This document shows, piece by piece, positions 1 through 64,000 of a DNA stretch of 64,000 bases. Source of the stretch: a virus. Position 1 is the stretch's first letter; each line of letters begins with the position of its first letter. The position numbers and the translations under genes were made by a program. Location of the stretch: IMG/VR virus record IMGVR_UViG_3300046779_001123, positions 9,972 through 73,971 of that record. One strand, written 5' to 3'. Under the pieces are notes generated by a model. That model was given only the letters and a program-made list of their open reading frames with translations. It did no database searches and was not told the DNA's origin.

Positions 1-21
1 AGCAATAACCTACACCCAGGC

Positions 22-570
22 ATGATTATTCGTCCCGGCTTGGAAACATTTATACAGGACATGGTCAGTTTTGATCCATTGTATCTAGTGGACCACAATG
101 ACAATATGTTGTTTCCGGCTATGGTCGAGTTTCCGGATCAATATCGACGACGCTTGAGACCCTGCGCTGTCAATGAGCGTGATCAATCTTCGGCGATACT
201 GCATCGATTGCCAGACAATCAATTTGCCGTGTGCTTGGCTTATAACTTTTTTGAATTTAAACCACTGCCTGTGATTGAACGTTGGCTAACTGAAATATTT
301 GCCAAGCTCAAACCCGGCGGCAGATTGATGATGACATTTAACGATTGCGACAATGAAAAAGCTGTGCGCCTAGCTGAAAGCTATTATGCTTGTTATACGC
401 CAGGTCGCATGGTTCGAAAAATTGCCGAACAAATTGGATACGAAATCTACTTTGTTTGGAATGACAATGTTCCTACTACTTGGCTGGAATTGCAAAAACC
501 TGGAACATTGTCCACGCTGAGAGGCGGTCAAGCATTGGCAAAAGTTGTTCACTATCCTGAACAAAAATAA
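22..570 (+). CDS. Class I SAM-dependent methyltransferase-like protein; the N-terminus may lie upstream of the window
   Basis: LKPGGRLMMTF post-motif typical of Rossmann-fold MTases; ORF runs to the window edge. Confidence 0.45.
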   Translation: MIIRPGLETFIQDMVSFDPLYLVDHNDNMLFPAMVEFPDQYRRRLRPCAVNERDQSSAILHRLPDNQFAVCLAYNFFEFKPLPVIERWLTEIFAKLKPGGRLMMTFNDCDNEKAVRLAESYYACYTPGRMVRKIAEQIGYEIYFVWNDNVPTTWLELQKPGTLSTLRGGQALAKVVHYPEQK

Positions 571-627
571 TCAAAAGCTCTTGAAAAATCTAAATAAATC
601 TTGTAAACTTAATCATTAGGAGAAAAT

Positions 628-1350
628 ATGAAAGATCATCTACTTGACTTAGTAAGTCATACATACGACCTTGGCTGCATTGACTTGGTAAAAATCACGG
701 GCACAGACACTGAAACAACCATCAGCGGACTTGCAGAAGATCGCAGTGTGGTTGTCGAAGGACAGTTTGCTGGCCCTGTTGCTGAGTTTGTCGGCACATT
801 TGGTATGCCAAACTTGAACAAACTCAAGATCTTGCTCAATCTACAAGAATACAGAGAAAATGCCAAACTGAGCATTACTAAAAACAATGCCGGCGAACCC
901 GATGGGATTAACTTTGAAAATGCCGCAGGAGATTTTAAAAACAACTATCGCTTTATGACATCGTCAATCATCAACGAAAAGCTAAAGACTGTGAAGTTTA
1001 AAGGTGTTAACTGGCACATTGAATTCGAGCCCACAGTGGCAGCTATTCAACGATTGAAGATGCAGGCACAGGCCAACGCAGAAGAAACTGTGTTTCAGGC
1101 CAAAACTGAAAACGGTGATTTAAAATTTAGCTTTGGCGATCACTCTACCCACTCGGGAAACTTTGTGTTTGAACCTGGTGTCAAGGGTCAACTCAAACGT
1201 GCCTGGTCATGGCCTGTGGCCACAGTGATTGGCATCTTGAGTCTAACTGGTGACAAGGTAATGAAGATCAGCGATGATGGTGCTGCAATGATCACAGTCA
1301 ACTCCGGTATCGCTACTTACAACTACATTCTACCAGCACAAAGCAAGTGA
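628..1350 (+). CDS. Sliding clamp, T4 gp45-like
   Basis: ~240 aa; C-terminal GILSLTGDKVMKISDDGAAMI resembles T4 gp45 GILSLVNDDAEISQSEDGNIKI; AGGAG RBS upstream. Confidence 0.5.
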   Translation: MKDHLLDLVSHTYDLGCIDLVKITGTDTETTISGLAEDRSVVVEGQFAGPVAEFVGTFGMPNLNKLKILLNLQEYRENAKLSITKNNAGEPDGINFENAAGDFKNNYRFMTSSIINEKLKTVKFKGVNWHIEFEPTVAAIQRLKMQAQANAEETVFQAKTENGDLKFSFGDHSTHSGNFVFEPGVKGQLKRAWSWPVATVIGILSLTGDKVMKISDDGAAMITVNSGIATYNYILPAQSK

Positions 1351-2018
1351 TCGAACAATTACAAAAACGTGGTTATGGGTATGGCACAGGATTTTTAAGT
1401 CCTGGCTGTGCTCAATTTGTTGTTAGCATACCTAAAAATGCCAGTAGCTACATTCTAGACTGGTGTGGACACCACGGATGGACCAACGCCATCGTAGGTG
1501 ATGCATGTGATTGGAATAGAGTAGAAGAAGTTATTGTAGTTCTCAGAGATCCGTTGCAACGATGGGTCTCTGGTATAGGACAATACATAACCAGTTATAT
1601 TCTCAATGTCACAGGAGTATATGATTGGTCTACTGGACCGGGGCCCAATGATCAATTTATAACCGGTGACGAGTTTATTGCCAACTACAATCCTGTAGTC
1701 GAGCGAATGTTGTTTGACAATTTAGATCGCCACGACGATCATGTTTGGCCTCAGATTGAATTTTTTGAAAATGTGTTGCCCAGTATTCCAAGAAAATACT
1801 TCTACATTGACCAGGACTTCAACACTAAATTTAGCAAATACTTAAATTTCAAACACATAGATGGACTAGACAGCAATCAAGGAGATTCTAATCCGCATAC
1901 TGAAAAAGTTCAACAGTTTATCAAGAGCCGTCTAAATATTCGTCCGGAACTAAAGCAACGAGTGATAGATGCTTATGCTCGTGATTACAAATTAATAAAA
2001 GAAATATTCAATGTCTGA
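1347..2018 (+). CDS. Hypothetical protein with sulfotransferase-like motifs
   Basis: SIPKNASSY (5'-PSB-like) and VVLRDPLQRWVSG (3'-PB-like RDPxxxxVS) motifs; weak. Confidence 0.3.
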   Translation: MIEQLQKRGYGYGTGFLSPGCAQFVVSIPKNASSYILDWCGHHGWTNAIVGDACDWNRVEEVIVVLRDPLQRWVSGIGQYITSYILNVTGVYDWSTGPGPNDQFITGDEFIANYNPVVERMLFDNLDRHDDHVWPQIEFFENVLPSIPRKYFYIDQDFNTKFSKYLNFKHIDGLDSNQGDSNPHTEKVQQFIKSRLNIRPELKQRVIDAYARDYKLIKEIFNV

Positions 2019-3567
2019 ACAAGATAATCTAACTGCCAAGCAAAAGGACTACGCTGTATTCCTTCCGGCTATCAGTGGCTTTTACGCTACATTTATAGGA
2101 AAGCAAAGAAATGAACACTATGTTGATCCGGCGAGATTTCCACAGGGTCTTACTGATATGGAACAGCTTAATTGGCTCAACTCAACTAAGTCCTTGTTTC
2201 CATACAAGTGGAGCCTTTATAGTGGGGGACACGCCAACTTGGATCTTGCTAGACAAGATTGGAGCGAAGACATGGTGCGAAACAGAGAGGCCGGGTCATT
2301 TATACTGGGAGACTCTGGAGGGTTCCAGATTGCCAAGGGTCTTTGGGAAGGTGATTGGAAAGCCAACTCTGGTTGTCCCAAGGCTCAAAAGAAGCGTGAG
2401 CTGATTCTAAACTGGCTGGACAATGTTGCTGATTATGGTATGATTCTTGATATCCCAACTTGGGTTATCCATGACAAGAAAGCATCGGCTGCTTGCCAAA
2501 TTACTACTCTACAAGAAGCTGTAGATGCAACCAAGTTCAACAATGAATACTTCATGAAGCATCGTCGAGGTGTTGCCAATGGTGGTGCTCGTTTCTTAAA
2601 CGTGTTGCAAGGCGACAATCACACTTCAGCAGAGCAATGGTATCAGACCATGAAGGAATACTGCGATCCAGCAAAGTATCCAGACACACATTTTGACGGC
2701 TGGTCCATGGGCGGCCAGAACATGTGTGACGTTCACTTGGTATTAAAACGTCTAGTAGCACTACGCTACGATAACTTGTTGCAACAGGGCAAACACGATT
2801 GGATGCACTTCTTGGGCACAAGTAAATTAGAGTGGGCAGTGTTGCTCACAGTTATTCAACGAGCTGTAAGAAAATATGTCAACCCTGCTTTTACTATTAG
2901 TTTTGATTGCGCTAGTCCATTCCTTGCAACGGCGAACGGGCAAGTCTATTTTGAAAACGTCTTTGAGCACGATTCTAAGTGGAGCTACCGAATGGCGCCA
3001 TCGGCAGACGACAAAAAATACGCCACAGACACCCGACCCTGGGGCCAAGGAGTAGTCCAAGACGGTATCTACGAACGTTGGCAAGATTCACCAATTAGTT
3101 CAATGCTGACAATGAAGGATATCTGCATTTACAAACCCGGAGACTTAAACAAGATCGGCAAAGAAGGCAAGACATCTTGGGATAGTTTCTCGTATGCCTT
3201 GCTTATGGGACACAATGTCTACATGCACTTGACTGCTGTTCAAGAAGCCAACCGACGTTTTGATGCCGGTGAGTATCCTGCTATGATGCGTCGTAGCACT
3301 GGCGATTATGCTAAATTCGAAGACATTGTTGAAGCAATCTTTGCAGCGCCGGATCGTCAGTCTGCTGAAGAAATCATCGAACTGTATAGTGGATATTGGA
3401 TGGAGATTGTGGGCACACGAGGATTCAAAGGCAAAAAGACCATGAATGCTCGAACACAATTCAACGCATTGTTTGATTTCGAAGAACCTGAGGTTGCAGA
3501 GGTGGCCGAAGATAGTGTAGAATTAGATACAACAGCATTAGATAAACTTGAAAATGAACAGACCTGA
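2011..3567 (+). CDS. dpdA: DpdA-like DNA-guanine transglycosylase (TGT superfamily) with acidic C-terminal tail
   Basis: LGDSGGFQ catalytic motif identical to TGT LTDSGGFQ; ISFDCASP ~ TGT MFDCV; no TGT zinc CxCxxC site. Confidence 0.75.
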   Translation: MSEQDNLTAKQKDYAVFLPAISGFYATFIGKQRNEHYVDPARFPQGLTDMEQLNWLNSTKSLFPYKWSLYSGGHANLDLARQDWSEDMVRNREAGSFILGDSGGFQIAKGLWEGDWKANSGCPKAQKKRELILNWLDNVADYGMILDIPTWVIHDKKASAACQITTLQEAVDATKFNNEYFMKHRRGVANGGARFLNVLQGDNHTSAEQWYQTMKEYCDPAKYPDTHFDGWSMGGQNMCDVHLVLKRLVALRYDNLLQQGKHDWMHFLGTSKLEWAVLLTVIQRAVRKYVNPAFTISFDCASPFLATANGQVYFENVFEHDSKWSYRMAPSADDKKYATDTRPWGQGVVQDGIYERWQDSPISSMLTMKDICIYKPGDLNKIGKEGKTSWDSFSYALLMGHNVYMHLTAVQEANRRFDAGEYPAMMRRSTGDYAKFEDIVEAIFAAPDRQSAEEIIELYSGYWMEIVGTRGFKGKKTMNARTQFNALFDFEEPEVAEVAEDSVELDTTALDKLENEQT

Positions 3568-4063
3568 ACACGATAACATAGACTTCTTTACAGGTATTGA
3601 AGTGGAACATACTCCTGCATACGGCATGGATACACTGTTTGTAATCGGTGTGCAACCGTTTAGCGAAATCACGCCTAGACTCAAAACCCCAGGGCAACAT
3701 ATCTATTTCGGTGCTAACCAAAGTTTTCCTAACCTAAAAGTCAATGACGGTGCAGAGTGGGCTAAGTGGGAACGTATGATTTATCACTATTTGGATATGG
3801 GCTATTGGTGCACCTTGGACATTGATATTTCGTGTGTGGAAGGTTTATTAGAATCTGGGCTGTGCGAGAACTCGCGCTTCATTCCAATGATTTCTGCCAA
3901 GCTGCCTTATATCGGTCAACTTGGCTACAATGCCACTCTCAAACTAGATGACAAAGACTTTAAAGCAACTAATCCAGGTGTATGGTGTCATAGTATACAT
4001 TCATTAATGGACCGTCACAACTTTACCGACTGGTCTAAATATACCAAAGATCAACCACTATGA
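3548..4063 (+). CDS. Hypothetical protein
   Basis: ORF overlapping the dpdA stop; no recognisable motif. Confidence 0.4.
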   Translation: MKMNRPEHDNIDFFTGIEVEHTPAYGMDTLFVIGVQPFSEITPRLKTPGQHIYFGANQSFPNLKVNDGAEWAKWERMIYHYLDMGYWCTLDIDISCVEGLLESGLCENSRFIPMISAKLPYIGQLGYNATLKLDDKDFKATNPGVWCHSIHSLMDRHNFTDWSKYTKDQPL

Positions 4064-4329
4064 TTAAATGGTTTAAAAGAAAAATTCTTCACTGGGCGTG
4101 GGATATAGACGAGGAGCCCATTGAAGTAGGTCGCAATGGTCGATGCCTTGAATCAGATTACATTCGTATCGACATCTATCGCGGCGAAGGCGGTCTTGCT
4201 GTAGAAACGCTGATCTACAACAAGAAAAAAGATATAAATCACATCGGCTTTCACATTGTCCACGACGACGAAGAACTCGGCAATAGACTTAGTAAAATTA
4301 TCACAGCAGAAAGTATCAAATCACTATGA
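4060..4329 (+). CDS. Hypothetical protein
   Basis: ATGA start/stop overlap with the upstream ORF. Confidence 0.35.
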   Translation: MIKWFKRKILHWAWDIDEEPIEVGRNGRCLESDYIRIDIYRGEGGLAVETLIYNKKKDINHIGFHIVHDDEELGNRLSKIITAESIKSL

Positions 4330-4769
4330 CACAATCAGAACGAGAACAAATTGAACGAATTAAAGAAAAAGCAGAACGCAAGATCTGGGTCACATTCCGC
4401 AAAGAAGGAATTCACAAATACCCTGCCGCAGCTACTGATCCGCTACTGGCGACCGGCGATGAATACGATGTTAGTTTTCTTGGTGTGCCTCACCGCCATA
4501 TATTCCATTTTCGAGTCTGGATCGATGTATTCCACAACGACCGAGATGTTGAGTTCATCCAATTTAAGCGATGGCTTGAAAATCTTTACAGAGACGGAAC
4601 TCTCCAACTCGACTTCAAGTCATGCGAAATGATGAGCGACGATTTGTATGTAAAGATTGCAGAACGCTATCCCAATCGCGCTGTATGGATCGAAGTGGCC
4701 GAAGACGGAGAAAACGGCGCACTGATCAAATACGAACTTTCTTATCCTGCACAATCAATTACAGTATAA
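4326..4769 (+). CDS. Hypothetical protein
   Basis: Tightly packed ORF; no assignable motif (contains His-rich VPHRHIFHF). Confidence 0.4.
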   Translation: MTQSEREQIERIKEKAERKIWVTFRKEGIHKYPAAATDPLLATGDEYDVSFLGVPHRHIFHFRVWIDVFHNDRDVEFIQFKRWLENLYRDGTLQLDFKSCEMMSDDLYVKIAERYPNRAVWIEVAEDGENGALIKYELSYPAQSITV

Positions 4770-5365
4770 TGACTGCACTTGTTATTGCCTATCCGCCGTC
4801 GGGTGGAGGCAATCATCTTAAAAACATTCTGTGCCTTGACTCAAGTTTTGGTAACAGCAGTGATCTCAACGTTGAAGTTTACACTCGCGGTGAAAGAGAA
4901 GTTCATTCCACACCTGGAAGAAATGTGTCCGCTGAACGAGTAATAGCCGCTGCCAATGATCCGCATCATGAACACATTATCCATGGGCACTTCGGCGAGT
5001 TGGCTACCCAGCGAGATCAAATCAACGCTATCGTAGACAAGAAGTTTGTTGTTATAACTATTGCCACTCCACGAGATAGATACTTGCTCAATATTCGTCA
5101 GAATAGACTAGGGCAAATGAGTCACGAATATTACTTAAACGAAGAACAACTTTACCTTTATCAACCGTATTTTTACCAAACTTACTTTACAGGGTTGCCG
5201 CAAAACATTTATACTATAGCATTAAATGACTTCTGGCATCCCGATTTAAACGAATATAAAATTGTTCAACAACTCAACACTTTTCTAAATAAGAACGTTG
5301 ATCAAGAACAAGCACAGTTTTTACATAACCATTGGCACAAAAACAATCAAATTGATTTTTATTGA
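4769..5365 (+). CDS. Hypothetical protein
   Basis: Start trimmed to the ATG overlapping the upstream stop (TAATG); ORF track 4622..5365. Confidence 0.4.
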   Translation: MTALVIAYPPSGGGNHLKNILCLDSSFGNSSDLNVEVYTRGEREVHSTPGRNVSAERVIAAANDPHHEHIIHGHFGELATQRDQINAIVDKKFVVITIATPRDRYLLNIRQNRLGQMSHEYYLNEEQLYLYQPYFYQTYFTGLPQNIYTIALNDFWHPDLNEYKIVQQLNTFLNKNVDQEQAQFLHNHWHKNNQIDFY

Positions 5366-5376
5366 AAGGAAATATC

Positions 5377-5598
5377 ATGGCCAAAATCGCAATCAAACCC
5401 AATGCTCGCGCACAACAATGTCTTGAAGACTTAGACCGGTTCCGCGAGTTTGTAGCCGAATATGGCTACAGATTCAACGAAGCTGACTTGTATAACTTCA
5501 AAAGTTATGCATGGCAGCAATATTCTAAATACACCACAGGTAAAACTGTAAAAGACATGTGGGCCGAAGACGCTCGTAGACTTGGGCGATTGATCTAA
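5377..5598 (+). CDS. Hypothetical small protein
   Basis: AAAGGA RBS before ATG 5377. Confidence 0.4.
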   Translation: MAKIAIKPNARAQQCLEDLDRFREFVAEYGYRFNEADLYNFKSYAWQQYSKYTTGKTVKDMWAEDARRLGRLI

Positions 5599-5600
5599 TC

Positions 5601-6056
5601 ATGGGTGCCGCAAGAGAACCCGACCAGGCGGACTTTGACTTAGACCGCTTTGTTGATATGTTTGACGAAGCGATGACAAGCCAGGATCCGCGTGTGGTTG
5701 AAACATTACGCAAGTTAATGATGATTGTGACATTGACACGACCAGAGACACACAACGAGCAAGGTCGTAGATCTGGACCGTTGAGAAGATTGTTCGAGGA
5801 CATGAACGATCTAAATAGAGCTATGAATCGCATGCAGGAGGAACTTCACATTATCTCTAACGAAGTTCGTCGTAGTTCACAACCATATCGCTGGGAAGCC
5901 GAAGACAAGTATACCTTGGCGGCGTCAGCAAAAATGGCCTCTCAGATCGATCATGATGTGTTGAATCAACTGAGACAACAACAAATTCAAGCCGCCAAAG
6001 TAATCAACGGTGGCTTGAACTTGGGTCCAGAGACTAAAGCAAAAGGACTTAAATGA
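5601..6056 (+). CDS. Hypothetical protein
   Basis: 151-aa ORF in the operon. Confidence 0.4.
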   Translation: MGAAREPDQADFDLDRFVDMFDEAMTSQDPRVVETLRKLMMIVTLTRPETHNEQGRRSGPLRRLFEDMNDLNRAMNRMQEELHIISNEVRRSSQPYRWEAEDKYTLAASAKMASQIDHDVLNQLRQQQIQAAKVINGGLNLGPETKAKGLK

Positions 6057-7243
6057 GAAAACTATACTACATGGGCTTGGAAAGCTATGAAGCCCGTTAC
6101 ACACTACAACTAACAGAATGGAACCGTCGTGTGTTTGAGCGCCGCGGTCTAGACGTTGTTTATGTTCCTGGCACTACAATTGACAACACACAAGCTATCT
6201 CCGTAGGGCAAGTGTTGGACGCACACGGTCGCAGTTATTTTGCCATGAGCCAAATGATGAACTTGGTTCAAATGATGAAGAACGGCGAAGTCACAGAGTC
6301 CGACGTTATTTACTTTGAAGACATGTTCCAGCCCGGCTTCGAAAGTCTTGGTTATATCATGAATCAAATTCCGCCAGGACATTGCCCACGTATCTATGTG
6401 CGTTGTTTGGCACAGGCCATTGACCCCGATGACTTTGTGCATGTGTGGGGCTTGCAGAAGTGGATGAATTTATATGAGCATATGGTCAATGAAATGGTGG
6501 CGTTCTCTGGTGGAGCCGTTCTGGCAACCAACGAGGAAATGGTGGCTCACATGCGGATTGCTGGCTGGACTGCTCCGATCTACAACATTTCCGGCCTGGC
6601 ATTTGGCAAATCAGAAGTTCTTGAGCGACTGGGCGGCAAAGAAAACATCCGTCCGTTTAATCAGCGTACCAGGAGGGTGGGTTTCGCAGCAAGATTCGAC
6701 CAAGAAAAGCAACCTGGCTTTTACATGGACCTTGCTGAAGAGTATCAAAAGAGATATCCTGGCACAGAGTTCGCTATATTTCAGGGTGGTCCGCTACGCT
6801 CCAACAATCAAGCGTATGTTGACAGAGCAAGAAATCTCGAGGCTAGCGGCAAGATTAAAATCTACGAGAATCTAAGCAAAAATGATTACTATAATCTACT
6901 CAATGATACTTGCGTTCTATTTAACTGTGCTTTACAAGACTGGGTTTCGAACACTGTGTCGGAAGCAGATAGTCTTGGTTGTAATGTGCTGTATCCTGCT
7001 TATCGGAGTTTCCCAGAAACTTTTGCCAATGATCCAGAACGCTTATACATCCCCTGGAGCCAGGATGATGCAATTCGTAAACTAGAAATGTTAATGACAG
7101 GACTGCACCCAAATGCTGGCAAGATTAGTGACTGGAACGATGGATGTGTTGACCGCATTGTTGATATTATTACTGGCATGGGCAGTCAATGGGATCGGTC
7201 GGGCAACCGTTATCGTGATCACGTTGCTGGGGCAAAATACTAA
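6053..7243 (+). CDS. Putative glycosyltransferase (GT-B-like)
   Basis: ~396 aa, N-terminus MRKLYYMGLE weakly resembles phage alpha-glucosyltransferase; C-terminal KIKIYENLS...CNVLYP resembles GT-B C-domain; weak. Confidence 0.35.
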   Translation: MRKLYYMGLESYEARYTLQLTEWNRRVFERRGLDVVYVPGTTIDNTQAISVGQVLDAHGRSYFAMSQMMNLVQMMKNGEVTESDVIYFEDMFQPGFESLGYIMNQIPPGHCPRIYVRCLAQAIDPDDFVHVWGLQKWMNLYEHMVNEMVAFSGGAVLATNEEMVAHMRIAGWTAPIYNISGLAFGKSEVLERLGGKENIRPFNQRTRRVGFAARFDQEKQPGFYMDLAEEYQKRYPGTEFAIFQGGPLRSNNQAYVDRARNLEASGKIKIYENLSKNDYYNLLNDTCVLFNCALQDWVSNTVSEADSLGCNVLYPAYRSFPETFANDPERLYIPWSQDDAIRKLEMLMTGLHPNAGKISDWNDGCVDRIVDIITGMGSQWDRSGNRYRDHVAGAKY

Positions 7244-8191
7244 ATGTCAACTGTAATTGTCACCGGCTCAGCTGGATACATTGGCGGACAAACTGCCCTG
7301 TTGTTAAAAGACGCAGGGCACGAAGTCTATGGCATTGACCGTAGAGAACCGCCACGGCATCTAGCAGGTGTTGTAGATGGGTTCTTGTATCAAGATTTTG
7401 CCAGTGATGTGGCATTAAGCTGGATTATACAAAAACAACCCACGGCTATCGTTCACTGTGCCGGCACCAGTCTCGTTGGCCCTAGTGTTGAGAACCCTGC
7501 AGAGTATTACAACAACAATGTAGTTAAGACACTGAAGTTGTTGGATATTGTTCGCAAGAGTTTGCCAAGAACAAGAATTATTTTTAGTTCTAGTGCTGCA
7601 ACTTACGGCGAGCCTGTAATGACTCCCATTGACGAATCATTCCCTGAATTGCCTGTAAGTCCTTACGGCGAAAGCAAGTATATAATTGACATGATGTTGC
7701 AATCGTACCATAAGGCCTATGGGTTGGACTATGTGTCATTCCGCTACTTCAATGCTTGTGGTGCCGATCCTAAAGGTAGGCATGGTCAAGAGCCTGGCGC
7801 CACACATTTAATTGCTCGCTTCTTAGAAGCAGCAAGAGATCAAGGAACGTTTAAAGTTTATGGAGTTGATTATCCTACTAGTGATGGTACTTGTGTTCGC
7901 GATTACGTGCATGTGGATGATATCGCCCGAGCCCACGCTTTGGCAATCTATCACAAAGTCCCTGCGGGCGTCTACAACCTTGGATCAAATCAAGGACACA
8001 CGGTCAAACAAGTAATAGAACGTGCAATGGCTATCACCGGCAAGCGGCCCGAGATTCAGTTTGGTGCTGCACGACCCGGCGATCCTGCTAAGTTAACAGC
8101 CACCGCAGCTAAGTTTGATTTGTTAGCAGGCGCTTGGAGACATTATACATTGGATGACATGATCCAACATGCATGGAACTGGTATGTTTGA
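7244..8191 (+). CDS. galE: UDP-glucose 4-epimerase / NAD-dependent epimerase-dehydratase
   Basis: VTGSAGYIGG Rossmann motif, YGESK catalytic YxxxK, RYFN. Confidence 0.85.
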   Translation: MSTVIVTGSAGYIGGQTALLLKDAGHEVYGIDRREPPRHLAGVVDGFLYQDFASDVALSWIIQKQPTAIVHCAGTSLVGPSVENPAEYYNNNVVKTLKLLDIVRKSLPRTRIIFSSSAATYGEPVMTPIDESFPELPVSPYGESKYIIDMMLQSYHKAYGLDYVSFRYFNACGADPKGRHGQEPGATHLIARFLEAARDQGTFKVYGVDYPTSDGTCVRDYVHVDDIARAHALAIYHKVPAGVYNLGSNQGHTVKQVIERAMAITGKRPEIQFGAARPGDPAKLTATAAKFDLLAGAWRHYTLDDMIQHAWNWYV

Positions 8192-8789
8192 AAAAATTAA
8201 AGAATTTGAAACAAAGCTCGCAGAGTTTACTGGATCTCCGTATGCAATTATGACTGATTGTTGCACACACGCTATTGAAATGTGTTTGCGATATGACCAA
8301 ATTACAGATTGCTCTTTTACACCTTACACCTATTTGAGCATTCCTATGACTATGCACAAGTTAGGAATTGAGTATAGCTATTTTCCAGATCATTTGCCGC
8401 ACAGGCAACAATGGACAGGTGAATACAAATTTGAAGGTACACGTATTTGGGACTCTGCTCGTAGATTAGAACGCAACATGTATCGCCCTGGTCAGATGCA
8501 ATGTTTGAGTTTTGGACATACTAAGCCTTTACATATCGGCCATGGTGGTGCTATACTGTTGGATGACAAGCGGGCGTATGATGACATAATTCGTATGCGA
8601 TACGACGGTCGCGATCTAAATATATCGCCCTGGGCAGAACAAAAGGTATTTTATGTTGGATACCATTACAAACCAAGCATTGAAGATGCTATTCAAGGCA
8701 TAGCATTGTTGGTCGGGCTTGAGGAGTATTGCCCTGAACCTAAATTTGTTCAATATCCAGATCTAAGACAAATCATTATTAAGGACTAA
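8184..8789 (+). CDS. Shortened DegT/DnrJ/EryC1-family PLP-dependent sugar aminotransferase-like protein
   Basis: FETKLAEFTGSPYAIMT and SFGHTKPLHIGHGGAIL match DegT blocks including the PLP lysine; only ~200 aa against ~370 expected. Confidence 0.45.
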   Translation: MFEKIKEFETKLAEFTGSPYAIMTDCCTHAIEMCLRYDQITDCSFTPYTYLSIPMTMHKLGIEYSYFPDHLPHRQQWTGEYKFEGTRIWDSARRLERNMYRPGQMQCLSFGHTKPLHIGHGGAILLDDKRAYDDIIRMRYDGRDLNISPWAEQKVFYVGYHYKPSIEDAIQGIALLVGLEEYCPEPKFVQYPDLRQIIIKD

Positions 8790-8790
8790 A

Positions 8791-9492
8791 ATGACAGACA
8801 ACAGTTTGAATCTATCACAAGCAATTCGCAATCAAATGAAATCACAAGGCAAGCGTTTCTGGGCCGGCGACAACATCAGCGACTATGTTGATGAAGAACA
8901 AAAACAAGTTCTAATCAACGAAGCAACCGTGGCGTTTGAGCAGGTTTTAGATGCACTATTAATCGACAGAGAAAATGATCCAAACTCTAAAGGCACAGCA
9001 AGACGACTTGCAAAAATGTATTTCAATGAAATCATGGCTGGCAGGTATGAGGAGAGCCCTTCAGCAACGGCGTTTCCTAATGACACAGAAGGAGCATATG
9101 AAGGTATGCTGGTGGTGCGTTCGGAGCTTAAAAGCATGTGTAGCCACCATCACCAACCTGTTACGGGTGTGGCTTATATTGGAATCATTGCTGGTCCCAA
9201 ACTCATTGGCCTATCAAAATACACTCGCATTGCGCAATGGTGTGCCCGTCGAGGAACGTTACAGGAAGAGCTGTGTATGGATATCGCTAGAGAAATTGAA
9301 ACAGCAACTGGATCCAAAGACGTTGCAGTTTATATCCAAGCTACCCACGGATGCTGTGAGAATCGTGGTATTATGGCACACTCTAGTCTTACACAAACCA
9401 CAGTTCTACACGGTGCATTTAAAACAGATGCAGGCGTGAAAAAAGAGTTTTTTGACAACATCAAACTGCAACAGGACTTTGCGCCGCGCTAA
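8791..9492 (+). CDS. folE: GTP cyclohydrolase I
   Basis: SMCSHHH, GLSKYTRIAQWCARR, QEELCMDIA, ATHGCCENRG match FolE blocks. Confidence 0.8.
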   Translation: MTDNSLNLSQAIRNQMKSQGKRFWAGDNISDYVDEEQKQVLINEATVAFEQVLDALLIDRENDPNSKGTARRLAKMYFNEIMAGRYEESPSATAFPNDTEGAYEGMLVVRSELKSMCSHHHQPVTGVAYIGIIAGPKLIGLSKYTRIAQWCARRGTLQEELCMDIAREIETATGSKDVAVYIQATHGCCENRGIMAHSSLTQTTVLHGAFKTDAGVKKEFFDNIKLQQDFAPR

Positions 9493-9521
9493 TTGACCAA
9501 TAAATTCCAATCTGCTATAAT
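9493..9521 (+). promoter_or_regulatory. Sigma70-like promoter (TTGACC-17-TATAAT) of the conserved extended family
   Basis: TTGACCAATAAATTCCAATCTGCTATAAT. Confidence 0.55.
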
Positions 9522-9527
9522 AGGTGC

Positions 9528-10763
9528 ATGAACAAAATTCTTGCACCTATTTTTCTGTGTACTTTAGTATTAACCGGCTGCGGCGGCGGCGGAACGTCTA
9601 TTGCTGGCGGCGGAACGAGCACTACTATTACTTCCGCAACAAATACAATGAATGCAGTAGTTCGAACTACCTCTACTGCACTAAATCTAGTTAACACATT
9701 AGCAGTAGGTGATCTAAACAACGACGGTCTAGACGATGTAGTCATAGGTGGGTGGGTCAACGATGGCACTCACACAGCACGAATTTATGTGTTTTATCAA
9801 AATAGCAATGGCACATTGACAGAAAAAACCACAGAAGTATTGACATCAAATACTTACAGCGGCAGTCAGCATGTGTTTATAAAAGACTTTGACGGTGATG
9901 GGCGCAATGATATTTTCCTTCCGGCATTCGACGATGGCGTTGGCCAACCCGTAGCCAACAGTGTGTTCTTTTGGAACAACTCTGGACAGTTTGTTCGCCA
10001 AGATCTAACAGATCAAGTCTACGCCCACGGTGCTTGCTACAACGATATTGATCGTGATGGCGATATTGACATATTGGTCAGTGGCGCCAACGGCGGTTTA
10101 TATGTCAACAACGGAAACAGAAATTTCTCAATTCAGACCGCAGTATTGCCCAACGACTTCTTTGCCACTTGCAGTGTAATTCACAATTCTAACAATACAA
10201 TTTCTATTATCATGGGCCAAAGCGGGTTGGTTGCAGGATTTAAATCATCTATCCTAACTATAGATCGAAATTTCAATGTTGTTTCTAATGTAGGTGTTGT
10301 TGCTCCTACCAATAATGGTGTAGAATTTGATTTGATCAACAGTCGTGCCATGGATGTCAATAATGACGGCAACACAGATTTTGTTGCAGTGTTCAACGAC
10401 ATGGCACCTGGGGTTCCTGGGGCCAAGCAAGTATTGCTGGGAGACGGGCAAGGCAACTTTGTAGCACAGCCGGCATTTGATACACAATATAACAATGCCT
10501 ATTATTCACACACAATTTTCACTGCAGGGCATATCACTGTGTTGTTTGGTGCCGACAACGGGCATACAAAACTTTATCAAATCATCAACGGTGTATGGAC
10601 GTTATACAAACAAGATGTGTTAGACTCGATGGCTGCGTCTGTTGGTGCTAGTGCAGGAAATTGGAATATCGGGCATGGCACAGTTTACCAAAACACTGTT
10701 AATGGCCGTGTATATGTGCTACAATATCTAGCAGGAAAATATTATACAAAAGAACTCATATGA
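9528..10763 (+). CDS. Lipoprotein with FG-GAP/VCBS-like Ca-binding repeats
   Basis: Signal peptide + LTGC lipobox; repeated DxNxDGxxD motifs (DLNNDGLDD, DFDGDGRND, DIDRDGDID, DVNNDGNTD). Confidence 0.6.
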   Translation: MNKILAPIFLCTLVLTGCGGGGTSIAGGGTSTTITSATNTMNAVVRTTSTALNLVNTLAVGDLNNDGLDDVVIGGWVNDGTHTARIYVFYQNSNGTLTEKTTEVLTSNTYSGSQHVFIKDFDGDGRNDIFLPAFDDGVGQPVANSVFFWNNSGQFVRQDLTDQVYAHGACYNDIDRDGDIDILVSGANGGLYVNNGNRNFSIQTAVLPNDFFATCSVIHNSNNTISIIMGQSGLVAGFKSSILTIDRNFNVVSNVGVVAPTNNGVEFDLINSRAMDVNNDGNTDFVAVFNDMAPGVPGAKQVLLGDGQGNFVAQPAFDTQYNNAYYSHTIFTAGHITVLFGADNGHTKLYQIINGVWTLYKQDVLDSMAASVGASAGNWNIGHGTVYQNTVNGRVYVLQYLAGKYYTKELI

Positions 10764-11161
10764 AATATCAAACATTAGAAACAGCAGCCAAGGCAGGCGT
10801 AGCACCTTGGGATCTAAAAGTCAAAGAACTCAGCGACTTTCATGTTGCAGTGTTTCAAGATCGATTTCCTGTAGCTAAAGGGCATCTACTATTTGTGCCT
10901 GTGTATAACACCGGTGCTATGATCGAAGACTGTTTCAACTCGGCATACTATCATGGCACACGAATGGTAGAATCCGGCGAGTGGGAAGCATTCAACATTG
11001 GATTCAACTGTGGCGCGGCTGCTGGTCAAACAGTGATGTATCCACATATACACTTAATTCCTCGCAAGACTGGAGATTGCGCCAATCCCACTGGTGGTGT
11101 TCGTGGTGTTATTCATGGCCAAGCCGATTACAAAAGTGGCGGTTACCAACTGCCAGCATAA
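10760..11161 (+). CDS. HIT-family (histidine triad) nucleotide hydrolase/transferase
   Basis: HIHLIPR histidine triad; GHLLFVP. Confidence 0.7.
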   Translation: MKYQTLETAAKAGVAPWDLKVKELSDFHVAVFQDRFPVAKGHLLFVPVYNTGAMIEDCFNSAYYHGTRMVESGEWEAFNIGFNCGAAAGQTVMYPHIHLIPRKTGDCANPTGGVRGVIHGQADYKSGGYQLPA

Positions 11162-11241
11162 GTATTTCTTTAAGCGGCCTGTCCGGCATCATCCCGCTAT
11201 ACAAACTCTGCTGCCTATGCTATAATACATAGGAGGACAAT

Positions 11242-11745
11242 ATGGCAAATCAACCCCGACAATATCAATACACTAGCACCAAAGAGTATCACGATGCGTT
11301 TCCCTGCGCTTATCGTCAATGGCGTGCGGACAGCCACTGCAATCTAATTCATGGCTACAGTTTTTCAATGAAGTTCTACTTCGGCACAGACAATCTAGAC
11401 GTGCGAAACTGGGCAGCTGACTACGGCGGACTCAAAGAACTGAAGAAGACATTGGAAGATCAATTTGATCACACCTTGCTGGTGGCACAAGATGATCCAG
11501 AATTGGAAACATACAAACTGTTACAAGAAAAGAAGTTGGCCAAACTCACAGTCCTGCCTAGATTAGGTTGCGAAGGTTTAGCAGACATGCTATACAAGTA
11601 TGTCAACGGTGTTTACATTCCTGACATGTGGGGACCGGGCGAAGCCGAACGTTTGTGGTGCTATCGCGTGGAGGTGCGCGAAACCCAGTCGAATATGGCT
11701 TTCCGTGAAGGTCACCGTGAATGGAATGAAGATTTGTTTGCTTAA
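11242..11745 (+). CDS. queD: 6-carboxy-5,6,7,8-tetrahydropterin synthase (PTPS family)
   Basis: CNLIHGYSF (Cx3HG motif), FDHTLL ~ LDHHYL; extended -10 TGCTATAAT upstream. Confidence 0.7.
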   Translation: MANQPRQYQYTSTKEYHDAFPCAYRQWRADSHCNLIHGYSFSMKFYFGTDNLDVRNWAADYGGLKELKKTLEDQFDHTLLVAQDDPELETYKLLQEKKLAKLTVLPRLGCEGLADMLYKYVNGVYIPDMWGPGEAERLWCYRVEVRETQSNMAFREGHREWNEDLFA

Positions 11746-11766
11746 AAAATAAGCACTTCAAAATAT

Positions 11767-11792
11767 GCCCTGTTTTTACAGGGCATGATCAT
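11767..11792 (+). terminator. Hairpin terminator after queD
   Basis: GCCCTG-TTTTTA-CAGGGC followed by a T-rich run. Confidence 0.5.
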
Positions 11793-11811
11793 TTTATAGA
11801 TACATAACGAT

Positions 11812-12642
11812 ATGAAATATAGCATTGCAGTTTTACTACCAACAAGAGGACGCACTGGCGCACTGAGCCGTAGCGTGATGAGCTTGATCAACCGAGCTGT
11901 TAAATTAGAGCGAGTCCAGCTACTGCTTGGGTTCGACGATGATGACACAGAAGGAATTGAGCACTTTCAAAATGAGTTAGAGCCTTGGCTTATTGAGAAA
12001 AAAGTCAATTATGACGCCCAAGTGTTTCCTCGCATGGGCTATGCTCGTTTAAATGAATATGTTAATGCTCTTGCTCAAGCCAGCGATGCAGATTGGTTAA
12101 TGTTCTGGAACGATGACGCCATGATGGACACTGCTGGATGGGACAAGCAAATTGCTGATCACACCGGCGAATTCAAATGCTTGGCAGTGCATACACATCG
12201 AGATCATCCATATAGTATTTTTCCCATTGTTCCTAGAGAATGGCTAGATGCACTAGGATATCTCAGCCCACATCAAATTTCAGATGCATGGCTAAGCCAA
12301 CAAGCATATCTACTAGATATATTTGAAAGAATTCCTGTATGGGTTACACATGATCGTCACGATCTTACTGGCAATAACAATGACGACACTTACAAAAATC
12401 GTGTGATGTATGAAGGCAATCCCAACAGCCCCAAAGACTTCCATCACATCAGTTGGCATCTCCGTAGAATGGAAGATGTTGAAAAACTTGCCAGCTATAT
12501 GCAATCACAGAATCTCAGCACCGAATGGTGGGAAAATGTTAAATTAAAAAAACAAGATCCATGGGCAAAATTACAAGAAAATGATGTCAATGGTCAATGT
12601 AAACAATTTCAACTTCCAGTAAATCAAATGGGTGGAGTATGA
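11812..12642 (+). CDS. GT-A fold (GT2-like) glycosyltransferase
   Basis: SIAVLLPTRGR N-terminus and DDDD (DxD) motif. Confidence 0.5.
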   Translation: MKYSIAVLLPTRGRTGALSRSVMSLINRAVKLERVQLLLGFDDDDTEGIEHFQNELEPWLIEKKVNYDAQVFPRMGYARLNEYVNALAQASDADWLMFWNDDAMMDTAGWDKQIADHTGEFKCLAVHTHRDHPYSIFPIVPREWLDALGYLSPHQISDAWLSQQAYLLDIFERIPVWVTHDRHDLTGNNNDDTYKNRVMYEGNPNSPKDFHHISWHLRRMEDVEKLASYMQSQNLSTEWWENVKLKKQDPWAKLQENDVNGQCKQFQLPVNQMGGV

Positions 12643-13418
12643 GCGAGACCTTAGAAGAGCGTATCAAAAGATATTGGAATGCACAGCCATGCAACATCAA
12701 GCATGGCACTGCTGATTTTGGCACACCTGAATTCTTTCAACAAATTAGCGAGCGTCGATATAAAGTAGAACCTCATATTGCGGAGTTTGCTGGATTCCAT
12801 TTATGGCAAGGCAAACGTGTGTTAGAAGTAGGTTGCGGAATTGCCAGTGATGGCGAAGAGTTTGCCAAACATGGTGCCGAATATGTGGGTATTGACTATA
12901 GTGACCAAAGCGTGGAAATTGCCCGCAAGCGTTTTGAAGTGCATGGTCTCGAGGGCGAGTTCCATAACATTGATGCCAGTGACAGTAACGCAACCGCTAA
13001 TTTGGGCAAGTTTGATCTTGTTTACAGCTACGGTGTTATTCATCACTTTCCTGCAATTGATACTATTATCAATAACATTCATTCCTTGCTCAAACCCGGT
13101 GGTGAATTCCGCTTCATGGTATATGCCAAAAACTCTTGGAAACAGGCAATGATCTACAAAGGGCTGGATCAATACGAGGCACAAGCAGGGTGTCCGTATG
13201 CCAAGAGTTTCTCCAAAGAAGAAATCCCCGAATTACTGGGGCCTGGCTGGCATGTGGAACGAGTGAGACAAGATCATTGTTTTATGTATAACGTAGAAGC
13301 CTATAAACAAGGGCAATATGAGTTAGAACCTTGGTTTGCTGCTATGCCGGACGCAATGCGCGAAGCTGTGCGTGAATATCTAGGCTGGCATTTACTAGTT
13401 AAGGCGAAGAAGGTTTGA
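12639..13418 (+). CDS. Class I SAM-dependent methyltransferase
   Basis: VLEVGCGIASDG motif I, LKPGG post-motif. Confidence 0.75.
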   Translation: MSETLEERIKRYWNAQPCNIKHGTADFGTPEFFQQISERRYKVEPHIAEFAGFHLWQGKRVLEVGCGIASDGEEFAKHGAEYVGIDYSDQSVEIARKRFEVHGLEGEFHNIDASDSNATANLGKFDLVYSYGVIHHFPAIDTIINNIHSLLKPGGEFRFMVYAKNSWKQAMIYKGLDQYEAQAGCPYAKSFSKEEIPELLGPGWHVERVRQDHCFMYNVEAYKQGQYELEPWFAAMPDAMREAVREYLGWHLLVKAKKV

Positions 13419-14365
13419 AAAAAATAGTTTATATCACAGGGTGTCTTGGGTTCATGGGTGTTCATGTAACACGTGAGCTACTTGCCCGAGGCTGGTATGT
13501 CATAGGTGTGGACAAATGCACTTATGCCAGCAATGAAAACTTCTTAAATGAATTTAACAAGTATAAAACTTTTAAGTTCATTAAGTCCGACATCAATGAT
13601 TTAGATCGTTTACATGATTGTGATTATGTTATCAACATGGCAGCAGAAACACATGTTGATAATTCTATCATGAGCAGTGGTGTATTTTTACACAGTAATG
13701 TCAACGGGGTGCATCACCTGCTGGAATTGATCAAACAGCAACCCCGACACAAACAACCTGTGCTGTTGCATTTTAGCACAGACGAAGTCTATGGCGACAT
13801 CAACTCGGGTGCTCACACAGAAACTGATTTGCTAAAGCCCAGCAATCCGTATTCAGCCAGCAAGGCTGCTGCTGATATGTTAATCACTGCTTGGGCAAGA
13901 ACATATGGTATGAAGTATATCATTGTGCGTCCTACTAACAACTACGGCACAGGGCAGTATGTTGAAAAACTCATACCCAAGTCTATAAAGTATCTCACAC
14001 TAGGCAAAAAGATCGATTTGCATGATCGCGGCGAACCTGTGCGAACTTGGCTTCATGCCACTGATACTGCTGTTGCTGTTGCAACAATTATCAATTCGGG
14101 CGTGACCAACGAAATATACAACATTTCGGGCAATGCAGAAATGCCTAACCGAGAAGTTATCAAGAAGATACTGACTCTTTATCAAGGTTCCGATGCCGCG
14201 GCGAATTGGGAAGATTATATCTTTGATAGCAATCGAGTCGGGCAAGATGTTCGCTATGCAATTGATGACTCAAAACTCAAGGCTTTGGGATGGTATCCGC
14301 TTGCAGACTTTGACACGGCACTGGCAGATATAGTAAAATATTACATTGAAAATTTTGTATGGTAA
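13415..14365 (+). CDS. NDP-glucose 4,6-dehydratase (RfbB-like, extended SDR)
   Basis: ITGCLGFMG, STDEVYG, YSASKAAAD (YxxxK). Confidence 0.8.
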   Translation: MKKIVYITGCLGFMGVHVTRELLARGWYVIGVDKCTYASNENFLNEFNKYKTFKFIKSDINDLDRLHDCDYVINMAAETHVDNSIMSSGVFLHSNVNGVHHLLELIKQQPRHKQPVLLHFSTDEVYGDINSGAHTETDLLKPSNPYSASKAAADMLITAWARTYGMKYIIVRPTNNYGTGQYVEKLIPKSIKYLTLGKKIDLHDRGEPVRTWLHATDTAVAVATIINSGVTNEIYNISGNAEMPNREVIKKILTLYQGSDAAANWEDYIFDSNRVGQDVRYAIDDSKLKALGWYPLADFDTALADIVKYYIENFVW

Positions 14366-15081
14366 AAAACTATCTAGTGTGTGCTGTTCGTCCTATTGAG
14401 GATGGCTGGCACCTTGAAAAAAATCACGATCTGTATGCACAATACAGACAAATGTATGACCTGCGATTAGCAAGTTTCCGCAAGTTTGTTGAGGAACCAT
14501 TTGAAGCCGTTCTGTGGACTGATCCGGTTAAAAACAATGATGAGTATACCATTGCAAACTGGAACGCGATCAAGGAATTATGGCATAGCGAGCCGTGCAA
14601 TATCTTCTGGGCCGGGGCTGACACAATCATGACACAGCCTACAAGTTTGTTCAGCGATAGATTCAAAGAATATCGCATGTTCAACTACACTGACCCAAGG
14701 TCACACAGAGAATTTGCGCATTACTTCAACGACGATATTCAATACTATCCTCATACTATGAGCAAGGAGACGTGGGACTTAGGCGAGGAATTGTGGTCTC
14801 AACGCGAAGGTCATCCAGATCAGTTTTGGGGATTTGATCAGAATAGACACAACACAATGTTTTGGAGTCAAGACATCCCAGACAACGATCGATTCCATCC
14901 CCATCTAGCATACCAGGCAATGCAACTTAGAGAGCTAACACAACAAGTAATAGATAAGCATAATGCGTGGAATGGCTTGGACATACGTCAAGCACACATT
15001 ATACATTTTCATGCCAGTCGTGGCAGTCAACAGGTCATTGATCTCATGCGTTTTATTTCTCAACAACTAGGTATCATTTAA
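14359..15081 (+). CDS. Hypothetical protein in the sugar cluster
   Basis: 240-aa ORF, W/H-rich, no clear motif. Confidence 0.4.
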   Translation: MVKNYLVCAVRPIEDGWHLEKNHDLYAQYRQMYDLRLASFRKFVEEPFEAVLWTDPVKNNDEYTIANWNAIKELWHSEPCNIFWAGADTIMTQPTSLFSDRFKEYRMFNYTDPRSHREFAHYFNDDIQYYPHTMSKETWDLGEELWSQREGHPDQFWGFDQNRHNTMFWSQDIPDNDRFHPHLAYQAMQLRELTQQVIDKHNAWNGLDIRQAHIIHFHASRGSQQVIDLMRFISQQLGII

Positions 15082-16400
15082 TGGAAGAAATTCTCAAATT
15101 AGTGCGAGAGCACATCGAACAAAAACAAGCTAACAAAACTTGGACAGCTGGCGAGGACTTTGTAAACTATGCCGGATCTTATTTTGATGAAAAAGAATTT
15201 GTTGCTGCGGTGGAAAGTTTGCTCAAAGGTTGGCTTGTCATGGGCGACGCTGGCTTGAAGTTTGAGCGTGAGTTTCCGCAATATTTTGGCAAAAGCAAAG
15301 GCATTCTGACAAACTCCGGGTCATCTAGCAACTTGCTGATGATGTCAGCGTTAACATCCAAGCGTGGTTACAACTTGCCTAAAGGCACAAAAGTGTTAAT
15401 GCCTATTGCAGGTTTTCCTACCACACTAAACCCAACATTACAAGTGGGGTTTGAACCTGTGTTTGTGGACATTGAACTAGATACTCTTAATTTAGACTTG
15501 GATCAAGTTGAAATGAGATTGATATCTGATCCTTCTATTCGTGTAATTACATTTGCTCATGTGCTAGGTAATCCCCCAGCAATGGATCGATTGATGGAAT
15601 TAGTCGAGCGGCATGATCTTATTTTGTTAGAAGATTGTTGCGATGCATTGGGCAGCACATATGACGGCAAACCCTTGGGCAGTTATGGCTTGATGGCATC
15701 GTGCAGTTTCTATCCAGCACACCACATGACCATGGGCGAAGGCGGCTATGTTGCCACCAATGACGCAAACACAGATGTTATCTTACGTTCATTCCGTGAA
15801 TGGGGCCGTGGTTGCTATTGCGTAGGCCCAGAGGCCAATAAGTTGAAATGCGGCACTTGTGGCAATAGATTCAACAACTGGATTCCAACCTTGCCCAATG
15901 AAATATTTGATCACAAATACGTCTATGACGAAATTGGCTACAACATGAAGCCCATTGAAGTTCAATGTGCCATGGGCTTGGAGCAGTTGAAAAAGTTGCC
16001 TGAAATTCATGCCTTGCGTCGACGCAACTATCAATTACTATTTGACATTTACAAAGACTATGAAGAATTCTTCTACTTACCAAGAGCGACTGCAAAGTCT
16101 GACCCTAGTTGGTTTGCTTTCCCACTCACCATACGCCCGGGTGCTCCCTTTACTAGGAATGACATTGTGGATTACCTCGAAGAAAATCTCATTCAAACTC
16201 GTCCTTATTTTGCTGGCAATATTATGTTGCAGCCTGCTTATAGCCATTTGATGGATCCGCAGAAAGCCAAGGACAATTTCCCCAACGCAACACACGCAAT
16301 GACACACACTTACTTCCATGGAACAAGTCCAGTCATTACACCCGAACAAATTGAATATATTGGTTCAGTGGTTCGCGGTTTCTTAAGTTTATATCGATAA
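15081..16400 (+). CDS. DegT-family PMP-dependent NDP-4-keto-6-deoxyhexose 3-dehydrase (E1/RfbH/ColD-like)
   Basis: SFYPAHHMTMGEGG with His replacing the PLP Lys, as in E1/ColD; 439 aa. Confidence 0.7.
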   Translation: MEEILKLVREHIEQKQANKTWTAGEDFVNYAGSYFDEKEFVAAVESLLKGWLVMGDAGLKFEREFPQYFGKSKGILTNSGSSSNLLMMSALTSKRGYNLPKGTKVLMPIAGFPTTLNPTLQVGFEPVFVDIELDTLNLDLDQVEMRLISDPSIRVITFAHVLGNPPAMDRLMELVERHDLILLEDCCDALGSTYDGKPLGSYGLMASCSFYPAHHMTMGEGGYVATNDANTDVILRSFREWGRGCYCVGPEANKLKCGTCGNRFNNWIPTLPNEIFDHKYVYDEIGYNMKPIEVQCAMGLEQLKKLPEIHALRRRNYQLLFDIYKDYEEFFYLPRATAKSDPSWFAFPLTIRPGAPFTRNDIVDYLEENLIQTRPYFAGNIMLQPAYSHLMDPQKAKDNFPNATHAMTHTYFHGTSPVITPEQIEYIGSVVRGFLSLYR

Positions 16401-16410
16401 GGAGACAGCC

Positions 16411-18171
16411 ATGAAGGGTAGTCAATACGTAGCAAAGTTTTTAAAGGCCGTTGGTGCCAACAAAGTTTTCCAAGTGCAAGGTGGTGCAATCACATTTATG
16501 GTTGATCAAATTGCCCTAGAAGAAGGCATGGAAGTCGTTTGCTTCCAGCACGAGCAAGCCGCTGCAATGGCAGCAGATGCACTGTGGCGCACAAATGGAC
16601 AACTAGGTGTGTCAATGGCAACGTCTGGTCCTGGTGCATCAAACTTGATCACCGGTATTGCTTGTGGCTATTACGATAGTATTCCTAGCTTGCACATCAC
16701 AGGGCAAGTAAACTATGAAGAACAAAAACTCTATCGTGGTGCTGCTGTTCGCCAAGCTGGTTTTCAACAAATGGACATTGTCTCTATGGTCAAGCCTGTT
16801 TGCAAATATGCTGTGAACGTCACAACACACGATGACATGCGCCAAGAACTTAAACGTTGTGTGGAAGAAGCATACTCGGGCCGCATGGGTCCTGTGCTGA
16901 TTGACATTCCCATGAACTTGCAAAACGCCGAAATGGAAGATAGCACAATGTTGTTGCCTGATTCTTCAAAATGGAGTGCCGTTGACACTGGTATTCTTCC
17001 CGAGGGAGTTGGCAGCGCAATTCAACACTTCTTAGGCAGTGCCAAGCGACCACTTATTATATTCGGCGCAGGTGTTGGCCTTGCAGGTAAGCAAGCAGAA
17101 CTTGAGCGTTGGTTAGGCTCTAATAAGATTCCGTTTGTTGCTACTTGGGCTGCATTAAATTACTTTAGTCACGAAGCACCTACCTACATCGGACACTTTG
17201 GTGTGTATGGCAATCGCGGCGGTAACAATGCTATTCAAAACGCAGACCGCATTCTTGTGCTAGGTTCTCGCTTAGACAACCGCCAGCGGTCAGGAAACCC
17301 TGCTAACTTTGCACCTAATGCTAAAATCTTGTGTATTGATATTGACCCAGCTGAGTTAGAAAAACTAGATCCAGCGAACTATCGCGGCATCGAATTCGAC
17401 TTGCGTAATCTTGACAAAGCATTGCGTGGTGTAGAGAAGCCCAAGTTTGATCCAGAATGGGGTAAGTATTGCCAAAGTCTCAAGGCAAAGTATTTTAACA
17501 AAGATACTAGTTCATACAGCCAACAACACGATGTTATGAGTCCGTATGCAGTGGTAGAAAAGCTACAGCAAGTAGCTGAGTCTGATGCTGTTATCACAAC
17601 AGATGCAGGTGCTAACCACTGCTGGGTTTACCAGTCATTCTATCGCAATCAAGATCAACTGTTAATGACCAGCTCGGGTCACTATGCCATGGGTTATGCA
17701 TTGCCTGCATCAATTGGTGCTGCATTGGTTGCACCTACTCGTCAGCACATTTGCTCCAATGGCGATGGTGGCATTCAAATGAACTTGCAAGAGCTGCAAA
17801 CTGTCAAAGAGTATGATTTGGATATCAAAGTTGTTGTGTTCAACAATCGTCGATTGGGAATGATTTGTCAGTTCCAAGACACTTATATGGATGGCCGTCA
17901 TGCTGCTACAGAGAATGGCCCCGGTCGTCCCGACTTTAGAAAGATTGCTGAAGCATTTGATTTTGATTATGTGTTGATTACTTCGTTAGATCAAATCAGT
18001 GCCGAGACACTAAAGCCCGGTCGTAGAATTATCGAAATCAAGATCCATCCTGGCGTGCAAATTGAACCTAAACTAGAAAAAGGTCGTCCTATTAATGATC
18101 AATCACCGTTGGTCAGCGACGAAGAGTTTGCTACTGGTAATCCATATTATACCTACGAGAGAATTCGTTGA
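16411..18171 (+). CDS. ThDP-dependent acetolactate-synthase-like enzyme (YerE-like branched-sugar synthase candidate)
   Basis: 586 aa; GDGGIQMNLQELQT ThDP-binding GDG-x24-N motif; AGGAGA RBS. Confidence 0.75.
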   Translation: MKGSQYVAKFLKAVGANKVFQVQGGAITFMVDQIALEEGMEVVCFQHEQAAAMAADALWRTNGQLGVSMATSGPGASNLITGIACGYYDSIPSLHITGQVNYEEQKLYRGAAVRQAGFQQMDIVSMVKPVCKYAVNVTTHDDMRQELKRCVEEAYSGRMGPVLIDIPMNLQNAEMEDSTMLLPDSSKWSAVDTGILPEGVGSAIQHFLGSAKRPLIIFGAGVGLAGKQAELERWLGSNKIPFVATWAALNYFSHEAPTYIGHFGVYGNRGGNNAIQNADRILVLGSRLDNRQRSGNPANFAPNAKILCIDIDPAELEKLDPANYRGIEFDLRNLDKALRGVEKPKFDPEWGKYCQSLKAKYFNKDTSSYSQQHDVMSPYAVVEKLQQVAESDAVITTDAGANHCWVYQSFYRNQDQLLMTSSGHYAMGYALPASIGAALVAPTRQHICSNGDGGIQMNLQELQTVKEYDLDIKVVVFNNRRLGMICQFQDTYMDGRHAATENGPGRPDFRKIAEAFDFDYVLITSLDQISAETLKPGRRIIEIKIHPGVQIEPKLEKGRPINDQSPLVSDEEFATGNPYYTYERIR

Positions 18172-18980
18172 AAGTATTGATCACAGGAGCCGGGGGATTC
18201 CTTGGCTCGTATCTTAGTAAACATCTTCCACATGAAGTTGTTGCGCTGACCCGACAACAACTGGACTTGTCGGATACACTGGCAACATACAATCATTTTC
18301 AAAACAACAGATACGACGCAGTAATTCATTGCGGTGCTGCCGGGCGCAACACTCCATTGGCCGAAGATTGGAACATAGTTAACAATAATTTACAGTCGGT
18401 TATGAATCTCATGATCAACAATCGTGAATTTGACAAACTGATCAATATTGGCACCGGTGCCGAATTTGATGTTGGCCGCGATATCGACTGTGTTAGCGAA
18501 AATGAAATATTCAATCGTATGCCGCCACAAAGTTATGGAATGAGTAAAAATCTCATAGCCAGATATTTGCGTGGCCACCCCATGTGCTACAATCTGCGAC
18601 TGTTTGGTTGTTTTGATTCGTCAGAAGATCCGGCTAGACTTCTCAAAAAATTTCATTCAACTGTGTCCCAGGGCAAGAAGTTCAGCATTACGGACAGGGA
18701 ATTTGACATGATCAGTGCCACGGATTTTGCCGTTGTTGTCAATGCTGTGCTCAATGGAGCCATAAATTATCGCGATATCAACTGCGTTTATGCCAAAAAG
18801 TATAGACTAAGCGAAATATTGAGTGTATACTGTGACAAACATGGACTAGATAAATCCTTGATTGAAATCAACGGGCAAGGATTGAATTATACCGGCAATG
18901 GTGATACGCTGTCTAAATACAACCTCAATCTACTTGGATTGGAACAATCATTAGCAAACTATGAAATTAAAAATCAGTGA
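18168..18980 (+). CDS. NAD(P)-dependent epimerase/reductase (short SDR)
   Basis: MKVLITGAGGFLGSYL Rossmann motif. Confidence 0.6.
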   Translation: MKVLITGAGGFLGSYLSKHLPHEVVALTRQQLDLSDTLATYNHFQNNRYDAVIHCGAAGRNTPLAEDWNIVNNNLQSVMNLMINNREFDKLINIGTGAEFDVGRDIDCVSENEIFNRMPPQSYGMSKNLIARYLRGHPMCYNLRLFGCFDSSEDPARLLKKFHSTVSQGKKFSITDREFDMISATDFAVVVNAVLNGAINYRDINCVYAKKYRLSEILSVYCDKHGLDKSLIEINGQGLNYTGNGDTLSKYNLNLLGLEQSLANYEIKNQ

Positions 18981-19818
18981 ACTCTTTTACTCTGCTCAAG
19001 GTGAAGGCCGTTTTGTTGGCGTTCCTTCAGTGTTCTTACGCACATTCGGATGCAATTTCACATGTTCTGGATTTGGCTGCAAGCCAGGCGAGAAGAGCAC
19101 AGAGGCGGACGAAGTTGCGAAGAATATCCATCTCTATAAGGATTTTACTAGCCTCCCGCTGGTTAATACTGGATGTGATTCCTACGCATCATGGCACCCT
19201 GCATTTAAGGATCTTAGCCCGACTATCGAAACCGCAGAGTTAGTCGATCAAATGCTAGCACTAACACCCAATCATCGTTGGGTGCAGGACAATGGCAACG
19301 ACGTGCATTTGGTGATCACCGGAGGCGAACCATTGCTGGGTTGGCAACGTGCATACACAGAACTCTTAAGTCACGAACGCATGGCAGACCTGCGTAATAT
19401 TACATTTGAAACAAATGGCACTCAAACGCTACAAGGAAAGTTCATCGACTACTTGCTGGATTGGAGTGAAATTGCTGGAAATGAAATTACATTCTCAGTA
19501 AGTCCTAAACTAAGTGCATCAGGCGAGAAGTGGGAAGAAGCAATTCGTCCTGAGATTGTTCGCATGTATCAAGACTATGGCTTTACATATTTGAAGTTTG
19601 TTGTAGAAACAGAACAACACTTTGAAGAAGTAGACAAGGCTGTTGGTCAATATCGTGCTGTTGGATTTAATGGTCCAGTATTTGTAATGCCACAAGGTGG
19701 TGTTGTCACTCCTTATGCACAGAATCGTGTTCGAGTAGCAGACTGGGCACTAAGCAAAGGATACAATTACAGTCCACGTTTACACGTTGACCTGTGGGGC
19801 AATGGTTGGGGAAAATAA
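18961..19818 (+). CDS. queE: 7-carboxy-7-deazaguanine synthase-like radical SAM enzyme
   Basis: SAQGEGRFVGVPSVFLRTFGCNFTCSGFGC resembles the QueE N-terminal Cys cluster. Confidence 0.6.
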   Translation: MKLKISELFYSAQGEGRFVGVPSVFLRTFGCNFTCSGFGCKPGEKSTEADEVAKNIHLYKDFTSLPLVNTGCDSYASWHPAFKDLSPTIETAELVDQMLALTPNHRWVQDNGNDVHLVITGGEPLLGWQRAYTELLSHERMADLRNITFETNGTQTLQGKFIDYLLDWSEIAGNEITFSVSPKLSASGEKWEEAIRPEIVRMYQDYGFTYLKFVVETEQHFEEVDKAVGQYRAVGFNGPVFVMPQGGVVTPYAQNRVRVADWALSKGYNYSPRLHVDLWGNGWGK

Positions 19819-20615
19819 TGAAATTACACGCACAAATTACAAAATGGATCAAGGACTACGCTAAGAAAGCAAAAGTCAGCACACTAGTTGTTGGTATCTC
19901 GGGAGGTATCGATAGTTCTGTTGTCAGCGCTCTGTGTGCTAAAACTGGAATGAAAACTATTGTTGTTCAAATGCCTATTCGTCAAGACAAGAAACTAGAC
20001 AAGCGCAGTTCTCTACACGCAACTTGGTTGCTTAATCGTTTCCCCGACAATGTGCATCACATGAGCATGGACTTAACTCCAGTGTTTGCTGCTTTTGAAA
20101 AGAAAGTGGATCCTTTCTGTGATATTGCGGATGATTCTTACGAAACATATCGACTAGCCAGTGCTAACAGCCGTAGTCGTTTACGCATGATGACGCTGTA
20201 TCAAATTGCACAATGTCATAACGGTATTGTTGTGGGCACAGGCAACAAGGTCGAAGACTTTGGTGTAGGTTTCTTTACTAAATATGGTGACGGTGGTGTA
20301 GATATCTCTCCAATCGGCGATTGCTTAAAAACTGAAGTGTGGGCAATTGCACGTGAACTAGGCATTGAACAAGAAATTATCGACGCTCCACCAACAGATG
20401 GTCTGTGGGACGATGGTCGCACAGACGAAAGTCAATTGGGTATGACTTACCCAGAATTAGAACATGCTATGGCACTGGACCAAGCTGACAATTGTGTTTG
20501 GGATCCATTGACTTTAACTAAAACCGAAAAGGCACAACTTAAAAAGTATCGCGAAATTCGTGCTAGAAATATGCATAAGATGAATCCTATTCCAGTGTTT
20601 AAGAAGGGAAAGTAA
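19818..20615 (+). CDS. nadE: NH3-dependent NAD+ synthetase-type PP-loop amidoligase
   Basis: GISGGIDSSV PP-loop; VVGTGNKVEDFGVGFFTKYGDGGVDISPIG matches the NadE signature; start overlaps queE stop (TAATG). Confidence 0.75.
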   Translation: MKLHAQITKWIKDYAKKAKVSTLVVGISGGIDSSVVSALCAKTGMKTIVVQMPIRQDKKLDKRSSLHATWLLNRFPDNVHHMSMDLTPVFAAFEKKVDPFCDIADDSYETYRLASANSRSRLRMMTLYQIAQCHNGIVVGTGNKVEDFGVGFFTKYGDGGVDISPIGDCLKTEVWAIARELGIEQEIIDAPPTDGLWDDGRTDESQLGMTYPELEHAMALDQADNCVWDPLTLTKTEKAQLKKYREIRARNMHKMNPIPVFKKGK

Positions 20616-20616
20616 C

Positions 20617-21000
20617 ATGGGACTGTTTGATAGATTTAAGAAGAAAAAGGAAGAGCCCAAAGTAGTGGATCTTCCTAAACCAAAGAAAAAAACAGAAAAG
20701 GAAATTGCCACAGAGCGGGGCGAGCCCTGGGTTCAAGTTCTGCGTATAGATATCGACCCTAACAACTTGCACCAGGGTGCATTTGAGCTAGATTGGAATG
20801 ATAAGTTTGTTTCCAACCTAATTCGCGCCGGATATCAAATGAAGCCCGATGACACAGATGCCGACATTGTAGATCGTTGGTTTCAAAATGTTTGTAGACA
20901 CGTTGTCATGGAAACTTGGGAACAAGAAGAAGCCATGCGCAATAGTGGTATCTATGTAAAGACCACGGACCTAGGCAACGGTCGCAAAGAAGTCAGCTGA
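20617..21000 (+). CDS. Hypothetical protein (lysine-rich N-terminus)
   Basis: ORF with AAGGGA RBS. Confidence 0.4.
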   Translation: MGLFDRFKKKKEEPKVVDLPKPKKKTEKEIATERGEPWVQVLRIDIDPNNLHQGAFELDWNDKFVSNLIRAGYQMKPDDTDADIVDRWFQNVCRHVVMETWEQEEAMRNSGIYVKTTDLGNGRKEVS

Positions 21001-21299
21001 TGACACTTGTTAGCATTGATGGCATCCTTCAAATTCCCGGTGTAGATTATCACTTGGGCAAGGATAGCATTTCATTTTCACAGCCGCCGCACACAGGAGC
21101 ATCAATAACATTAATGAATGATACTGGTGTTTTCTTAAATCTAAGGGCGGATGGATCAACTTATTTGTTTAGATACATTGATGAAGAATCGTCAAAGATT
21201 ACCGAAATGTTGGAACAAGCATTTAAACACAGAGATGTTCCGGCAGTGGCAGATATGTTGGATCAACTTAAGGTAGTCGTTGAACTAGTAAAACAATAA
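21000..21299 (+). CDS. Hypothetical protein
   Basis: ATGA overlap with the upstream ORF. Confidence 0.35.
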   Translation: MTLVSIDGILQIPGVDYHLGKDSISFSQPPHTGASITLMNDTGVFLNLRADGSTYLFRYIDEESSKITEMLEQAFKHRDVPAVADMLDQLKVVVELVKQ

Positions 21300-21964
21300 T
21301 GACAATTTTATATGTAAACGGCGACAGTTATTCTGCCCTATCTACAAAGTTCAAAGTATACAGTGAAATACTAGGAGAAAAATTATCAGTTCCTGTGGTC
21401 AACGAGGCAATGCCCGGATCATCCAATGACAGAATTTTTAGAACTACTCTAGAATACGTTGCAACATTGAGCCCAGATACAAACCCATTTATTGTTATAG
21501 GGTTTAGTTTCATTACTAGAGAAGAGATCTGGATCGACAATATTGCCAAGTATAAGAATCGAATAAAAGATTATCCTACATCTCAATTTATTTCCGCAGG
21601 ATGGCTAGAATCAACAGACATCAACGAATCTATTCAACATTTAATTATAGATCAAAATATAAACAAGCAGACTGTAAATTTTTATACTAAATTGTATATG
21701 TTGACTAGCTTATTAAAAGGGTTAAGCATACCTTATTTTATGTTTTCCGCCGCAAGAAATACTGATTATAAAAACTTAAATCATGACAGTTTAAATAACC
21801 TATCGATGTATCAAAAAATTTGTCAAGATTCTAATATACTCAATTTTCAAACTTTCAACATACCTCAATGGGCAAACGATAACAATATCAAAACCACAGG
21901 TAGCGGTCATCTATTAGAAGATGGGCATATCAAATTCGCTGAATACCTCCAAACTAAAATATGA
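21299..21964 (+). CDS. SGNH/GDSL-hydrolase-like protein (paralog 1)
   Basis: N-terminal YVNGDSYS GDS(x) block; AT-rich. Confidence 0.5.
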   Translation: MTILYVNGDSYSALSTKFKVYSEILGEKLSVPVVNEAMPGSSNDRIFRTTLEYVATLSPDTNPFIVIGFSFITREEIWIDNIAKYKNRIKDYPTSQFISAGWLESTDINESIQHLIIDQNINKQTVNFYTKLYMLTSLLKGLSIPYFMFSAARNTDYKNLNHDSLNNLSMYQKICQDSNILNFQTFNIPQWANDNNIKTTGSGHLLEDGHIKFAEYLQTKI

Positions 21965-22662
21965 TACTATACGTTAACGGCGACAGCCATACTGCCGCAG
22001 CTGAAGCGGTAAACCATCATGCGTTCGCCATGGATGATGGCGACTTGTTTTATCTCGGGCGTTCGCCACATCCTGCCAACTTGGCTGTGAGTTGGGGCAA
22101 ATGTCTAAGTCAATCACTGAAAACCAGTTTTCATTGTGGCGCCGAAAGTGCTAGTTCAAATCAACGTATTTTAAGAACAACAAAGGAATGGTTAGCACAA
22201 CCTCGCAACCAAGACGCTTTTGTAATCATACAATGGTCTACATGGGAACGCGAAGAGTGGCAAGACCAAGATGGAACATACTTTCAAGTCAATGCAAGCG
22301 GCATAGACGATGTGCCCGATAGCATGAAACTACGATACCAGAACTTTGTAATTGACGTAGACTGGCGTGCTTGCACCCAAATGTGGCATGACAAGATTTG
22401 GGAATTCCACCAAGAACTTGAAGCCCAAGGTATTCCACATATCTTCTTCAATGGCAACAGTCATTTTGAAAGCATCCAAAATCGCCATGATTGGGGCACA
22501 AGCTACATTGACCCTTACGGCACAAACAGCACTTACGATGCAATCTTAAAACAAAATAATTACCAAACTGTTGCGCCCGAATCGTGGCATTTTGGACCAG
22601 AAGCCCATAGCTTTTGGGCAAATTATATGTTACAATACATTGTTCGTAACCAGTTAATCTAA
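21961..22662 (+). CDS. SGNH/GDSL-hydrolase-like protein (paralog 2)
   Basis: N-terminal LYVNGDSHT; paralogous to 21299 and 35582. Confidence 0.5.
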   Translation: MILYVNGDSHTAAAEAVNHHAFAMDDGDLFYLGRSPHPANLAVSWGKCLSQSLKTSFHCGAESASSNQRILRTTKEWLAQPRNQDAFVIIQWSTWEREEWQDQDGTYFQVNASGIDDVPDSMKLRYQNFVIDVDWRACTQMWHDKIWEFHQELEAQGIPHIFFNGNSHFESIQNRHDWGTSYIDPYGTNSTYDAILKQNNYQTVAPESWHFGPEAHSFWANYMLQYIVRNQLI

Positions 22663-22670
22663 GGCCACAA

Positions 22671-23726
22671 ATGAAATATGTGTTAATTGACACAAGCAAT
22701 ATGTTTTTCCGTGCTCGGCATTCAGCACATCGCGCAAGCGACACATGGACTAAACTAGGTTTTTCCCTGCAAGTTACTATGATGAGTGCAAACAAAGTGG
22801 CCCGCAAGTTTGGCGCAGATCACATGGTTTTTGCACTAGAAGGTCGTAGCTGGCGCAAAGATGCATACAAACCTTACAAAGCCAATCGTGCCGTTGCCCG
22901 TGCTGCAATGAACGAAACTGAAGCAGAAGAAGATACCCTGTTTTGGGAAACGTATGACGAACTGACTAAATACTTGTCTACAAAAACCAACTGTAGTGTT
23001 ATTCGTTGTGCCACAGCAGAAGCAGATGATGTCATTGCACGTTGGATTGCTTTACACCCCCAAGACGAACATGTTATTGTAAGTTCAGATTCAGATTTTG
23101 TGCAATTAGTTGCACCCAACGTCAGTCTCTATAATGGTATTACCGATCAACTGTTTACGCCAGACGGGGTAAAAGATGACAAAGGTCGTTCATTGAAGTT
23201 CACAGTTAAAAGCGATAGCAAGCTCAAGGTCGAGAAACACGATCCTGAATTTGTTGCACAAGAAGATTGGCATAAGTGGGCATTGTTCTTAAAATGTATC
23301 CGTGGTGATACAGGCGACAATGTGTTTTCTGCTTATCCAGGTGCTCCTATCAAAGGCAGCAAGAACCGTGTTGGCTTAACTGAAGCGTTTGAAGATCGTG
23401 ACAAAAAAGGATATTCTTGGAACAATCTCATGTTGCAACGTTGGACCGACCACAATGAACAAGAACACAAGGTGCTGGATGATTACGAACGCAATCGCAC
23501 ATTGATCGATCTTACTTGTCAGCCCGATGACATTAAAGCAACTGTAGATGCAGCCATTCGTGAGCAAGTAAGTCATCGCGATGTTGGTCAAGTTGGCATG
23601 CATTTTCTCAAGTTCTGTGGCAAATACGAGCTTAACAAACTAAGTGAATTTGCTGATCCAATTAGTCGTTGGATGAATGAAACATACAAAGGAGTATTAG
23701 ATGATAATAGCCAAACCAGTAGTTGA
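22671..23726 (+). CDS. rnh: RNase H / 5'-3' flap endonuclease (T4 rnh-like)
   Basis: EADDVIARWIALHPQDEHVIVSSDSDFVQL ~ T4 RNase H EADDHIAVLV...ILIISSDGDFTQL. Confidence 0.8.
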   Translation: MKYVLIDTSNMFFRARHSAHRASDTWTKLGFSLQVTMMSANKVARKFGADHMVFALEGRSWRKDAYKPYKANRAVARAAMNETEAEEDTLFWETYDELTKYLSTKTNCSVIRCATAEADDVIARWIALHPQDEHVIVSSDSDFVQLVAPNVSLYNGITDQLFTPDGVKDDKGRSLKFTVKSDSKLKVEKHDPEFVAQEDWHKWALFLKCIRGDTGDNVFSAYPGAPIKGSKNRVGLTEAFEDRDKKGYSWNNLMLQRWTDHNEQEHKVLDDYERNRTLIDLTCQPDDIKATVDAAIREQVSHRDVGQVGMHFLKFCGKYELNKLSEFADPISRWMNETYKGVLDDNSQTSS

Positions 23727-24156
23727 TAAACAGTTTTGGATTCTTCAACAAAACGATGAAAAAATCGGCAACGTTGAAGCTTGTCAAGATGGTGGATTTC
23801 AAGTTCGCCTTAACGATACTGTTCAACAATATAAGACCATTAGAATGGTAACTCAATTACACGATATTGTGTTTGAGCCGCCAGTTAAAACAAAAAAGAA
23901 ATCTTCTGGTAACGATGTTCATGGCTACGAAGCCCATGGCCGAGTTTACAATCCTGTATGGGACGTAAAACATCGATTGCCGTTGTTCACCAAAGATAAC
24001 AAAAGCAAATCGTGGTTTGCTGCAGGATGGTATCAAGTTCAAAGAGGCAAGCACTGGCGCACAGTGCAAGATCCTAAACTAATCACACTACAGCGTTACA
24101 AATACCACGGTCCATTTCATACCAAAGAGGAAGCCAATGACCAATCCATTTCGTGA
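23701..24156 (+). CDS. Hypothetical protein
   Basis: 151-aa ORF. Confidence 0.4.
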   Translation: MIIAKPVVDKQFWILQQNDEKIGNVEACQDGGFQVRLNDTVQQYKTIRMVTQLHDIVFEPPVKTKKKSSGNDVHGYEAHGRVYNPVWDVKHRLPLFTKDNKSKSWFAAGWYQVQRGKHWRTVQDPKLITLQRYKYHGPFHTKEEANDQSIS

Positions 24157-24502
24157 TCAAGAAAAATTTATGCAAGCATGTGGACAGACCACACTAGGTG
24201 AGAACATAGAACAATACAAACTATACTATGATCTTATTAAAGAAGAAGTTCAGGAGCTGGATGATTCCACCACAATGAAAGATGACCTCGATGCGCTAAT
24301 TGATATTCTTGTTGTTACCATTGGTGCTATTCATTCAATGGGCGCAGATGCAGAAGGTGCGTGGAAAGAAGTCATGCGAACTAACTTTGCTAAGATCGAT
24401 AAAGAAACTGGCAAAGTGCGCAAAAGAGAAGATGGCAAAGTGTTAAAACCCTTGGGTTGGACTCCACCTGAGCTAGGACCATTCCTTACTAAAAAGCAAT
24501 GA
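24137..24502 (+). CDS. MazG-like all-alpha NTP pyrophosphohydrolase
   Basis: ~120 aa; TLGENIEQ...EEVQELDD...DALIDILVV pattern. Confidence 0.5.
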   Translation: MTNPFRDQEKFMQACGQTTLGENIEQYKLYYDLIKEEVQELDDSTTMKDDLDALIDILVVTIGAIHSMGADAEGAWKEVMRTNFAKIDKETGKVRKREDGKVLKPLGWTPPELGPFLTKKQ

Positions 24503-24708
24503 TACATTTACAAAAATTCATTGATCGTGTGCAAGGCACCGAAGCTCGAGGATTAAAGGATCTTTCGATCCCTCTTAGTGACGCCAAGGCTATGTCAGCA
24601 GAATTAACACGCATTTTGTTGGATATGCAAACTCTTAGAGAACGTGCAGTTCAATCCACTACTAACGAAGTTATAACTGTGGAAATGCAAGGCGGCAGTT
24701 TTAAATAA
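24499..24708 (+). CDS. Hypothetical protein
   Basis: 69-aa ORF. Confidence 0.3.
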   Translation: MIHLQKFIDRVQGTEARGLKDLSIPLSDAKAMSAELTRILLDMQTLRERAVQSTTNEVITVEMQGGSFK

Positions 24709-24738
24709 ACTGCGCAGTTTTCTGTCATAAATATTTGT

Positions 24739-25032
24739 ATGAGTAGACCCAAGCCCACTGTTCTTGTTGAACTAACCAATAAAACAACTTACAAAAGCGA
24801 GCAAGTTCTTGCCAGCGAAGGTGTGTGGGCTGTGTTCTATGAAAACAAGCCTATTAATCTCAAAACATCAAACTTGTTGGTTCAATATCCCGGGCCCAAA
24901 TACAAAAAGGTCAGCTTTTCAAATCCCGGGCATGCCATTAACTTGGCCAAGAAGTTGAACACACAATTCAAAACAGACAAGTTCACTGTAGTGCTGTTGA
25001 CACAAGGTCAACAAATTTACCCAGGTGCGTGA
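24739..25032 (+). CDS. Hypothetical protein
   Basis: 97-aa ORF. Confidence 0.35.
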   Translation: MSRPKPTVLVELTNKTTYKSEQVLASEGVWAVFYENKPINLKTSNLLVQYPGPKYKKVSFSNPGHAINLAKKLNTQFKTDKFTVVLLTQGQQIYPGA

Positions 25033-25390
25033 CAAAATAGAACTCACCCGCCAACTGGTGGAACGATTGCCACCGGGCAGTTGGACAGTGGATCAAGCAA
25101 GAATAACATGGTGGTATAACTTTAGAGACGGTGGTGGCATGCGCCTGACCAAACAAGGTTACGATGCTCTTGTCAACGATTTGGAATTAGAATATTACGA
25201 ATTTACAATTCCCTCTACTGCCAAATTTACTTACGGCACTATACTTGCCCTGGACCAACGTTTACAAACTCCATATTATTTAGGTAGAGACCGGGGTAAG
25301 TTTGTTAAAATTGTATTCTTTGGCAGTAAGGAAGCTGTTTTGGTTAACCTATACGGTGACATTGAAAAGTTTTTGAATAATTACAATTGA
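25025..25390 (+). CDS. Hypothetical protein
   Basis: 121-aa ORF. Confidence 0.35.
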   Translation: MRDKIELTRQLVERLPPGSWTVDQARITWWYNFRDGGGMRLTKQGYDALVNDLELEYYEFTIPSTAKFTYGTILALDQRLQTPYYLGRDRGKFVKIVFFGSKEAVLVNLYGDIEKFLNNYN

Positions 25391-25415
25391 CTTTTTAAAA
25401 TTTTGATTGTATAAT
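25387..25415 (+). promoter_or_regulatory. Sigma70-like promoter before the first tRNA
   Basis: TTGACT-17-TGTATAAT. Confidence 0.5.
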
Positions 25416-25424
25416 ACAAATATC

Positions 25425-25496
25425 GGGGCTATAGCTTAATGGTAAAGCAGTGAACTCATAATTCATTGAGTCTAGGTTCAATTCCTAGTGGCCCTA
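25425..25496 (+). tRNA. tRNA anticodon CAT (Met, fMet or Ile2)
   Basis: Cloverleaf with acceptor GGGGCTA, loop CTCATAA, T-arm CTAGGTTCAATTCCTAG, CCA encoded. Confidence 0.7.
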
Positions 25497-25541
25497 CCAT
25501 TTTCCACGGTTAGAGATAAATACTCTAACCAGGAGAATATT

Positions 25542-25898
25542 ATGAAAGAATATGTTTGTAAAGATTGCGGCATCGAAGGATCTGAGCATTTTTATGCCAA
25601 GGGGTATAGATATCAGTGTAAAAAGTGTTGGAACAAAAGAACTTATCAAGTTGCAAGAGACAAACTAGACAAACTAATTGTAGAACGAGGCGGAAAGTGC
25701 GAGCGTTGCGGCTACGATAAATGCTTTTCAGCATTACAATGGCACCACAACGATCCTACCGAAAAAGAATTTGGTATCAGCGGACGCAGAGGTGCATCAA
25801 TAGATATTCTTCGTAAAGAAGTAGAAAAATGCAGTCTATTATGTGCTAACTGCCATGCAGAAGTCCACGACGAAATATACAAGAATTCATTGCTATGA
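25542..25898 (+). CDS. HNH endonuclease
   Basis: CKDCG...CKKCW zinc ribbon then LQWHHNDP...LLCANCHAEVH; AGGAG RBS. Confidence 0.7.
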   Translation: MKEYVCKDCGIEGSEHFYAKGYRYQCKKCWNKRTYQVARDKLDKLIVERGGKCERCGYDKCFSALQWHHNDPTEKEFGISGRRGASIDILRKEVEKCSLLCANCHAEVHDEIYKNSLL

Positions 25899-26269
25899 AA
25901 GTTACCGAAGATCAGTTTCGTTATGAATGGTTCTCTGGCACAGGCAAAGGAGGACAGCATCGCAACAAGCATCAAAATTGTTGCCGCTGTATCCACGAGC
26001 CCACTGGAATAAGTGCCAACGGAACCAACAGTCGCAGTCGCGAGGACAACAAGGCCGCAGCTTATTCGACTTGTCGTAGTCGTGTGTTGGCACATTTTCA
26101 CAAAGATAAAGATCGATTTCAAGCAGGTCAAGAACGCATTAGAACATATCACGAACCCGATAATCGTGTAGTGGATCACGCCAGCAACTTTGTTGACACA
26201 TACACAAATGTCATTGTCAAAGGCAATGCCGATGATGTAATACAGGCAAGAGCCAAGGCAGTTAGATAA
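25895..26269 (+). CDS. Peptide-chain-release-factor-like (RF-1 domain) GGQ protein, ArfB/PrfH-like peptidyl-tRNA hydrolase candidate
   Basis: FSGTGKGGQHRNK matches the GGQ hydrolase loop of class I RFs/ArfB. Confidence 0.55.
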   Translation: MKVTEDQFRYEWFSGTGKGGQHRNKHQNCCRCIHEPTGISANGTNSRSREDNKAAAYSTCRSRVLAHFHKDKDRFQAGQERIRTYHEPDNRVVDHASNFVDTYTNVIVKGNADDVIQARAKAVR

Positions 26270-26270
26270 T

Positions 26271-26816
26271 ATGAATCGCAGTCCCGAACGCAATACTTTT
26301 CAACTCAAATGCTATCTCGAACGCTGTGAAGCCGATGGCAAAGAACCTCGAGAGGACTATATCAACATATACAAGCAAGCCGACCAGCGTGATCTTGAGA
26401 ATGAAAAAGAAGCTGAGTGGAAGCTAAACAATCTTGAATACGATCTTCGTAGCAACAAGTGGATCTGCGACAAAGCCAAGGCCCGCGAAGCCTACGCACA
26501 AAACATCTACGCTGCCTTGTGCAATCAAGACTGGCAAAAGAACGATGTATGGCCGCTGCTGAAAGGTCAAACTTACTCTTGCTCTTGGCGCTATGCTGGG
26601 GGTATTGTAGCTGACATGGTCGAGTCGGGAGACTACATTGATTGGTATTGCTCGGGTATCAAGGGCGACTTAACGGAAGAGCAGATAGCATCAGCTCTAG
26701 AACAAGGCATGGACATTGTTAAGTATGTAGGCGAAGGGCATGTAACAGATGAAGTTCGTGAGGACTTTTTCAAATTAGGGTGGATTCCGGTAGAAAGCAA
26801 TAATGACAGCAATTAA
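26271..26816 (+). CDS. Hypothetical protein
   Basis: 181-aa ORF. Confidence 0.4.
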   Translation: MNRSPERNTFQLKCYLERCEADGKEPREDYINIYKQADQRDLENEKEAEWKLNNLEYDLRSNKWICDKAKAREAYAQNIYAALCNQDWQKNDVWPLLKGQTYSCSWRYAGGIVADMVESGDYIDWYCSGIKGDLTEEQIASALEQGMDIVKYVGEGHVTDEVREDFFKLGWIPVESNNDSN

Positions 26817-27975
26817 TTATAACACTATTAAAAATAAAAAAATAGGATATTATGTAGTGCATGACCCGGCTGGTAAAGTAGCCTATAGTAATAAATCGCA
26901 AGCACTATTGCATGCATCAAAAACTAAATCACATGTTGAATGGAACTTCAACGAGGAAGCATTCAACAAAGTTAATTGGACCATAGAACCACCTGAGACA
27001 TTGTCTCAGTTATATTGTCAACGTGCATTACAACTAAGACAAACCTACGACTATCTAGTTCTAAATTACAGTGGCGGTAGCGATAGTAAAAATATTTTAG
27101 ATACCTTTTTAAATAACAATATTCATATAGATGAAATATTAATTCGTTGGCCCCGAAAAGGAACAGAAAAAATATATGTTCCTAATTCAATAGACTACGT
27201 CCCCGAAAATGTGTATAGCGAGTGGGATCTAGTAATGTTGCCCGATATTCAATGGATATCAACCCATCATCCGCAAATAAAAATTACAGTATGGGATTAC
27301 ACCGAAGAGGTAATAGATCTTTATAATGACATCGATTGGATCACAAGAGTCAATGGAGAGCACCTTAATCCTGCCCAAATTGGAAGATATGCAATGGGTA
27401 TGGACATGCATAAACGTGTGTTAGACAAAGGTTCAAAAGTTGCACACATTCATGGTCTTGACAAACCTCGTGTAGCACACGAAAACGGCAAATTTTACTG
27501 TTTCTTTTTAGACAGTGTTGCCAATCAATCCGGCATGGTGTATGATGACAGTGTTGATGTTATGAACACGCAAGAATTGTTTTACTGGACTCCGGACTTT
27601 CCAAAAATTATAGTAAAACAAGCACATATTGTTTCTAATTTTTTTAAATCCAATCCTTATCTTTTGCATTTGATTGCCAGAGGCTTTGTGCCTTACTCAA
27701 GTAGGACTGCGTATGAGATGATTATCAAGAGTCTCATTTACCCCACCTGGGACCCAAAAAGATTCCAGGCGCCTAAACCTAGTTCTGTATTTTACTGTGA
27801 ATACGACGAATGGTTCTTTAACGCATTTAAAGACACTGACATATTCGAAACTTGGAAACGTGGGTTAGAGTATGTTACAGATAATGTTGATTCTAAATAT
27901 TTAAATTTTAATAGGAATGGTAAGCCCAACGGGTTTTCTGGGTATGTGTCCACTCATTATGATTTAGGAATTTAA
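26803..27975 (+). CDS. PP-loop ATP pyrophosphatase superfamily protein (paralog 1; PAPS-reductase/TilS-like, function unknown)
   Basis: YDYLVLNYSGGSDSKNIL SGGxDS motif at ~residue 90; AT-rich; paralog of 50243. Confidence 0.5.
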   Translation: MTAINYNTIKNKKIGYYVVHDPAGKVAYSNKSQALLHASKTKSHVEWNFNEEAFNKVNWTIEPPETLSQLYCQRALQLRQTYDYLVLNYSGGSDSKNILDTFLNNNIHIDEILIRWPRKGTEKIYVPNSIDYVPENVYSEWDLVMLPDIQWISTHHPQIKITVWDYTEEVIDLYNDIDWITRVNGEHLNPAQIGRYAMGMDMHKRVLDKGSKVAHIHGLDKPRVAHENGKFYCFFLDSVANQSGMVYDDSVDVMNTQELFYWTPDFPKIIVKQAHIVSNFFKSNPYLLHLIARGFVPYSSRTAYEMIIKSLIYPTWDPKRFQAPKPSSVFYCEYDEWFFNAFKDTDIFETWKRGLEYVTDNVDSKYLNFNRNGKPNGFSGYVSTHYDLGI

Positions 27976-27997
27976 ATTATTTTCTTGGCCATTTTTC

Positions 27998-28026
27998 TTG
28001 ACATGAGACAAACCAGTATATATAAT
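27998..28026 (+). promoter_or_regulatory. Consensus sigma70 promoter (TTGACA-17-TATAAT)
   Basis: Perfect -35/-10 hexamers with 17-bp spacer upstream of the OMP gene. Confidence 0.65.
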
Positions 28027-28069
28027 TGTGACTGACTTAGGTCATTCTAACTTTTAAAAGGAAAAACAA

Positions 28070-28621
28070 ATGAAGAAAATCTTCGCAATCTTGGCTTTGG
28101 CCGTTTCTAGTTCTGCTTTTGCAGTGTCTTATGTTTCTGTGGATGTAGACAACGTTCTGGGTCGTGCAGGCTCAGGTGACAGCACAGCACAATACATCCG
28201 TGCTGGCAAAGAAATCGGCGGAATTCAATATGGCTTGCAAGGACGCACTGCCAAAATGAAAGACGGTTCGGGCTCGTTGAGTTCAGTTGAAGTCACTGCT
28301 GCCAAGAACAACTTAAACATTAAGGGCGTCACACCATTTGTGGGTGTTGGCCATGACAATGGCTTCAGTGGTGGTGCAGGCTACAACTACGGTTTGGTTG
28401 GCGCAACTTATGGCTTGCCGGTTGGTCCTGGTTTCTTGTTGACCGGTGTCAAGACTCGCGTTGGTTCTACCGAAGATGGTGCTCGCACTAAGCAAACAGT
28501 GGGTTTTGCTACTTACTCAATCCCAGTTGCCAAAGATGTTAGCGTTAACTTGAATGCCAGCCGTTCAGGTCAGACTATCAAAGAAAACGCATTTGGTGTT
28601 GGCTTAGGCTTCCGCTTCTAA
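28070..28621 (+). CDS. Small outer-membrane beta-barrel protein (Ail/OmpX/Lom-like moron)
   Basis: Signal peptide AFA-VS; alternating-hydrophobic strands; C-terminal GLGFRF ending in Phe; AAAGGA RBS. Confidence 0.65.
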   Translation: MKKIFAILALAVSSSAFAVSYVSVDVDNVLGRAGSGDSTAQYIRAGKEIGGIQYGLQGRTAKMKDGSGSLSSVEVTAAKNNLNIKGVTPFVGVGHDNGFSGGAGYNYGLVGATYGLPVGPGFLLTGVKTRVGSTEDGARTKQTVGFATYSIPVAKDVSVNLNASRSGQTIKENAFGVGLGFRF

Positions 28622-28644
28622 TCCTAGTTTAGGACAAGTATACT

Positions 28645-28668
28645 AGCCCACTTCGGTGGGCTTTTTGT
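28645..28668 (+). terminator. Rho-independent terminator
   Basis: AGCCCAC-TTCG-GTGGGCT + TTTTTGTT. Confidence 0.8.
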
Positions 28669-28696
28669 TGACTTTTTAAAAGAAGTCATATATAAT
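28668..28696 (+). promoter_or_regulatory. Sigma70-like promoter (TTGACT-17-TATAAT)
   Basis: Directly after the terminator; no long ORF downstream. Confidence 0.55.
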
Positions 28697-28699
28697 TGT

Positions 28700-29191
28700 T
28701 GTATTGCTGTAAAGACCGTAAGGAAAGAAACAGATAAAAATGGATTCAAGAAGAGGCTTCGAAGCCTCCAGGTCCACCATAAAACACATTAGCACAACAT
28801 TTTGACTTCCAGGTCTTTTTGGGTGTTGTGGTCGTTCTAGTGTGTTTTATAGAATACATTTCTTGGCTAGTACTGGAAAGAATACTTAATCGGGGCAACG
28901 AGCCTTAACTCCACCCGAAGAATGGTATCGTAAAGATATATGGACCGTCTATGTATTGTGAAGTGTATTTTATAATGGGCCTGACATGGTGATCGATTGG
29001 GTCAGGAGTATTGAAGTGGACAGCAGGGTAGGCGATGACCCTAAATCAAGCAAACTTAGTAAATGCAAACGCAAATACAAAAGGTGAAGTGGCTATCAAC
29101 GGTCGCGGTGTAAAAATCGCTCGTCGTGCTGCTGTATTGGCTTAATAACCCAAACACCCGGGGTAGGACTTACCTTGTAAACCAAACAACC
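28700..29191 (+). ncRNA. Candidate non-coding/small-peptide transcript bounded by promoter and terminator
   Basis: No ORF over 25 codons between promoter 28668 and terminator 29192; internal hairpin GAGGCTTCGAAGCCTC. Confidence 0.3.
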
Positions 29192-29217
29192 AAGGCTCTT
29201 CGGAGCCTTTTTTATCT
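29192..29217 (+). terminator. Rho-independent terminator
   Basis: AAGGCTC-TTCG-GAGCCTT + TTTTTTAT. Confidence 0.8.
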
Positions 29218-29274
29218 TTGTTGTCAACGCAAGTTCAACGTAAGGCGTTGTATATAGTAGCCAAGGAGGCTGCT

Positions 29275-29430
29275 ATGATCAACACACATTGTTCCAGCAA
29301 TGACAAACCAGGTAAAAATGAAAAACCTATGTTTTTCAAAACATGGATGATAGTAAAAGATTGTCCTCACTGTGATACAAAAAGAATCACAGTCTGCAAC
29401 GATCCAAATTGTGTTAGACGAAAAAAGTAG
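29275..29430 (+). CDS. Small zinc-ribbon protein
   Basis: AAGGAGG SD 7 nt before ATG; CPHCD...CNDPNC. Confidence 0.4.
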   Translation: MINTHCSSNDKPGKNEKPMFFKTWMIVKDCPHCDTKRITVCNDPNCVRRKK

Positions 29431-29472
29431 TCAAATCGGCAAAATATCTTGAAAAATATAAATACTCGTGGT

Positions 29473-29501
29473 TGACAAGGTATAAATAACTCTATACAAT
29501 A
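29473..29501 (+). promoter_or_regulatory. Sigma70-like promoter (TTGACA-17-TACAAT)
   Basis: TTGACAAGGTATAAATAACTCTATACAAT. Confidence 0.5.
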
Positions 29502-29504
29502 ACA

Positions 29505-29679
29505 CTTTTATGAAACACATATCGCATTATTGCTTATCACTCAAATCACAGGCGCAAGGCTTGGGCTTTAGACCCACCTCTTGGTCTGCGGTAGAGATGA
29601 TTAGTAATGATCGCACACCAGAGGGAACCGGGGTCCAGGAGGACAGTATGTAATACAAAAGCATACGCAAACTTCCAAG
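29505..29679 (+). ncRNA. Candidate sRNA (promoter to terminator, no ORF)
   Basis: ~175-nt unit between promoter 29473 and terminator 29680. Confidence 0.4.
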
Positions 29680-29716
29680 GACCCTAGGACAAAAAATCCT
29701 AGGGTTTTGTTTTTTG
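29680..29716 (+). terminator. Rho-independent terminator
   Basis: ACCCTAGGA-caaaaaa-TCCTAGGGT + TTTGTTTTTTG. Confidence 0.8.
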
Positions 29717-30072
29717 TAATACTAAAGTAGGAATTGACAATTAATGACAGTGACAGTAAAATTAGCACCCAATGATAAGAAGGACTGGTTAAAGACGCAT
29801 ACTTTAACTCCTGAGCAAAGACAAAAGCTCATTACTCAGAAGTTAGAACATGCTGTAAAGCAGTTCGAGGCCAATGCCAAGGCGCAAGCCGTAGCATAAG
29901 GTAACAGTGGTTAGGCAACGCGAGCCGTAGAGACACTTTAAAAATCTAGAATGAGGGCGGCCTAGGGGATGAGAAGCACCTTGTGTGGTGTGTGAAAAAA
30001 CCTAGCGTATTAAAGAGCATAGAGCTGACCTGGGTTGAGATACCGCAGACTGTGCTTTTTAATACACACTCT

Positions 30073-30101
30073 TGACAAATATTGTTGAGAGTGTTATAAT
30101 A
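30073..30101 (+). promoter_or_regulatory. Sigma70-like promoter (TTGACA-17-TATAAT) upstream of the tRNA block
   Basis: TTGACAAATATTGTTGAGAGTGTTATAAT. Confidence 0.55.
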
Positions 30102-30111
30102 CAATTTTTGT

Positions 30112-30187
30112 TGGGGATTCGCCAAGTTTGGTCTAAGGCACCGGGTTTTGATTCCGGCATTCACAGGTTCGAATCCTGTATCCCCTG
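30112..30187 (+). tRNA. tRNA-Gln (TTG)
   Basis: Close resemblance to E. coli tRNA-Gln(UUG); loop TTTTGAT; CCA encoded. Confidence 0.75.
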
Positions 30188-30196
30188 CCAAATTTT

Positions 30197-30268
30197 TGCC
30201 GTGTAGCTCAGAGGAAGAGCAAACGCTTGATAAGCGTTAGGTCGACATTTCGAAATTGTCCATGGCAA
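30197..30268 (+). tRNA. tRNA-Ile (GAT)
   Basis: Acceptor TGCCGTG/CATGGCA, loop TTGATAA. Confidence 0.65.
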
Positions 30269-30287
30269 CCATTATAAGTATGTGAAC

Positions 30288-30361
30288 GCGGGTATGATGT
30301 TTAACGGTAGCATGTCAGTCTTCCAAACTGATCGAGAGGAGTTCGAATCTCCCTACCCGCT
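30288..30361 (+). tRNA. tRNA-Gly (TCC)
   Basis: Acceptor GCGGGTA/TACCCGC, loop CTTCCAA, T-arm GGAGTTCGAATCTCC. Confidence 0.75.
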
Positions 30362-30606
30362 CCAAAGGATTATAAATTATGGACATGGATCAAGCGGCAG
30401 TATTTTTAGCCGGGTCAGTTTTAACAATGATGGGTTTCATTGTAATTGTGATTGGTATTGTTGTAGTAAACAATATCATACACAGATACTGGAAACCACT
30501 GGGTTGGTTTAAATCGTGGGGGCTTACCTTTGAGCATCACGATGCAAGATTTGCCGAGCCGCATGAGCTTGACAAAAGCAAAGAACCTAAAATAAAATAA
30601 GTTTTT

Positions 30607-30681
30607 CCGAGTATAGCGCAGTCTGGCTAGCGCATCTGGTTTGGGACCAGAGGGTCGGGAGTTCGAATCTCTCTACTCGGA
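30607..30681 (+). tRNA. tRNA-Pro (TGG)
   Basis: Acceptor CCGAGTA/TACTCGG, loop TTTGGGA; resembles E. coli tRNA-Pro. Confidence 0.8.
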
Positions 30682-30835
30682 CCATTTTAAAACAAAAGTA
30701 TTACAAAACCCTACTCAGCGTAGGGTTAATACTTTGCGGTAGACCAGAAATTGGTTAACTGCTACAATAGAATCAAGTTAGGCAACAAAGCAACTGAATT
30801 TGCAAAGCCCCTACAAGTTGTCGGGACTTTACAAA

Positions 30836-30864
30836 ACAAGTTGACCGGTAAAGCAGAAGATGCT
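30836..30864 (+). promoter_or_regulatory. Sigma70-like promoter (TTGACC-17-TATACT)
   Basis: TTGACCGGTAAAGCAGAAGATGCTATACT; precedes a non-coding stretch. Confidence 0.45.
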
Positions 30865-31260
30865 ATACTAGATGCTTAGTTAGTTAAACAGTTTATCTAA
30901 ACAGTTTAGCAAGGTTCTTTAAAAAATTATCTTTCATGTAGTTGTCTAGTTCTTGTGACTAGCAACTATATGTAAACACATTAGGGTTACCGAATCCACT
31001 AGGATTTTGTATAGGTTACGCCAACCGGCGGGTTGGGCTTATGCAAGGTCATGAAGCAGGCAATCGGATAACAGAGGGACACAAGGTGTCGGCCCGTGAA
31101 ACGGCTACATTCTCCCCGAGTTATATGTCAGATACCAGAAAAGCGGTGGTGCCGTTCGGCAGTAATGATTTCGAGCGAAAGGGTAGTCGCACACCCAAAG
31201 ACAAGATACTAGGCATCTATAAGCCCTAGGTGAGTCGCAGTCATTGAGATTCCCAAATTA
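30865..31260 (+). ncRNA. Candidate structured ncRNA (~400 nt) with GNRA hairpins
   Basis: CCGT-GAAA-CGG and GCGAAAGG hairpins, GCCAACC-GGCG-GGTTGGGC stem-loop; the only ORF here (31041..31229) has protein-atypical composition. Confidence 0.3.
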
Positions 31261-31289
31261 ATGTGTTTTCATATAGTTAAAAAACTAAT

Positions 31290-31371
31290 GCTCGAGTGGT
31301 GTAATCGGTAGCCACAAGGGACTTAAAATCCCTCGCCGCAAGGCGTGCCGGTTCGATTCCGGCCTCGAGCA
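31290..31371 (+). tRNA. tRNA-Leu (TAA)
   Basis: Acceptor GCTCGAG/CTCGAGC, loop CTTAAAA, long variable arm. Confidence 0.8.
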
Positions 31372-31442
31372 CCAATCTATTGCGACATGTCAGAAATGAC
31401 CCTAGATTCGTTCGGGACTGGAAACAGTGTGTCTCTTTTTAT

Positions 31443-31514
31443 GGAGCTATCGTCTATCGGTTAGGACACCAGGTTTTCATCCTGGTAAGCGGGGTTCGAC
31501 TCCCCGTAGCTCTT
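31443..31514 (+). tRNA. tRNA-Glu (TTC)
   Basis: Acceptor GGAGCTA/TAGCTCT, loop TTTTCAT. Confidence 0.6.
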
Positions 31515-31691
31515 CCAAGTTTATGGAGACAGAAACTTATCACTGGTGCAACCGTTGTGCAATACGGCGGTCAATGTTCTCAGATAAGCGGATAACGTGG
31601 ACGGCATATGGGTAAGTGACTTGGCGCACCGCGAAAGCGTACCGCTGATATCGACCGCCTGTGTGTAGGCGGTCTCCACCATTTAGTTTAT

Positions 31692-31773
31692 GGATGTGTA
31701 GGAAAATTGGTAACCCCAGTGGACTGTAAATCCGCCGCCTCTGGCACTGCTGGTTCAACTCCAGCCGCATCCA
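31692..31773 (+). tRNA. tRNA-Tyr (GTA)
   Basis: Loop CTGTAAA, long variable arm. Confidence 0.7.
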
Positions 31774-31875
31774 CCAAATGTAAGATAGTTGTGTTCGCGT
31801 CCTGCAGGTAAGAGCACAACCGTATCATCACGGACGGGCGTATATGCCGTGTAAAAAATGCGACTCAGAAATTTA

Positions 31876-31947
31876 GGTCTCAAGGTGTTCATGGACGCAC
31901 ACAGCACTGTCACTGCTGAGGAGGGGGATCGTTACCCCCTGGGACCG
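31876..31947 (+). tRNA. tRNA-Asp (GTC)
   Basis: Acceptor GGTCTCA/TGGGACC, stem CAGCA/TGCTG with loop CTGTCAC; non-canonical T-loop ATCGTTA. Confidence 0.65.
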
Positions 31948-32060
31948 CCAGTATTCATTGCAAAGAAGACAACAACGATGCTCTACTCCCGTCCGGAGCA
32001 TTCGGCGAGATTGGGCTTACAATCGTAGCGTAAAAGTCGTAGAACGGGAACTAATTTTAT

Positions 32061-32136
32061 TCCGCAAAATCCGAGCAAGGTGCATGGACCTGACTGTTAA
32101 TCAGTGGTTAGGTGAGTTCGATCCTCACATGCGGAG
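32061..32136 (+). tRNA. tRNA-like gene with GTT anticodon loop (second Asn-like copy, aberrant D/anticodon stems)
   Basis: Acceptor TCCGCAA/ATGCGGA (one mismatch), loop CTGTTAA, good T-arm GTGAGTTCGATCCTCAC. Confidence 0.4.
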
Positions 32137-32145
32137 CCATACAAT

Positions 32146-32234
32146 GGAAGATGATGCAGCGGGGTTGGTCCTGCGACTGGCCTTGAAAACCAGGTCCTGA
32201 GAAATCGGGTGGGGTTCGACTCCTCCGTCTTCCG
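32146..32234 (+). tRNA. tRNA-Ser (TGA)
   Basis: GGAAGAT...CTTCCGCCA ends and loop CTTGAAAA resemble E. coli tRNA-Ser(UGA); long variable arm. Confidence 0.7.
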
Positions 32235-32292
32235 CCAGAATAAGCCTATACCCACTCCTGACGTGACCTGAGTCCCTGGGCTTTCTTTTTTC

Positions 32293-32364
32293 GCCCCGTT
32301 AGTTCTAGTGGTAAAACATCGGTTTTGTAATCCGAGGTCGGGTGTTCGATTCACCCCCGGGGCA
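32293..32364 (+). tRNA. tRNA-Thr (TGT)
   Basis: Acceptor GCCCCGT/CCGGGGC, loop TTTGTAA, T-arm GGGTGTTCGATTCACCC. Confidence 0.55.
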
Positions 32365-32373
32365 CCAAGTTAT

Positions 32374-32448
32374 GCAGTAATGGAAAGGGGTAGGAGGCCT
32401 GTCCTCTGAGTTCTAGACACCCGCAGTGGTTCGAGTCCACTGGCTGCA
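32374..32448 (+). tRNA. tRNA-like gene, isotype undetermined
   Basis: Good T-arm AGTGGTTCGAGTCCACT and acceptor closure; anticodon arm could not be folded canonically. Confidence 0.3.
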
Positions 32449-32611
32449 CCAAATTTTGAGATAGACGTAGGGATTGAGTCCCTTGTGCGCTAGGGCCCTG
32501 TTCTTGTGCCTGACACACCAGTAGCAACACAAGGTAGTTAAACTCTCCCATACGAGACAAGCTGATGAGTCCTTGAGAAAGATAGTCAGTCTCTCAAAAA
32601 CCTATTTTGTC

Positions 32612-32679
32612 CTTTGTGTAGAATAACGGGAGTTCGCCCCGGTGCACAGGAGGTAGTGGTTCGATTCCACTCACAAAGG
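32612..32679 (+). tRNA. tRNA-like gene, aberrant anticodon arm (possible pseudogene)
   Basis: Acceptor CTTTGTG/CACAAAG, D-arm GAAT..GTTC, T-arm AGTGGTTCGATTCCACT; no foldable anticodon stem. Confidence 0.3.
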
Positions 32680-32687
32680 GCCTTTAT

Positions 32688-32761
32688 ACCACCTTAGCTC
32701 AGCTGAACAGAGCACCAGGCTACGAACTTGGGGGTCGGGAGTTTGAATCTCTCAGGTGGTA
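32688..32761 (+). tRNA. tRNA-Arg (ACG)
   Basis: Acceptor ACCACCT/AGGTGGT, loop CTACGAA. Confidence 0.75.
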
Positions 32762-32774
32762 CCATAAAGATTTT

Positions 32775-32847
32775 GGGCTGTGATTGAGCTGGGGTTCTTG
32801 GCTGCTTTGCAAGCAGTTATCGGTGGGTTCGATTCCCACACGGTCCA
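32775..32847 (+). tRNA. tRNA-Ala (TGC)
   Basis: Acceptor GGGCTGT/ACGGTCC (G-U pairs), loop TTTGCAA. Confidence 0.6.
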
Positions 32848-33078
32848 CCAAGTTTTGTAAGTGTCAGCAAGAGAATGTCACGCTATGCAATATTCTTCGA
32901 AGGTGTTGTATAGTAGAAGGTAGCGGGTTCGATCCCCGGCCTGCGGGAAACTGCGGGCATACAGTTGGAGTATCATCTGGACTTAGTATCCCAAGTGTCA
33001 TGCCGCCCCCTGTCCGGACTTGTATAATCAGGAAAAAAGTTGAGATAAAAGTGGCTCAACTACTTACAAATTCAACAT

Positions 33079-33150
33079 GTCGCATTAGACTTCTGGTGAG
33101 GTCACTACCCTTTCAAGGTGGCCAGAGGGGATCGTAACCCCTATGCGACT
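33079..33150 (+). tRNA. tRNA-Glu (TTC), second copy
   Basis: Acceptor GTCGCAT/ATGCGAC, loop CTTTCAA as in E. coli tRNA-Glu; T-loop ATCGTAA. Confidence 0.6.
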
Positions 33151-33268
33151 CCATTGATAAGCATACTCAAGGCAATAAAAAGCCATAACGCTGGGCGCAG
33201 CTCGACCGGTAAGAGTGGGCAGGTTCAAATCCTGCAGAGTCTGATCAACTCTGAGTGTGTTTTTCAAT

Positions 33269-33366
33269 GGGAGCGTTGCTAATACTGGCCTTAGGGCGAG
33301 ACTTATACCCTCGTAAGCACTGTCTAGATAAGGCAGTTAATGTGGGTTCGATTCCCACCGCTCCTA
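33269..33366 (+). tRNA. Unusually long (98 nt) tRNA-like gene, possible anticodon TAT
   Basis: Acceptor GGGAGCG/CGCTCCT, T-arm GTGGGTTCGATTCCCAC, ~28-nt extra arm ACTGTC-TAGATAA-GGCAGT. Confidence 0.4.
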
Positions 33367-33373
33367 CCAACTT

Positions 33374-33445
33374 CTGGCGTTAGTTCAACGGATAGAACAT
33401 AGAGCTTCTACCTCTAGAATGTGGGTTCGATTCCTGCACGCCGGA
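33374..33445 (+). tRNA. tRNA-Arg (TCT)
   Basis: Stem TAGAG/CTCTA, loop CTTCTAC. Confidence 0.7.
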
Positions 33446-33490
33446 CCAAATTTATTGGTAGCGCATAAATAAAACAAAAGATGCTCTACC

Positions 33491-33874
33491 ATGAAAACTT
33501 ATAACTGTATCCAATGCGGGAAAGAATGTTCTTTTTCGCATCAAAAAAGAAACAAATTTTGTAGCAACGACTGCCAACATCAACATCGCCGTGCTCAAAC
33601 TTTTTCAAGATTACTCGAAGGTGAGATAACCGAGCGCCAAACGATTCGGAGCACGTTAATTTACCAATTTGGACATAAGTGTATGTCGTGTGAGTTAACA
33701 GAATGGCAAGGGCAACCTATACCACTTGAGGTTGATCATGTCGACGGAAACGCAGGAAACAATGCGTATAATAATTTAAAACTTCTTTGTGCTAACTGCC
33801 ACGGTATTACCCCAACATGGAAGGGTAAGAATAAAGGTAATGGCAGAGCAGCACGAGGATTGAAGCTCTCATAG
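33491..33874 (+). CDS. HNH endonuclease
   Basis: CIQCGKEC, EVDHVDGNAGNNAYNNLKLLCANCHG. Confidence 0.75.
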   Translation: MKTYNCIQCGKECSFSHQKRNKFCSNDCQHQHRRAQTFSRLLEGEITERQTIRSTLIYQFGHKCMSCELTEWQGQPIPLEVDHVDGNAGNNAYNNLKLLCANCHGITPTWKGKNKGNGRAARGLKLS

Positions 33875-33935
33875 TATAATGGCATTACACACCCTTGGTA
33901 AGGGTGAAACACAAGTTCAATTCTTGTTGAGAGCA
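33865..33935 (+). tRNA. tRNA-Thr (GGT)
   Basis: Acceptor GCTCTCA/TGAGAGC, stem CACCC/GGGTG, loop TTGGTAA; overlaps HNH stop. Confidence 0.75.
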
Positions 33936-34011
33936 CCAAGGTACTACTCATAGAATTGTTCGCACTAGTCTATAAGTGGAGGGCAGTAGCGAACACTGCC
34001 CGAGAGATAAT

Positions 34012-34084
34012 GCTGCTTTAGCTGATGTGGTCATAGCACCGGATTGAAAATCCGAGGAACCCTGTTCGATCCGGGGAGGCAGCA
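34012..34084 (+). tRNA. tRNA-Phe (GAA)
   Basis: Loop TTGAAAA, acceptor GCTGCTT/AGGCAGC. Confidence 0.7.
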
Positions 34085-34107
34085 CCACCATTTACAAGGA
34101 GACGATC

Positions 34108-34170
34108 ATGGCAATCATTGTTGTGTTGGTTATCTTTGTTACACTATATTTTTTTATAAGGAAACTTTGA
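34108..34170 (+). CDS. 20-aa hydrophobic micro-peptide (MAIIVVLVIFVTLYFFIRKL)
   Basis: AAGGAG SD 6 nt upstream; speculative. Confidence 0.25.
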   Translation: MAIIVVLVIFVTLYFFIRKL

Positions 34171-34256
34171 CATGAAACGTTCAGCGAAACCGTAGTGTCA
34201 TCTCAGCACCCTGTATGGTCCGGGATGGCACGTAAAAGACAATTTTTACATTCCAT

Positions 34257-34328
34257 CCCTTTGAGATGTTAAGGCAGCATGCCGGACTCTTAATCCGTGA
34301 CGTGTGGGTTCGACTCCCACCAGAGGGA
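34257..34328 (+). tRNA. tRNA-Lys (CTT)
   Basis: Acceptor CCCTTTG/CAGAGGG, loop CTCTTAA. Confidence 0.55.
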
Positions 34329-34334
34329 CCATAT

Positions 34335-34405
34335 GGGGGTGAAACTTTAAGGTGAAGTAACCGGCTTTTAACCGGTAAAATTCGGATCGTTCCCGAACAC
34401 CCCTA
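34335..34405 (+). tRNA. tRNA-Lys (TTT)
   Basis: Stem ACCGG/CCGGT, loop CTTTTAA; non-canonical T-loop ATCGTTC. Confidence 0.7.
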
Positions 34406-34407
34406 CC

Positions 34408-35100
34408 ATATAAAAACACACTCTACCCTACCCTGGCTGGAACGGCTGTGCGGGGATAGGAGAACAGACCCGTTTGAGTGTGTTTCTATATGGTAACAAG
34501 GTTCGAAACTTGTCCTTCCGGTGGCGGAAATTTACCTGTAAGGGGAAAAACCGGTGCCATATAGAAATACATTATTGCCTGAAAAGATGAAAATTCTAGA
34601 CAAGTAATCATATGTTGTCTGCAGATGCGTTAGATATCGGCGTAATCACAGCAGAGGTATAGTGTGTTTCTATATGGTAAGTGTTATCTGCAGGTAACAC
34701 CCATGCTGGAGAGTAATTAACTCCAGGAGCTCGTAGTGATGGAACTGGAAGACATTCCTCCGTTATAGGAGGCGGGAGTTCCGCAAGGCCCCCATGCAGG
34801 TTCGAACCCTGCCTACAATGAGCTTGCATATAAAAGCATTCTTGGCATAAGTCAAAGCAGAAGAAGAAACCTAGTGGATGCATACGCGAAAGTTTCAGTG
34901 GTTCAACCCCCTTCTAGGCCTGCCGTCGAGAGTGCCTCTATATGTAATTAGAGATTGTTAATAAAGCGTAGAGCTCGATTGATGTCGGTGAAGTAACGCA
35001 TAGTTAGTTCGCAGTCATAGATATCGTAGACCACAATACAGCATACGCCATCATCACTTAGACTTAATTGAAAGTCTAATCCAGCTGGGGTTTGACTGTA
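34408..35100 (+). ncRNA. ~700-nt tRNA-free non-coding stretch with direct/inverted repeats (structured RNA candidate)
   Basis: AGTGTGTTTCTATATGGTAA at 34470 and 34661; 11-bp inverted partner CCATATAGAAA at 34557; several T-arm-like hairpins without acceptor closure. Confidence 0.3.
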
Positions 35101-35124
35101 ATAAGTTTTCACAAAAATATTTAT

Positions 35125-35198
35125 GGTGGGTATCGCCAAGTGGTTAAGGCCTCGGGTTGTGATTCCGATATGCGTGAGTTCGATCCTCACTATCCACC
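35125..35198 (+). tRNA. tRNA-His (GTG) with encoded G-1
   Basis: G-1 + GTGGGTA...TATCCAC-C-CCA (discriminator C), loop TTGTGAT. Confidence 0.8.
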
Positions 35199-35205
35199 CC
35201 AACAT

Positions 35206-35277
35206 GGATGTATAGCATAATGGTAGTGCGCCTCCTTCATACGGAGTCCGGTGGTAGTTCGAATCTACTTACATCCA
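35206..35277 (+). tRNA. tRNA anticodon CAT (Met, fMet or Ile2), copy 2
   Basis: Acceptor GGATGTA/TACATCC, loop TTCATAC. Confidence 0.65.
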
Positions 35278-35324
35278 CCAAATAATTGCCGACAGCAAGT
35301 GTTGTCGACTATATAATAACGTAT

Positions 35325-35396
35325 TCCCCGGTAGCTCAGCGGTAGAGCAGGAGACTGTTAATCTCTTGGTCGCAAGTTCGATCCTTGCCTGGGGAG
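35325..35396 (+). tRNA. tRNA-Asn (GTT)
   Basis: Stem GGAGA/TCTCT, loop CTGTTAA, T-arm GCAAGTTCGATCCTTGC. Confidence 0.8.
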
Positions 35397-35404
35397 CCAA
35401 ATTT

Positions 35405-35491
35405 CGAGAGTGGGCCGGATGGTAAGGCAGCGGATTGCTAATCCGTAGAGTGTAGTAATACGCTCACAGGGTTCGACTCCCTGACTCTCGG
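35405..35491 (+). tRNA. tRNA-Ser (GCT)
   Basis: Acceptor CGAGAGT/ACTCTCG, loop TTGCTAA, long variable arm. Confidence 0.8.
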
Positions 35492-35501
35492 CCAGTATAT
35501 T

Positions 35502-35573
35502 GCGGGTATGGTGCTAGTGGTAACACACGACCTTGCCAAGGTTGAGTTGAGGGTTCGATCCCCTCTACCCGCT
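35502..35573 (+). tRNA. tRNA-Gly (GCC)
   Basis: Acceptor GCGGGTA/TACCCGC, loop TTGCCAA. Confidence 0.75.
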
Positions 35574-35581
35574 CCAAAATT

Positions 35582-36220
35582 ATGTATAAAAGATTGTTAG
35601 CGTTCGGTGATAGTTTTACATTTGGGCACGAGTTAGACGATTGTTTCAAAGACCAACCGAGTAATCAAACGTATTCGGCATTACTAGGACAATGGTTAGA
35701 TATTCCATACCAATGCCACGCTGTTGGGTCTAACGCCAATCAAAGCATTACTAGAAATATACTCAATGCTGATATTTTGCAAAACGATCTTGTGATTATA
35801 ATGTGGACATACGAAGAGCGCCAAGACTTTTTGTTTGATGGCAAACGTGGATGGTCGAGTGTGTCCCCAACTGATTTTGATCAATTTGCAACTTGTTTTT
35901 ATAAACATATTGATCCTACATTACAGTATTTTCAATATCTATCACATAAAGAAATATTTTTAGTCCAAAAGTATTTGGATAATATTGGAGTAAATCACAT
36001 TCATTGTTGTGTTACTTCGTCTTTATTAGAAAGTATCAACTACAGAAATTCCCCAATAAGTAAACAGATTAACACATCTAATTGGATTGCGATGCCGGGA
36101 CCTACAGGGTTCTATGATTGGGCAAAAAGTCAATCATTGATTGTAAGACAGGGCGGGCATGCAAACTCGTATGCACACCAACAATTATTTGAGTTAATAA
36201 AACAACACATGCCTGGATAG
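35582..36220 (+). CDS. SGNH/GDSL-hydrolase-like protein (paralog 3) inside the tRNA island
   Basis: N-terminal LLAFGDSFTFG; overlaps tRNA-Val at its 3' end. Confidence 0.5.
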   Translation: MYKRLLAFGDSFTFGHELDDCFKDQPSNQTYSALLGQWLDIPYQCHAVGSNANQSITRNILNADILQNDLVIIMWTYEERQDFLFDGKRGWSSVSPTDFDQFATCFYKHIDPTLQYFQYLSHKEIFLVQKYLDNIGVNHIHCCVTSSLLESINYRNSPISKQINTSNWIAMPGPTGFYDWAKSQSLIVRQGGHANSYAHQQLFELIKQHMPG

Positions 36221-36282
36221 CTCAGGGGTAGAGCGTCTCCTTTACACGGAGAGGGTCCGCGGTTCGAAACCGTGTCCAGGTA
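36211..36282 (+). tRNA. tRNA-Val (TAC)
   Basis: Stem TCTCC/GGAGA, loop TTTACAC. Confidence 0.8.
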
Positions 36283-36291
36283 CCAGACAAT

Positions 36292-36363
36292 CGGCTGTTA
36301 GTTCAATGGATAGAATTCCATGCTTCGAACTTGGAGATGTGGGTTCGATTCCTGCACAGCCGG
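36292..36363 (+). tRNA. tRNA-Arg (TCG)
   Basis: Loop CTTCGAA; D- and T-arms paralogous to tRNA-Arg(TCT) at 33374. Confidence 0.55.
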
Positions 36364-36383
36364 CCACTAGCAAGGAGGAAGAG

Positions 36384-36569
36384 ATGAAACCCGTGACTTT
36401 TGAAAATAAATTAAATCGCGAACGTGTCATCTGTGATGATACACGACTATCCCAGTGGGTAGATGGGGTAGAATACCTTGCAGTGCATCGAGAGAATTCA
36501 CCTAGAATTTTTTTAATGCGGCGAGATAGTTTAGAAAAAGTAAAAACAAAAGAAAAAATGGCTCCGTAG
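36384..36569 (+). CDS. Small hypothetical protein (61 aa)
   Basis: AAGGAGG SD 6 nt upstream of ATG. Confidence 0.35.
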   Translation: MKPVTFENKLNRERVICDDTRLSQWVDGVEYLAVHRENSPRIFLMRRDSLEKVKTKEKMAP

Positions 36570-36633
36570 TTCAGTCTGGCAGAACGTTGGTCTCCAAAAC
36601 CAAATGTCGGTGGTTCAAATCCATCCGGGGTCG
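36560..36633 (+). tRNA. tRNA-Trp (CCA)
   Basis: Stem TTGGT/ACCAA, loop CTCCAAA. Confidence 0.75.
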
Positions 36634-36649
36634 CCATACACAACAGTAA

Positions 36650-37198
36650 TCATCGAGGTTTACACCATAAAGACAGAAAAGAAAGGTCAAGCCATTTTTT
36701 TTCCATTCCTAAGATAGGCACTGGATCAGTTAGAAAAGAACTATAAATTTCAAAGTGCCGATTAAATTGATCAATATACCAATCTTTAGTCCTTAGCTGA
36801 TGATTTGGTAATATTACTATTTTAGCAACAAGATCCTTTTTAGTTAAAAAATGCAAGTCGTCAAGAACAGTATCAAAATATTGATTTTCAACGTGATTTA
36901 TTGCATTGTTAGTTAAAACTAAATCACAAGGCACAGTAGGATATGTTGAATATTTGCTAACAAAAGGATCATATCCATAAGCTGGCATGTCTGTAACATC
37001 TTTTAGTATTAATCCGTTGCCGCAACCATAGTCTAATATTGACGTAGGTTTTAACTTGTTTATAATATCTGTGTGAGATACTTCTTTGCCATCTTGCGCT
37101 CGGAACATGTAAGGATAATTATTTCCCCAGTGTGGAATATTTGCGTATGCAAACTCGTGCTTGGCACGAAGTTCGTTAGTATACAATATTTTGGTCAT
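36650..37198 (-). CDS. Class I SAM-dependent methyltransferase (minus strand, inside the tRNA island)
   Basis: ILDYGCGNGLILKD motif I; start trimmed to MTKILY because the longer ORF overlaps the + gene at 37223. Confidence 0.55.
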   Translation of the reverse strand: MTKILYTNELRAKHEFAYANIPHWGNNYPYMFRAQDGKEVSHTDIINKLKPTSILDYGCGNGLILKDVTDMPAYGYDPFVSKYSTYPTVPCDLVLTNNAINHVENQYFDTVLDDLHFLTKKDLVAKIVILPNHQLRTKDWYIDQFNRHFEIYSSFLTDPVPILGMEKKWLDLSFLSLWCKPR

Positions 37199-37222
37199 AA
37201 AATATTTATTTGAGAGGAAAAA

Positions 37223-37714
37223 ATGACAAAATTTAACATCGAAGAAATCCGTGACTTCATTGCGGCACAAAGTCCAGAAACCAAAATTTACATTGGTTGC
37301 GACTCTGAACGCACAAAGATCAACGGCGTATGGCATGCTGTATATACAGCCGCCATTGTAGTTCACATCAATGGCAACAATGGATGCAGACTATTCGGTG
37401 AAGTGACTCGTGAACGTGACTATGATCAAAAGGCCAATCGCCCTAGCACACGTTTAATGACCGAAGTTTACAAAGTTTCTGCTTTGTATTTGAAATTAGC
37501 AGATGTGTTAGAAGGTCGTGATGTTGAAGTTCACTTAGACGTCAACCCCGACGAACATTATGGTTCAAGCTGTGTTGTAAGCCAAGCTATCGGTTATATC
37601 CGTGGCGTTTGCAATGTTGAACCAATGGTTAAGCCGCAAGCGTTTGCCGCAAGTTATGCAGCCGACAGGTTCCGTAGCTTAGGCACAGCTCGAGGCCATG
37701 CCCAGGTGGTGTAA
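37223..37714 (+). CDS. Hypothetical protein
   Basis: GAGGAAAAA RBS; 3' end reads into tRNA-Leu. Confidence 0.4.
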   Translation: MTKFNIEEIRDFIAAQSPETKIYIGCDSERTKINGVWHAVYTAAIVVHINGNNGCRLFGEVTRERDYDQKANRPSTRLMTEVYKVSALYLKLADVLEGRDVEVHLDVNPDEHYGSSCVVSQAIGYIRGVCNVEPMVKPQAFAASYAADRFRSLGTARGHAQVV

Positions 37715-37778
37715 TTGGTAGCCACGTCAGACTCAAAATCTGATGCGCAAGCGTGTCGGTTCGAGTCCGACCCTGGGC
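37700..37778 (+). tRNA. tRNA-Leu (CAA)
   Basis: Stem TCAGA/TCTGA, loop CTCAAAA, long variable arm. Confidence 0.85.
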
Positions 37779-37812
37779 ACCACAATTTCGGTAAAACTGA
37801 TTAAAAAAGTTG

Positions 37813-37841
37813 TTGACAACTAAATCAGTTTATACTACAAT
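37813..37841 (+). promoter_or_regulatory. Sigma70-like promoter (TTGACA-17-TACAAT) driving the downstream structured region
   Basis: TTGACAACTAAATCAGTTTATACTACAAT. Confidence 0.5.
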
Positions 37842-37844
37842 AGA

Positions 37845-38335
37845 TACTTAGGGCAGTTTATTGTCCTGTAGCGTATGGTTCGCCCAGCGTTGCGAAGAAT
37901 AACTGTGGTGACACAGCCAAAGGAGGTAAGCCTACGCAACTCCGCCAGCAATGGTTCATGTAAACAAGCCTGCTCAGGTCCGTGAGGATCCGATCACTGA
38001 TAAGACCGGTGGTTGTAACAATGACGCTGGAAGTATAGGAAAGAGCTTTTGCTTACAAGCCCGCAAGGGGAACTTGAGTAGAAGAAAAGTAACAGGTGGT
38101 GCTGACTTCTATGCAAAACCAGTCCAGTTAATTGGTATGAGAAAGGGTAGTGTATTTGTCCGAGGGGTTGCACCCAAGGGCTTGTATGCAGTTTTAGTGG
38201 CAAGTGGAGGTACGCGAAAGCCGAGACCCGACACTGATCGCAAAAGACGACTGAGTAGTCCGCAAGACAAAAGGTACATGGTGAGTTGTATTATGCAATC
38301 CAAAAGATTGTGTAGCAACTGAGGCAGCTCATCGT
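37845..38335 (+). ncRNA. ~490-nt GC-rich structured ncRNA candidate
   Basis: Multiple GNRA-tetraloop hairpins (CCCGCAAGGGG, GCGAAAGC, CGCAAAAG); higher GC than neighbours; overlapping ORF 37951..38322 has R/K/G-rich protein-atypical composition and no RBS. Confidence 0.4.
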
Positions 38336-38339
38336 AGTA

Positions 38340-38411
38340 GGTTAAGTAGCACAATGGTAGTGCAGTTCCCTTTTAAGGAATAGGCTGTTGGTTCAAATCC
38401 AACCTTATACA
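38340..38411 (+). tRNA. tRNA-like gene, loop CTTTTAA (Lys-TTT-like), imperfect acceptor; possible pseudogene
   Basis: D-arm GCAC..GTGC, stem GTTCC/GGAAT, T-arm GTTGGTTCAAATCCAAC; acceptor pairs 5/7; no CCA. Confidence 0.3.
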
Positions 38412-38415
38412 AAAA

Positions 38416-38835
38416 TGCAAAGACTGCCTCGGTCATACGTGAAAAGCATCTAATGCTTGACACGCAAGTGAATCAAGTCTGACGTAGCTCGCAAGGTGAA
38501 ATCAGTTTGTGTTAGAAGTTTCGTAGCATCTTAGCGGATGTGAATGGCTCTAAAAGGTCAACGGGAAATAAGACACAGAGTAGCGTGTGACGACAAGTCT
38601 ACTGCCTGACTTTAAAAACGGCGATGCTGATAGCAGACAGTGATACCGCAAGGGTCGCTGTGGATGTCGGAAGAAGTAGTGCTCGCAAGGTGCTATATAA
38701 TGTCCGAGGTGCTATTGGCTTAAGGTGTAATCTCAACCTTAGGCACTATTATAAAACACATTAGTTGAGCTTGATGTTTTGACTGATCAACATAGCTACA
38801 TAGGGTAGATTAGTGTGTTTCATAATAGAAAGATT
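38416..38835 (+). ncRNA. ~420-nt non-coding structured region with repeated GCTCGCAAGGTG motif
   Basis: GTAGCTCGCAAGGTG at 38477 and GTGCTCGCAAGGTG at 38679; CCGCAAGGG hairpin; no ORF. Confidence 0.35.
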
Positions 38836-38837
38836 TT

Positions 38838-38912
38838 GTCTCGGTACCAGAGCGACTCAATGGCGTGGATTGCAAATCCATCGATTCGTAGGTTTGAATC
38901 CTACCCGGGACT
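38838..38912 (+). tRNA. tRNA-Cys (GCA)
   Basis: Loop TTGCAAA, T-arm GTAGGTTTGAATCCTAC. Confidence 0.75.
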
Positions 38913-39207
38913 CCAATTAGTTTTGCTAGTTTTCACAAAACTAGACTGTGATGTATGGAGATGAGGAGTTGCACAAGTAGTATCCGACTTGAAATTGGAA
39001 TACTGCATAATTAACGTGATCCAGTGTCCTGAGATGAATTGGCGAAAGCCGTGTTTGTTGATGCTCAGAAAAATTGGTATCCTCTGCTTGTTGAATGTTG
39101 CTTTGGCGCTATACTGTAATGGTTATGCCAATGTTAATTGCAAATTGTTCAGCGGCTTACTTGCCATACACTCACTGTTTTATATTCAAATAGAAAGGAA
39201 CTCGAAT

Positions 39208-39774
39208 ATGAAGATTACACTTCGCAAAGCAAATGCTTTACAAAACGCTATCCAAGACCACATCAAGACTCTTGATGTTAAGACCTCGATTTCTCTAAAC
39301 GAGTTCCAAAACATCGAAGGTGAGTTGGCTCTAGCTCGTGGTGTTGCATTTGAAAACGATCTTAAACGTGCTCGTTTGACAAAGGCATTGTATGGCATTC
39401 GTGCCCGTGTTGGTCGTGCTAATGTTGAATCTGGCGTAAGCGATTTGCTTGCTGATGCCGCTTATGTTGATAAGCGCCTGGGCCACTTGAAAGGCTTAAC
39501 TGAAAGCAAAGCAGTTGAACCGGCATCTGTTTTAAACGGCAAAGTTGAAAAACTTCGCAACACAGATGCCAAGAACCGTATGTATGGTTATAACGACACA
39601 GTTGATACTGGTGTGTTTACACCGGATCAAATCGAAGGCTACAAAGCAGACATGCGTAGCCTGAAGAAGGAAAAGCAAAGCATCAACGACAAGGTGCTAG
39701 AACTCAATGTTCGCACTGAAGTTGAGTTGGATGTAGACACTGTTGCACTGCTACAAGCAGAACAATTAGTGTAA
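39208..39774 (+). CDS. Hypothetical protein (coiled-coil-like)
   Basis: AAAGGAACT RBS; start trimmed from ORF 38989 to the internal ATG. Confidence 0.45.
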   Translation: MKITLRKANALQNAIQDHIKTLDVKTSISLNEFQNIEGELALARGVAFENDLKRARLTKALYGIRARVGRANVESGVSDLLADAAYVDKRLGHLKGLTESKAVEPASVLNGKVEKLRNTDAKNRMYGYNDTVDTGVFTPDQIEGYKADMRSLKKEKQSINDKVLELNVRTEVELDVDTVALLQAEQLV

Positions 39775-39781
39775 ATAGTTG

Positions 39782-39855
39782 TGCGGAAGAGTGAAACGGT
39801 TTCCACGGAAGTCTCATAAGCTTCAGACATCAGGTTCGACTCCTGCTTTCCGCAA
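39782..39855 (+). tRNA. tRNA anticodon CAT (Met, fMet or Ile2), copy 3
   Basis: Acceptor TGCGGAA/TTCCGCA, loop CTCATAA. Confidence 0.6.
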
Positions 39856-39906
39856 CCAGGCCTCGCCTTTGCTAACGGCGTATAATAGGATAAATTGTTA
39901 GCACTT

Positions 39907-39987
39907 GCCCCGGTGGTGTAATGGTAGCCACGCTGGTCTTAGAAGCCAGTGGAGAGATCCGTGTCGGTTCGAGTCCGACCTGGGGCA
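39907..39987 (+). tRNA. tRNA-Leu (TAG)
   Basis: Loop CTTAGAA, long variable arm. Confidence 0.85.
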
Positions 39988-39996
39988 CCAAAATTT

Positions 39997-40069
39997 GCGT
40001 GATTAACTCAGTTGGTAGAGTGCCAATTTGACTCGTTGGATGTCGGCAGTTCGAATCTGTCATCACGCA
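39997..40069 (+). tRNA. tRNA-Val (GAC), position 37 is U
   Basis: Acceptor GCGTGAT/ATCACGC, stem CCAAT/GTTGG, loop TTGACTC. Confidence 0.55.
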
Positions 40070-40087
40070 CCAAGCCATATATAAGCT

Positions 40088-41986
40088 GTGCAGAAAATTA
40101 TCAGCTTTGTCCAAGTAAACTTTCAACAAGGACCTCGAGAACTCAACGCTTACTATCTACCCTACACCGCAGGTGTGGTGTTAGCCTACGCATTAGAGCA
40201 AAATCCAGACTGGAAACTCGGCGAACTTATATGGCGTAGAGATCCAATTGAAGAAACAGCACAACGTCTAAAGCACAGTGATGCAGTTGGGTTCAGCACG
40301 TATGTGTGGAATCATCAATACAACTATGCTCTAGCTAAACGAGTAAAAGAGCTTAATCCTAACTGCTTGATTGTAACCGGGGGTCCCGAGATTGCAATTA
40401 CAGATCCAGACTTGTTTATAAAAAACCCCTGGATGGATGCAGCAGTTAAGATGGAGGGCGAGCTTGTGTTTTCACAACTACTAAAAGAATATGGGAATAA
40501 CTTATTATCTATCTCAGGCTTAGTAGTTAACGTGGATGGACGGGCAGTAGACACAGGCAATAGTGATCGAATTAATACCTTAGACCAACTTCCAAGTCCG
40601 TATCTAACCGGACTGTTTGACGACCTATTGAGTGCCTACCCAGACATAACCTGGAACGCCACACTTGAAACAAATCGCGGTTGCCCATACCAATGCACGT
40701 TTTGCGATTGGGGTAGCCTTACTTACAATAAAGTAAAGCTATTCAACTTAGATCGTGTATTCCGTGAGTTAGAATGGATTGGCGAGCATTGCGGTTTCGT
40801 TACTATTACAGACGCAAACTTCGGAATGTTTGTTGAACGCGACAACTCAATTGTTTCAAAGTTGATCGAAGTCCAGTTACGTTGGAACAATCTTACTAGT
40901 TTCTCAATGACCTGGGCCAAGAATCAAAAGAACGAAGTTGTTGATATTGTGCGTAGACTTGTCGACGAAAGTCCCACAGCTAGTCAAGGACTTACTGTTA
41001 GTGTGCAAAGCATGAACGAAGGTGTGCTGGATATTATCAAGCGCCGCAACTTGGACCAACACAAGATTGAAGAAATATTTTCATTGTGTGATCGTTATAA
41101 CATTCCCGTGCATACCGAACTTATTTTAGGCTTGCCCGGTGATACAGAAGCCAGCTGGAAGGAAAATTTTTGGCGATTATTTAGAGCAGGCAATCACACA
41201 GGCATCAGCATACTACATGCACAGTTGTTAGAAAATGCTGAAATGAATATCAGCCAACGCAAATTCTACAAGCTAGACGCTGTTCCAATCTATGATTATA
41301 TGAGTGGCAGTTATAGCAATGGCGAAGTCGAAGAAAGCATGGAAGTAGTTGTCGGCACTAGAGATATACCGCGCAACAAAATGCTGGACTTGATGATATG
41401 GAACAGTTTCATACAAACATTTCATATTAATGGTTTGACAACTTACATTGCAAGATACATGGCCTCACAAGGTGTAGACTATAAAGAATTTTACGACAAA
41501 TTATGGTATCGATTGCAACGTGATCCATGGTGGCAACAGCAGTTTGCAACTACTCGAAAACTATACGAAGAGTGGATTAATAATGGCAGAGTCAATGTTC
41601 AAGTGGGCGGAATAAGTGTGCCTGGGTGGAATCTACACAACAGAATGACTTTGGTACTACATGCTGAACACAAAATCAATCAAACATACGATTTGATATA
41701 TCAATTCATTTGTGCAGAGTTTGATATCAACTGCGCAGATCAATTGACCGTATTTCAAAGATTTACTGTGATTGATCATGCTACATTATCAAAGTTTCCC
41801 CGGCGTCAACAATTTGATTGGGATTTTTGGGGATACTTGGTTCACGGTTCAGAAATAAATCAAGCAGTGTGCTATGAGTTTGACACTGCCGAAGACAAAA
41901 CAATGAGTGCCAAAATGTTTTTAGAAAATTTTTATTTCGGTCGTAAAAGAAATTTTGGTAAAACAAATATTACCCGGGTGGTGTAA
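40088..41986 (+). CDS. B12-binding radical SAM (class B) enzyme
   Basis: N-terminal B12-binding-like Rossmann region (LIVTGGPE), TNRGCPYQCTFCDW CxxxCxxC cluster; 632 aa; located between tRNA genes. Confidence 0.65.
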   Translation: MQKIISFVQVNFQQGPRELNAYYLPYTAGVVLAYALEQNPDWKLGELIWRRDPIEETAQRLKHSDAVGFSTYVWNHQYNYALAKRVKELNPNCLIVTGGPEIAITDPDLFIKNPWMDAAVKMEGELVFSQLLKEYGNNLLSISGLVVNVDGRAVDTGNSDRINTLDQLPSPYLTGLFDDLLSAYPDITWNATLETNRGCPYQCTFCDWGSLTYNKVKLFNLDRVFRELEWIGEHCGFVTITDANFGMFVERDNSIVSKLIEVQLRWNNLTSFSMTWAKNQKNEVVDIVRRLVDESPTASQGLTVSVQSMNEGVLDIIKRRNLDQHKIEEIFSLCDRYNIPVHTELILGLPGDTEASWKENFWRLFRAGNHTGISILHAQLLENAEMNISQRKFYKLDAVPIYDYMSGSYSNGEVEESMEVVVGTRDIPRNKMLDLMIWNSFIQTFHINGLTTYIARYMASQGVDYKEFYDKLWYRLQRDPWWQQQFATTRKLYEEWINNGRVNVQVGGISVPGWNLHNRMTLVLHAEHKINQTYDLIYQFICAEFDINCADQLTVFQRFTVIDHATLSKFPRRQQFDWDFWGYLVHGSEINQAVCYEFDTAEDKTMSAKMFLENFYFGRKRNFGKTNITRVV

Positions 41987-42051
41987 TGGTAGCCACGCAG
42001 CGTTGAGGTCGCTGTGCCAAAAGCGTGTGAGTTCGAATCTCATCCCGGGTA
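41972..42051 (+). tRNA. tRNA-Leu (GAG)
   Basis: Stem CAGCG/CGCTG, loop TTGAGGT, long variable arm. Confidence 0.85.
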
Positions 42052-42061
42052 CCAAATTTAT

Positions 42062-42127
42062 TGACTCTTCTGGAGATGTGCTGGATTCCAACCCTGGCAC
42101 TTGGAGGTTCGATTCCTTCCGGGTCAG
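42062..42127 (+). tRNA. Short (66 nt) tRNA-like gene lacking a proper D-arm
   Basis: Acceptor TGACTCT/CGGGTCA + G + CCA, T-arm GGAGGTTCGATTCCTTC. Confidence 0.3.
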
Positions 42128-42135
42128 CCAGTTTT

Positions 42136-42349
42136 GCAAGCAAATAAACGTGTAAGGGTAATGCCCCAGTTAGCTCTAGGACTGGAACTCCACTTAATCT
42201 AACATGGACCAGCTGGATAGATGAGAGGTCTATCACTGTTTTCGGTGTCAAGGATTTTCTATTACGGAATGCCGGAGTGCTAACCCCGTGTCGAAAGTTT
42301 TCAGCCACACGCCTTAGCGAAACCGAGTTGCTTGCATTTTTTTTTACCA
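42136..42349 (+). ncRNA. ~200-nt structured RNA candidate closed by a long-range helix, ending in a U-tract terminator
   Basis: TGCAAGCAA (42136) pairs with TTGCTTGCA (42327) then TTTTTTTTT; internal GCGAAAC/GTCGAAAG hairpins. Confidence 0.35.
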
Positions 42350-42379
42350 TTTTTCTCAAAAGAGATATATACGCATAAT

Positions 42380-42814
42380 ATGTTGCACTTTATTACACAA
42401 TCCACTGATCCATTGTTGACTTATCTCAAAGACGATCCTGTGCGTCCAGATATTCCTGCGGATTTTCGTGTAAGTGGAAAGCGATTTGTTTCGGCATTGG
42501 TTGATCAACAGCCTCGAGCAATAGTGTGTGTAAGTCTACATGATTTTGTCCCTGCAGATGTCAACGATCTCAAACAAGATTCTACTAAACCGGATACAGC
42601 AATTTTTTACACTATCTGGAGTTATGCACCAGGTGCTGGCGCAGAACTGTTGCGTGAAACAGTTGCAGGAATTCGCAAACAATTTCCCAATATTAAAAAC
42701 TTTGTTACTCTGAGTCCAAAGACAGAAATGGCTCGACGTTTTCATTTAAAGAATGGTGCCAGAATCATGCGAGAAAATCCCGATACTGTCAACTACGAGT
42801 ATTGGAATCTATGA
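42380..42814 (+). CDS. Hypothetical protein
   Basis: ORF track 42332..42814, start trimmed to the ATG after the terminator. Confidence 0.4.
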   Translation: MLHFITQSTDPLLTYLKDDPVRPDIPADFRVSGKRFVSALVDQQPRAIVCVSLHDFVPADVNDLKQDSTKPDTAIFYTIWSYAPGAGAELLRETVAGIRKQFPNIKNFVTLSPKTEMARRFHLKNGARIMRENPDTVNYEYWNL

Positions 42815-43053
42815 ACAACGTTGCGTCACATGACAACTACAATCTAAAACTACTATATGCAACCACAGGTGGGTTGCCATATAACCCTGCTACTTACACC
42901 CGTATCACCGAATTCACTGCTAGCTTTCCCAGTGTAAGCAATCAACCATTCTCTGCCGAGCCTCATCATGCCAAGCCAGCGTATGAACCCGAGGCTCCAT
43001 ATCCCCAAATTTACACCCGAGACTATAAGAAAACTCTATTAGCGACATTGTAA
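42802..43053 (+). CDS. Hypothetical protein
   Basis: 83-aa ORF, proline-rich. Confidence 0.3.
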   Translation: MESMNNVASHDNYNLKLLYATTGGLPYNPATYTRITEFTASFPSVSNQPFSAEPHHAKPAYEPEAPYPQIYTRDYKKTLLATL

Positions 43054-43169
43054 AATACAATAGGAAAAATCTATTTTTTCGTAGACTTCATTGCTAATTA
43101 CTATTATAATAACACATGTCAGCGATGACATAAAATCAATTTTTCATTTAACTTATAGGAGAATTATCA

Positions 43170-43709
43170 ATGAAAACTGTTGGCGATAAAATCACAAATT
43201 TTGCAGTAACAGGCGTTAAGCCCGGACAACCCGAAGACGCTTTTTATACAATCACAGACCAGAGCTTCGAAGGCAAATGGAAAGTCATCGTATACTACCC
43301 AAAGGACTTTACCTTTGTATGCCCAACTGAAATTGTAGCATACGACAAGTTAGCACAAGACTTTGCTGATCGTGACGCTGTATTGCTCACAGGTTCTACA
43401 GATAATGAGTTCTGTAAAGTTGCTTGGCAAAATGCTCACGCCGACTTAAAGAAGATCACACATCACCAGTTCGCCGACACACAGCGTGGCGAGTTGAGCT
43501 TGATTGAGCAGTTAGGTGTATTCTATGCTCCAGCAGGTGCTGCACTTCGTGCAACATTCATTGTTGACCCTAACAACGAAATCCAGCACGTTACAGTCAA
43601 CAACTTAAACGTTGGTCGTAGCCCGGAAGAAACCCTGCGTGTGTTAGACGCATTGCAAACTGGCGAACTCTGTGCTTGCAACCGCACTGTTGGTGGCGAG
43701 ACTCTGTAA
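43170..43709 (+). CDS. ahpC: Peroxiredoxin (AhpC/TSA 2-Cys family)
   Basis: DFTFVCPTE peroxidatic Cys motif; AGGAGA RBS. Confidence 0.85.
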   Translation: MKTVGDKITNFAVTGVKPGQPEDAFYTITDQSFEGKWKVIVYYPKDFTFVCPTEIVAYDKLAQDFADRDAVLLTGSTDNEFCKVAWQNAHADLKKITHHQFADTQRGELSLIEQLGVFYAPAGAALRATFIVDPNNEIQHVTVNNLNVGRSPEETLRVLDALQTGELCACNRTVGGETL

Positions 43710-44332
43710 TGTTAGAAACTATATGCGACACACTGGTTGAAGCATATAGGCGCAACTGGATTACCAGTCGTGATGGCAATGTGAGTATTCGTCATCACGA
43801 CAGGGATCACTTTTACATCACACCCAGTGGCGTTCGTAAGCAAACCATGCAACCGGATCAGTTCAAAAAGATTAGAATTGTAAGTAGTCTAATGTGGTCA
43901 GAAGAATACTACACTGACATCAGTGCTAACCTAAAACCCAGTGGCGAGATTCCACTTCATTTTGGTTTACAGAAGAACATGGGTCAGCACAGTAATGATG
44001 TTAGAGTAGTAGTTCACTTACATCCTACATATTGTGTGGCTGCTATGCATCGTGGAATCGAATTAAGCAGTCTTGCTAATGACTTTCCTGAACTCAGTCG
44101 CTATACCAAGGTAGCACCTAACGTGGGAGATGTTCCTCCAATCAGTCAAGAACTAGCAGATCGGTGCCATGAGAACTTGCAGCTAGATATTCGCGGCAAC
44201 ATTGGTTATGATATTGTAGGCATCAAAGGCCACGGCGTAGTTGCTATAGACACCAGCCCATGGCGGGCTTTTGAACACATTGAACGATTGGAACACATTT
44301 GCCAAATCGTATTAGCATCAGGGAAATATTAA
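43709..44332 (+). CDS. Class II aldolase/adducin-family protein
   Basis: RDGNVSIR, VHLHPTY, GIKGHGVVAID blocks; start overlaps ahpC stop (TAATG). Confidence 0.55.
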   Translation: MLETICDTLVEAYRRNWITSRDGNVSIRHHDRDHFYITPSGVRKQTMQPDQFKKIRIVSSLMWSEEYYTDISANLKPSGEIPLHFGLQKNMGQHSNDVRVVVHLHPTYCVAAMHRGIELSSLANDFPELSRYTKVAPNVGDVPPISQELADRCHENLQLDIRGNIGYDIVGIKGHGVVAIDTSPWRAFEHIERLEHICQIVLASGKY

Positions 44333-44333
44333 A

Positions 44334-44849
44334 ATGACACAATGGGTAGATCAATTAAAAGAAGGACTTCCTGAGTATGCCAAGGACACCAAGTTAAACT
44401 TGGATGCTGTGATCAAACGCAGTAGCTTGGCTCCTGAGGAAGCAGAAGCAATCGCATTGGCTGCGGCCTTTGCAACAGGCAATGGTAAGCTAGTCACTTT
44501 TATCCAAAGTGGCTTAGCTGATGCAAAAGAGCGCGATGCTGCATTAACAGCTGGCTCGATCATGGCACAAAACAACACCTGGTATCCCTATGTTGAAATG
44601 GCCGATGACGAAAACTTAAAAGGTTTACCGGCACAATTACGCATGAACGCTATTGCCCAACACGGTGGAACTACCAAAGCTCGTTTCGAAGCATATAGCT
44701 TGGCGGCGAGCATTGTTGGCAAGTGCCATTTCTGTGTAAAAGCTCATTATGAAACCCTTAAGCAAGAAGGTTATACTGTTGAACAGTTGCGTGACATTGG
44801 TAGGATTGCCGCGGCAATCACCAGTGTTGCACGAGTGTTAAATAGTTAA
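44334..44849 (+). CDS. ahpD: AhpD-like carboxymuconolactone-decarboxylase-family peroxidase
   Basis: GKCHFCVKAH CxxC...H active-site-like motif. Confidence 0.6.
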   Translation: MTQWVDQLKEGLPEYAKDTKLNLDAVIKRSSLAPEEAEAIALAAAFATGNGKLVTFIQSGLADAKERDAALTAGSIMAQNNTWYPYVEMADDENLKGLPAQLRMNAIAQHGGTTKARFEAYSLAASIVGKCHFCVKAHYETLKQEGYTVEQLRDIGRIAAAITSVARVLNS

Positions 44850-45505
44850 TGCACCAACGTCCCAAGCTAGCCCTGTTTACTCGACATCCGCATTGTAGTC
44901 TACAATGTTGTAATGGAGTAATCGGGGCTTTGTCGCCTTACTATCAGTTCATGTTGTTTAATGAAGGACAATGCGAAGGCAACACATTAGATGGGGTAGA
45001 CATGGTTGTGTTCCCCGGCGGGGTAGGTGATTCAGAAAGCTATCATAGGTTCTTCCGTGATCGTAAGAAAGCTAAATTTATTACTGAGTATGTTCGCAAC
45101 GGTGGAAGATATTTAGGTATTTGCATGGGTGCATACTGGGCAGGCAGTGAGTATTTTAATATGCTTCAAAATGCAGATGCAGTTCAATACATTACACAAC
45201 CTAACACAGATACTCGACGTCCTCATCCCAAGGCTATAGATGTCTCTTGGTTAGGCAATCGAGAAAAAATGTATTTTTACGACGGGTGTGCTATCATCGG
45301 CGACCCTGCAGAATTTGAAACCATAGCAACTTACGCAAACGGCGATGCTATGGCCATAATACAAAACAGGGTAGGGTTAATTGGATGCCATCCCGAAAGC
45401 GAACCTTTTTGGTACGAGAATCATAGCTGGATGAAAGAGCGATATCACGGCGGAACACATCACCAATTACTACGAAATTTTGTTGACACACTGATGCAAA
45501 GATAA
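44849..45505 (+). CDS. Class I glutamine-amidotransferase-like (DJ-1/PfpI-like) protein
   Basis: VVFPGGVGDSES ... GRYLGICMGAY nucleophile-elbow-like Cys. Confidence 0.45.
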   Translation: MHQRPKLALFTRHPHCSLQCCNGVIGALSPYYQFMLFNEGQCEGNTLDGVDMVVFPGGVGDSESYHRFFRDRKKAKFITEYVRNGGRYLGICMGAYWAGSEYFNMLQNADAVQYITQPNTDTRRPHPKAIDVSWLGNREKMYFYDGCAIIGDPAEFETIATYANGDAMAIIQNRVGLIGCHPESEPFWYENHSWMKERYHGGTHHQLLRNFVDTLMQR

Positions 45506-45516
45506 TATAATACACT

Positions 45517-45813
45517 ATGAGCAACGATTTAGCAAAATACATCAACTCACGTCGACGTCACAAAACTGACGTAGCTATTGCCCGGCAAGTTAAAATTGCC
45601 AAATCACATGGCACTTACAACCAAGCAAATATTCGACAGCCGCATAGATTAGCAAAACATCATGCCATGGATTGCGGTAATCCAAATTGTTTCTTGTGCG
45701 GCAATCCTCGCAAGACACACAAGGACAAGCTAACAGCACAAGAAAAACGTTTGTTCCAAGACTTGGAAAGCAAACGTGACAGGCACTCAAATGGGGTAGA
45801 CACCGAAGAGTAA
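45517..45813 (+). CDS. Small basic zinc-ribbon protein
   Basis: CGNPNCFLCGNP; K/R-rich. Confidence 0.4.
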   Translation: MSNDLAKYINSRRRHKTDVAIARQVKIAKSHGTYNQANIRQPHRLAKHHAMDCGNPNCFLCGNPRKTHKDKLTAQEKRLFQDLESKRDRHSNGVDTEE

Positions 45814-45827
45814 TACTTTATTACTAC

Positions 45828-45856
45828 TTGACCAAAATCTCCTTGTGTGCTATAAT
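45828..45856 (+). promoter_or_regulatory. Conserved-family promoter (TTGACC-17-TGCTATAAT)
   Basis: TTGACCAAAATCTCCTTGTGTGCTATAAT. Confidence 0.55.
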
Positions 45857-45878
45857 AACGCATTAAAGGAGATTTTTT

Positions 45879-46367
45879 ATGTGGATTCAAAATGTAAGCA
45901 TGAGCGATATCAAGCAAGGGTTTCACATTGACCCAGGCTTTAACTCCATGCTGATTCAGATTGTGGATCCTGCATACGAGTTTCCTATACCCAAGTATGC
46001 ATTCCGCGAAACACATCGGTTTGAATTCTTGGATGCCGAGCGGGATGACAACTTTCCAGATGAGGCAAAGATTACAGATGCTCAGGCTCAAGAGCTGGTT
46101 CGACTGTTACAACATGCACAAGAGCAACGCATGAACGTCGTTGTTCATTGCCATGCAGGTGTGTGCCGTTCAGGTGCAGTTTGTGAAATTGGTGTGATGT
46201 TGGGATTTAAAGACACAGAGTCTTTCCGTAGTCCCAACTTGTTGGTCAAGCATCGCATGATGAAGGTTTTGGGTTGGACTTACGACGAAAACGAGCCGCA
46301 TACCATCAATGGTGAAACAACAGATTGGGGCTTTGTAATTCCTAAGTCTCGCGAGGGCGACGTCTAA
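45879..46367 (+). CDS. Cys-based protein tyrosine/dual-specificity phosphatase
   Basis: VVHCHAGVCRSG = HCx5R(S/T) P-loop; AAAGGAG RBS. Confidence 0.8.
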   Translation: MWIQNVSMSDIKQGFHIDPGFNSMLIQIVDPAYEFPIPKYAFRETHRFEFLDAERDDNFPDEAKITDAQAQELVRLLQHAQEQRMNVVVHCHAGVCRSGAVCEIGVMLGFKDTESFRSPNLLVKHRMMKVLGWTYDENEPHTINGETTDWGFVIPKSREGDV

Positions 46368-46396
46368 ATGTAATACAAAAGTACTACATATTTTGG

Positions 46397-46425
46397 TTGA
46401 CCAAAATTACCCATTTTGCTATAAT
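46397..46425 (+). promoter_or_regulatory. Conserved-family promoter
   Basis: TTGACCAAAATTACCCATTTTGCTATAATATACACATAG. Confidence 0.55.
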
Positions 46426-46451
46426 ATACACATAGCAAGAAAGGAGCCAGC

Positions 46452-46649
46452 ATGATGATAGTAGCAAAGATGAAAGACAAAATCGTGCAGATTGTCCGAG
46501 TCCAAGATACTGTCATGTTCTCTGAGGACAAAGGCTGGATTTTTATCTGTTTTGACTTTGACAAGATTAACAGACGTCGCGAACAATTCAAATGGATCAA
46601 AGCTAGTGAAGCTAAGTTTGAATGGGTTCGCGAATACATTGGAGAATAA
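46452..46649 (+). CDS. Hypothetical small protein
   Basis: AAAGGAGCC RBS. Confidence 0.4.
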   Translation: MMIVAKMKDKIVQIVRVQDTVMFSEDKGWIFICFDFDKINRRREQFKWIKASEAKFEWVREYIGE

Positions 46650-46651
46650 TA

Positions 46652-46855
46652 ATGAACGAACGAATTAAAGAACTTTGGGAAGAATCAACTGGTGCAACAA
46701 TTCCGGCGGAAGGATTTTATTCGTCGGCATCAACCTATAATATTGAAAAGTTCGCCGAGTTGATCGCCAAAGAAGTAATCAATGTTATGCTACATTATGC
46801 TGATGTTGATGAAGGTGCCCGTGTTGCTAAAAAACATTTCGGAGTTGAAGAATGA
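46652..46855 (+). CDS. Small protein, KFAELI-motif family (paralog A)
   Basis: MNERIKEL...EKFAELIAKEV; paralogs at 58195 and ~62408. Confidence 0.4.
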   Translation: MNERIKELWEESTGATIPAEGFYSSASTYNIEKFAELIAKEVINVMLHYADVDEGARVAKKHFGVEE

Positions 46856-47394
46856 AAAAGTGGATTACATCAGATTTGCATTTCGGGCACGCTAATATCA
46901 TGAAGTTCTGTCCTGTGACACGGGCAGGGTTCAAGGATGTAGAGGACATGCGTGAAAAGATGATTGCAGAGTGGAATGCAAGTGTTGCACCCCAAGACGA
47001 AACATTTATCTTGGGCGACTTTGCTTTCTTGCCAGCCAAGGATGCTGTTGCAATTTTGCGCCGTTTGAATGGCACTAAGATTTTGATTGAAGGCAATCAC
47101 GATCGTAAGTTGTTGAACGACCCGGCATTCCGTGGGGAATTTAAGGAAGTGCATCAGTATTTGCGTTATAATCATGATGGTCAAATTGTGATTATGTTGC
47201 ACTACCCTATTTGGGAGTGGGACCAAATGCACCGTGGTGCGGTTCACTTTTATGGTCATGTTCACGGCGCAAAGACTGGCATGGAAAAGTATCGTGCTCG
47301 TGACGTAGCGTTTGACGCCACAGGTCGTGTGGTTAGCAACATGGATGAAATGATTGCAGACGCATTGAAGGGTGAGATTCGAGCTCACCACTAA
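46852..47394 (+). CDS. Calcineurin-like metallophosphoesterase
   Basis: SDLHFGH, GDF, GNHD motifs. Confidence 0.75.
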   Translation: MKKWITSDLHFGHANIMKFCPVTRAGFKDVEDMREKMIAEWNASVAPQDETFILGDFAFLPAKDAVAILRRLNGTKILIEGNHDRKLLNDPAFRGEFKEVHQYLRYNHDGQIVIMLHYPIWEWDQMHRGAVHFYGHVHGAKTGMEKYRARDVAFDATGRVVSNMDEMIADALKGEIRAHH

Positions 47395-47403
47395 GGAGAA
47401 GAT

Positions 47404-47865
47404 ATGCCTAAGTGTTATCAATTGATTGGCGTGCCTTGTGCGGGCAAGTCCACTTGGATCGAGTCACAAGAGTGGGCTCGGGACTTGCCTGTTATTAGCA
47501 CCGACAATTTTGTCGAAGCGTATGCAAAGGAACAAGGCAAGACTTACAACGAAGTGTTCAAGGATTACATGCCCATTGCTGTTCGTTTGATGGCTAACCA
47601 AGCGTTGGTCTGTCAAGCAAATAACTTGGATGTGATTTGGGATCAAACTTCTGTTAGTATAAAGTCTCGAAAGAAGAAGTTCGACACTTTGCCAGGCTAC
47701 GAGCATATTGCTGTTGTGTTTAAGACCCCCGAGGCAGAAGTATTGGCCCAACGGTTGGCAAGTCGTCCAGGTAAGAATATCCCGGACAATGTTATGCGTA
47801 GCATGATTGATAGTTTTGAAATGCCAACTAAAGAAGAAGGCTTCAAGGAAATTTGGTATGTTTAA
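47404..47865 (+). CDS. pnk: Polynucleotide 5'-kinase (T4 Pnk kinase-domain-like P-loop kinase)
   Basis: LIGVPCAGKSTW ~ T4 Pnk TIGCPGSGKSTW; VMRSMIDSFEMP ~ VLRSMYKSMREY. Confidence 0.65.
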   Translation: MPKCYQLIGVPCAGKSTWIESQEWARDLPVISTDNFVEAYAKEQGKTYNEVFKDYMPIAVRLMANQALVCQANNLDVIWDQTSVSIKSRKKKFDTLPGYEHIAVVFKTPEAEVLAQRLASRPGKNIPDNVMRSMIDSFEMPTKEEGFKEIWYV

Positions 47866-48049
47866 GGACAAGAAACAGTTAAACAAAGCATACTACAACG
47901 GCATCCGCGAAGGCATTGAGCAATACGCTCACTGGAAGGACGGGGTGCAGTATGTAGGCACTTGCGGAACTACTCTTAAGAAAGCTCTTGAGAGAATCGA
48001 TTCCGAAGAAAAACGTGCAGAAGAATTGCTAAGGAAAGAAAATGTTTAA
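47857..48049 (+). CDS. Hypothetical small protein
   Basis: Trimmed from ORF 47807. Confidence 0.3.
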
Positions 48050-48947
48050 GGACGAGTTGAAAGAGTATGTGCAAACTTCTAACTTAGTTAACATGAAGGA
48101 AGCCGGCGACGGTATCTACGTGTTGAAGTATAAGAAGAAGGTGTTCTACGATGGTTTGTGGAACGAATACATTGCTGAATGTCGTGGCTCTATTGTAGAC
48201 AAGGATTTCAACCTAGTGTCGTATCCATTTACAAAGATCTACAACTATGGTATCGAAAAGGAAGCACCAGTGCTTGCTGACGACACTGAAGTCCTAGCAT
48301 ATCGTAAGGTCAATGGCTTTATGGTTGCTATGACATGGCATAACCATGATCTCCTTATATCCACTACAGGATCTACAGACAGCCCGTATGTTGAAATGGC
48401 TCGGGAAATGATGCTAACACATCAGTCCATGGCTGATTGGCTTATAGCATTTTGTGACGATGAACTGGAAGGTATGACTGTGATGTTTGAGTGTGTTCAT
48501 CCCAATGATCCACACATCGTTCCAGAAAAGCCAGGCATGTATGTGCTAGGTTATCGTGAAAACGAGTTTGGATCCAAGGTAGGACACGATCCATGCGTGT
48601 TGCAAGACTTAGCATTGTTGTTCAACTGCCACAAGCCAGAAAGCGTAACAACTTCCATGGCTGCATTAAAGAACTTAGCAAAGGAATGCAAGCACGAAGG
48701 TTTTGTATTTTATACCGAAGATGGTGTGAGTGCCAAAATCAAGTCGCCATACTACTTGACTTCAAAGTGGGTTGCTCGCAATCCACGCACAGACAAGTTA
48801 GTGGACTTGAAGAAGGACATCAAGCATCAGTTAGACGAAGAATACTATCCACTAGTGGATGCTATCCGTGCTAACATTGTGGAATACACAGCGTTAGATG
48901 AACAAGGCCGTTTGGCTTGGGTTCGTAACTACATGGAGGCAGTATGA
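48042..48947 (+). CDS. RNA ligase (nucleotidyltransferase superfamily)
   Basis: YRKVNGFMV motif I (KxNG); 301 aa directly downstream of pnk. Confidence 0.55.
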   Translation: MFKDELKEYVQTSNLVNMKEAGDGIYVLKYKKKVFYDGLWNEYIAECRGSIVDKDFNLVSYPFTKIYNYGIEKEAPVLADDTEVLAYRKVNGFMVAMTWHNHDLLISTTGSTDSPYVEMAREMMLTHQSMADWLIAFCDDELEGMTVMFECVHPNDPHIVPEKPGMYVLGYRENEFGSKVGHDPCVLQDLALLFNCHKPESVTTSMAALKNLAKECKHEGFVFYTEDGVSAKIKSPYYLTSKWVARNPRTDKLVDLKKDIKHQLDEEYYPLVDAIRANIVEYTALDEQGRLAWVRNYMEAV

Positions 48948-49153
48948 TTGATGAAAGTCATTTGCCTGTCTCCGAACAAAGTCTAGTCTTTCGTTTGCGT
49001 AAGCGGGCAGAGATTAGACGACAGATTCCGGGAAGACTGTCAGTACAAGAGGGTAAACCTGATCGTATTGCAGACTTACTAGAAGAAGCTGCTGACGAAA
49101 TTGAACGCCTTAACACAGACTTAGATGCCGCAGGCGGAAAAGGAATGTGTTAA
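48944..49153 (+). CDS. Hypothetical protein
   Basis: 69-aa ORF. Confidence 0.3.
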   Translation: MIDESHLPVSEQSLVFRLRKRAEIRRQIPGRLSVQEGKPDRIADLLEEAADEIERLNTDLDAAGGKGMC

Positions 49154-49315
49154 CTACACAATTAAGGTGGTGCGACCAACCTTGCTCACTGAATATCATA
49201 GCAAATCAGGGACGGGAGAAAGGAAGGCACGATGTGCCGAGCGGCAAGAGCCATATGCTTGCACCGGATTCGTAACCGGTAATTTTACCACATTCAATTA
49301 TATAGATATAAATAT

Positions 49316-50233
49316 TTGTCATTATCTATTATTTTCCATATTATGACATTAAATTTATTTCGCACTATTGCGACTTTTGTTTTATCTCTATCTGTATTTT
49401 CAAGTTATGCAGACACAGTGCCCTTGATCATACAAACCGGCCCCGGCGGACTGAATCACAAATACGCTCTAGAATTAGAACCAGTATTGACTAAAATTTT
49501 AGATGCGCCGGTTATCATTGAATTTAAGCCAGGTGGCCAAGGTATTGTCGGTGCAAGAGCATTAGCATCAAATAAAAACTCATCGATGTCACTTATGCTC
49601 GGGGCTGTCCAGCAAGACTTTGCAATAGATCAAACCAAGGATATTGTTCCGGTGTTAGATCTTGGCATTGCACCAACTGTTCTTATTGCAAAACCATCTT
49701 TGGGAATAAGTTCATTGTCACAACTGACCAAAACGTCCAGGAGTTACACTGTTGGAATTCCCAATGGCGCCGCACAACTTTATTGGGTTCGAGAGTTTGC
49801 TAAAAATTATAAAAATTTAAATTTGATCGAAGTTCCATACAAGTCAGGCGCGGCAGTGATAACCGATGTTATAGGAGGTCATGTTGATATCGGCATAGCA
49901 AGTGCCATTGGTGCAGCACCGCTGATTCAAGAAAATAAAGTAATTGTATTAGCTACATTATCTACCAAAAGATCTACTTTGATCCCAATAGTGCCTACTG
50001 CAAAAGAGCAAGGAATAGTCTACAAAAAAGACACAGTAGGGTTCAGCCATATGTATATTTGGGCCAACCCAGGAGCTTCTGTAGAATCGATACAAAAATT
50101 AAAATCTAGTTTTTACCAATGGGCAAACACTAGAGAAGCAATTGATTTATTTCAACGAATAGATCTAGGAGTAGACATTCAAGTAGTTGCAAAACCAGAA
50201 CTGTCTCTTCAAACATACATACAAGAAAAATAA
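49316..50233 (+). CDS. TctC/Bug-family periplasmic substrate-binding protein
   Basis: Signal peptide; family-like layout (VPYKSGAAVITDVIGGHVDIGIAS); AT-rich. Confidence 0.5.
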   Translation: MSLSIIFHIMTLNLFRTIATFVLSLSVFSSYADTVPLIIQTGPGGLNHKYALELEPVLTKILDAPVIIEFKPGGQGIVGARALASNKNSSMSLMLGAVQQDFAIDQTKDIVPVLDLGIAPTVLIAKPSLGISSLSQLTKTSRSYTVGIPNGAAQLYWVREFAKNYKNLNLIEVPYKSGAAVITDVIGGHVDIGIASAIGAAPLIQENKVIVLATLSTKRSTLIPIVPTAKEQGIVYKKDTVGFSHMYIWANPGASVESIQKLKSSFYQWANTREAIDLFQRIDLGVDIQVVAKPELSLQTYIQEK

Positions 50234-50242
50234 CAGTCAAAT

Positions 50243-51457
50243 ATGTCAATAGATGACAACTATGGGTATTACGGATACTATCAAGTAAATGACAAAATTT
50301 ATGTTAGTAAACATCATGCACTGGTAGCTGCCAACTTTGATTATTGGAAAATAAAATTTATATGGCACGACGATAAATTTTCTAGCTTTGATTGGACACG
50401 TGAACCAGAACCTCAGGTCAGTATCAAAGAATTCTACAAACGAAGAGCTATCCAATTAAGAGAAAAATATGATTATCTAATTTTAATGTTCAGTGGTGGG
50501 CCAGATTCCACTAACATGTTAAATGCGTTTATCGACAACGGTATTCATATAGATGAAATAGTAAATGTAAATAGCTTCGACCGAACTCAAATAGTAAATC
50601 AGACTATTCACAATGCAGACTATGTTTACAATGTCAAGCCTTATCTTGATAACTTGATTAAAGAGTCTAATTTTCAAACTAAAATTACCATAGTTGATGA
50701 AATTGAATTAGTTAAGCAGCACTGGAAACACCACGAAAAAATAGACCATTGGGAACCATTGTTTGGTGCTATCCCTGCACCTAGCATGATCATGACTAAA
50801 ATTATATGGATTAAGTATGTCCCACACCTATGGAAAATGGTCAAGGATGGGGTTAACCTAGGAATAATTATCGGGCATGCAAAAGCATCGTTGGAGGTTA
50901 AAAATAACAAATATACCACTTCGTTTACTGATATGCTAGGTCCAGATACTACTACGTATTGCAACGAAGAGCCGGAATTAAAAGGTCGTAATCTAATGGA
51001 CTTTTTTTACTCAAGCCCGAATGCAGTTGAGCTATCGATTAAACAAGCACATGTCTTAAAAAACTACATGGAATCTCATCGCACTTTGAATTTTTTTACC
51101 GACCCAAAGTTAGTAGATGACGCATACAAAAAAGGACAAAGAAGAGCAGTAACATGTGAAAGCAAATATGCGCCAGGACATCATCTTCGTTATGATTTAT
51201 TCCATCAAATTTTATATCCCGGACTAAAACAAAATTTCATAACTCCCAAAACATCATTGCTAACAACACGACCCGAGGATAACTGGTGGTTTCATAATTT
51301 TGATTACAACGACAAAAAAATATTCTTACACGGCATAGCCAAAGTCAAAAATTACATTCAATGGTCTGGCATGTCAAATATAGGATGGGACGGCAAAAGT
51401 GGGCAGTCTATAGAACATATTCCTTTAAGACAAGGAAAACTTTATTATCTAGAATAA
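50243..51457 (+). CDS. PP-loop ATP pyrophosphatase superfamily protein (paralog 2)
   Basis: YDYLILMFSGGPDSTNML; collinear with 26803 (LRxxYDYLxLxxSGGxDS...NIHIDEI). Confidence 0.5.
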   Translation: MSIDDNYGYYGYYQVNDKIYVSKHHALVAANFDYWKIKFIWHDDKFSSFDWTREPEPQVSIKEFYKRRAIQLREKYDYLILMFSGGPDSTNMLNAFIDNGIHIDEIVNVNSFDRTQIVNQTIHNADYVYNVKPYLDNLIKESNFQTKITIVDEIELVKQHWKHHEKIDHWEPLFGAIPAPSMIMTKIIWIKYVPHLWKMVKDGVNLGIIIGHAKASLEVKNNKYTTSFTDMLGPDTTTYCNEEPELKGRNLMDFFYSSPNAVELSIKQAHVLKNYMESHRTLNFFTDPKLVDDAYKKGQRRAVTCESKYAPGHHLRYDLFHQILYPGLKQNFITPKTSLLTTRPEDNWWFHNFDYNDKKIFLHGIAKVKNYIQWSGMSNIGWDGKSGQSIEHIPLRQGKLYYLE

Positions 51458-51460
51458 AAT

Positions 51461-51868
51461 ATGAATTTTATATTTAAAGCAAACACAAATTTTTTTGTTT
51501 ACACATCAGTGTTTAAAGACGAATATCAAAAAATGTCTGACGAAATTTCCAAATTGATTGCAAGCAGAAACAACTGGCAACAAGATGAAAAAAGTTATGT
51601 CGAAACTGTAGACGATCAACAGTTCTGGGTAGTTTCAAGAAAACATCCTGACTTAGATTTTTTTAGAAAAGTTATGATTGTTGTTGCACATAATCACACA
51701 GACGATATGCTCAAATACTTGTCGCAACATTCTATCATTAGGTATTTGTCATTAGAAGATGATTCTAACAAAGTAATCATTCCACAAACTCGGATACCAA
51801 ACGTCCGGGGTCATGATTACATGTTATGGATTGATAGCCTGTTAGCTAACCAACAAGTTTGTTCTTAG
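51461..51868 (+). CDS. Hypothetical protein (AT-rich)
   Basis: 135-aa ORF. Confidence 0.35.
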   Translation: MNFIFKANTNFFVYTSVFKDEYQKMSDEISKLIASRNNWQQDEKSYVETVDDQQFWVVSRKHPDLDFFRKVMIVVAHNHTDDMLKYLSQHSIIRYLSLEDDSNKVIIPQTRIPNVRGHDYMLWIDSLLANQQVCS

Positions 51869-53042
51869 CAATTTCAAAATCCAAATAACTGCAATCAATT
51901 ATTCGATCTGCAGAACATGTTAGGTTCCATTGTTGTATTACATTTGAAAAGTTATCAACTAACTCGTCGACAATAATTTTTTTAAACTGAGAATAAAAAT
52001 GTGTTTTATTATGCAACAATACCTCTTGCATTTCTTGTTGCATTTTTTTCAAACTAGGCATTGATAACGAAGAAATGTATTTTATTTGTTCTACTACCAT
52101 TTCCATTCGTTTGTTGTTATCAGTTTCTGCATCATAACTTTCGTCTATCCATTTGTCAAATGTTTGAAATCCATAGGATTTCAAATATGCAAGATTGCCA
52201 GGAGCACCCACTAATATAAATGGACGTTTACTAACAATTGGTTTAAAAATTTTTTCTGTAAGGTGTAATTTATTGTAATAGAACACTGTTTCTGTTACTA
52301 TGTGCCATAGAGCACTTTGATTTAGTGTCATTTCGTTTGCGCCTGCGTGTGCGCTAGCAGTAGAGCAAATATTGCTTGTGTCAACTAGTAACGGCCCTGT
52401 GAGAGTTGTTAGATGATTCTGAATTAAATTTTTTTGTTGAAGATTTAGTTTACTATATGGATTTTCTAACTCAGCTTGCCAAGCACCTTCTTGATGATGT
52501 CCTGTATGCAGACTCACATGCCCGTGATCAACCAGATCATGCTCAAAGAGCATTGCTACCAGCAATAATCGATAACTCCTATCACCTGTTAAAATTCTGT
52601 TAAGGCATATAAATTTTTTATCAAACTCTGCATCAAGATCAACATATTGATAATCTCTATACCAGTCCAGGGCGGCAAATCCGTGATAAAAATAATACCA
52701 GTTTACTAGATTATTTTCTTGACATAAAGTTTGTTTAAAATCAGATTGTTCACTATTGGCCAAAATTTTCATTCCGTATGATGTATCTAACACCATCTCG
52801 GGCCTTGACGCAAATCGTTCTTTCCATACTATTGATTCGTTGAGTGGCTCTTGGTCATAAAATACCAAAGCAGCTTTTGGTATGTGGAGAAAATTTATTT
52901 TGTTAGAAGCGTTTGGCAAATTCAGTGGTATTAAATCTGCGGGGTCTGTAGATCCAAATGTTCTAAAATAAAACGACAAAATATCTTCGGAATCTAATAG
53001 ATTTGATTTTAAAATAAAGTAAAAATTTTCAACTGAAAACAT
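51846..53042 (-). CDS. Hypothetical protein (398 aa, minus strand, AT-rich; possible glycosyltransferase-like)
   Basis: Long minus-strand ORF in an AT-rich island. Confidence 0.45.
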   Translation of the reverse strand: MFSVENFYFILKSNLLDSEDILSFYFRTFGSTDPADLIPLNLPNASNKINFLHIPKAALVFYDQEPLNESIVWKERFASRPEMVLDTSYGMKILANSEQSDFKQTLCQENNLVNWYYFYHGFAALDWYRDYQYVDLDAEFDKKFICLNRILTGDRSYRLLLVAMLFEHDLVDHGHVSLHTGHHQEGAWQAELENPYSKLNLQQKNLIQNHLTTLTGPLLVDTSNICSTASAHAGANEMTLNQSALWHIVTETVFYYNKLHLTEKIFKPIVSKRPFILVGAPGNLAYLKSYGFQTFDKWIDESYDAETDNNKRMEMVVEQIKYISSLSMPSLKKMQQEMQEVLLHNKTHFYSQFKKIIVDELVDNFSNVIQQWNLTCSADRIIDCSYLDFEIAKNKLVG

Positions 53043-53114
53043 AGGTAGTATTTACAATACATTTTGTAACCCAAAGTATTACTTTTTAAACCTTACAGTT
53101 TGTAGGGTTTCTTT

Positions 53115-53143
53115 TTGACTGTAAAATCAACTTTTGCTACAAT
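53115..53143 (+). promoter_or_regulatory. Conserved-family promoter (TTGACT-17-TGCTACAAT)
   Basis: TTGACTGTAAAATCAACTTTTGCTACAAT. Confidence 0.5.
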
Positions 53144-53173
53144 AGAAGCACTTAGACAGCAAAGGAACTGTAA

Positions 53174-53338
53174 ATGAGCAAAATGAGTGAGTTGTCGATT
53201 TTAATCCAAGAACGTCTCGAGCGTGGCGAAGAACCAGTTGATATCGCTTATGCACTTGACATTCCAATCTCTTGGATCTTTGAAGAGCAAGAACAGTTGC
53301 AAGAAAACAACAGTCCCTTTGCAACAATCAACAGTTAA
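53174..53338 (+). CDS. Small acidic protein (54 aa)
   Basis: AAAGGAACTG RBS. Confidence 0.3.
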   Translation: MSKMSELSILIQERLERGEEPVDIAYALDIPISWIFEEQEQLQENNSPFATINS

Positions 53339-53342
53339 GAGT

Positions 53343-53370
53343 TGACCGATAAATCAACTTTTGCTACAAT
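53343..53370 (+). promoter_or_regulatory. Conserved-family promoter (TTGACC-16-TGCTACAAT)
   Basis: TTGACCGATAAATCAACTTTTGCTACAAT. Confidence 0.5.
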
Positions 53371-53411
53371 AGAGTTTCAGTAGTTAATTTTTAAACAGAA
53401 AGGCCTAGTCC

Positions 53412-54494
53412 ATGTCAGATAACCGCACCGTCACCGCGACCCAAGCTCGCAAATCTTTGCTCGAAGCATTCCGCGTCAAGCGTCCTTTGTTCCTGTGGGG
53501 TCCTCCCGGTATCGGTAAATCCGAACTCGTCGAAGGCATTACTAAAGAACTTGGTGGCTTGATGATCGACTTGCGTTTGGGCCAAATGGAACCCACAGAC
53601 ATTCGTGGTATTCCGTTTTACAACAAAGACTCCAATACCATGGAGTATGCGGCACCTGGTGATTTGCCCGACGAAGAAACTGCTAGCCAGTATCCCGTGG
53701 TTGTGTTGTTCTTGGACGAAATGAACTCTGCACCAGCTTCTGTGCAATCAGCGGCTTATCAGCTGATTTTGAATCGTCGTGTTGGCAAGTATAAACTGCC
53801 CGACAACGTGGTTATGGTTGCCGCAGGCAATCGTGAAAGCGACAAGGGTGTGACTTATCGCATGCCAACTCCGCTGGCAAACCGCTTCATCCACCAAGAG
53901 ATGAAAGTGGACTTCCCCAGCTGGCAAGAGTGGGCTGTGCAAAACAACATCCACAAAGACGTTGTTGGTTATTTGAGTTTTGCCAAGCAAGACTTGTATG
54001 ACTTTGATGCCAAGTCTGCGTCACGTGCATTCGCTACCCCACGTTCATGGAGCTTTGTGAGCCAGCTGTTGAATGACGGCGTGGACGACGAAACTATGAC
54101 TAACTTGGTTGCAGGCACTGTTGGCGAAGGTTTGGCAGTTAAGTTCATGGCACACCGTAAGATTGCAGGTCGCATGCCCAAGCCCGAAGATATCTTGAAC
54201 GGCAAGGTCACTGACTTGAATGTCAAGGAAGTGTCGGCAATGTATTCGTTGGTGATTTCCATGTGCTACGAATTGAAGGGCGCTGTGGAAAAGAAGATGG
54301 ACTCCAAAGAGTTCCACAACATGGCAGATAACTTCTTCAGCTACATGATGAAGAACTTTGAAACTGAGTTGGTTGTGATGGGTGCTCGTATTGCATTGAC
54401 CACATACAACTTGCCGTTCCAACCTACCAAGTTGAAGAACTTTGATCAGTTCCACGACAAATACGGCAAATACATTTTGCAGGCTTCGGCCTAA
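53412..54494 (+). CDS. MoxR-family AAA+ ATPase (CobS-like)
   Basis: LFLWGPPGIGKSEL Walker A, VVLFLDEMNSA Walker B; AGAAAGG RBS. Confidence 0.8.
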   Translation: MSDNRTVTATQARKSLLEAFRVKRPLFLWGPPGIGKSELVEGITKELGGLMIDLRLGQMEPTDIRGIPFYNKDSNTMEYAAPGDLPDEETASQYPVVVLFLDEMNSAPASVQSAAYQLILNRRVGKYKLPDNVVMVAAGNRESDKGVTYRMPTPLANRFIHQEMKVDFPSWQEWAVQNNIHKDVVGYLSFAKQDLYDFDAKSASRAFATPRSWSFVSQLLNDGVDDETMTNLVAGTVGEGLAVKFMAHRKIAGRMPKPEDILNGKVTDLNVKEVSAMYSLVISMCYELKGAVEKKMDSKEFHNMADNFFSYMMKNFETELVVMGARIALTTYNLPFQPTKLKNFDQFHDKYGKYILQASA

Positions 54495-54550
54495 ACTAAG
54501 AAGGTTGTGGGGTGCCAGGCTGTGCCCCACAGCCTTTTCTTTTGAAAACT

Positions 54551-54877
54551 ATGCATTACAAAATCACAAAAATGGACGGCAGGTATTCCACGCATGGATA
54601 CACTCACCTCATTGAGTTTTCAAAATCTACTAGCCGCGGCACTGGTGTGTTAGATTTTGATCGTTGTCGACGTTGGTTTAATGAACACTTCGGCTGGAGC
54701 CAAGATGTTGAAACTCGCGATGAGATGAAGAGCAATAAGCGTGTCTTTAAAGAAGAATACGAAGACAACGACATTAATCCTATGTGGGCGTATAGCGTAA
54801 AATACAGGGAGTATCGTATCTACGTCAACGATGACAAAACATTGAGCTGGTTTGTTTTAAATCATCCTGCATCATGA
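54551..54877 (+). CDS. Small protein, WF-motif tandem family member 1
   Basis: C-terminal KTLSWFVLNH motif. Confidence 0.4.
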   Translation: MHYKITKMDGRYSTHGYTHLIEFSKSTSRGTGVLDFDRCRRWFNEHFGWSQDVETRDEMKSNKRVFKEEYEDNDINPMWAYSVKYREYRIYVNDDKTLSWFVLNHPAS

Positions 54878-55116
54878 GCCGTAGTTTTTATCTTCCATAC
54901 AAAGCCTCCAACCCGAGAAGTGTGCGTGGTGCTGTCAAACGTGGGTGGACTGTGATTGTGCCCAAACCAAACTATGTAGAAAAAACAAGTTGGCTGGGAC
55001 TTAACATTTGGTGCGGCGCTCGGTGCAGTGGGTATTGGATTGGAAATTTTGCAATGCGTAAATTTGCATTTGAAAAATCATCTGATGCAATGTTATTTCA
55101 ACTAGCATGGGGATAA
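54874..55116 (+). CDS. Small protein, tandem family member 2
   Basis: C-terminus DAMLFQLAWG; ATGA-coupled to upstream. Confidence 0.4.
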   Translation: MSRSFYLPYKASNPRSVRGAVKRGWTVIVPKPNYVEKTSWLGLNIWCGARCSGYWIGNFAMRKFAFEKSSDAMLFQLAWG

Positions 55117-55117
55117 G

Positions 55118-55360
55118 ATGTCTGACAAGTTTCGTGTTGATGTTGGAAGCCTTTGGAAAGAGCCTTGGCCTCAATACTTTGATAACTTTTGGCGGCATTG
55201 TAGCGACGTTGCCCGTGCAAACAGCTGGGCACCTATTACAGTGGCTAACTATCAACTTAGGCCATTAAATGGCAAATTGATTACTACTAAAACACAAGGT
55301 TGGTATCTGCGTTGGGACTCGGAAGCCAGCCATACTGCATTTGTATTGAAATGGAGTTGA
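55118..55360 (+). CDS. Small protein, tandem family member 3
   Basis: C-terminus HTAFVLKWS. Confidence 0.4.
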   Translation: MSDKFRVDVGSLWKEPWPQYFDNFWRHCSDVARANSWAPITVANYQLRPLNGKLITTKTQGWYLRWDSEASHTAFVLKWS

Positions 55361-55364
55361 ACAG

Positions 55365-55649
55365 TTGAAGTCTACAAGAATAAGTGTATTAGCACAAGAA
55401 TTAGGCAATGGTTGGTGGACTCGCACAGATTACGAAGAAGATGTCGACTATGCACTAGATTTAGCAGAACAACTGTTTGGCAAGGGTGGCACTAGAAAAG
55501 GTAAGTGGTTCCACCGAACAAGATTTGAATGGATTAATTCTGCTCCTGAAGTTGTTCAGCGTCAATGGTGCGACATATACTTCAAATCACAAAAGGATGC
55601 AACATGGTTTCAATTAAAGAGAGATTCATTGTCGTCCCAGACGTGTTGA
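55365..55649 (+). CDS. Small protein, tandem family member 4
   Basis: QRQWCDIYF...DATWFQLKRD. Confidence 0.4.
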   Translation: MKSTRISVLAQELGNGWWTRTDYEEDVDYALDLAEQLFGKGGTRKGKWFHRTRFEWINSAPEVVQRQWCDIYFKSQKDATWFQLKRDSLSSQTC

Positions 55650-55813
55650 CAGACACTGATCAAATGGTTATACTAACAGATTACAACTATTGGGCAGAGT
55701 GTGAAGTTGAGCTAGCGCAATGGTGCAAGGATAACGATTCAGATTTTACTGGAATGCTGGTAGTATTCCCCAATCACCAAACGTTAACAGCATTTTTATT
55801 GAGGTGGAGCTAA
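55604..55813 (+). CDS. Small protein, tandem family member 5 (start uncertain, overlaps member 4)
   Basis: AQWCKDND...LTAFLLRWS. Confidence 0.35.
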   Translation: MVSIKERFIVVPDVLTDTDQMVILTDYNYWAECEVELAQWCKDNDSDFTGMLVVFPNHQTLTAFLLRWS

Positions 55814-56052
55814 TGGAAAAGTTCTACGGTGGCGGAGGCAGGCAAAACCCAGACTTTAGATACAAGGTTCGAGTAAAACGTGATTCTTGCGAAGGCGCAT
55901 ACGAATGGTGCGAGGCATATCCTGTCACTGGCAAAGGCTACTTCCAGCGTTGGTATCTCGATACCCGAGAGTTTGATCAAGGCTACTTAACTTATCAATT
56001 TGAGTGGGAAGAGCCTGCTATTATGTTTGCATTGAAATTTGGATCAGCATGA
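55804..56052 (+). CDS. Small protein, tandem family member 6
   Basis: YEWCEAYPVTGKGYF...AIMFALKFG. Confidence 0.4.
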   Translation: MELMEKFYGGGGRQNPDFRYKVRVKRDSCEGAYEWCEAYPVTGKGYFQRWYLDTREFDQGYLTYQFEWEEPAIMFALKFGSA

Positions 56053-56267
56053 TTACATACACATATCCTTGGCCGGAACAGCCAACTTTTAAAGTGCCAA
56101 AATTGCACAGAGTAAACTACAATCCCAAATACAATTGGGGCGAAGTGCATTACTGGTGTAAGGAAAATTGTCGTGCTCCGTTTTACGTGTCAATGGCCTG
56201 GTCTGGCACATTTGTTCAGTTCGAAGACGACGAAGATGCAACACTATTTGCATTGAGGTTTGCGTGA
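56049..56267 (+). CDS. Small protein, tandem family member 7
   Basis: HYWCKENC...DATLFALRFA; ATGA coupling. Confidence 0.4.
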   Translation: MITYTYPWPEQPTFKVPKLHRVNYNPKYNWGEVHYWCKENCRAPFYVSMAWSGTFVQFEDDEDATLFALRFA

Positions 56268-56521
56268 AGCTGGAACTAGACGAAGGCCGTGTGTTTGGTG
56301 CAAGGTATTGGCTTGTGCATCCTGTGCCTAGTTGGAACTTGCTAGGAGATTGGGGCGGAGTCGACACCTGGCACCGAATGGTAGAGTGGTGTGTAGCCAC
56401 ATTTGGTCCTACCCCCAAAGATGGTGTTTGGACTCCGGGCTGTCGCTGGTATGCTAACAATGCTAGATTTTATTTTCGCAATGAAGCAGACCGAGATTGG
56501 TTTTTGTTGAGGTGGCAATGA
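56264..56521 (+). CDS. Small protein, tandem family member 8 (GTG start)
   Basis: VEWCVATFG...DRDWFLLRWQ; GTGA overlap with member 7 stop. Confidence 0.35.
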   Translation: MKLELDEGRVFGARYWLVHPVPSWNLLGDWGGVDTWHRMVEWCVATFGPTPKDGVWTPGCRWYANNARFYFRNEADRDWFLLRWQ

Positions 56522-56742
56522 ATAGCCGGCAACGTCGAAAAGATAGACGAGAGTGGAAATACATAATTGTCACTCCAACAACAGACTGGAATCAGTATAT
56601 AGATAGGTTTGACTGGTGTGTAAAGAACTTTGGTGGCTGTGTGACTGACGGATGGCGCGATCCACGAGAATACGGTGAGGATGTTGAATGGAAGTTCAAC
56701 TGCCCAAAGAAGGCAATGGCATTTGCAATGAGGTGGCAATGA
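56518..56742 (+). CDS. Small protein, tandem family member 9
   Basis: FDWCVKNFGG...KAMAFAMRWQ; ATGA coupling. Confidence 0.4.
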   Translation: MNSRQRRKDRREWKYIIVTPTTDWNQYIDRFDWCVKNFGGCVTDGWRDPREYGEDVEWKFNCPKKAMAFAMRWQ

Positions 56743-57017
56743 AATTAAAAGTTAACCGTAGCATCGGTTGGAATTTGGAATATGCAACAATGAAGATAAC
56801 ACAAATTATCACCGACGGTGCAGATTGCTATCCATGGACCCGAACATTTGTAATCTGGCCACGCCGAACAATCACAGGACAGCGCATTGGTTGGCAACGA
56901 GCTTACAAACGACGAGTTTGGGTAGTATGGGGCACAGGGTTTCACATGGAACCAGAAACACAATATGCAACACTTTTTGAGATATTAGCAGATGAAACCA
57001 ACAACAGGCTGGCGTAA
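56739..57017 (+). CDS. Small protein, tandem family member 10
   Basis: ...YATLFEILADE; ATGA coupling. Confidence 0.35.
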   Translation: MKLKVNRSIGWNLEYATMKITQIITDGADCYPWTRTFVIWPRRTITGQRIGWQRAYKRRVWVVWGTGFHMEPETQYATLFEILADETNNRLA

Positions 57018-57309
57018 AAAGCAAATCAATACCATAATGGCTGCTCGCCAAACAGGTAAAAGCACATACATGGACATAGCAAACCCTCCTGCAATTCGTA
57101 TTTTAGATCAAGCCCAAGTCGACGGCGAAACATGGTATACAGTTCAATGTAAACCTAGCTCAGTTAGTGGGTGGGTTCAAGAGCAAGATCCTTCACTGTG
57201 GCACCGACACGATCACATAGATACAAAATGGTATATGCACTTTAATGTGTTTGACATGCACGAAAAACTTTACACAATGATGGTGTTAAAATGGAAGAAC
57301 GTTTCGTAA
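56992..57309 (+). CDS. Small protein, tandem family member 11 (start uncertain; ATG 57037 alternative)
   Basis: C-terminus YTMMVLKWKN. Confidence 0.35.
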   Translation: MKPTTGWRKKQINTIMAARQTGKSTYMDIANPPAIRILDQAQVDGETWYTVQCKPSSVSGWVQEQDPSLWHRHDHIDTKWYMHFNVFDMHEKLYTMMVLKWKNVS

Positions 57310-57659
57310 TAAACGACTTGATGGATAACGCATACTCTGTGACCTGGCCCGGTTATGAGATGGTGGTATGCGACAATGAACGCAAGGCCACTAATCTGCT
57401 GAAAATTCTGTTTGACGAAGTTGATGTAGAAGATGCTACATTGGCCGTAAAAGTAGCCGAGTATAGTGACAAAGATTACATCATAAGCATTCCTTGGTAT
57501 ACCTATCATCAGAATCCCGACGGTGCAGGCAGGTTCCTTGTTGGCAATCACGCTGTAGTCGGTTGTAAGTTCCCCAATCGAGAACAAGCAGAAAAGTTTA
57601 AAACAATCATGGACAAACGCCTGGCATGGCGTCGCCTTAGTGGCAGAGGGTGGGCATGA
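57291..57659 (+). CDS. Small protein in tandem array (member 12, divergent)
   Basis: Contains EDATLAVKVAEY. Confidence 0.35.
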   Translation: MEERFVINDLMDNAYSVTWPGYEMVVCDNERKATNLLKILFDEVDVEDATLAVKVAEYSDKDYIISIPWYTYHQNPDGAGRFLVGNHAVVGCKFPNREQAEKFKTIMDKRLAWRRLSGRGWA

Positions 57660-57934
57660 AAGTCACAGTTAAAAAGAATCTGATCATCTTCCACCGGCCC
57701 GGGGAGTGGTCAGACATCTATGCTATGATCCTGCGGGACTTTGGCATGGGCATGGCTGTAAGGACTCGCATGCGGCGTGAGCTTGGGTTTACATACCGCT
57801 ATCACAAAGGATTAGTCCCGCACGAAATCAGTCATCCCAGCGAGCCAAAAATGCACTACGAGGACCAAGTCCACTTGGATTTCTTTGATGAAAAAGCCCA
57901 AAGTTGGTTCCAGCTAAAATACTTAAATTTGTAA
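57650..57934 (+). CDS. Small protein, tandem family member 13
   Basis: C-terminus AQSWFQLKYLNL. Confidence 0.4.
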   Translation: MGMKVTVKKNLIIFHRPGEWSDIYAMILRDFGMGMAVRTRMRRELGFTYRYHKGLVPHEISHPSEPKMHYEDQVHLDFFDEKAQSWFQLKYLNL

Positions 57935-57969
57935 TACTTGAGTATTACTTTTTGGGTTGCATTTTTTGG

Positions 57970-57999
57970 TTGACCAAAAATGCCCGATTTGCTATAATA
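57970..57999 (+). promoter_or_regulatory. Conserved-family promoter
   Basis: TTGACCAAAAATGCCCGATTTGCTATAATATACACATAG. Confidence 0.55.
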
Positions 58000-58027
58000 T
58001 ACACATAGACAGCAAAAAGGAGCCGAT

Positions 58028-58198
58028 ATGTTTTATGTGATTACACTAGGCCAGGATGATGCAAAGTTTGCAATCGGTCGCAACGAATACGACCGCAGTG
58101 GTCGGATCACTTTTGTGCGTCAACCCCAAACATATCGGAGCCGTGCTCAAGCACTCAAGGTTGCAAAACAACTCAATAGCAAGGTGGAATCAAAATGA
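58028..58198 (+). CDS. Small hypothetical protein (56 aa)
   Basis: AAAAGGAGCC SD before ATG. Confidence 0.35.
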   Translation: MFYVITLGQDDAKFAIGRNEYDRSGRITFVRQPQTYRSRAQALKVAKQLNSKVESK

Positions 58199-58443
58199 AC
58201 GAACGAATGCTAGAACTTTACAGACAGGCCCAAGTGCCGGACACTGCGATTGATCCGTCTAACAACATGCCCTATGAGACAACCCGATTTAGCGCAGACA
58301 AGTTCGCCGAGTTGATTGTGCGAGCCTGTGCTAACGCCGCTGACATGGCACAAGACGCTGGTTGCGAATATGCCGGTGACTATGTTGCTGAATACATGGG
58401 CTACGGTGAACAAGAAGGCGTAACAGAATGGAGAGCAAAATGA
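58195..58443 (+). CDS. Small protein, KFAELI-motif family (paralog B)
   Basis: MNERMLEL...DKFAELIVRA; same ATGAACGAACGAAT start as paralog A. Confidence 0.4.
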   Translation: MNERMLELYRQAQVPDTAIDPSNNMPYETTRFSADKFAELIVRACANAADMAQDAGCEYAGDYVAEYMGYGEQEGVTEWRAK

Positions 58444-58745
58444 ACATCCACACCGTAGCAGAAAATCTGCGTAAAACAATCGCCGGCAAGGAAGAAATGC
58501 TGGAAAAACTACAAGAATCTAAGAATGTTGCCGCTCGTAAAGATAATCCCGACCAATTAACTATCGGAACTATCGGGGCAATGGCAGGATTCTTGTCTAC
58601 CAATATTGACGAACTCAAGCGTATCTTACAGGATGTGGAGAAGTGTTGCGAAAAAGCCACAGCGGATAGTTGGGCACTGAACCCCGACCGTTCAGGTGGT
58701 GCATTCACTGACGAAGAAATCAACCGTGGCAACGAGCGGCATTGA
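58440..58745 (+). CDS. Hypothetical protein
   Basis: ORF 58428 trimmed to the ATG overlapping the upstream stop. Confidence 0.35.
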   Translation: MNIHTVAENLRKTIAGKEEMLEKLQESKNVAARKDNPDQLTIGTIGAMAGFLSTNIDELKRILQDVEKCCEKATADSWALNPDRSGGAFTDEEINRGNERH

Positions 58746-58770
58746 CGAATAATTCATCTTTTGCTACAAT
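58743..58770 (+). promoter_or_regulatory. Conserved-family promoter (TTGACG-16-TGCTACAAT)
   Basis: TTGACGAATAATTCATCTTTTGCTACAATATATTCATAG. Confidence 0.5.
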
Positions 58771-58799
58771 ATATTCATAGAGCAACAAAGGAGCCAAAG

Positions 58800-59075
58800 A
58801 TGGACATGGTCAATGCCACTAAACTTATTCAGGAACAGGCAACAGCAAACGGAAGGCCTTTTGCTGAAGAACTAATTTATATTTCTGAAACTTTGCAGGC
58901 ATCGTCCGACATTTACGATGCTTTCATTGTGTATCATAGCACCATAAACCGCTATTTCAGTTATAGTGCCAGAAAAGCACAGATCGAACAGTTTGCCCGC
59001 GATTTCAAATGTTTGTCCCAGGATTTCAAAGATCAAATGTATAATGACACATTTACAAACGCCAAAACTTACTGA
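58800..59075 (+). CDS. Hypothetical protein
   Basis: AAAGGAGCC SD before ATG 58800. Confidence 0.35.
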   Translation: MDMVNATKLIQEQATANGRPFAEELIYISETLQASSDIYDAFIVYHSTINRYFSYSARKAQIEQFARDFKCLSQDFKDQMYNDTFTNAKTY

Positions 59076-59104
59076 TTGACCAATAAATCACATTCTGCTA
59101 TAAT
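59076..59104 (+). promoter_or_regulatory. Conserved-family promoter
   Basis: TTGACCAATAAATCACATTCTGCTATAATATACACATAA. Confidence 0.55.
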
Positions 59105-59130
59105 ATACACATAAACAACAAAGGACCCGC

Positions 59131-60453
59131 ATGCAATATTTCAATCCCACTGTGCTACATGCCCGTACCGCTGGCACCACTGCTACCAAAGATGACGCTA
59201 AAAAGTTTGCCAATTTGATTGGCCCCATGGAGCCCAAGTTGGATCGCGAAGTGCGTGAAAAATTGATCACTGCCCGTGTGGGCTTGCTGTTGAAAGCCAG
59301 CTTCTTTGGCAACTTAGCAACTCGACTGAAGTTGGTTAATGCCGACGAGTGGTGCCCTACTGCCGCTACAGATGGACGCCACTTTTACTACAATAGCCGC
59401 TTCATCCAAATGTTGCGTCCCAAAGAAATTGAGTTCTTGTTTGGCCACGAAGTGTTGCACTGTGTTTATGATCACTTTGGCCGCCGTGGCGATCGCGATC
59501 CGCAAATCTGGAACATTGCCAACGATTTCTGTGTCAACGCAGACTTGGTTAAACACAATGTCGGCGAGTTGATTACTACAGTGCCTGCCTTGTATGATCG
59601 CAAGTATGACGGCATGAGCTCCGAAGAAGTCTACGACGACTTGATGCAAAACGCTCAAAAAATCAACATGAGCGACTTGATCGACAAGTTGATCGACGAG
59701 CACTTGGACGGTGAAGGTGATGCTGACGGCGATGGTGAAGAAGGCGATCAGGACGGTGAAGGCAAGGGCAAAGGCCGTCCCAAGCTCAGCGATGCTGAAC
59801 GTCAAGCTATCCGCGACGAGATCAAAGAAGCTATGTTGGCGGCTGCAAGTGCCACACAAGATGCAGGCAACATTCCAGCTGGTGTCAAGCGATTGATCTC
59901 GGACTTGACCGAGCCTAAGATGAACTGGCGCGAACTGTTGCGCATGCAATTGGAGTCTACTATCAAGTCTGACTACACTTGGATGCGAGCAAGCCGTAAA
60001 GGTTGGCACATGGATGCGGTTATGCCCGGTCGCAATACTGATCCAATGATTGATATTGCTGTGGCGTTGGACGCTTCTGGTTCGATCTCTGAATCTATGT
60101 TGAAGGACTTCTTGAGTGAAATCCAAGGCATTATGGACTCGTTCCCTGCTTACAAGATTCACGTTATCACTTTCGATACTGATGCATACAACCCTGCACA
60201 ATACGACAGCGACAACTTGGATACCATTTGCGATTACGAAGTCAAAGGTGGTGGTGGCACAGACTTTGACTGTGTTTACAACTACTTGAAAGAAAACGAA
60301 ATCGAGCCCAAGCGACTGGTTATGTTTACAGACGGTTATCCGTTTGGTAGCTGGGGTGATGAGAACTACACAGAAACAGTTTTCATCTTGCATGGCACTA
60401 CAACTATTGTGCCACCATGGGGTCAATATGCCTACTACGACGAAAGCAAATAA
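59131..60453 (+). CDS. vWA-domain protein with N-terminal zincin-like HExxH metallopeptidase domain (DUF2201-like, CobT-like partner of MoxR)
   Basis: FGHEVLHCVYDH (HExxH), acidic linker DGEGDADGDGEEGDQDGEG, MIDAS ALDASGSIS. Confidence 0.7.
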   Translation: MQYFNPTVLHARTAGTTATKDDAKKFANLIGPMEPKLDREVREKLITARVGLLLKASFFGNLATRLKLVNADEWCPTAATDGRHFYYNSRFIQMLRPKEIEFLFGHEVLHCVYDHFGRRGDRDPQIWNIANDFCVNADLVKHNVGELITTVPALYDRKYDGMSSEEVYDDLMQNAQKINMSDLIDKLIDEHLDGEGDADGDGEEGDQDGEGKGKGRPKLSDAERQAIRDEIKEAMLAAASATQDAGNIPAGVKRLISDLTEPKMNWRELLRMQLESTIKSDYTWMRASRKGWHMDAVMPGRNTDPMIDIAVALDASGSISESMLKDFLSEIQGIMDSFPAYKIHVITFDTDAYNPAQYDSDNLDTICDYEVKGGGGTDFDCVYNYLKENEIEPKRLVMFTDGYPFGSWGDENYTETVFILHGTTTIVPPWGQYAYYDESK

Positions 60454-60591
60454 CATGGCTTGGTTAGGTTTTTGGATCTTTTTAAGTGTGTTGGCTGCAT
60501 GCGACACATGGCTGTTCGCCAAGGGATACGAAAGTATCCTTTGGGAACGCAAAACTGAAGCTGAAAAACAACTAGGTCAGGAGTGCCAAAA

Positions 60592-60816
60592 ATGAAATTG
60601 TATTTGCTTTACTTTGATACTGACATGGGCAGTCGTGAAGAATGGAATACATTCTACACACCAGTAGAAGTATTTGACAGTGCCAAAAAGCGACAAGATC
60701 GTATTGACTTTATCAAAGCGCAAGTAGACGAAGACGGCGATCCTGTTCGATATGAGTTCCATACTGTCAACACTGTATTGATGACTGACAAACTTGCACA
60801 GGAGTGGGAGACATGA
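60592..60816 (+). CDS. Hypothetical protein
   Basis: CAGGAGTG RBS. Confidence 0.35.
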   Translation: MKLYLLYFDTDMGSREEWNTFYTPVEVFDSAKKRQDRIDFIKAQVDEDGDPVRYEFHTVNTVLMTDKLAQEWET

Positions 60817-61007
60817 TCGAAATGCGTTGGTTCACTCGCACTCATCCCACTTGGCCAGGCACTCAAAAGGTCTTGCAGTATCGGCAAAAAGTAGATATGA
60901 CCATCTATGCCGGTATGGGACCTTTTCCCGACAGTGCCCGAAACATGCAATGGTCAGAGTGGCGAGATGTTCCTGAAGTTGTTGAACGTGACATGAACTG
61001 TCCTTAA
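60813..61007 (+). CDS. Hypothetical protein
   Basis: AGGAGTGGGAGAC RBS; ATGA coupling. Confidence 0.35.
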   Translation: MIEMRWFTRTHPTWPGTQKVLQYRQKVDMTIYAGMGPFPDSARNMQWSEWRDVPEVVERDMNCP

Positions 61008-61015
61008 GGAATACT

Positions 61016-61174
61016 ATGTCAGATCGTTGGATTGTAATTTTAATTTTTGGTGTTATGTTTCTAATGTTTGCCCCAATTGGCTGCATGGAATACAGCAAAC
61101 ATCAATGTCGCATCGAGGCAATCAAGGCCGGCGTCGAAGCAGATAAAATCAACACGGCCTGTGGAGTTAAGTAA
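61016..61174 (+). CDS. Small membrane protein (52 aa, one TM helix)
   Basis: TAAGGAATACT RBS; hydrophobic IVILIFGVMFLMFAPIG. Confidence 0.35.
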   Translation: MSDRWIVILIFGVMFLMFAPIGCMEYSKHQCRIEAIKAGVEADKINTACGVK

Positions 61175-62022
61175 TGTTTACTATCATCTTTTTCTTTATT
61201 ATAGCAGTGATTGCTTCCGCGGCAATTGCTGTATTCCTCCAGCAAAAGGTGCTGGCTAATGTAGCAGGTATTGCTATCTTTGCTGTTGGTGTAATCTACA
61301 GCTCATTTACTATTGTGCCAGCAGGCCATGTGGGTGTGCAGATTACCCTAGGCGAAGTTAATCAAACTGTGCTAAACGAAGGTGCTCAGTTTGTTAACCC
61401 AATCTCAAATGTCAAACATGTTGATGTTCGACTTGCTCGTGCTAACTTGAATAACGCAAGTGCAGGCACAAAGGACATTCAGCAAGTGCATACTGATATT
61501 GTTATTAACTATCGACTGACTCCTGCTAAGGTGCCACACATCTACAAAGAGTTCGGTCTTGATGTGGATACAAAGGTGCTTGGTCCAGCGATCAATGAAT
61601 CGTTTAAGTCAGCAGTGGGTCACTATACCAGTGAAGAACTGATTACAAAACGTGATGCAGTTAACGCAGACATTATGACTCGACTGAGCGAAAAGTTGCA
61701 ACCGTTTAACATTGTTGTAAACAACGTGAGCTTGGTTAACTTTGGATTCAGTAAAGCATATCAAGATGCTATTGAACAAAAAGTGATTGCTACACAGGCC
61801 AAACTGCGAGCAGATCAAGACTACGAACGTATTCAAGTTGAAGCCAAGAGTCGTATTGCACAAGCCAAAGGTGAAGCCGAAGCTATTGCAATTCAAGCAA
61901 GTGCTATCCAACACCAAGGTGGTGCGGCATACGTTCAGCTCCAAGCAATCGAAAAGTGGGATGGTAAGTTGCCCAACGTGATGGGAGCAGGGCCTACACC
62001 GTTTATTAATGTAGGCAAGTAA
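61174..62022 (+). CDS. SPFH/band-7 (prohibitin/HflK-like) membrane protein
   Basis: N-terminal TM helix then VPAGHVGVQITLGEV band-7 core; coiled-coil C-terminus. Confidence 0.7.
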   Translation: MFTIIFFFIIAVIASAAIAVFLQQKVLANVAGIAIFAVGVIYSSFTIVPAGHVGVQITLGEVNQTVLNEGAQFVNPISNVKHVDVRLARANLNNASAGTKDIQQVHTDIVINYRLTPAKVPHIYKEFGLDVDTKVLGPAINESFKSAVGHYTSEELITKRDAVNADIMTRLSEKLQPFNIVVNNVSLVNFGFSKAYQDAIEQKVIATQAKLRADQDYERIQVEAKSRIAQAKGEAEAIAIQASAIQHQGGAAYVQLQAIEKWDGKLPNVMGAGPTPFINVGK

Positions 62023-62023
62023 A

Positions 62024-62221
62024 ATGAAACTTCCGATAAGTCCTGGTCAGTATATGTTCTGGACCGGACTTATCTACTTTGTTGTCGGCATGTATGACAT
62101 CTTTGTAGATAGGTTTGTTGAGCCAGAATACATACAAATGACATGGATGCTAGTGCTATTGATTCCGGTGCTATTACCCATAGGTAAGTTAGTGCGCGGC
62201 GCACCTTTTTGGAGAACATAA
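62024..62221 (+). CDS. Small two-TM membrane protein
   Basis: ATGA-coupled to the SPFH gene. Confidence 0.4.
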   Translation: MKLPISPGQYMFWTGLIYFVVGMYDIFVDRFVEPEYIQMTWMLVLLIPVLLPIGKLVRGAPFWRT

Positions 62222-62433
62222 TGGCAGATCTATTTGATTTAGAACAGCAAATGCTAGAATGTTGGCGGGTCACCGACGACATCGAACTGTTTGCTACACA
62301 GAACCCCAGTGATGAAAAATGGCAGGCATTAAAAACATATTATGATGCCAAGTTTGAACAACTGTGGGCAACGTTTGAAACCATGTGCCAAGAAAGACAA
62401 TTTACAAATGCACCCAACCCTCCACAACTTTAG
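62221..62433 (+). CDS. Hypothetical protein
   Basis: ORF 62209 trimmed to the ATGG overlap. Confidence 0.3.
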   Translation: MADLFDLEQQMLECWRVTDDIELFATQNPSDEKWQALKTYYDAKFEQLWATFETMCQERQFTNAPNPPQL

Positions 62434-62650
62434 TCTCCAAGCAGGTGGTAGCCACTACCCAACTGTAAATCCCAAACTGCAAGAAGCCTTTGCTAACATG
62501 ATCGTCAATGAATGTATCAAGCTAGCAGAGGACGAGGAAGAAAGATTCCTCGAAATGGGCGAAGTTGATCTTGCGTATGCAATGCAAAACTATCAACTAA
62601 TGCTCAAGCAACATTTCGGAGTTGATGATGGACGCAAAGCAAGTAATTAA
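62408..62650 (+). CDS. Small protein, KFAELI-motif family (paralog C; start uncertain)
   Basis: KLQEAFANMIVNECIKLAEDEE aligns with paralogs A and B. Confidence 0.3.
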   Translation: MHPTLHNFSLQAGGSHYPTVNPKLQEAFANMIVNECIKLAEDEEERFLEMGEVDLAYAMQNYQLMLKQHFGVDDGRKASN

Positions 62651-62834
62651 CCGCATAGGTAAATTGCAAGAGTTTGAAGTGCAAGTCACTATGCCAAAAG
62701 TATTTCGCTTCAACGGAAGTGTGCCGTTTGACATGGAGATCCTGGGCGAGACTGCGTTTATTACCATGCTGGCAGAAAGCATCGAAGAGGCCACACAACG
62801 TGCAAATGACTACATCAAGAGTTTAGAAGTATGA
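62622..62834 (+). CDS. Hypothetical protein
   Basis: 70-aa ORF. Confidence 0.3.
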   Translation: MMMDAKQVINRIGKLQEFEVQVTMPKVFRFNGSVPFDMEILGETAFITMLAESIEEATQRANDYIKSLEV

Positions 62835-63070
62835 GTAATATTGCACGTTATTTTGAAAGCAAAGCATACAAACCTACATGGCATATCGGCGATCGTGTCA
62901 CTGGTAAGTGGAATAAGATTCCTTTTGTCGGCACTGTAGGCAATGATACATTGATCAATGAAATTCGGGGACCTCAAGTAAGTGTGCATCTTGACCTTCC
63001 TGTTAAATTCAAAGACCAAGTGCATAATATTTTATTTGTTAAACCCAACGAACTAAAGGTATTCAAATGA
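62831..63070 (+). CDS. Hypothetical protein
   Basis: ATGA coupling. Confidence 0.3.
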   Translation: MSNIARYFESKAYKPTWHIGDRVTGKWNKIPFVGTVGNDTLINEIRGPQVSVHLDLPVKFKDQVHNILFVKPNELKVFK

Positions 63071-63381
63071 ACAAACTATTTCGCCCATTAGAAAAGTCAA
63101 CACGATCTACAATGAAGTTGCGCCGCATGGGTTATAGCAACGAGTGGGTCAATTACAACTTTGTAAATCGTGCGAAGTGGTATCCTGCAGGGTGGAAATA
63201 TAATCATCAAGTGATTGGCAGTAGGCACAGTAACCTACATTACCTTGCTTGTCATGCGCCTGAACCAATTCGCAAGAAATGGCGCACAACATACAACAAT
63301 TTTATGATTAAACATTTCGGCGCAAGTGGCAAAGGAACCATGCGCTATCTTAATAAGTGGAGTTGTCACTCATGGCTGTGA
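63067..63381 (+). CDS. Hypothetical protein
   Basis: 104-aa ORF, basic. Confidence 0.3.
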   Translation: MNKLFRPLEKSTRSTMKLRRMGYSNEWVNYNFVNRAKWYPAGWKYNHQVIGSRHSNLHYLACHAPEPIRKKWRTTYNNFMIKHFGASGKGTMRYLNKWSCHSWL

Positions 63382-63614
63382 TTCCCGAGCATAAAGACGT
63401 TCTTGGACAACCGCTGGCTGTAGGCGATTGTGTTGTGTTTCCTTCCAGCAATACCATGTATGTGGGCACCATTACCAAGTTCAACCCCAAGATGGTCAAG
63501 GTTCGACGTGTAGGCACCAAGTATAGTTGGGAACAAAACAAATATCCATCAGACTTAGCAAAGGTCAGTGGCGCTGAAGTAACAATGTATTTGCTCAAGC
63601 ATCAAAACAACTAA
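63357..63614 (+). CDS. Hypothetical protein
   Basis: 85-aa ORF. Confidence 0.3.
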   Translation: MELSLMAVIPEHKDVLGQPLAVGDCVVFPSSNTMYVGTITKFNPKMVKVRRVGTKYSWEQNKYPSDLAKVSGAEVTMYLLKHQNN

Positions 63615-63698
63615 TCAACTTTACCGAAATGCCCCAAATATGGGGTATTTTCGTGGCCAAAAACTCTTGCCACTATGCAATGACCGTTAAATATTTGC

Positions 63699-63905
63699 AT
63701 GGATACAAATATTTCAATTACCGATCTTGTTGCCATTCGTAATATTATGAATATGGCTGCAGAACGCGGTGCGTTTAAAGCAGAAGAAATGCTTGAGGTA
63801 GGCACTGTCTACACCAAGTTGAATAATTTTTTAGAGGCTGTAATTGCTCAAGCAGCAGCTCAAGAAGCAGCGGCCGACACCGCTACACCCCCACAAGGAG
63901 AATAA
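63699..63905 (+). CDS. Hypothetical protein
   Basis: 68-aa ORF. Confidence 0.3.
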   Translation: MDTNISITDLVAIRNIMNMAAERGAFKAEEMLEVGTVYTKLNNFLEAVIAQAAAQEAAADTATPPQGE

Positions 63906-64000
63906 TATGTCATTTTTAAAACACATTGGCCGACACGGCGATCGTAAAGTAGCTATGCTATTTAGAGAAGTTCCACAAGAAGAGCACATGTGCTTGGTTA

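What the first reader, a model, noticed from the sequence alone, without database searches (positions are those of the whole stretch)
54551..57934. Tandem array of about 12 small paralogous genes sharing a C-terminal WF-x-L-[KR]-[WF] motif
Thirteen ORFs of 69-122 aa are consecutive and co-directional, often coupled by ATGA or GTGA overlaps. At least ten end in a conserved motif: [DE]AT[LW]F[AQV]L[KR][WF] (DATLFALRFA, DRDWFLLRWQ, KAMAFAMRWQ, HTAFVLKWS, AQSWFQLKYL and others). Several share an upstream (E/D)W-C...G...W core. The array is wedged between the MoxR ATPase and its vWA-zincin partner. Expanded, fast-diverging small-gene arrays of this kind are typical of host-takeover or anti-defence functions. 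I recognise no known family.
Basis: seen in the sequence. Interest (0 to 1): 0.7.

Follow-up and report, generated by a model that had tools for sequence, protein, structure and literature searches.

The report
Tandem array of unnamed small phage proteins
A jumbo-phage genome carries 13 back-to-back small genes, at least 11 of which belong to one large, unnamed family of about 70-residue proteins whose copy number swings from 0 to about 30 between related phages; what the proteins do is unknown.

Summary
Thirteen co-directional, mostly start/stop-overlapping genes fill 54551-57934. A profile built only from related phages, with no window sequence, scores 10 of them above every one of 4,625 antisense ORFs. 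An 11th (g3) passes with the C-terminal motif profile. g10 and g12 are not detectable members.

Orthologues in closer relatives give dN/dS of 0.03-0.20 for 11 of the genes (g2, g4-g13), so these are real proteins. Relatives of g1 show dN 0.2-0.4 with dS saturated. No orthologue of g3 was found, so its coding status rests on the motif alone.

The family is absent from Pfam (apart from a sub-threshold g1-type match), PHROGs, NCBIfam and PDB. Three members tested by tblastn found nothing in 50,697 isolated phages. A metagenomic protein library holds 923 clusters of it.

In related phages the MoxR-to-vWA gap runs from 48 bp with no copies to about 9 kb with about 32 small genes, so this is an expansion hot spot.

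The nearly invariant residues are aromatic or aliphatic, and pI ranges from 4 to 10. I infer a library of diversified binding modules, probably for host takeover or counter-defence. That function is untested.

This is a new family within a known kind of phenomenon.

The parts
53342..53370 (+). Promoter-like site TTGACC-N14-TGC-TACAAT (sigma-70 type with extended -10), 42 nt upstream of the ATPase gene. It is the only such site upstream of the array.
   Evidence: 14 sites in the window, all on the + strand, against 0.31 expected; 263 sites on the + strand against 2 on the - strand in 1.35 Mb of related loci; 44 of 81 loci have one just upstream of the ATPase.
53412..54494 (+). MoxR-type AAA+ ATPase, 360 aa.
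   Evidence: Pfam AAA_3 (3.6e-7), AAA, AAA_5, and weak bpMoxR; 70-86% identical orthologues in 80 IMG/VR loci.
54517..54535 (+). Stem-loop of 8 bp (5 G-C pairs) followed by TTTCTTTT, between the ATPase stop and the g1 start. It looks like a terminator or attenuator.
   Evidence: pattern scan only; function not shown.
54551..54877 (+). g1, 108 aa. Conserved 'anchor' family member that follows the ATPase in 29 related loci. Its motif tail is degenerate (SWFVLNHPAS), but orthologues keep MFQLRW.
   Evidence: 18.7 bits against a null maximum of 8.9; hhalign against the family, E 2e-5. AF2 pLDDT 87.6, topology ββα(α)ββα; sub-threshold PF21629.
54874..55116 (+). g2, 80 aa, family member (…FAFEKSSDAMLFQLAWG).
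   Evidence: partial orthologue (30 C-terminal residues, cut by the contig end) in L090, dN/dS 0.19.
55118..55360 (+). g3, 80 aa, motif-level member (…SHTAFVLKWS). Absent from the close relative L090.
   Evidence: motif profile 16.1 bits against a null maximum of 5.3; domain profile borderline..
55365..55649 (+). g4, 94 aa (TTG start; an alternative start may lie about 21 nt downstream, by comparison with the gene call in L090; codon not checked). Family member with a 9-aa extension after the motif.
   Evidence: dN/dS 0.20.
55604..55813 (+). g5, 69 aa. Member of the very abundant 'RF-x-VP…DY-x-WW…W[CM]…GM-x-V-x-F…FLLRW' subfamily.
   Evidence: dN/dS 0.10.
55813..56052 (+). g6, 79 aa, family member (…YEWCEAY…IMFALKFGSA).
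   Evidence: 91% aa identity, dN/dS 0.03.
56049..56267 (+). g7, 72 aa, family member (…HYWCKEN…DATLFALRFA).
   Evidence: (32.8 bits).
56264..56521 (+). g8, 85 aa (GTG start overlapping the g7 stop), family member (…VEWCVATFG…DRDWFLLRWQ).
   Evidence: 29.4 bits; dN/dS 0.17.
56518..56742 (+). g9, 74 aa, family member. This is the protein modelled first.
   Evidence: 29.4 bits. AF2 pLDDT 83.7, pTM 0.69, topology (h)βαββα; dN/dS 0.14.
56739..57017 (+). g10, 92 aa. A real gene, but family membership is not demonstrated.
   Evidence: null-level score; hhalign P 0.039; orthologue 85% identical, dN/dS 0.09.
56992..57309 (+). g11, 105 aa. Family member of the N-terminally extended type (W-x…ARQTGKST… then the domain).
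   Evidence: aligns full-length with 15 database proteins, 33% identity; 11.3 bits against a null maximum of 8.9; dN/dS 0.10.
57291..57659 (+). g12, 122 aa. A real gene, but family membership is not demonstrated. Its C-terminal CKF-x5-QA-x2-F-x-T-I-M stretch has the family spacing.
   Evidence: null-level score; hhalign P 0.024; orthologue 51% identical, dN/dS 0.19.
57656..57934 (+). g13, 92 aa. Conserved 'anchor' member that closes the array (…HLDFFDEKAQSWFQLKYLNL).
   Evidence: 22 loci by phmmer; 41.2 bits; at least 1,018 database clusters; dN/dS 0.02-0.11.
57970..57998 (+). Promoter-like site of the same class, starting the next transcription unit after the array.
58028..59075 (+). Four further small genes (58028-58198, 58195-58443, 58428-58745, 58761-59075) that are not family members. 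Another promoter-like site lies at 58742-58770.
   Evidence: (null scores for the first two, the only ones listed). No ORF of the window outside the array exceeds the null maximum; orthologues of two of them follow the g13 orthologue in L088.
59076..59104 (+). Promoter-like site of the same class, 27 nt upstream of the vWA gene.
   Evidence: 43 of 65 loci have one upstream of the vWA gene.
59131..60453 (+). Metallopeptidase (DUF2201_N) plus VWA-like (DUF2201) protein, 440 aa.
   Evidence: 1.2e-38 and 5.7e-16.

Best explanation
Shown. The region is a tandem array of a previously unnamed family of small soluble phage proteins.
- The core is about 60-70 residues. The modelled fold is a two-layer α/β sandwich: βαββα in g9 and ββαββα in g1.
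- The nearly invariant positions are aromatic or aliphatic: a Trp in helix 1, F-x-F in the last strand, and F-x-L-[KR]-W in the C-terminal helix. I infer from residue type that these form the core; burial was not measured on the models. Net charge and pI vary widely, from 4.1 to 10.2.
- The genes are translationally coupled. The last codons double as the ribosome-binding site and start codon of the next gene.
- The array sits in a hot spot downstream of the MoxR ATPase gene, where related jumbo phages carry anything from 0 to about 30 such genes.
- Every gene with a detected relative shows purifying selection. No orthologue of g3 was found.

Inferred. The array is transcribed from the sigma-70-like promoter in front of the ATPase gene, reading through a hairpin. 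That would make it early, host-RNA-polymerase-dependent expression. Each paralogue is a binding module with its own target, most likely host proteins. The array would then be an interchangeable toolkit for host takeover or counter-defence that is reshuffled between phages by gain, loss and exchange of whole gene cassettes.
For: The family is real.
- Relatives-only profiles separate 10-11 of the window genes from 4,625 antisense ORFs.
- Searches found 231 members in 80 loci, none antisense.
- A library of 1.84 billion proteins holds 923 clusters (50% identity) at E ≤ 1e-3. All 150 listed are 54-144 aa (most 60-120), with the domain at or within a few residues of the C-terminus in nearly all.

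The genes encode proteins.
- dN/dS is 0.03-0.20 for g2 and g4-g13. Family-wide the median is about 0.25, with none above 1.

Fold.
- AF2 gives pLDDT 83.7 for g9 and 87.6 for g1.
- The nearly invariant positions are W, F, F, L, W. pI ranges from 4.1 to 10.2.

Hot spot.
- The ATPase-to-vWA gap runs from 48 to 5,649 bp in 65 loci and correlates with member count, r = 0.91. Twenty-three loci have a gap under 300 bp and no members between the two genes.
- L024 has 17 members. L082 has 17 small genes. L083 has about 32 small genes, of which at least 18 are members.
- g3 is absent from a close relative. In L088 a g13 orthologue with 97% aa identity is preceded by an unrelated gene.

Coupling.
- Of 209 members, 129 have the next start overlapping their stop, and Arg is AGG in 30 of 68 cases against a 5% background.
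- SD-like 4-mers occur in the last 15 nt of 42% of coupled members, against 11% of uncoupled members and 14% of background. The final codon is mostly NNA (GCA, TCA), which creates the ATGA overlap.

Transcription.
- The promoter class occurs 14 times in the window against 0.31 expected, all on the + strand. It flanks the array but does not occur inside it.

General principle. Cargo of phage diversity hot spots is enriched in defence and counter-defence genes (abstract of bioRxiv 10.1101/2024.10.15.618418).
Against: - No functional evidence of any kind exists. No member matches a characterised anti-defence or host-takeover protein by sequence or fold.
- Orthologues are under ordinary purifying selection, not the positive selection often seen in arms-race genes.
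- Early timing is inferred only from promoter consensus. The hairpin after the ATPase gene might terminate transcription and leave the array without an identified promoter.
- Iyer et al. 2021 (PMC7824862) propose a virion-assembly role for this MoxR-vWA pair. If so, the neighbourhood would be late or structural.
- The persistent location next to MoxR/vWA could mean a functional link rather than a neutral hot spot.
Confidence: 0.45

Rival explanations
1. The small proteins are adaptors, substrates or specificity factors of the neighbouring MoxR AAA+ / vWA-metallopeptidase machine. Each paralogue would deliver a different client, from phage or host, for remodelling or cleavage.
For: - Nearly every member found lies directly after the ATPase gene or directly after the vWA gene: 69 between the two, 50 after the ATPase, 108 after the vWA, and only 4 upstream, within ±10 kb.
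- g1-type genes follow the ATPase in 29 loci and g13-type genes precede the vWA gene in 22.
- The array has no promoter of its own and appears to be co-transcribed with the ATPase.
- MoxR/vWA systems are known to work on dedicated clients (abstracts of PMC9976466 and PMC13036017).
Against: - Twenty-three related loci have the ATPase and vWA genes adjacent with no member between them, and several (L004, L020) have none within ±10 kb.
- PA5oct-like phages keep the pair but carry unrelated membrane proteins at this site.
- All sampled loci come from one syntenic phage clade and cover only ±10 kb, so the co-location may simply reflect synteny and sampling.
- The vWA gene usually has its own promoter.
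Confidence: 0.12
2. They are ACT/DCoH-like small-molecule-binding oligomers, for example sponges or sensors for metabolites or immune signalling nucleotides.
Against: - No polar or glycine-rich ligand-site residues are conserved. Only apolar aromatic/aliphatic residues are nearly invariant.
- Surfaces and charge differ widely between paralogues, which does not fit one shared ligand class.
Confidence: 0.08
3. They are nucleic-acid-binding regulators (RRM-like or transcription/translation factors) that tune phage or host gene expression.
Against: Half of all members are acidic (51% with pI below 6). No RNP-like motif or conserved basic patch exists, and the fold matches are generic.
Confidence: 0.08
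4. They are minor virion or internal head proteins, or assembly factors, matured by the neighbouring chaperone/peptidase.
For: Iyer et al. propose a virion-assembly and peptidolytic-processing role for this MoxR/vWA-peptidase pair (PMC7824862). The PA5oct ATPase carries an 'ESI-MS/MS' note.
Against: - Copy number from 0 to about 30 between close relatives is unlike structural genes.
- The flanking promoters look like host sigma-70 promoters.
- No member matched a PHROG structural family.
Confidence: 0.07
5. The shared C-terminal motif is a by-product of nucleotide-level constraints (ribosome-binding site plus overlapping start of the next gene), not of common protein ancestry.
For: AGG is used for 44% of the motif Arg against a 5% background. 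SD-like 4-mers are three-fold enriched in coupled genes. The last codon is forced to NNA by the ATGA overlap.
Against: - The motif is equally present in 99 members whose stop is not overlapped by a start and whose tails show no SD enrichment.
- Lys (AAA/AAG, no SD) is more common than Arg at that position.
- Conservation extends 40-60 residues upstream to the Trp of helix 1.
- AF2 folds the segment as an integral helix.
Confidence: 0.02

Closest known systems
Pfam PF21629 'Bleomycin_resist_prot_dom'
   Same: It is the only curated model that responds. Nine of 21 g1-type proteins hit it (best E 2.6e-5), and five database orthologues carry a precomputed PF21629.3 hit.
ACT domain / ferredoxin-like βαββαβ sandwiches (e.g. 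TyrA ACT domain, PDB 5v0s) and DCoH/PCD (PDB 2ebb)
   Different: Identity is 5-14%. The g9-type core ends in a helix and lacks the final strand. No ligand-site residues are conserved. The resemblance is at fold-class level only.
Lineage-specific expansions of small domains in jumbo phages (e.g. about 35 zinc-ribbon copies in Bacillus phage G; Iyer et al. 2021, PMC7824862)
   Same: Many copies of one small domain in a single jumbo-phage genome, function unknown.
   Different: The domain is different (α/β sandwich, no metal ligands). The copies are arranged as translationally coupled tandem cassettes at one hot spot, and copy number varies from 0 to about 30 between close relatives.
Hypervariable accessory-gene hot spots of phage genomes (iLund4u survey, bioRxiv 10.1101/2024.10.15.618418)
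   Same: A fixed site between conserved core genes whose cargo differs between related genomes.
   Different: Here the cargo is dominated by a single protein family rather than a mixture of unrelated genes.
MoxR AAA+ / vWA-metallopeptidase pair of group 2.2 (T4-related) jumbo phages (Iyer et al. 2021)
   Same: The flanking genes match that description: an AAA_3/AAA_5 ATPase plus DUF2201_N+DUF2201.
   Different: The passages of that paper retrieved here do not mention small genes between the two. In 23 of 65 related loci the two genes are adjacent.

Membership tests
The new family itself (working definition: about 60-70-aa C-terminal domain, Trp in helix 1, F-x-F-x4-[DE]A-x2-F-x-L-[KR]-[WFY] at the end) | Scores above a null of non-coding ORFs with a profile that contains no window sequence | tested here: met
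   g1, g2, g4-g9, g11 and g13 score above all 4,625 antisense ORFs with the domain profile. g3 does so with the motif profile only. g10 and g12 do not.
The new family itself | Shared predicted fold in two distant members | tested here: met
   Both g9 and g1 contain a β-α-β-β-α core that ends in the motif helix, with pLDDT 84 and 88. The g10 and g12 folds were not modelled.
Pfam PF21629 Bleomycin_resist_prot_dom | Whole-protein score at or above the gathering cut-off (27 bits) | tested here: not met
   g1 scores 23.5 bits and the match is partial (25 of 63 positions). The other 12 array genes give no hit. A few g1 orthologues elsewhere do carry the precomputed hit.
Pfam PF21629 Bleomycin_resist_prot_dom | Fold related to bleomycin-resistance/glyoxalase βαβββ modules (assumed from the family's name; my own knowledge) | tested here: not met
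ACT domain | βαββαβ topology with four strands | tested here: not met
ACT domain | Conserved ligand-binding loop and dimeric ligand site | not testable with these tools
   Only apolar aromatic/aliphatic residues are nearly invariant. The oligomeric state could not be predicted here.
Obligate component of the MoxR/vWA system | Co-occurrence: present wherever the ATPase-vWA pair is present | tested here: not met
   23 of 65 loci have the pair adjacent with no member between, and L004 and L020 have none within ±10 kb. PA5oct has none at this locus.
Obligate component of the MoxR/vWA system | Physical interaction with the ATPase or vWA protein | not testable with these tools
   No complex prediction or experiment was available.
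Known anti-defence or host-takeover proteins (anti-CRISPR, Ocr/Arn-type mimics, nucleotide sponges, anti-sigma factors) | Sequence or fold match to a characterised member | tested here: not met
Known anti-defence or host-takeover proteins | Phenotype: inhibits a defence system or a host process | not testable with these tools
   Requires experiments. The host is unknown.
Terminase large-subunit N-terminus (considered for the N-terminal extension of g11-type proteins) | Significant profile match to terminase or another P-loop family | tested here: not met
   The best PDB hit has E 0.24 (a Grc3 kinase P-loop). Pfam gives AAA_14 for 1 of 14 members at E 0.083. This is only a Walker-A-like G-R-Q-x-G-K-S resemblance.

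The most novel reading that the evidence does not exclude
The array is a swappable library of targeting adaptors for the adjacent MoxR AAA+ remodeller and vWA-metallopeptidase. Each paralogue would use its variable surface to capture a different host protein, for example a defence protein, and hand it to the ATPase/peptidase for unfolding or cleavage. That would be a phage-encoded, modular 'targeted inactivation' system whose specificity evolves by cassette exchange.
Probability: 0.07. Interest if true: 0.85.

Novelty: new member of a known kind. Interest (0 to 1): 0.5.

Why it matters
The family is large, with 923 clusters at 50% identity and more than a thousand 90%-identity clusters for the g13 type alone. 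It is restricted so far to an abundant clade of uncultured jumbo phages known only from metagenomes, and it has no annotation at all.

A single scaffold present in 0 to about 30 copies per genome, at one hot spot, is a compact candidate set for discovering host-interaction or counter-defence activities.

It would also make a good model for two questions: how phages expand and reshuffle gene cassettes, and how a protein's C-terminus can be co-opted as the translation-initiation signal of the next gene.

If there is a functional link to the MoxR/vWA-peptidase pair, it would give that enigmatic phage chaperone system its first clients.

Tried and rejected
- Single-sequence Pfam, PHROGs and NCBIfam scans of all 13 genes and of database homologues gave nothing above threshold.
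- PDB sequence searches with family profiles returned only chance-level hits.
- tblastn of g1, g13 and a g5-type consensus protein against 50,697 isolated phage genomes found no match.
- The nearest isolated phages (PA5oct group, about 72% DNA identity over small parts of the region, about 4% of the query) carry unrelated membrane-protein genes at the site.
- A scan of 185,579 species-representative genomes with a g5-type protein gave one weak 19-residue hit in a MAG.
- I suspected the N-terminal extension of g11-type proteins was a terminase Walker-A fragment. This is not supported, and such proteins lie in the same MoxR-vWA arrays, not beside a terminase gene.
- g10 and g12 could not be shown to be members by HMM or by hhalign.
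- The AFDB Foldseek library was unavailable.
- An exact-sequence look-up of g9 found no record, so the window's own source could not be traced.
- Literature searches found no description of the family or of PF21629.
- The idea that the motif is purely an RBS artefact was rejected (see the rival explanations).

Full report
WHAT IS THERE

Between a MoxR-type AAA+ ATPase gene and a metallopeptidase-vWA gene lie 17 small + strand genes. The ATPase gene is at 53412-54494 and matches Pfam AAA_3, AAA and AAA_5. The vWA gene is at 59131-60453 and matches DUF2201_N at 1.2e-38 and DUF2201 at 5.7e-16.

The first 13 small genes (g1-g13, 54551-57934) are the finding. They are packed almost without spacers:
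- Six junctions are ATGA or GTGA overlaps and one is TGATG.
- Three junctions are longer overlaps of 19-46 nt.
- Two junctions are gaps of 1 and 4 nt.

The start of g8 is the GTG at 56264, which overlaps the g7 stop, not the upstream TTG. The starts of g5, g11 and g12 are supported by homologues that share the same N-termini.

IS THE FAMILY REAL?

Pairwise BLAST relates only g2-g7 and g8-g9, so the claim rests on profiles.

- A 22-residue ungapped profile of the C-terminal motif from ten window genes was searched against all six-frame ORFs (8,549 ORFs of at least 40 aa). These came from the window plus 80 related IMG/VR loci fetched with the ATPase, which is 70-86% identical there. It found 77, rising to 114, ORFs. 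Every one was on the coding strand and none was among the roughly 4,600 antisense ORFs.
- A full-domain profile reached 231 members, again with no antisense hit, and pulled in g1.

To remove circularity I rebuilt both profiles from the relatives only.
- g1, g2, g4-g9, g11 and g13 each out-score all 4,625 antisense ORFs with the domain profile.
- g3 does so with the motif profile (16.1 bits against a null maximum of 5.3).
- g10 and g12 score at null level.
- Nothing else in the 64-kb window scores above the null.

hhalign places the C-terminal F-x(5-6)-[DY]A-x2-F stretch of g10 and g12 in register with the family, but at P of about 0.03. I leave these two unresolved.

In multiple alignments the Trp of the 'W-C' element is invariant or nearly so. 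The F, F, L and W of the tail are at least 90% conserved.

ARE THEY GENES?

Two short contigs from a closer relative (L089, L090) carry orthologues of g2 and g4-g13 in the same order. dN/dS is 0.03-0.20 at dS of roughly 0.65-2.2 (about 0.65-1.3 for most genes), and this includes g10 (0.09) and g12 (0.19).

Across the family, 58 orthologous pairs with unsaturated dS give a median ω of 0.24, with none above 1.

The sequences are therefore under ordinary purifying selection. What changes quickly is gene content.

THE HOT SPOT

- In 65 related loci that contain both flanking genes, the ATPase-to-vWA gap runs from 48 to 5,649 bp. The number of family members inside it correlates with gap length, r = 0.91. 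Twenty-three loci have a gap under 300 bp and no member between the two genes.
- L024 has 17 members after the ATPase with the vWA gene beyond the 10-kb flank.
- L082 has 17 small genes between the two.
- L083, from a 352-kb contig, has about 32 small genes over 8.8 kb, of which at least 18 are detectable members.
- In L070 and L085 the array follows the vWA gene instead.
- g1-type genes (29 loci) and g13-type genes (22 loci by phmmer; at least 1,018 database clusters) are conserved 'bookends'.
- The genes between the bookends mostly have no orthologue among the 80 loci.
- g3 is missing from the close relative L090. In L088 a g13 orthologue with 97% amino-acid identity is preceded by an unrelated 215-aa gene.
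- Window genes that do have relatives are closer to genes in other phages' arrays than to their window paralogues. For example, g9 is 53% identical to L024_8229 but 29% to g8. The paralogy is therefore old, and arrays differ by gain, loss and exchange of cassettes.

HOW WIDESPREAD, AND IS IT KNOWN?

- A profile search of 1.84 billion cluster representatives gave 923 proteins at E ≤ 1e-3 and 33 at ≤ 1e-10. All 150 listed are 54-144 aa (most 60-120), with the domain ending at or within a few residues of the C-terminus in nearly all.
- All named hits are 'hypothetical protein', and none has a Pfam domain.
- Pfam, PHROGs, NCBIfam and PDB sequence searches are negative.
- The single exception is the g1 type. 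It gives a recurrent but sub-threshold and partial match to PF21629 'Bleomycin_resist_prot_dom': 9 of 21 members, with the window's g1 at 23.5 bits against a 27-bit cut-off. A few database orthologues carry the precomputed hit.
- No isolated phage genome in a 50,697-record collection encodes a detectable g1, g13 or g5-type protein.
- PA5oct-like phages, the nearest cultured relatives, have unrelated membrane proteins at this site.
- BFVD holds structurally similar 'uncharacterized proteins' from uncultured Caudovirales only.
- The flanking MoxR/vWA-peptidase pair has been described for group 2.2 jumbo phages and proposed to act in virion assembly (Iyer et al. 2021, PMC7824862). The passages of that paper retrieved here do not mention the small genes.

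FOLD

- AlphaFold2 on g9 with 47 homologues gives pLDDT 83.7 and pTM 0.69. The topology is a short N-terminal helix followed by β-α-β-β-α.
- g1 with 36 orthologues gives pLDDT 87.6 and pTM 0.79. The topology is β-β-α-(α)-β-β-α.
- The nearly invariant residues are all aromatic or aliphatic, so they probably form the hydrophobic core (an inference from residue type; burial was not measured). Net charge ranges from -7 to +8.5 and pI from 4.1 to 10.2 among the window genes. Across the family 51% are acidic and 23% strongly basic.
- That pattern fits one stable scaffold with many different surfaces. It argues against a single shared ligand such as DNA.

EXPRESSION SIGNALS

- A promoter class, TTGAC-N15-TG-N-TAYAAT, occurs 14 times in the window against 0.31 expected, all on the + strand. 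It occurs 263 times on the + strand against 2 on the - strand in the related loci.
- Sites lie before the ATPase gene (53342), after g13 (57970), at 58742, and before the vWA gene (59076). None lies within or directly before the array.
- A hairpin with a T-run (54517-54535) separates the ATPase gene from g1.
- I infer that the array is expressed by read-through from the ATPase promoter. Because the promoters look like host sigma-70 promoters, I also infer that expression is early. Both points are inferences.

Within the array, translation is evidently coupled, and the protein tail does double duty.
- Arg in the [KR] position is AGG in 44% of cases against 5% in long ORFs.
- Of 209 members, 129 have the next start overlapping their stop.
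- SD-like 4-mers occur in the last 15 nt of 42% of coupled members, against 11% of uncoupled members and 14% of background.
- The last codon is mostly GCA or TCA, which creates the ATGA overlap.
- The motif is nevertheless a protein feature. Uncoupled members keep it, Lys is as common as Arg, and it forms the terminal helix of the fold.

INTERPRETATION

Shown: a real, large, unannotated protein family; a translationally coupled tandem array; purifying selection on the genes that have detected relatives; and a copy-number hot spot.

Inferred: the paralogues are diversified binding modules, probably expressed early. They most likely act on host proteins for takeover or counter-defence, in line with what cargo of phage hot spots usually does (bioRxiv 10.1101/2024.10.15.618418). 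I give that about 45%.

The main rival is that they are adaptors or clients of the MoxR/vWA-peptidase machine. The tight co-location favours it. Against it, many relatives keep the pair with no family member nearby, and the vWA gene has its own promoter.

The ACT-like ligand-binding, nucleic-acid-binding and structural roles remain possible at lower probability. An RBS artefact is essentially excluded.

VERDICT

The finding is correct as an observation. The family is new, but the phenomenon is of a known kind: a lineage-specific expansion of a small domain in a phage hypervariable site. Interest is moderate and would rise sharply if a link to the AAA+/peptidase pair or a counter-defence activity were shown.

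Noticed in passing
window 25425-42054: ARAGORN tRNA genes, all on the + strand, covering nearly all amino acids. One is an odd call with a two-base 'anticodon' at 34730-34820. This explains the absence of long ORFs between about 28.6 and 35.6 kb and marks the source as a jumbo phage.
   Followed up: no
window 9493, 25387, 30072, 30740, 30841, 37813, 45483, 45828, 46397, 53115, 53342, 57970, 58742, 59076 (start coordinates): There is a clade-wide promoter-like motif with consensus TTGACCAATAAATC-N5-TTTTGCTAYAAT. It occurs 14 times in the window against 0.31 expected, all on the + strand. It occurs 263 times on the + strand against 2 on the - strand in 1.35 Mb of related loci.
   Followed up: partly
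window 56992-57309 (g11); database proteins P0051, P0055, P0063, P0064, P0067, P0071, P0074, P0078, P0081, P0089, P0090, P0094, P0096, P0103: One subfamily carries a roughly 45-aa N-terminal extension, 'M-K-L-E-P-W-Q…G-R-Q-[ST]-G-K-S', that resembles a P-loop/Walker A segment too short to be an ATPase. Profile searches do not tie it to terminase or any other family. Its purpose is unexplained.
   Followed up: partly
3' ends of g1-g13 and of 209 family genes in related loci: The C-termini are dual-coded. AGG-TGG (Arg-Trp) supplies a Shine-Dalgarno-like sequence. A final NNA codon (GCA or TCA) followed by TGA creates the next gene's ATG. TCA is used 16 times against AGT 3 times, although AGT is the commonest Ser codon.
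   Followed up: yes
related loci, e.g. L042:10614-10859, L003:19172-19420, L033:3897-4100, L080-type genes after the vWA gene: Two further well-conserved single-copy subfamilies with the same C-terminal motif lie a few kb downstream of the vWA gene in many relatives. They are 'GDVEDPDLYAAQPIYEWQQTEAGKWVMKH…FKLKW' (35 members) and 'PPHF…SKQWV…GRF…FEDPxEAxxYELKWS' (12 or more members). No ORF of the window outside the array scored above the null.
   Followed up: no
window 51846-53042 (- strand) and 50001-54000: This is one of very few long ORFs on the - strand of the window. It is 398 aa with no Pfam hit and sits in the lowest-GC stretch (0.34-0.39 against about 0.43 elsewhere), directly upstream of the ATPase unit. 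It may be a recent acquisition.
   Followed up: no
window 16411-18171, 40088-41986, 49316-50233, 61174-62022: The phage carries several auxiliary genes: a three-domain TPP enzyme (acetolactate-synthase-like), a B12-binding radical-SAM protein, a TctC-family solute-binding protein, and an SPFH/Band 7 protein just after the vWA gene. TctC and Band 7 keep the same positions in relatives.
   Followed up: no
window 55646-55674 and 57251-57278: Two sigma-70-like hexamer pairs lie inside the array: TTGACA-17-TATACT in the g4/g5 overlap and TTGACA-16-CACAAT before g12. They lack the extended TGC element of the main class and may be chance matches or weak internal promoters.
   Followed up: no
L088:1-648 versus window 57291-57659: In a contig whose g13 orthologue is 97% identical in protein, the upstream neighbour is an unrelated gene of at least 215 aa instead of g12. 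dS between the two g13 genes is about 1.0 despite the near-identical protein, which indicates very strong constraint on g13.
   Followed up: partly
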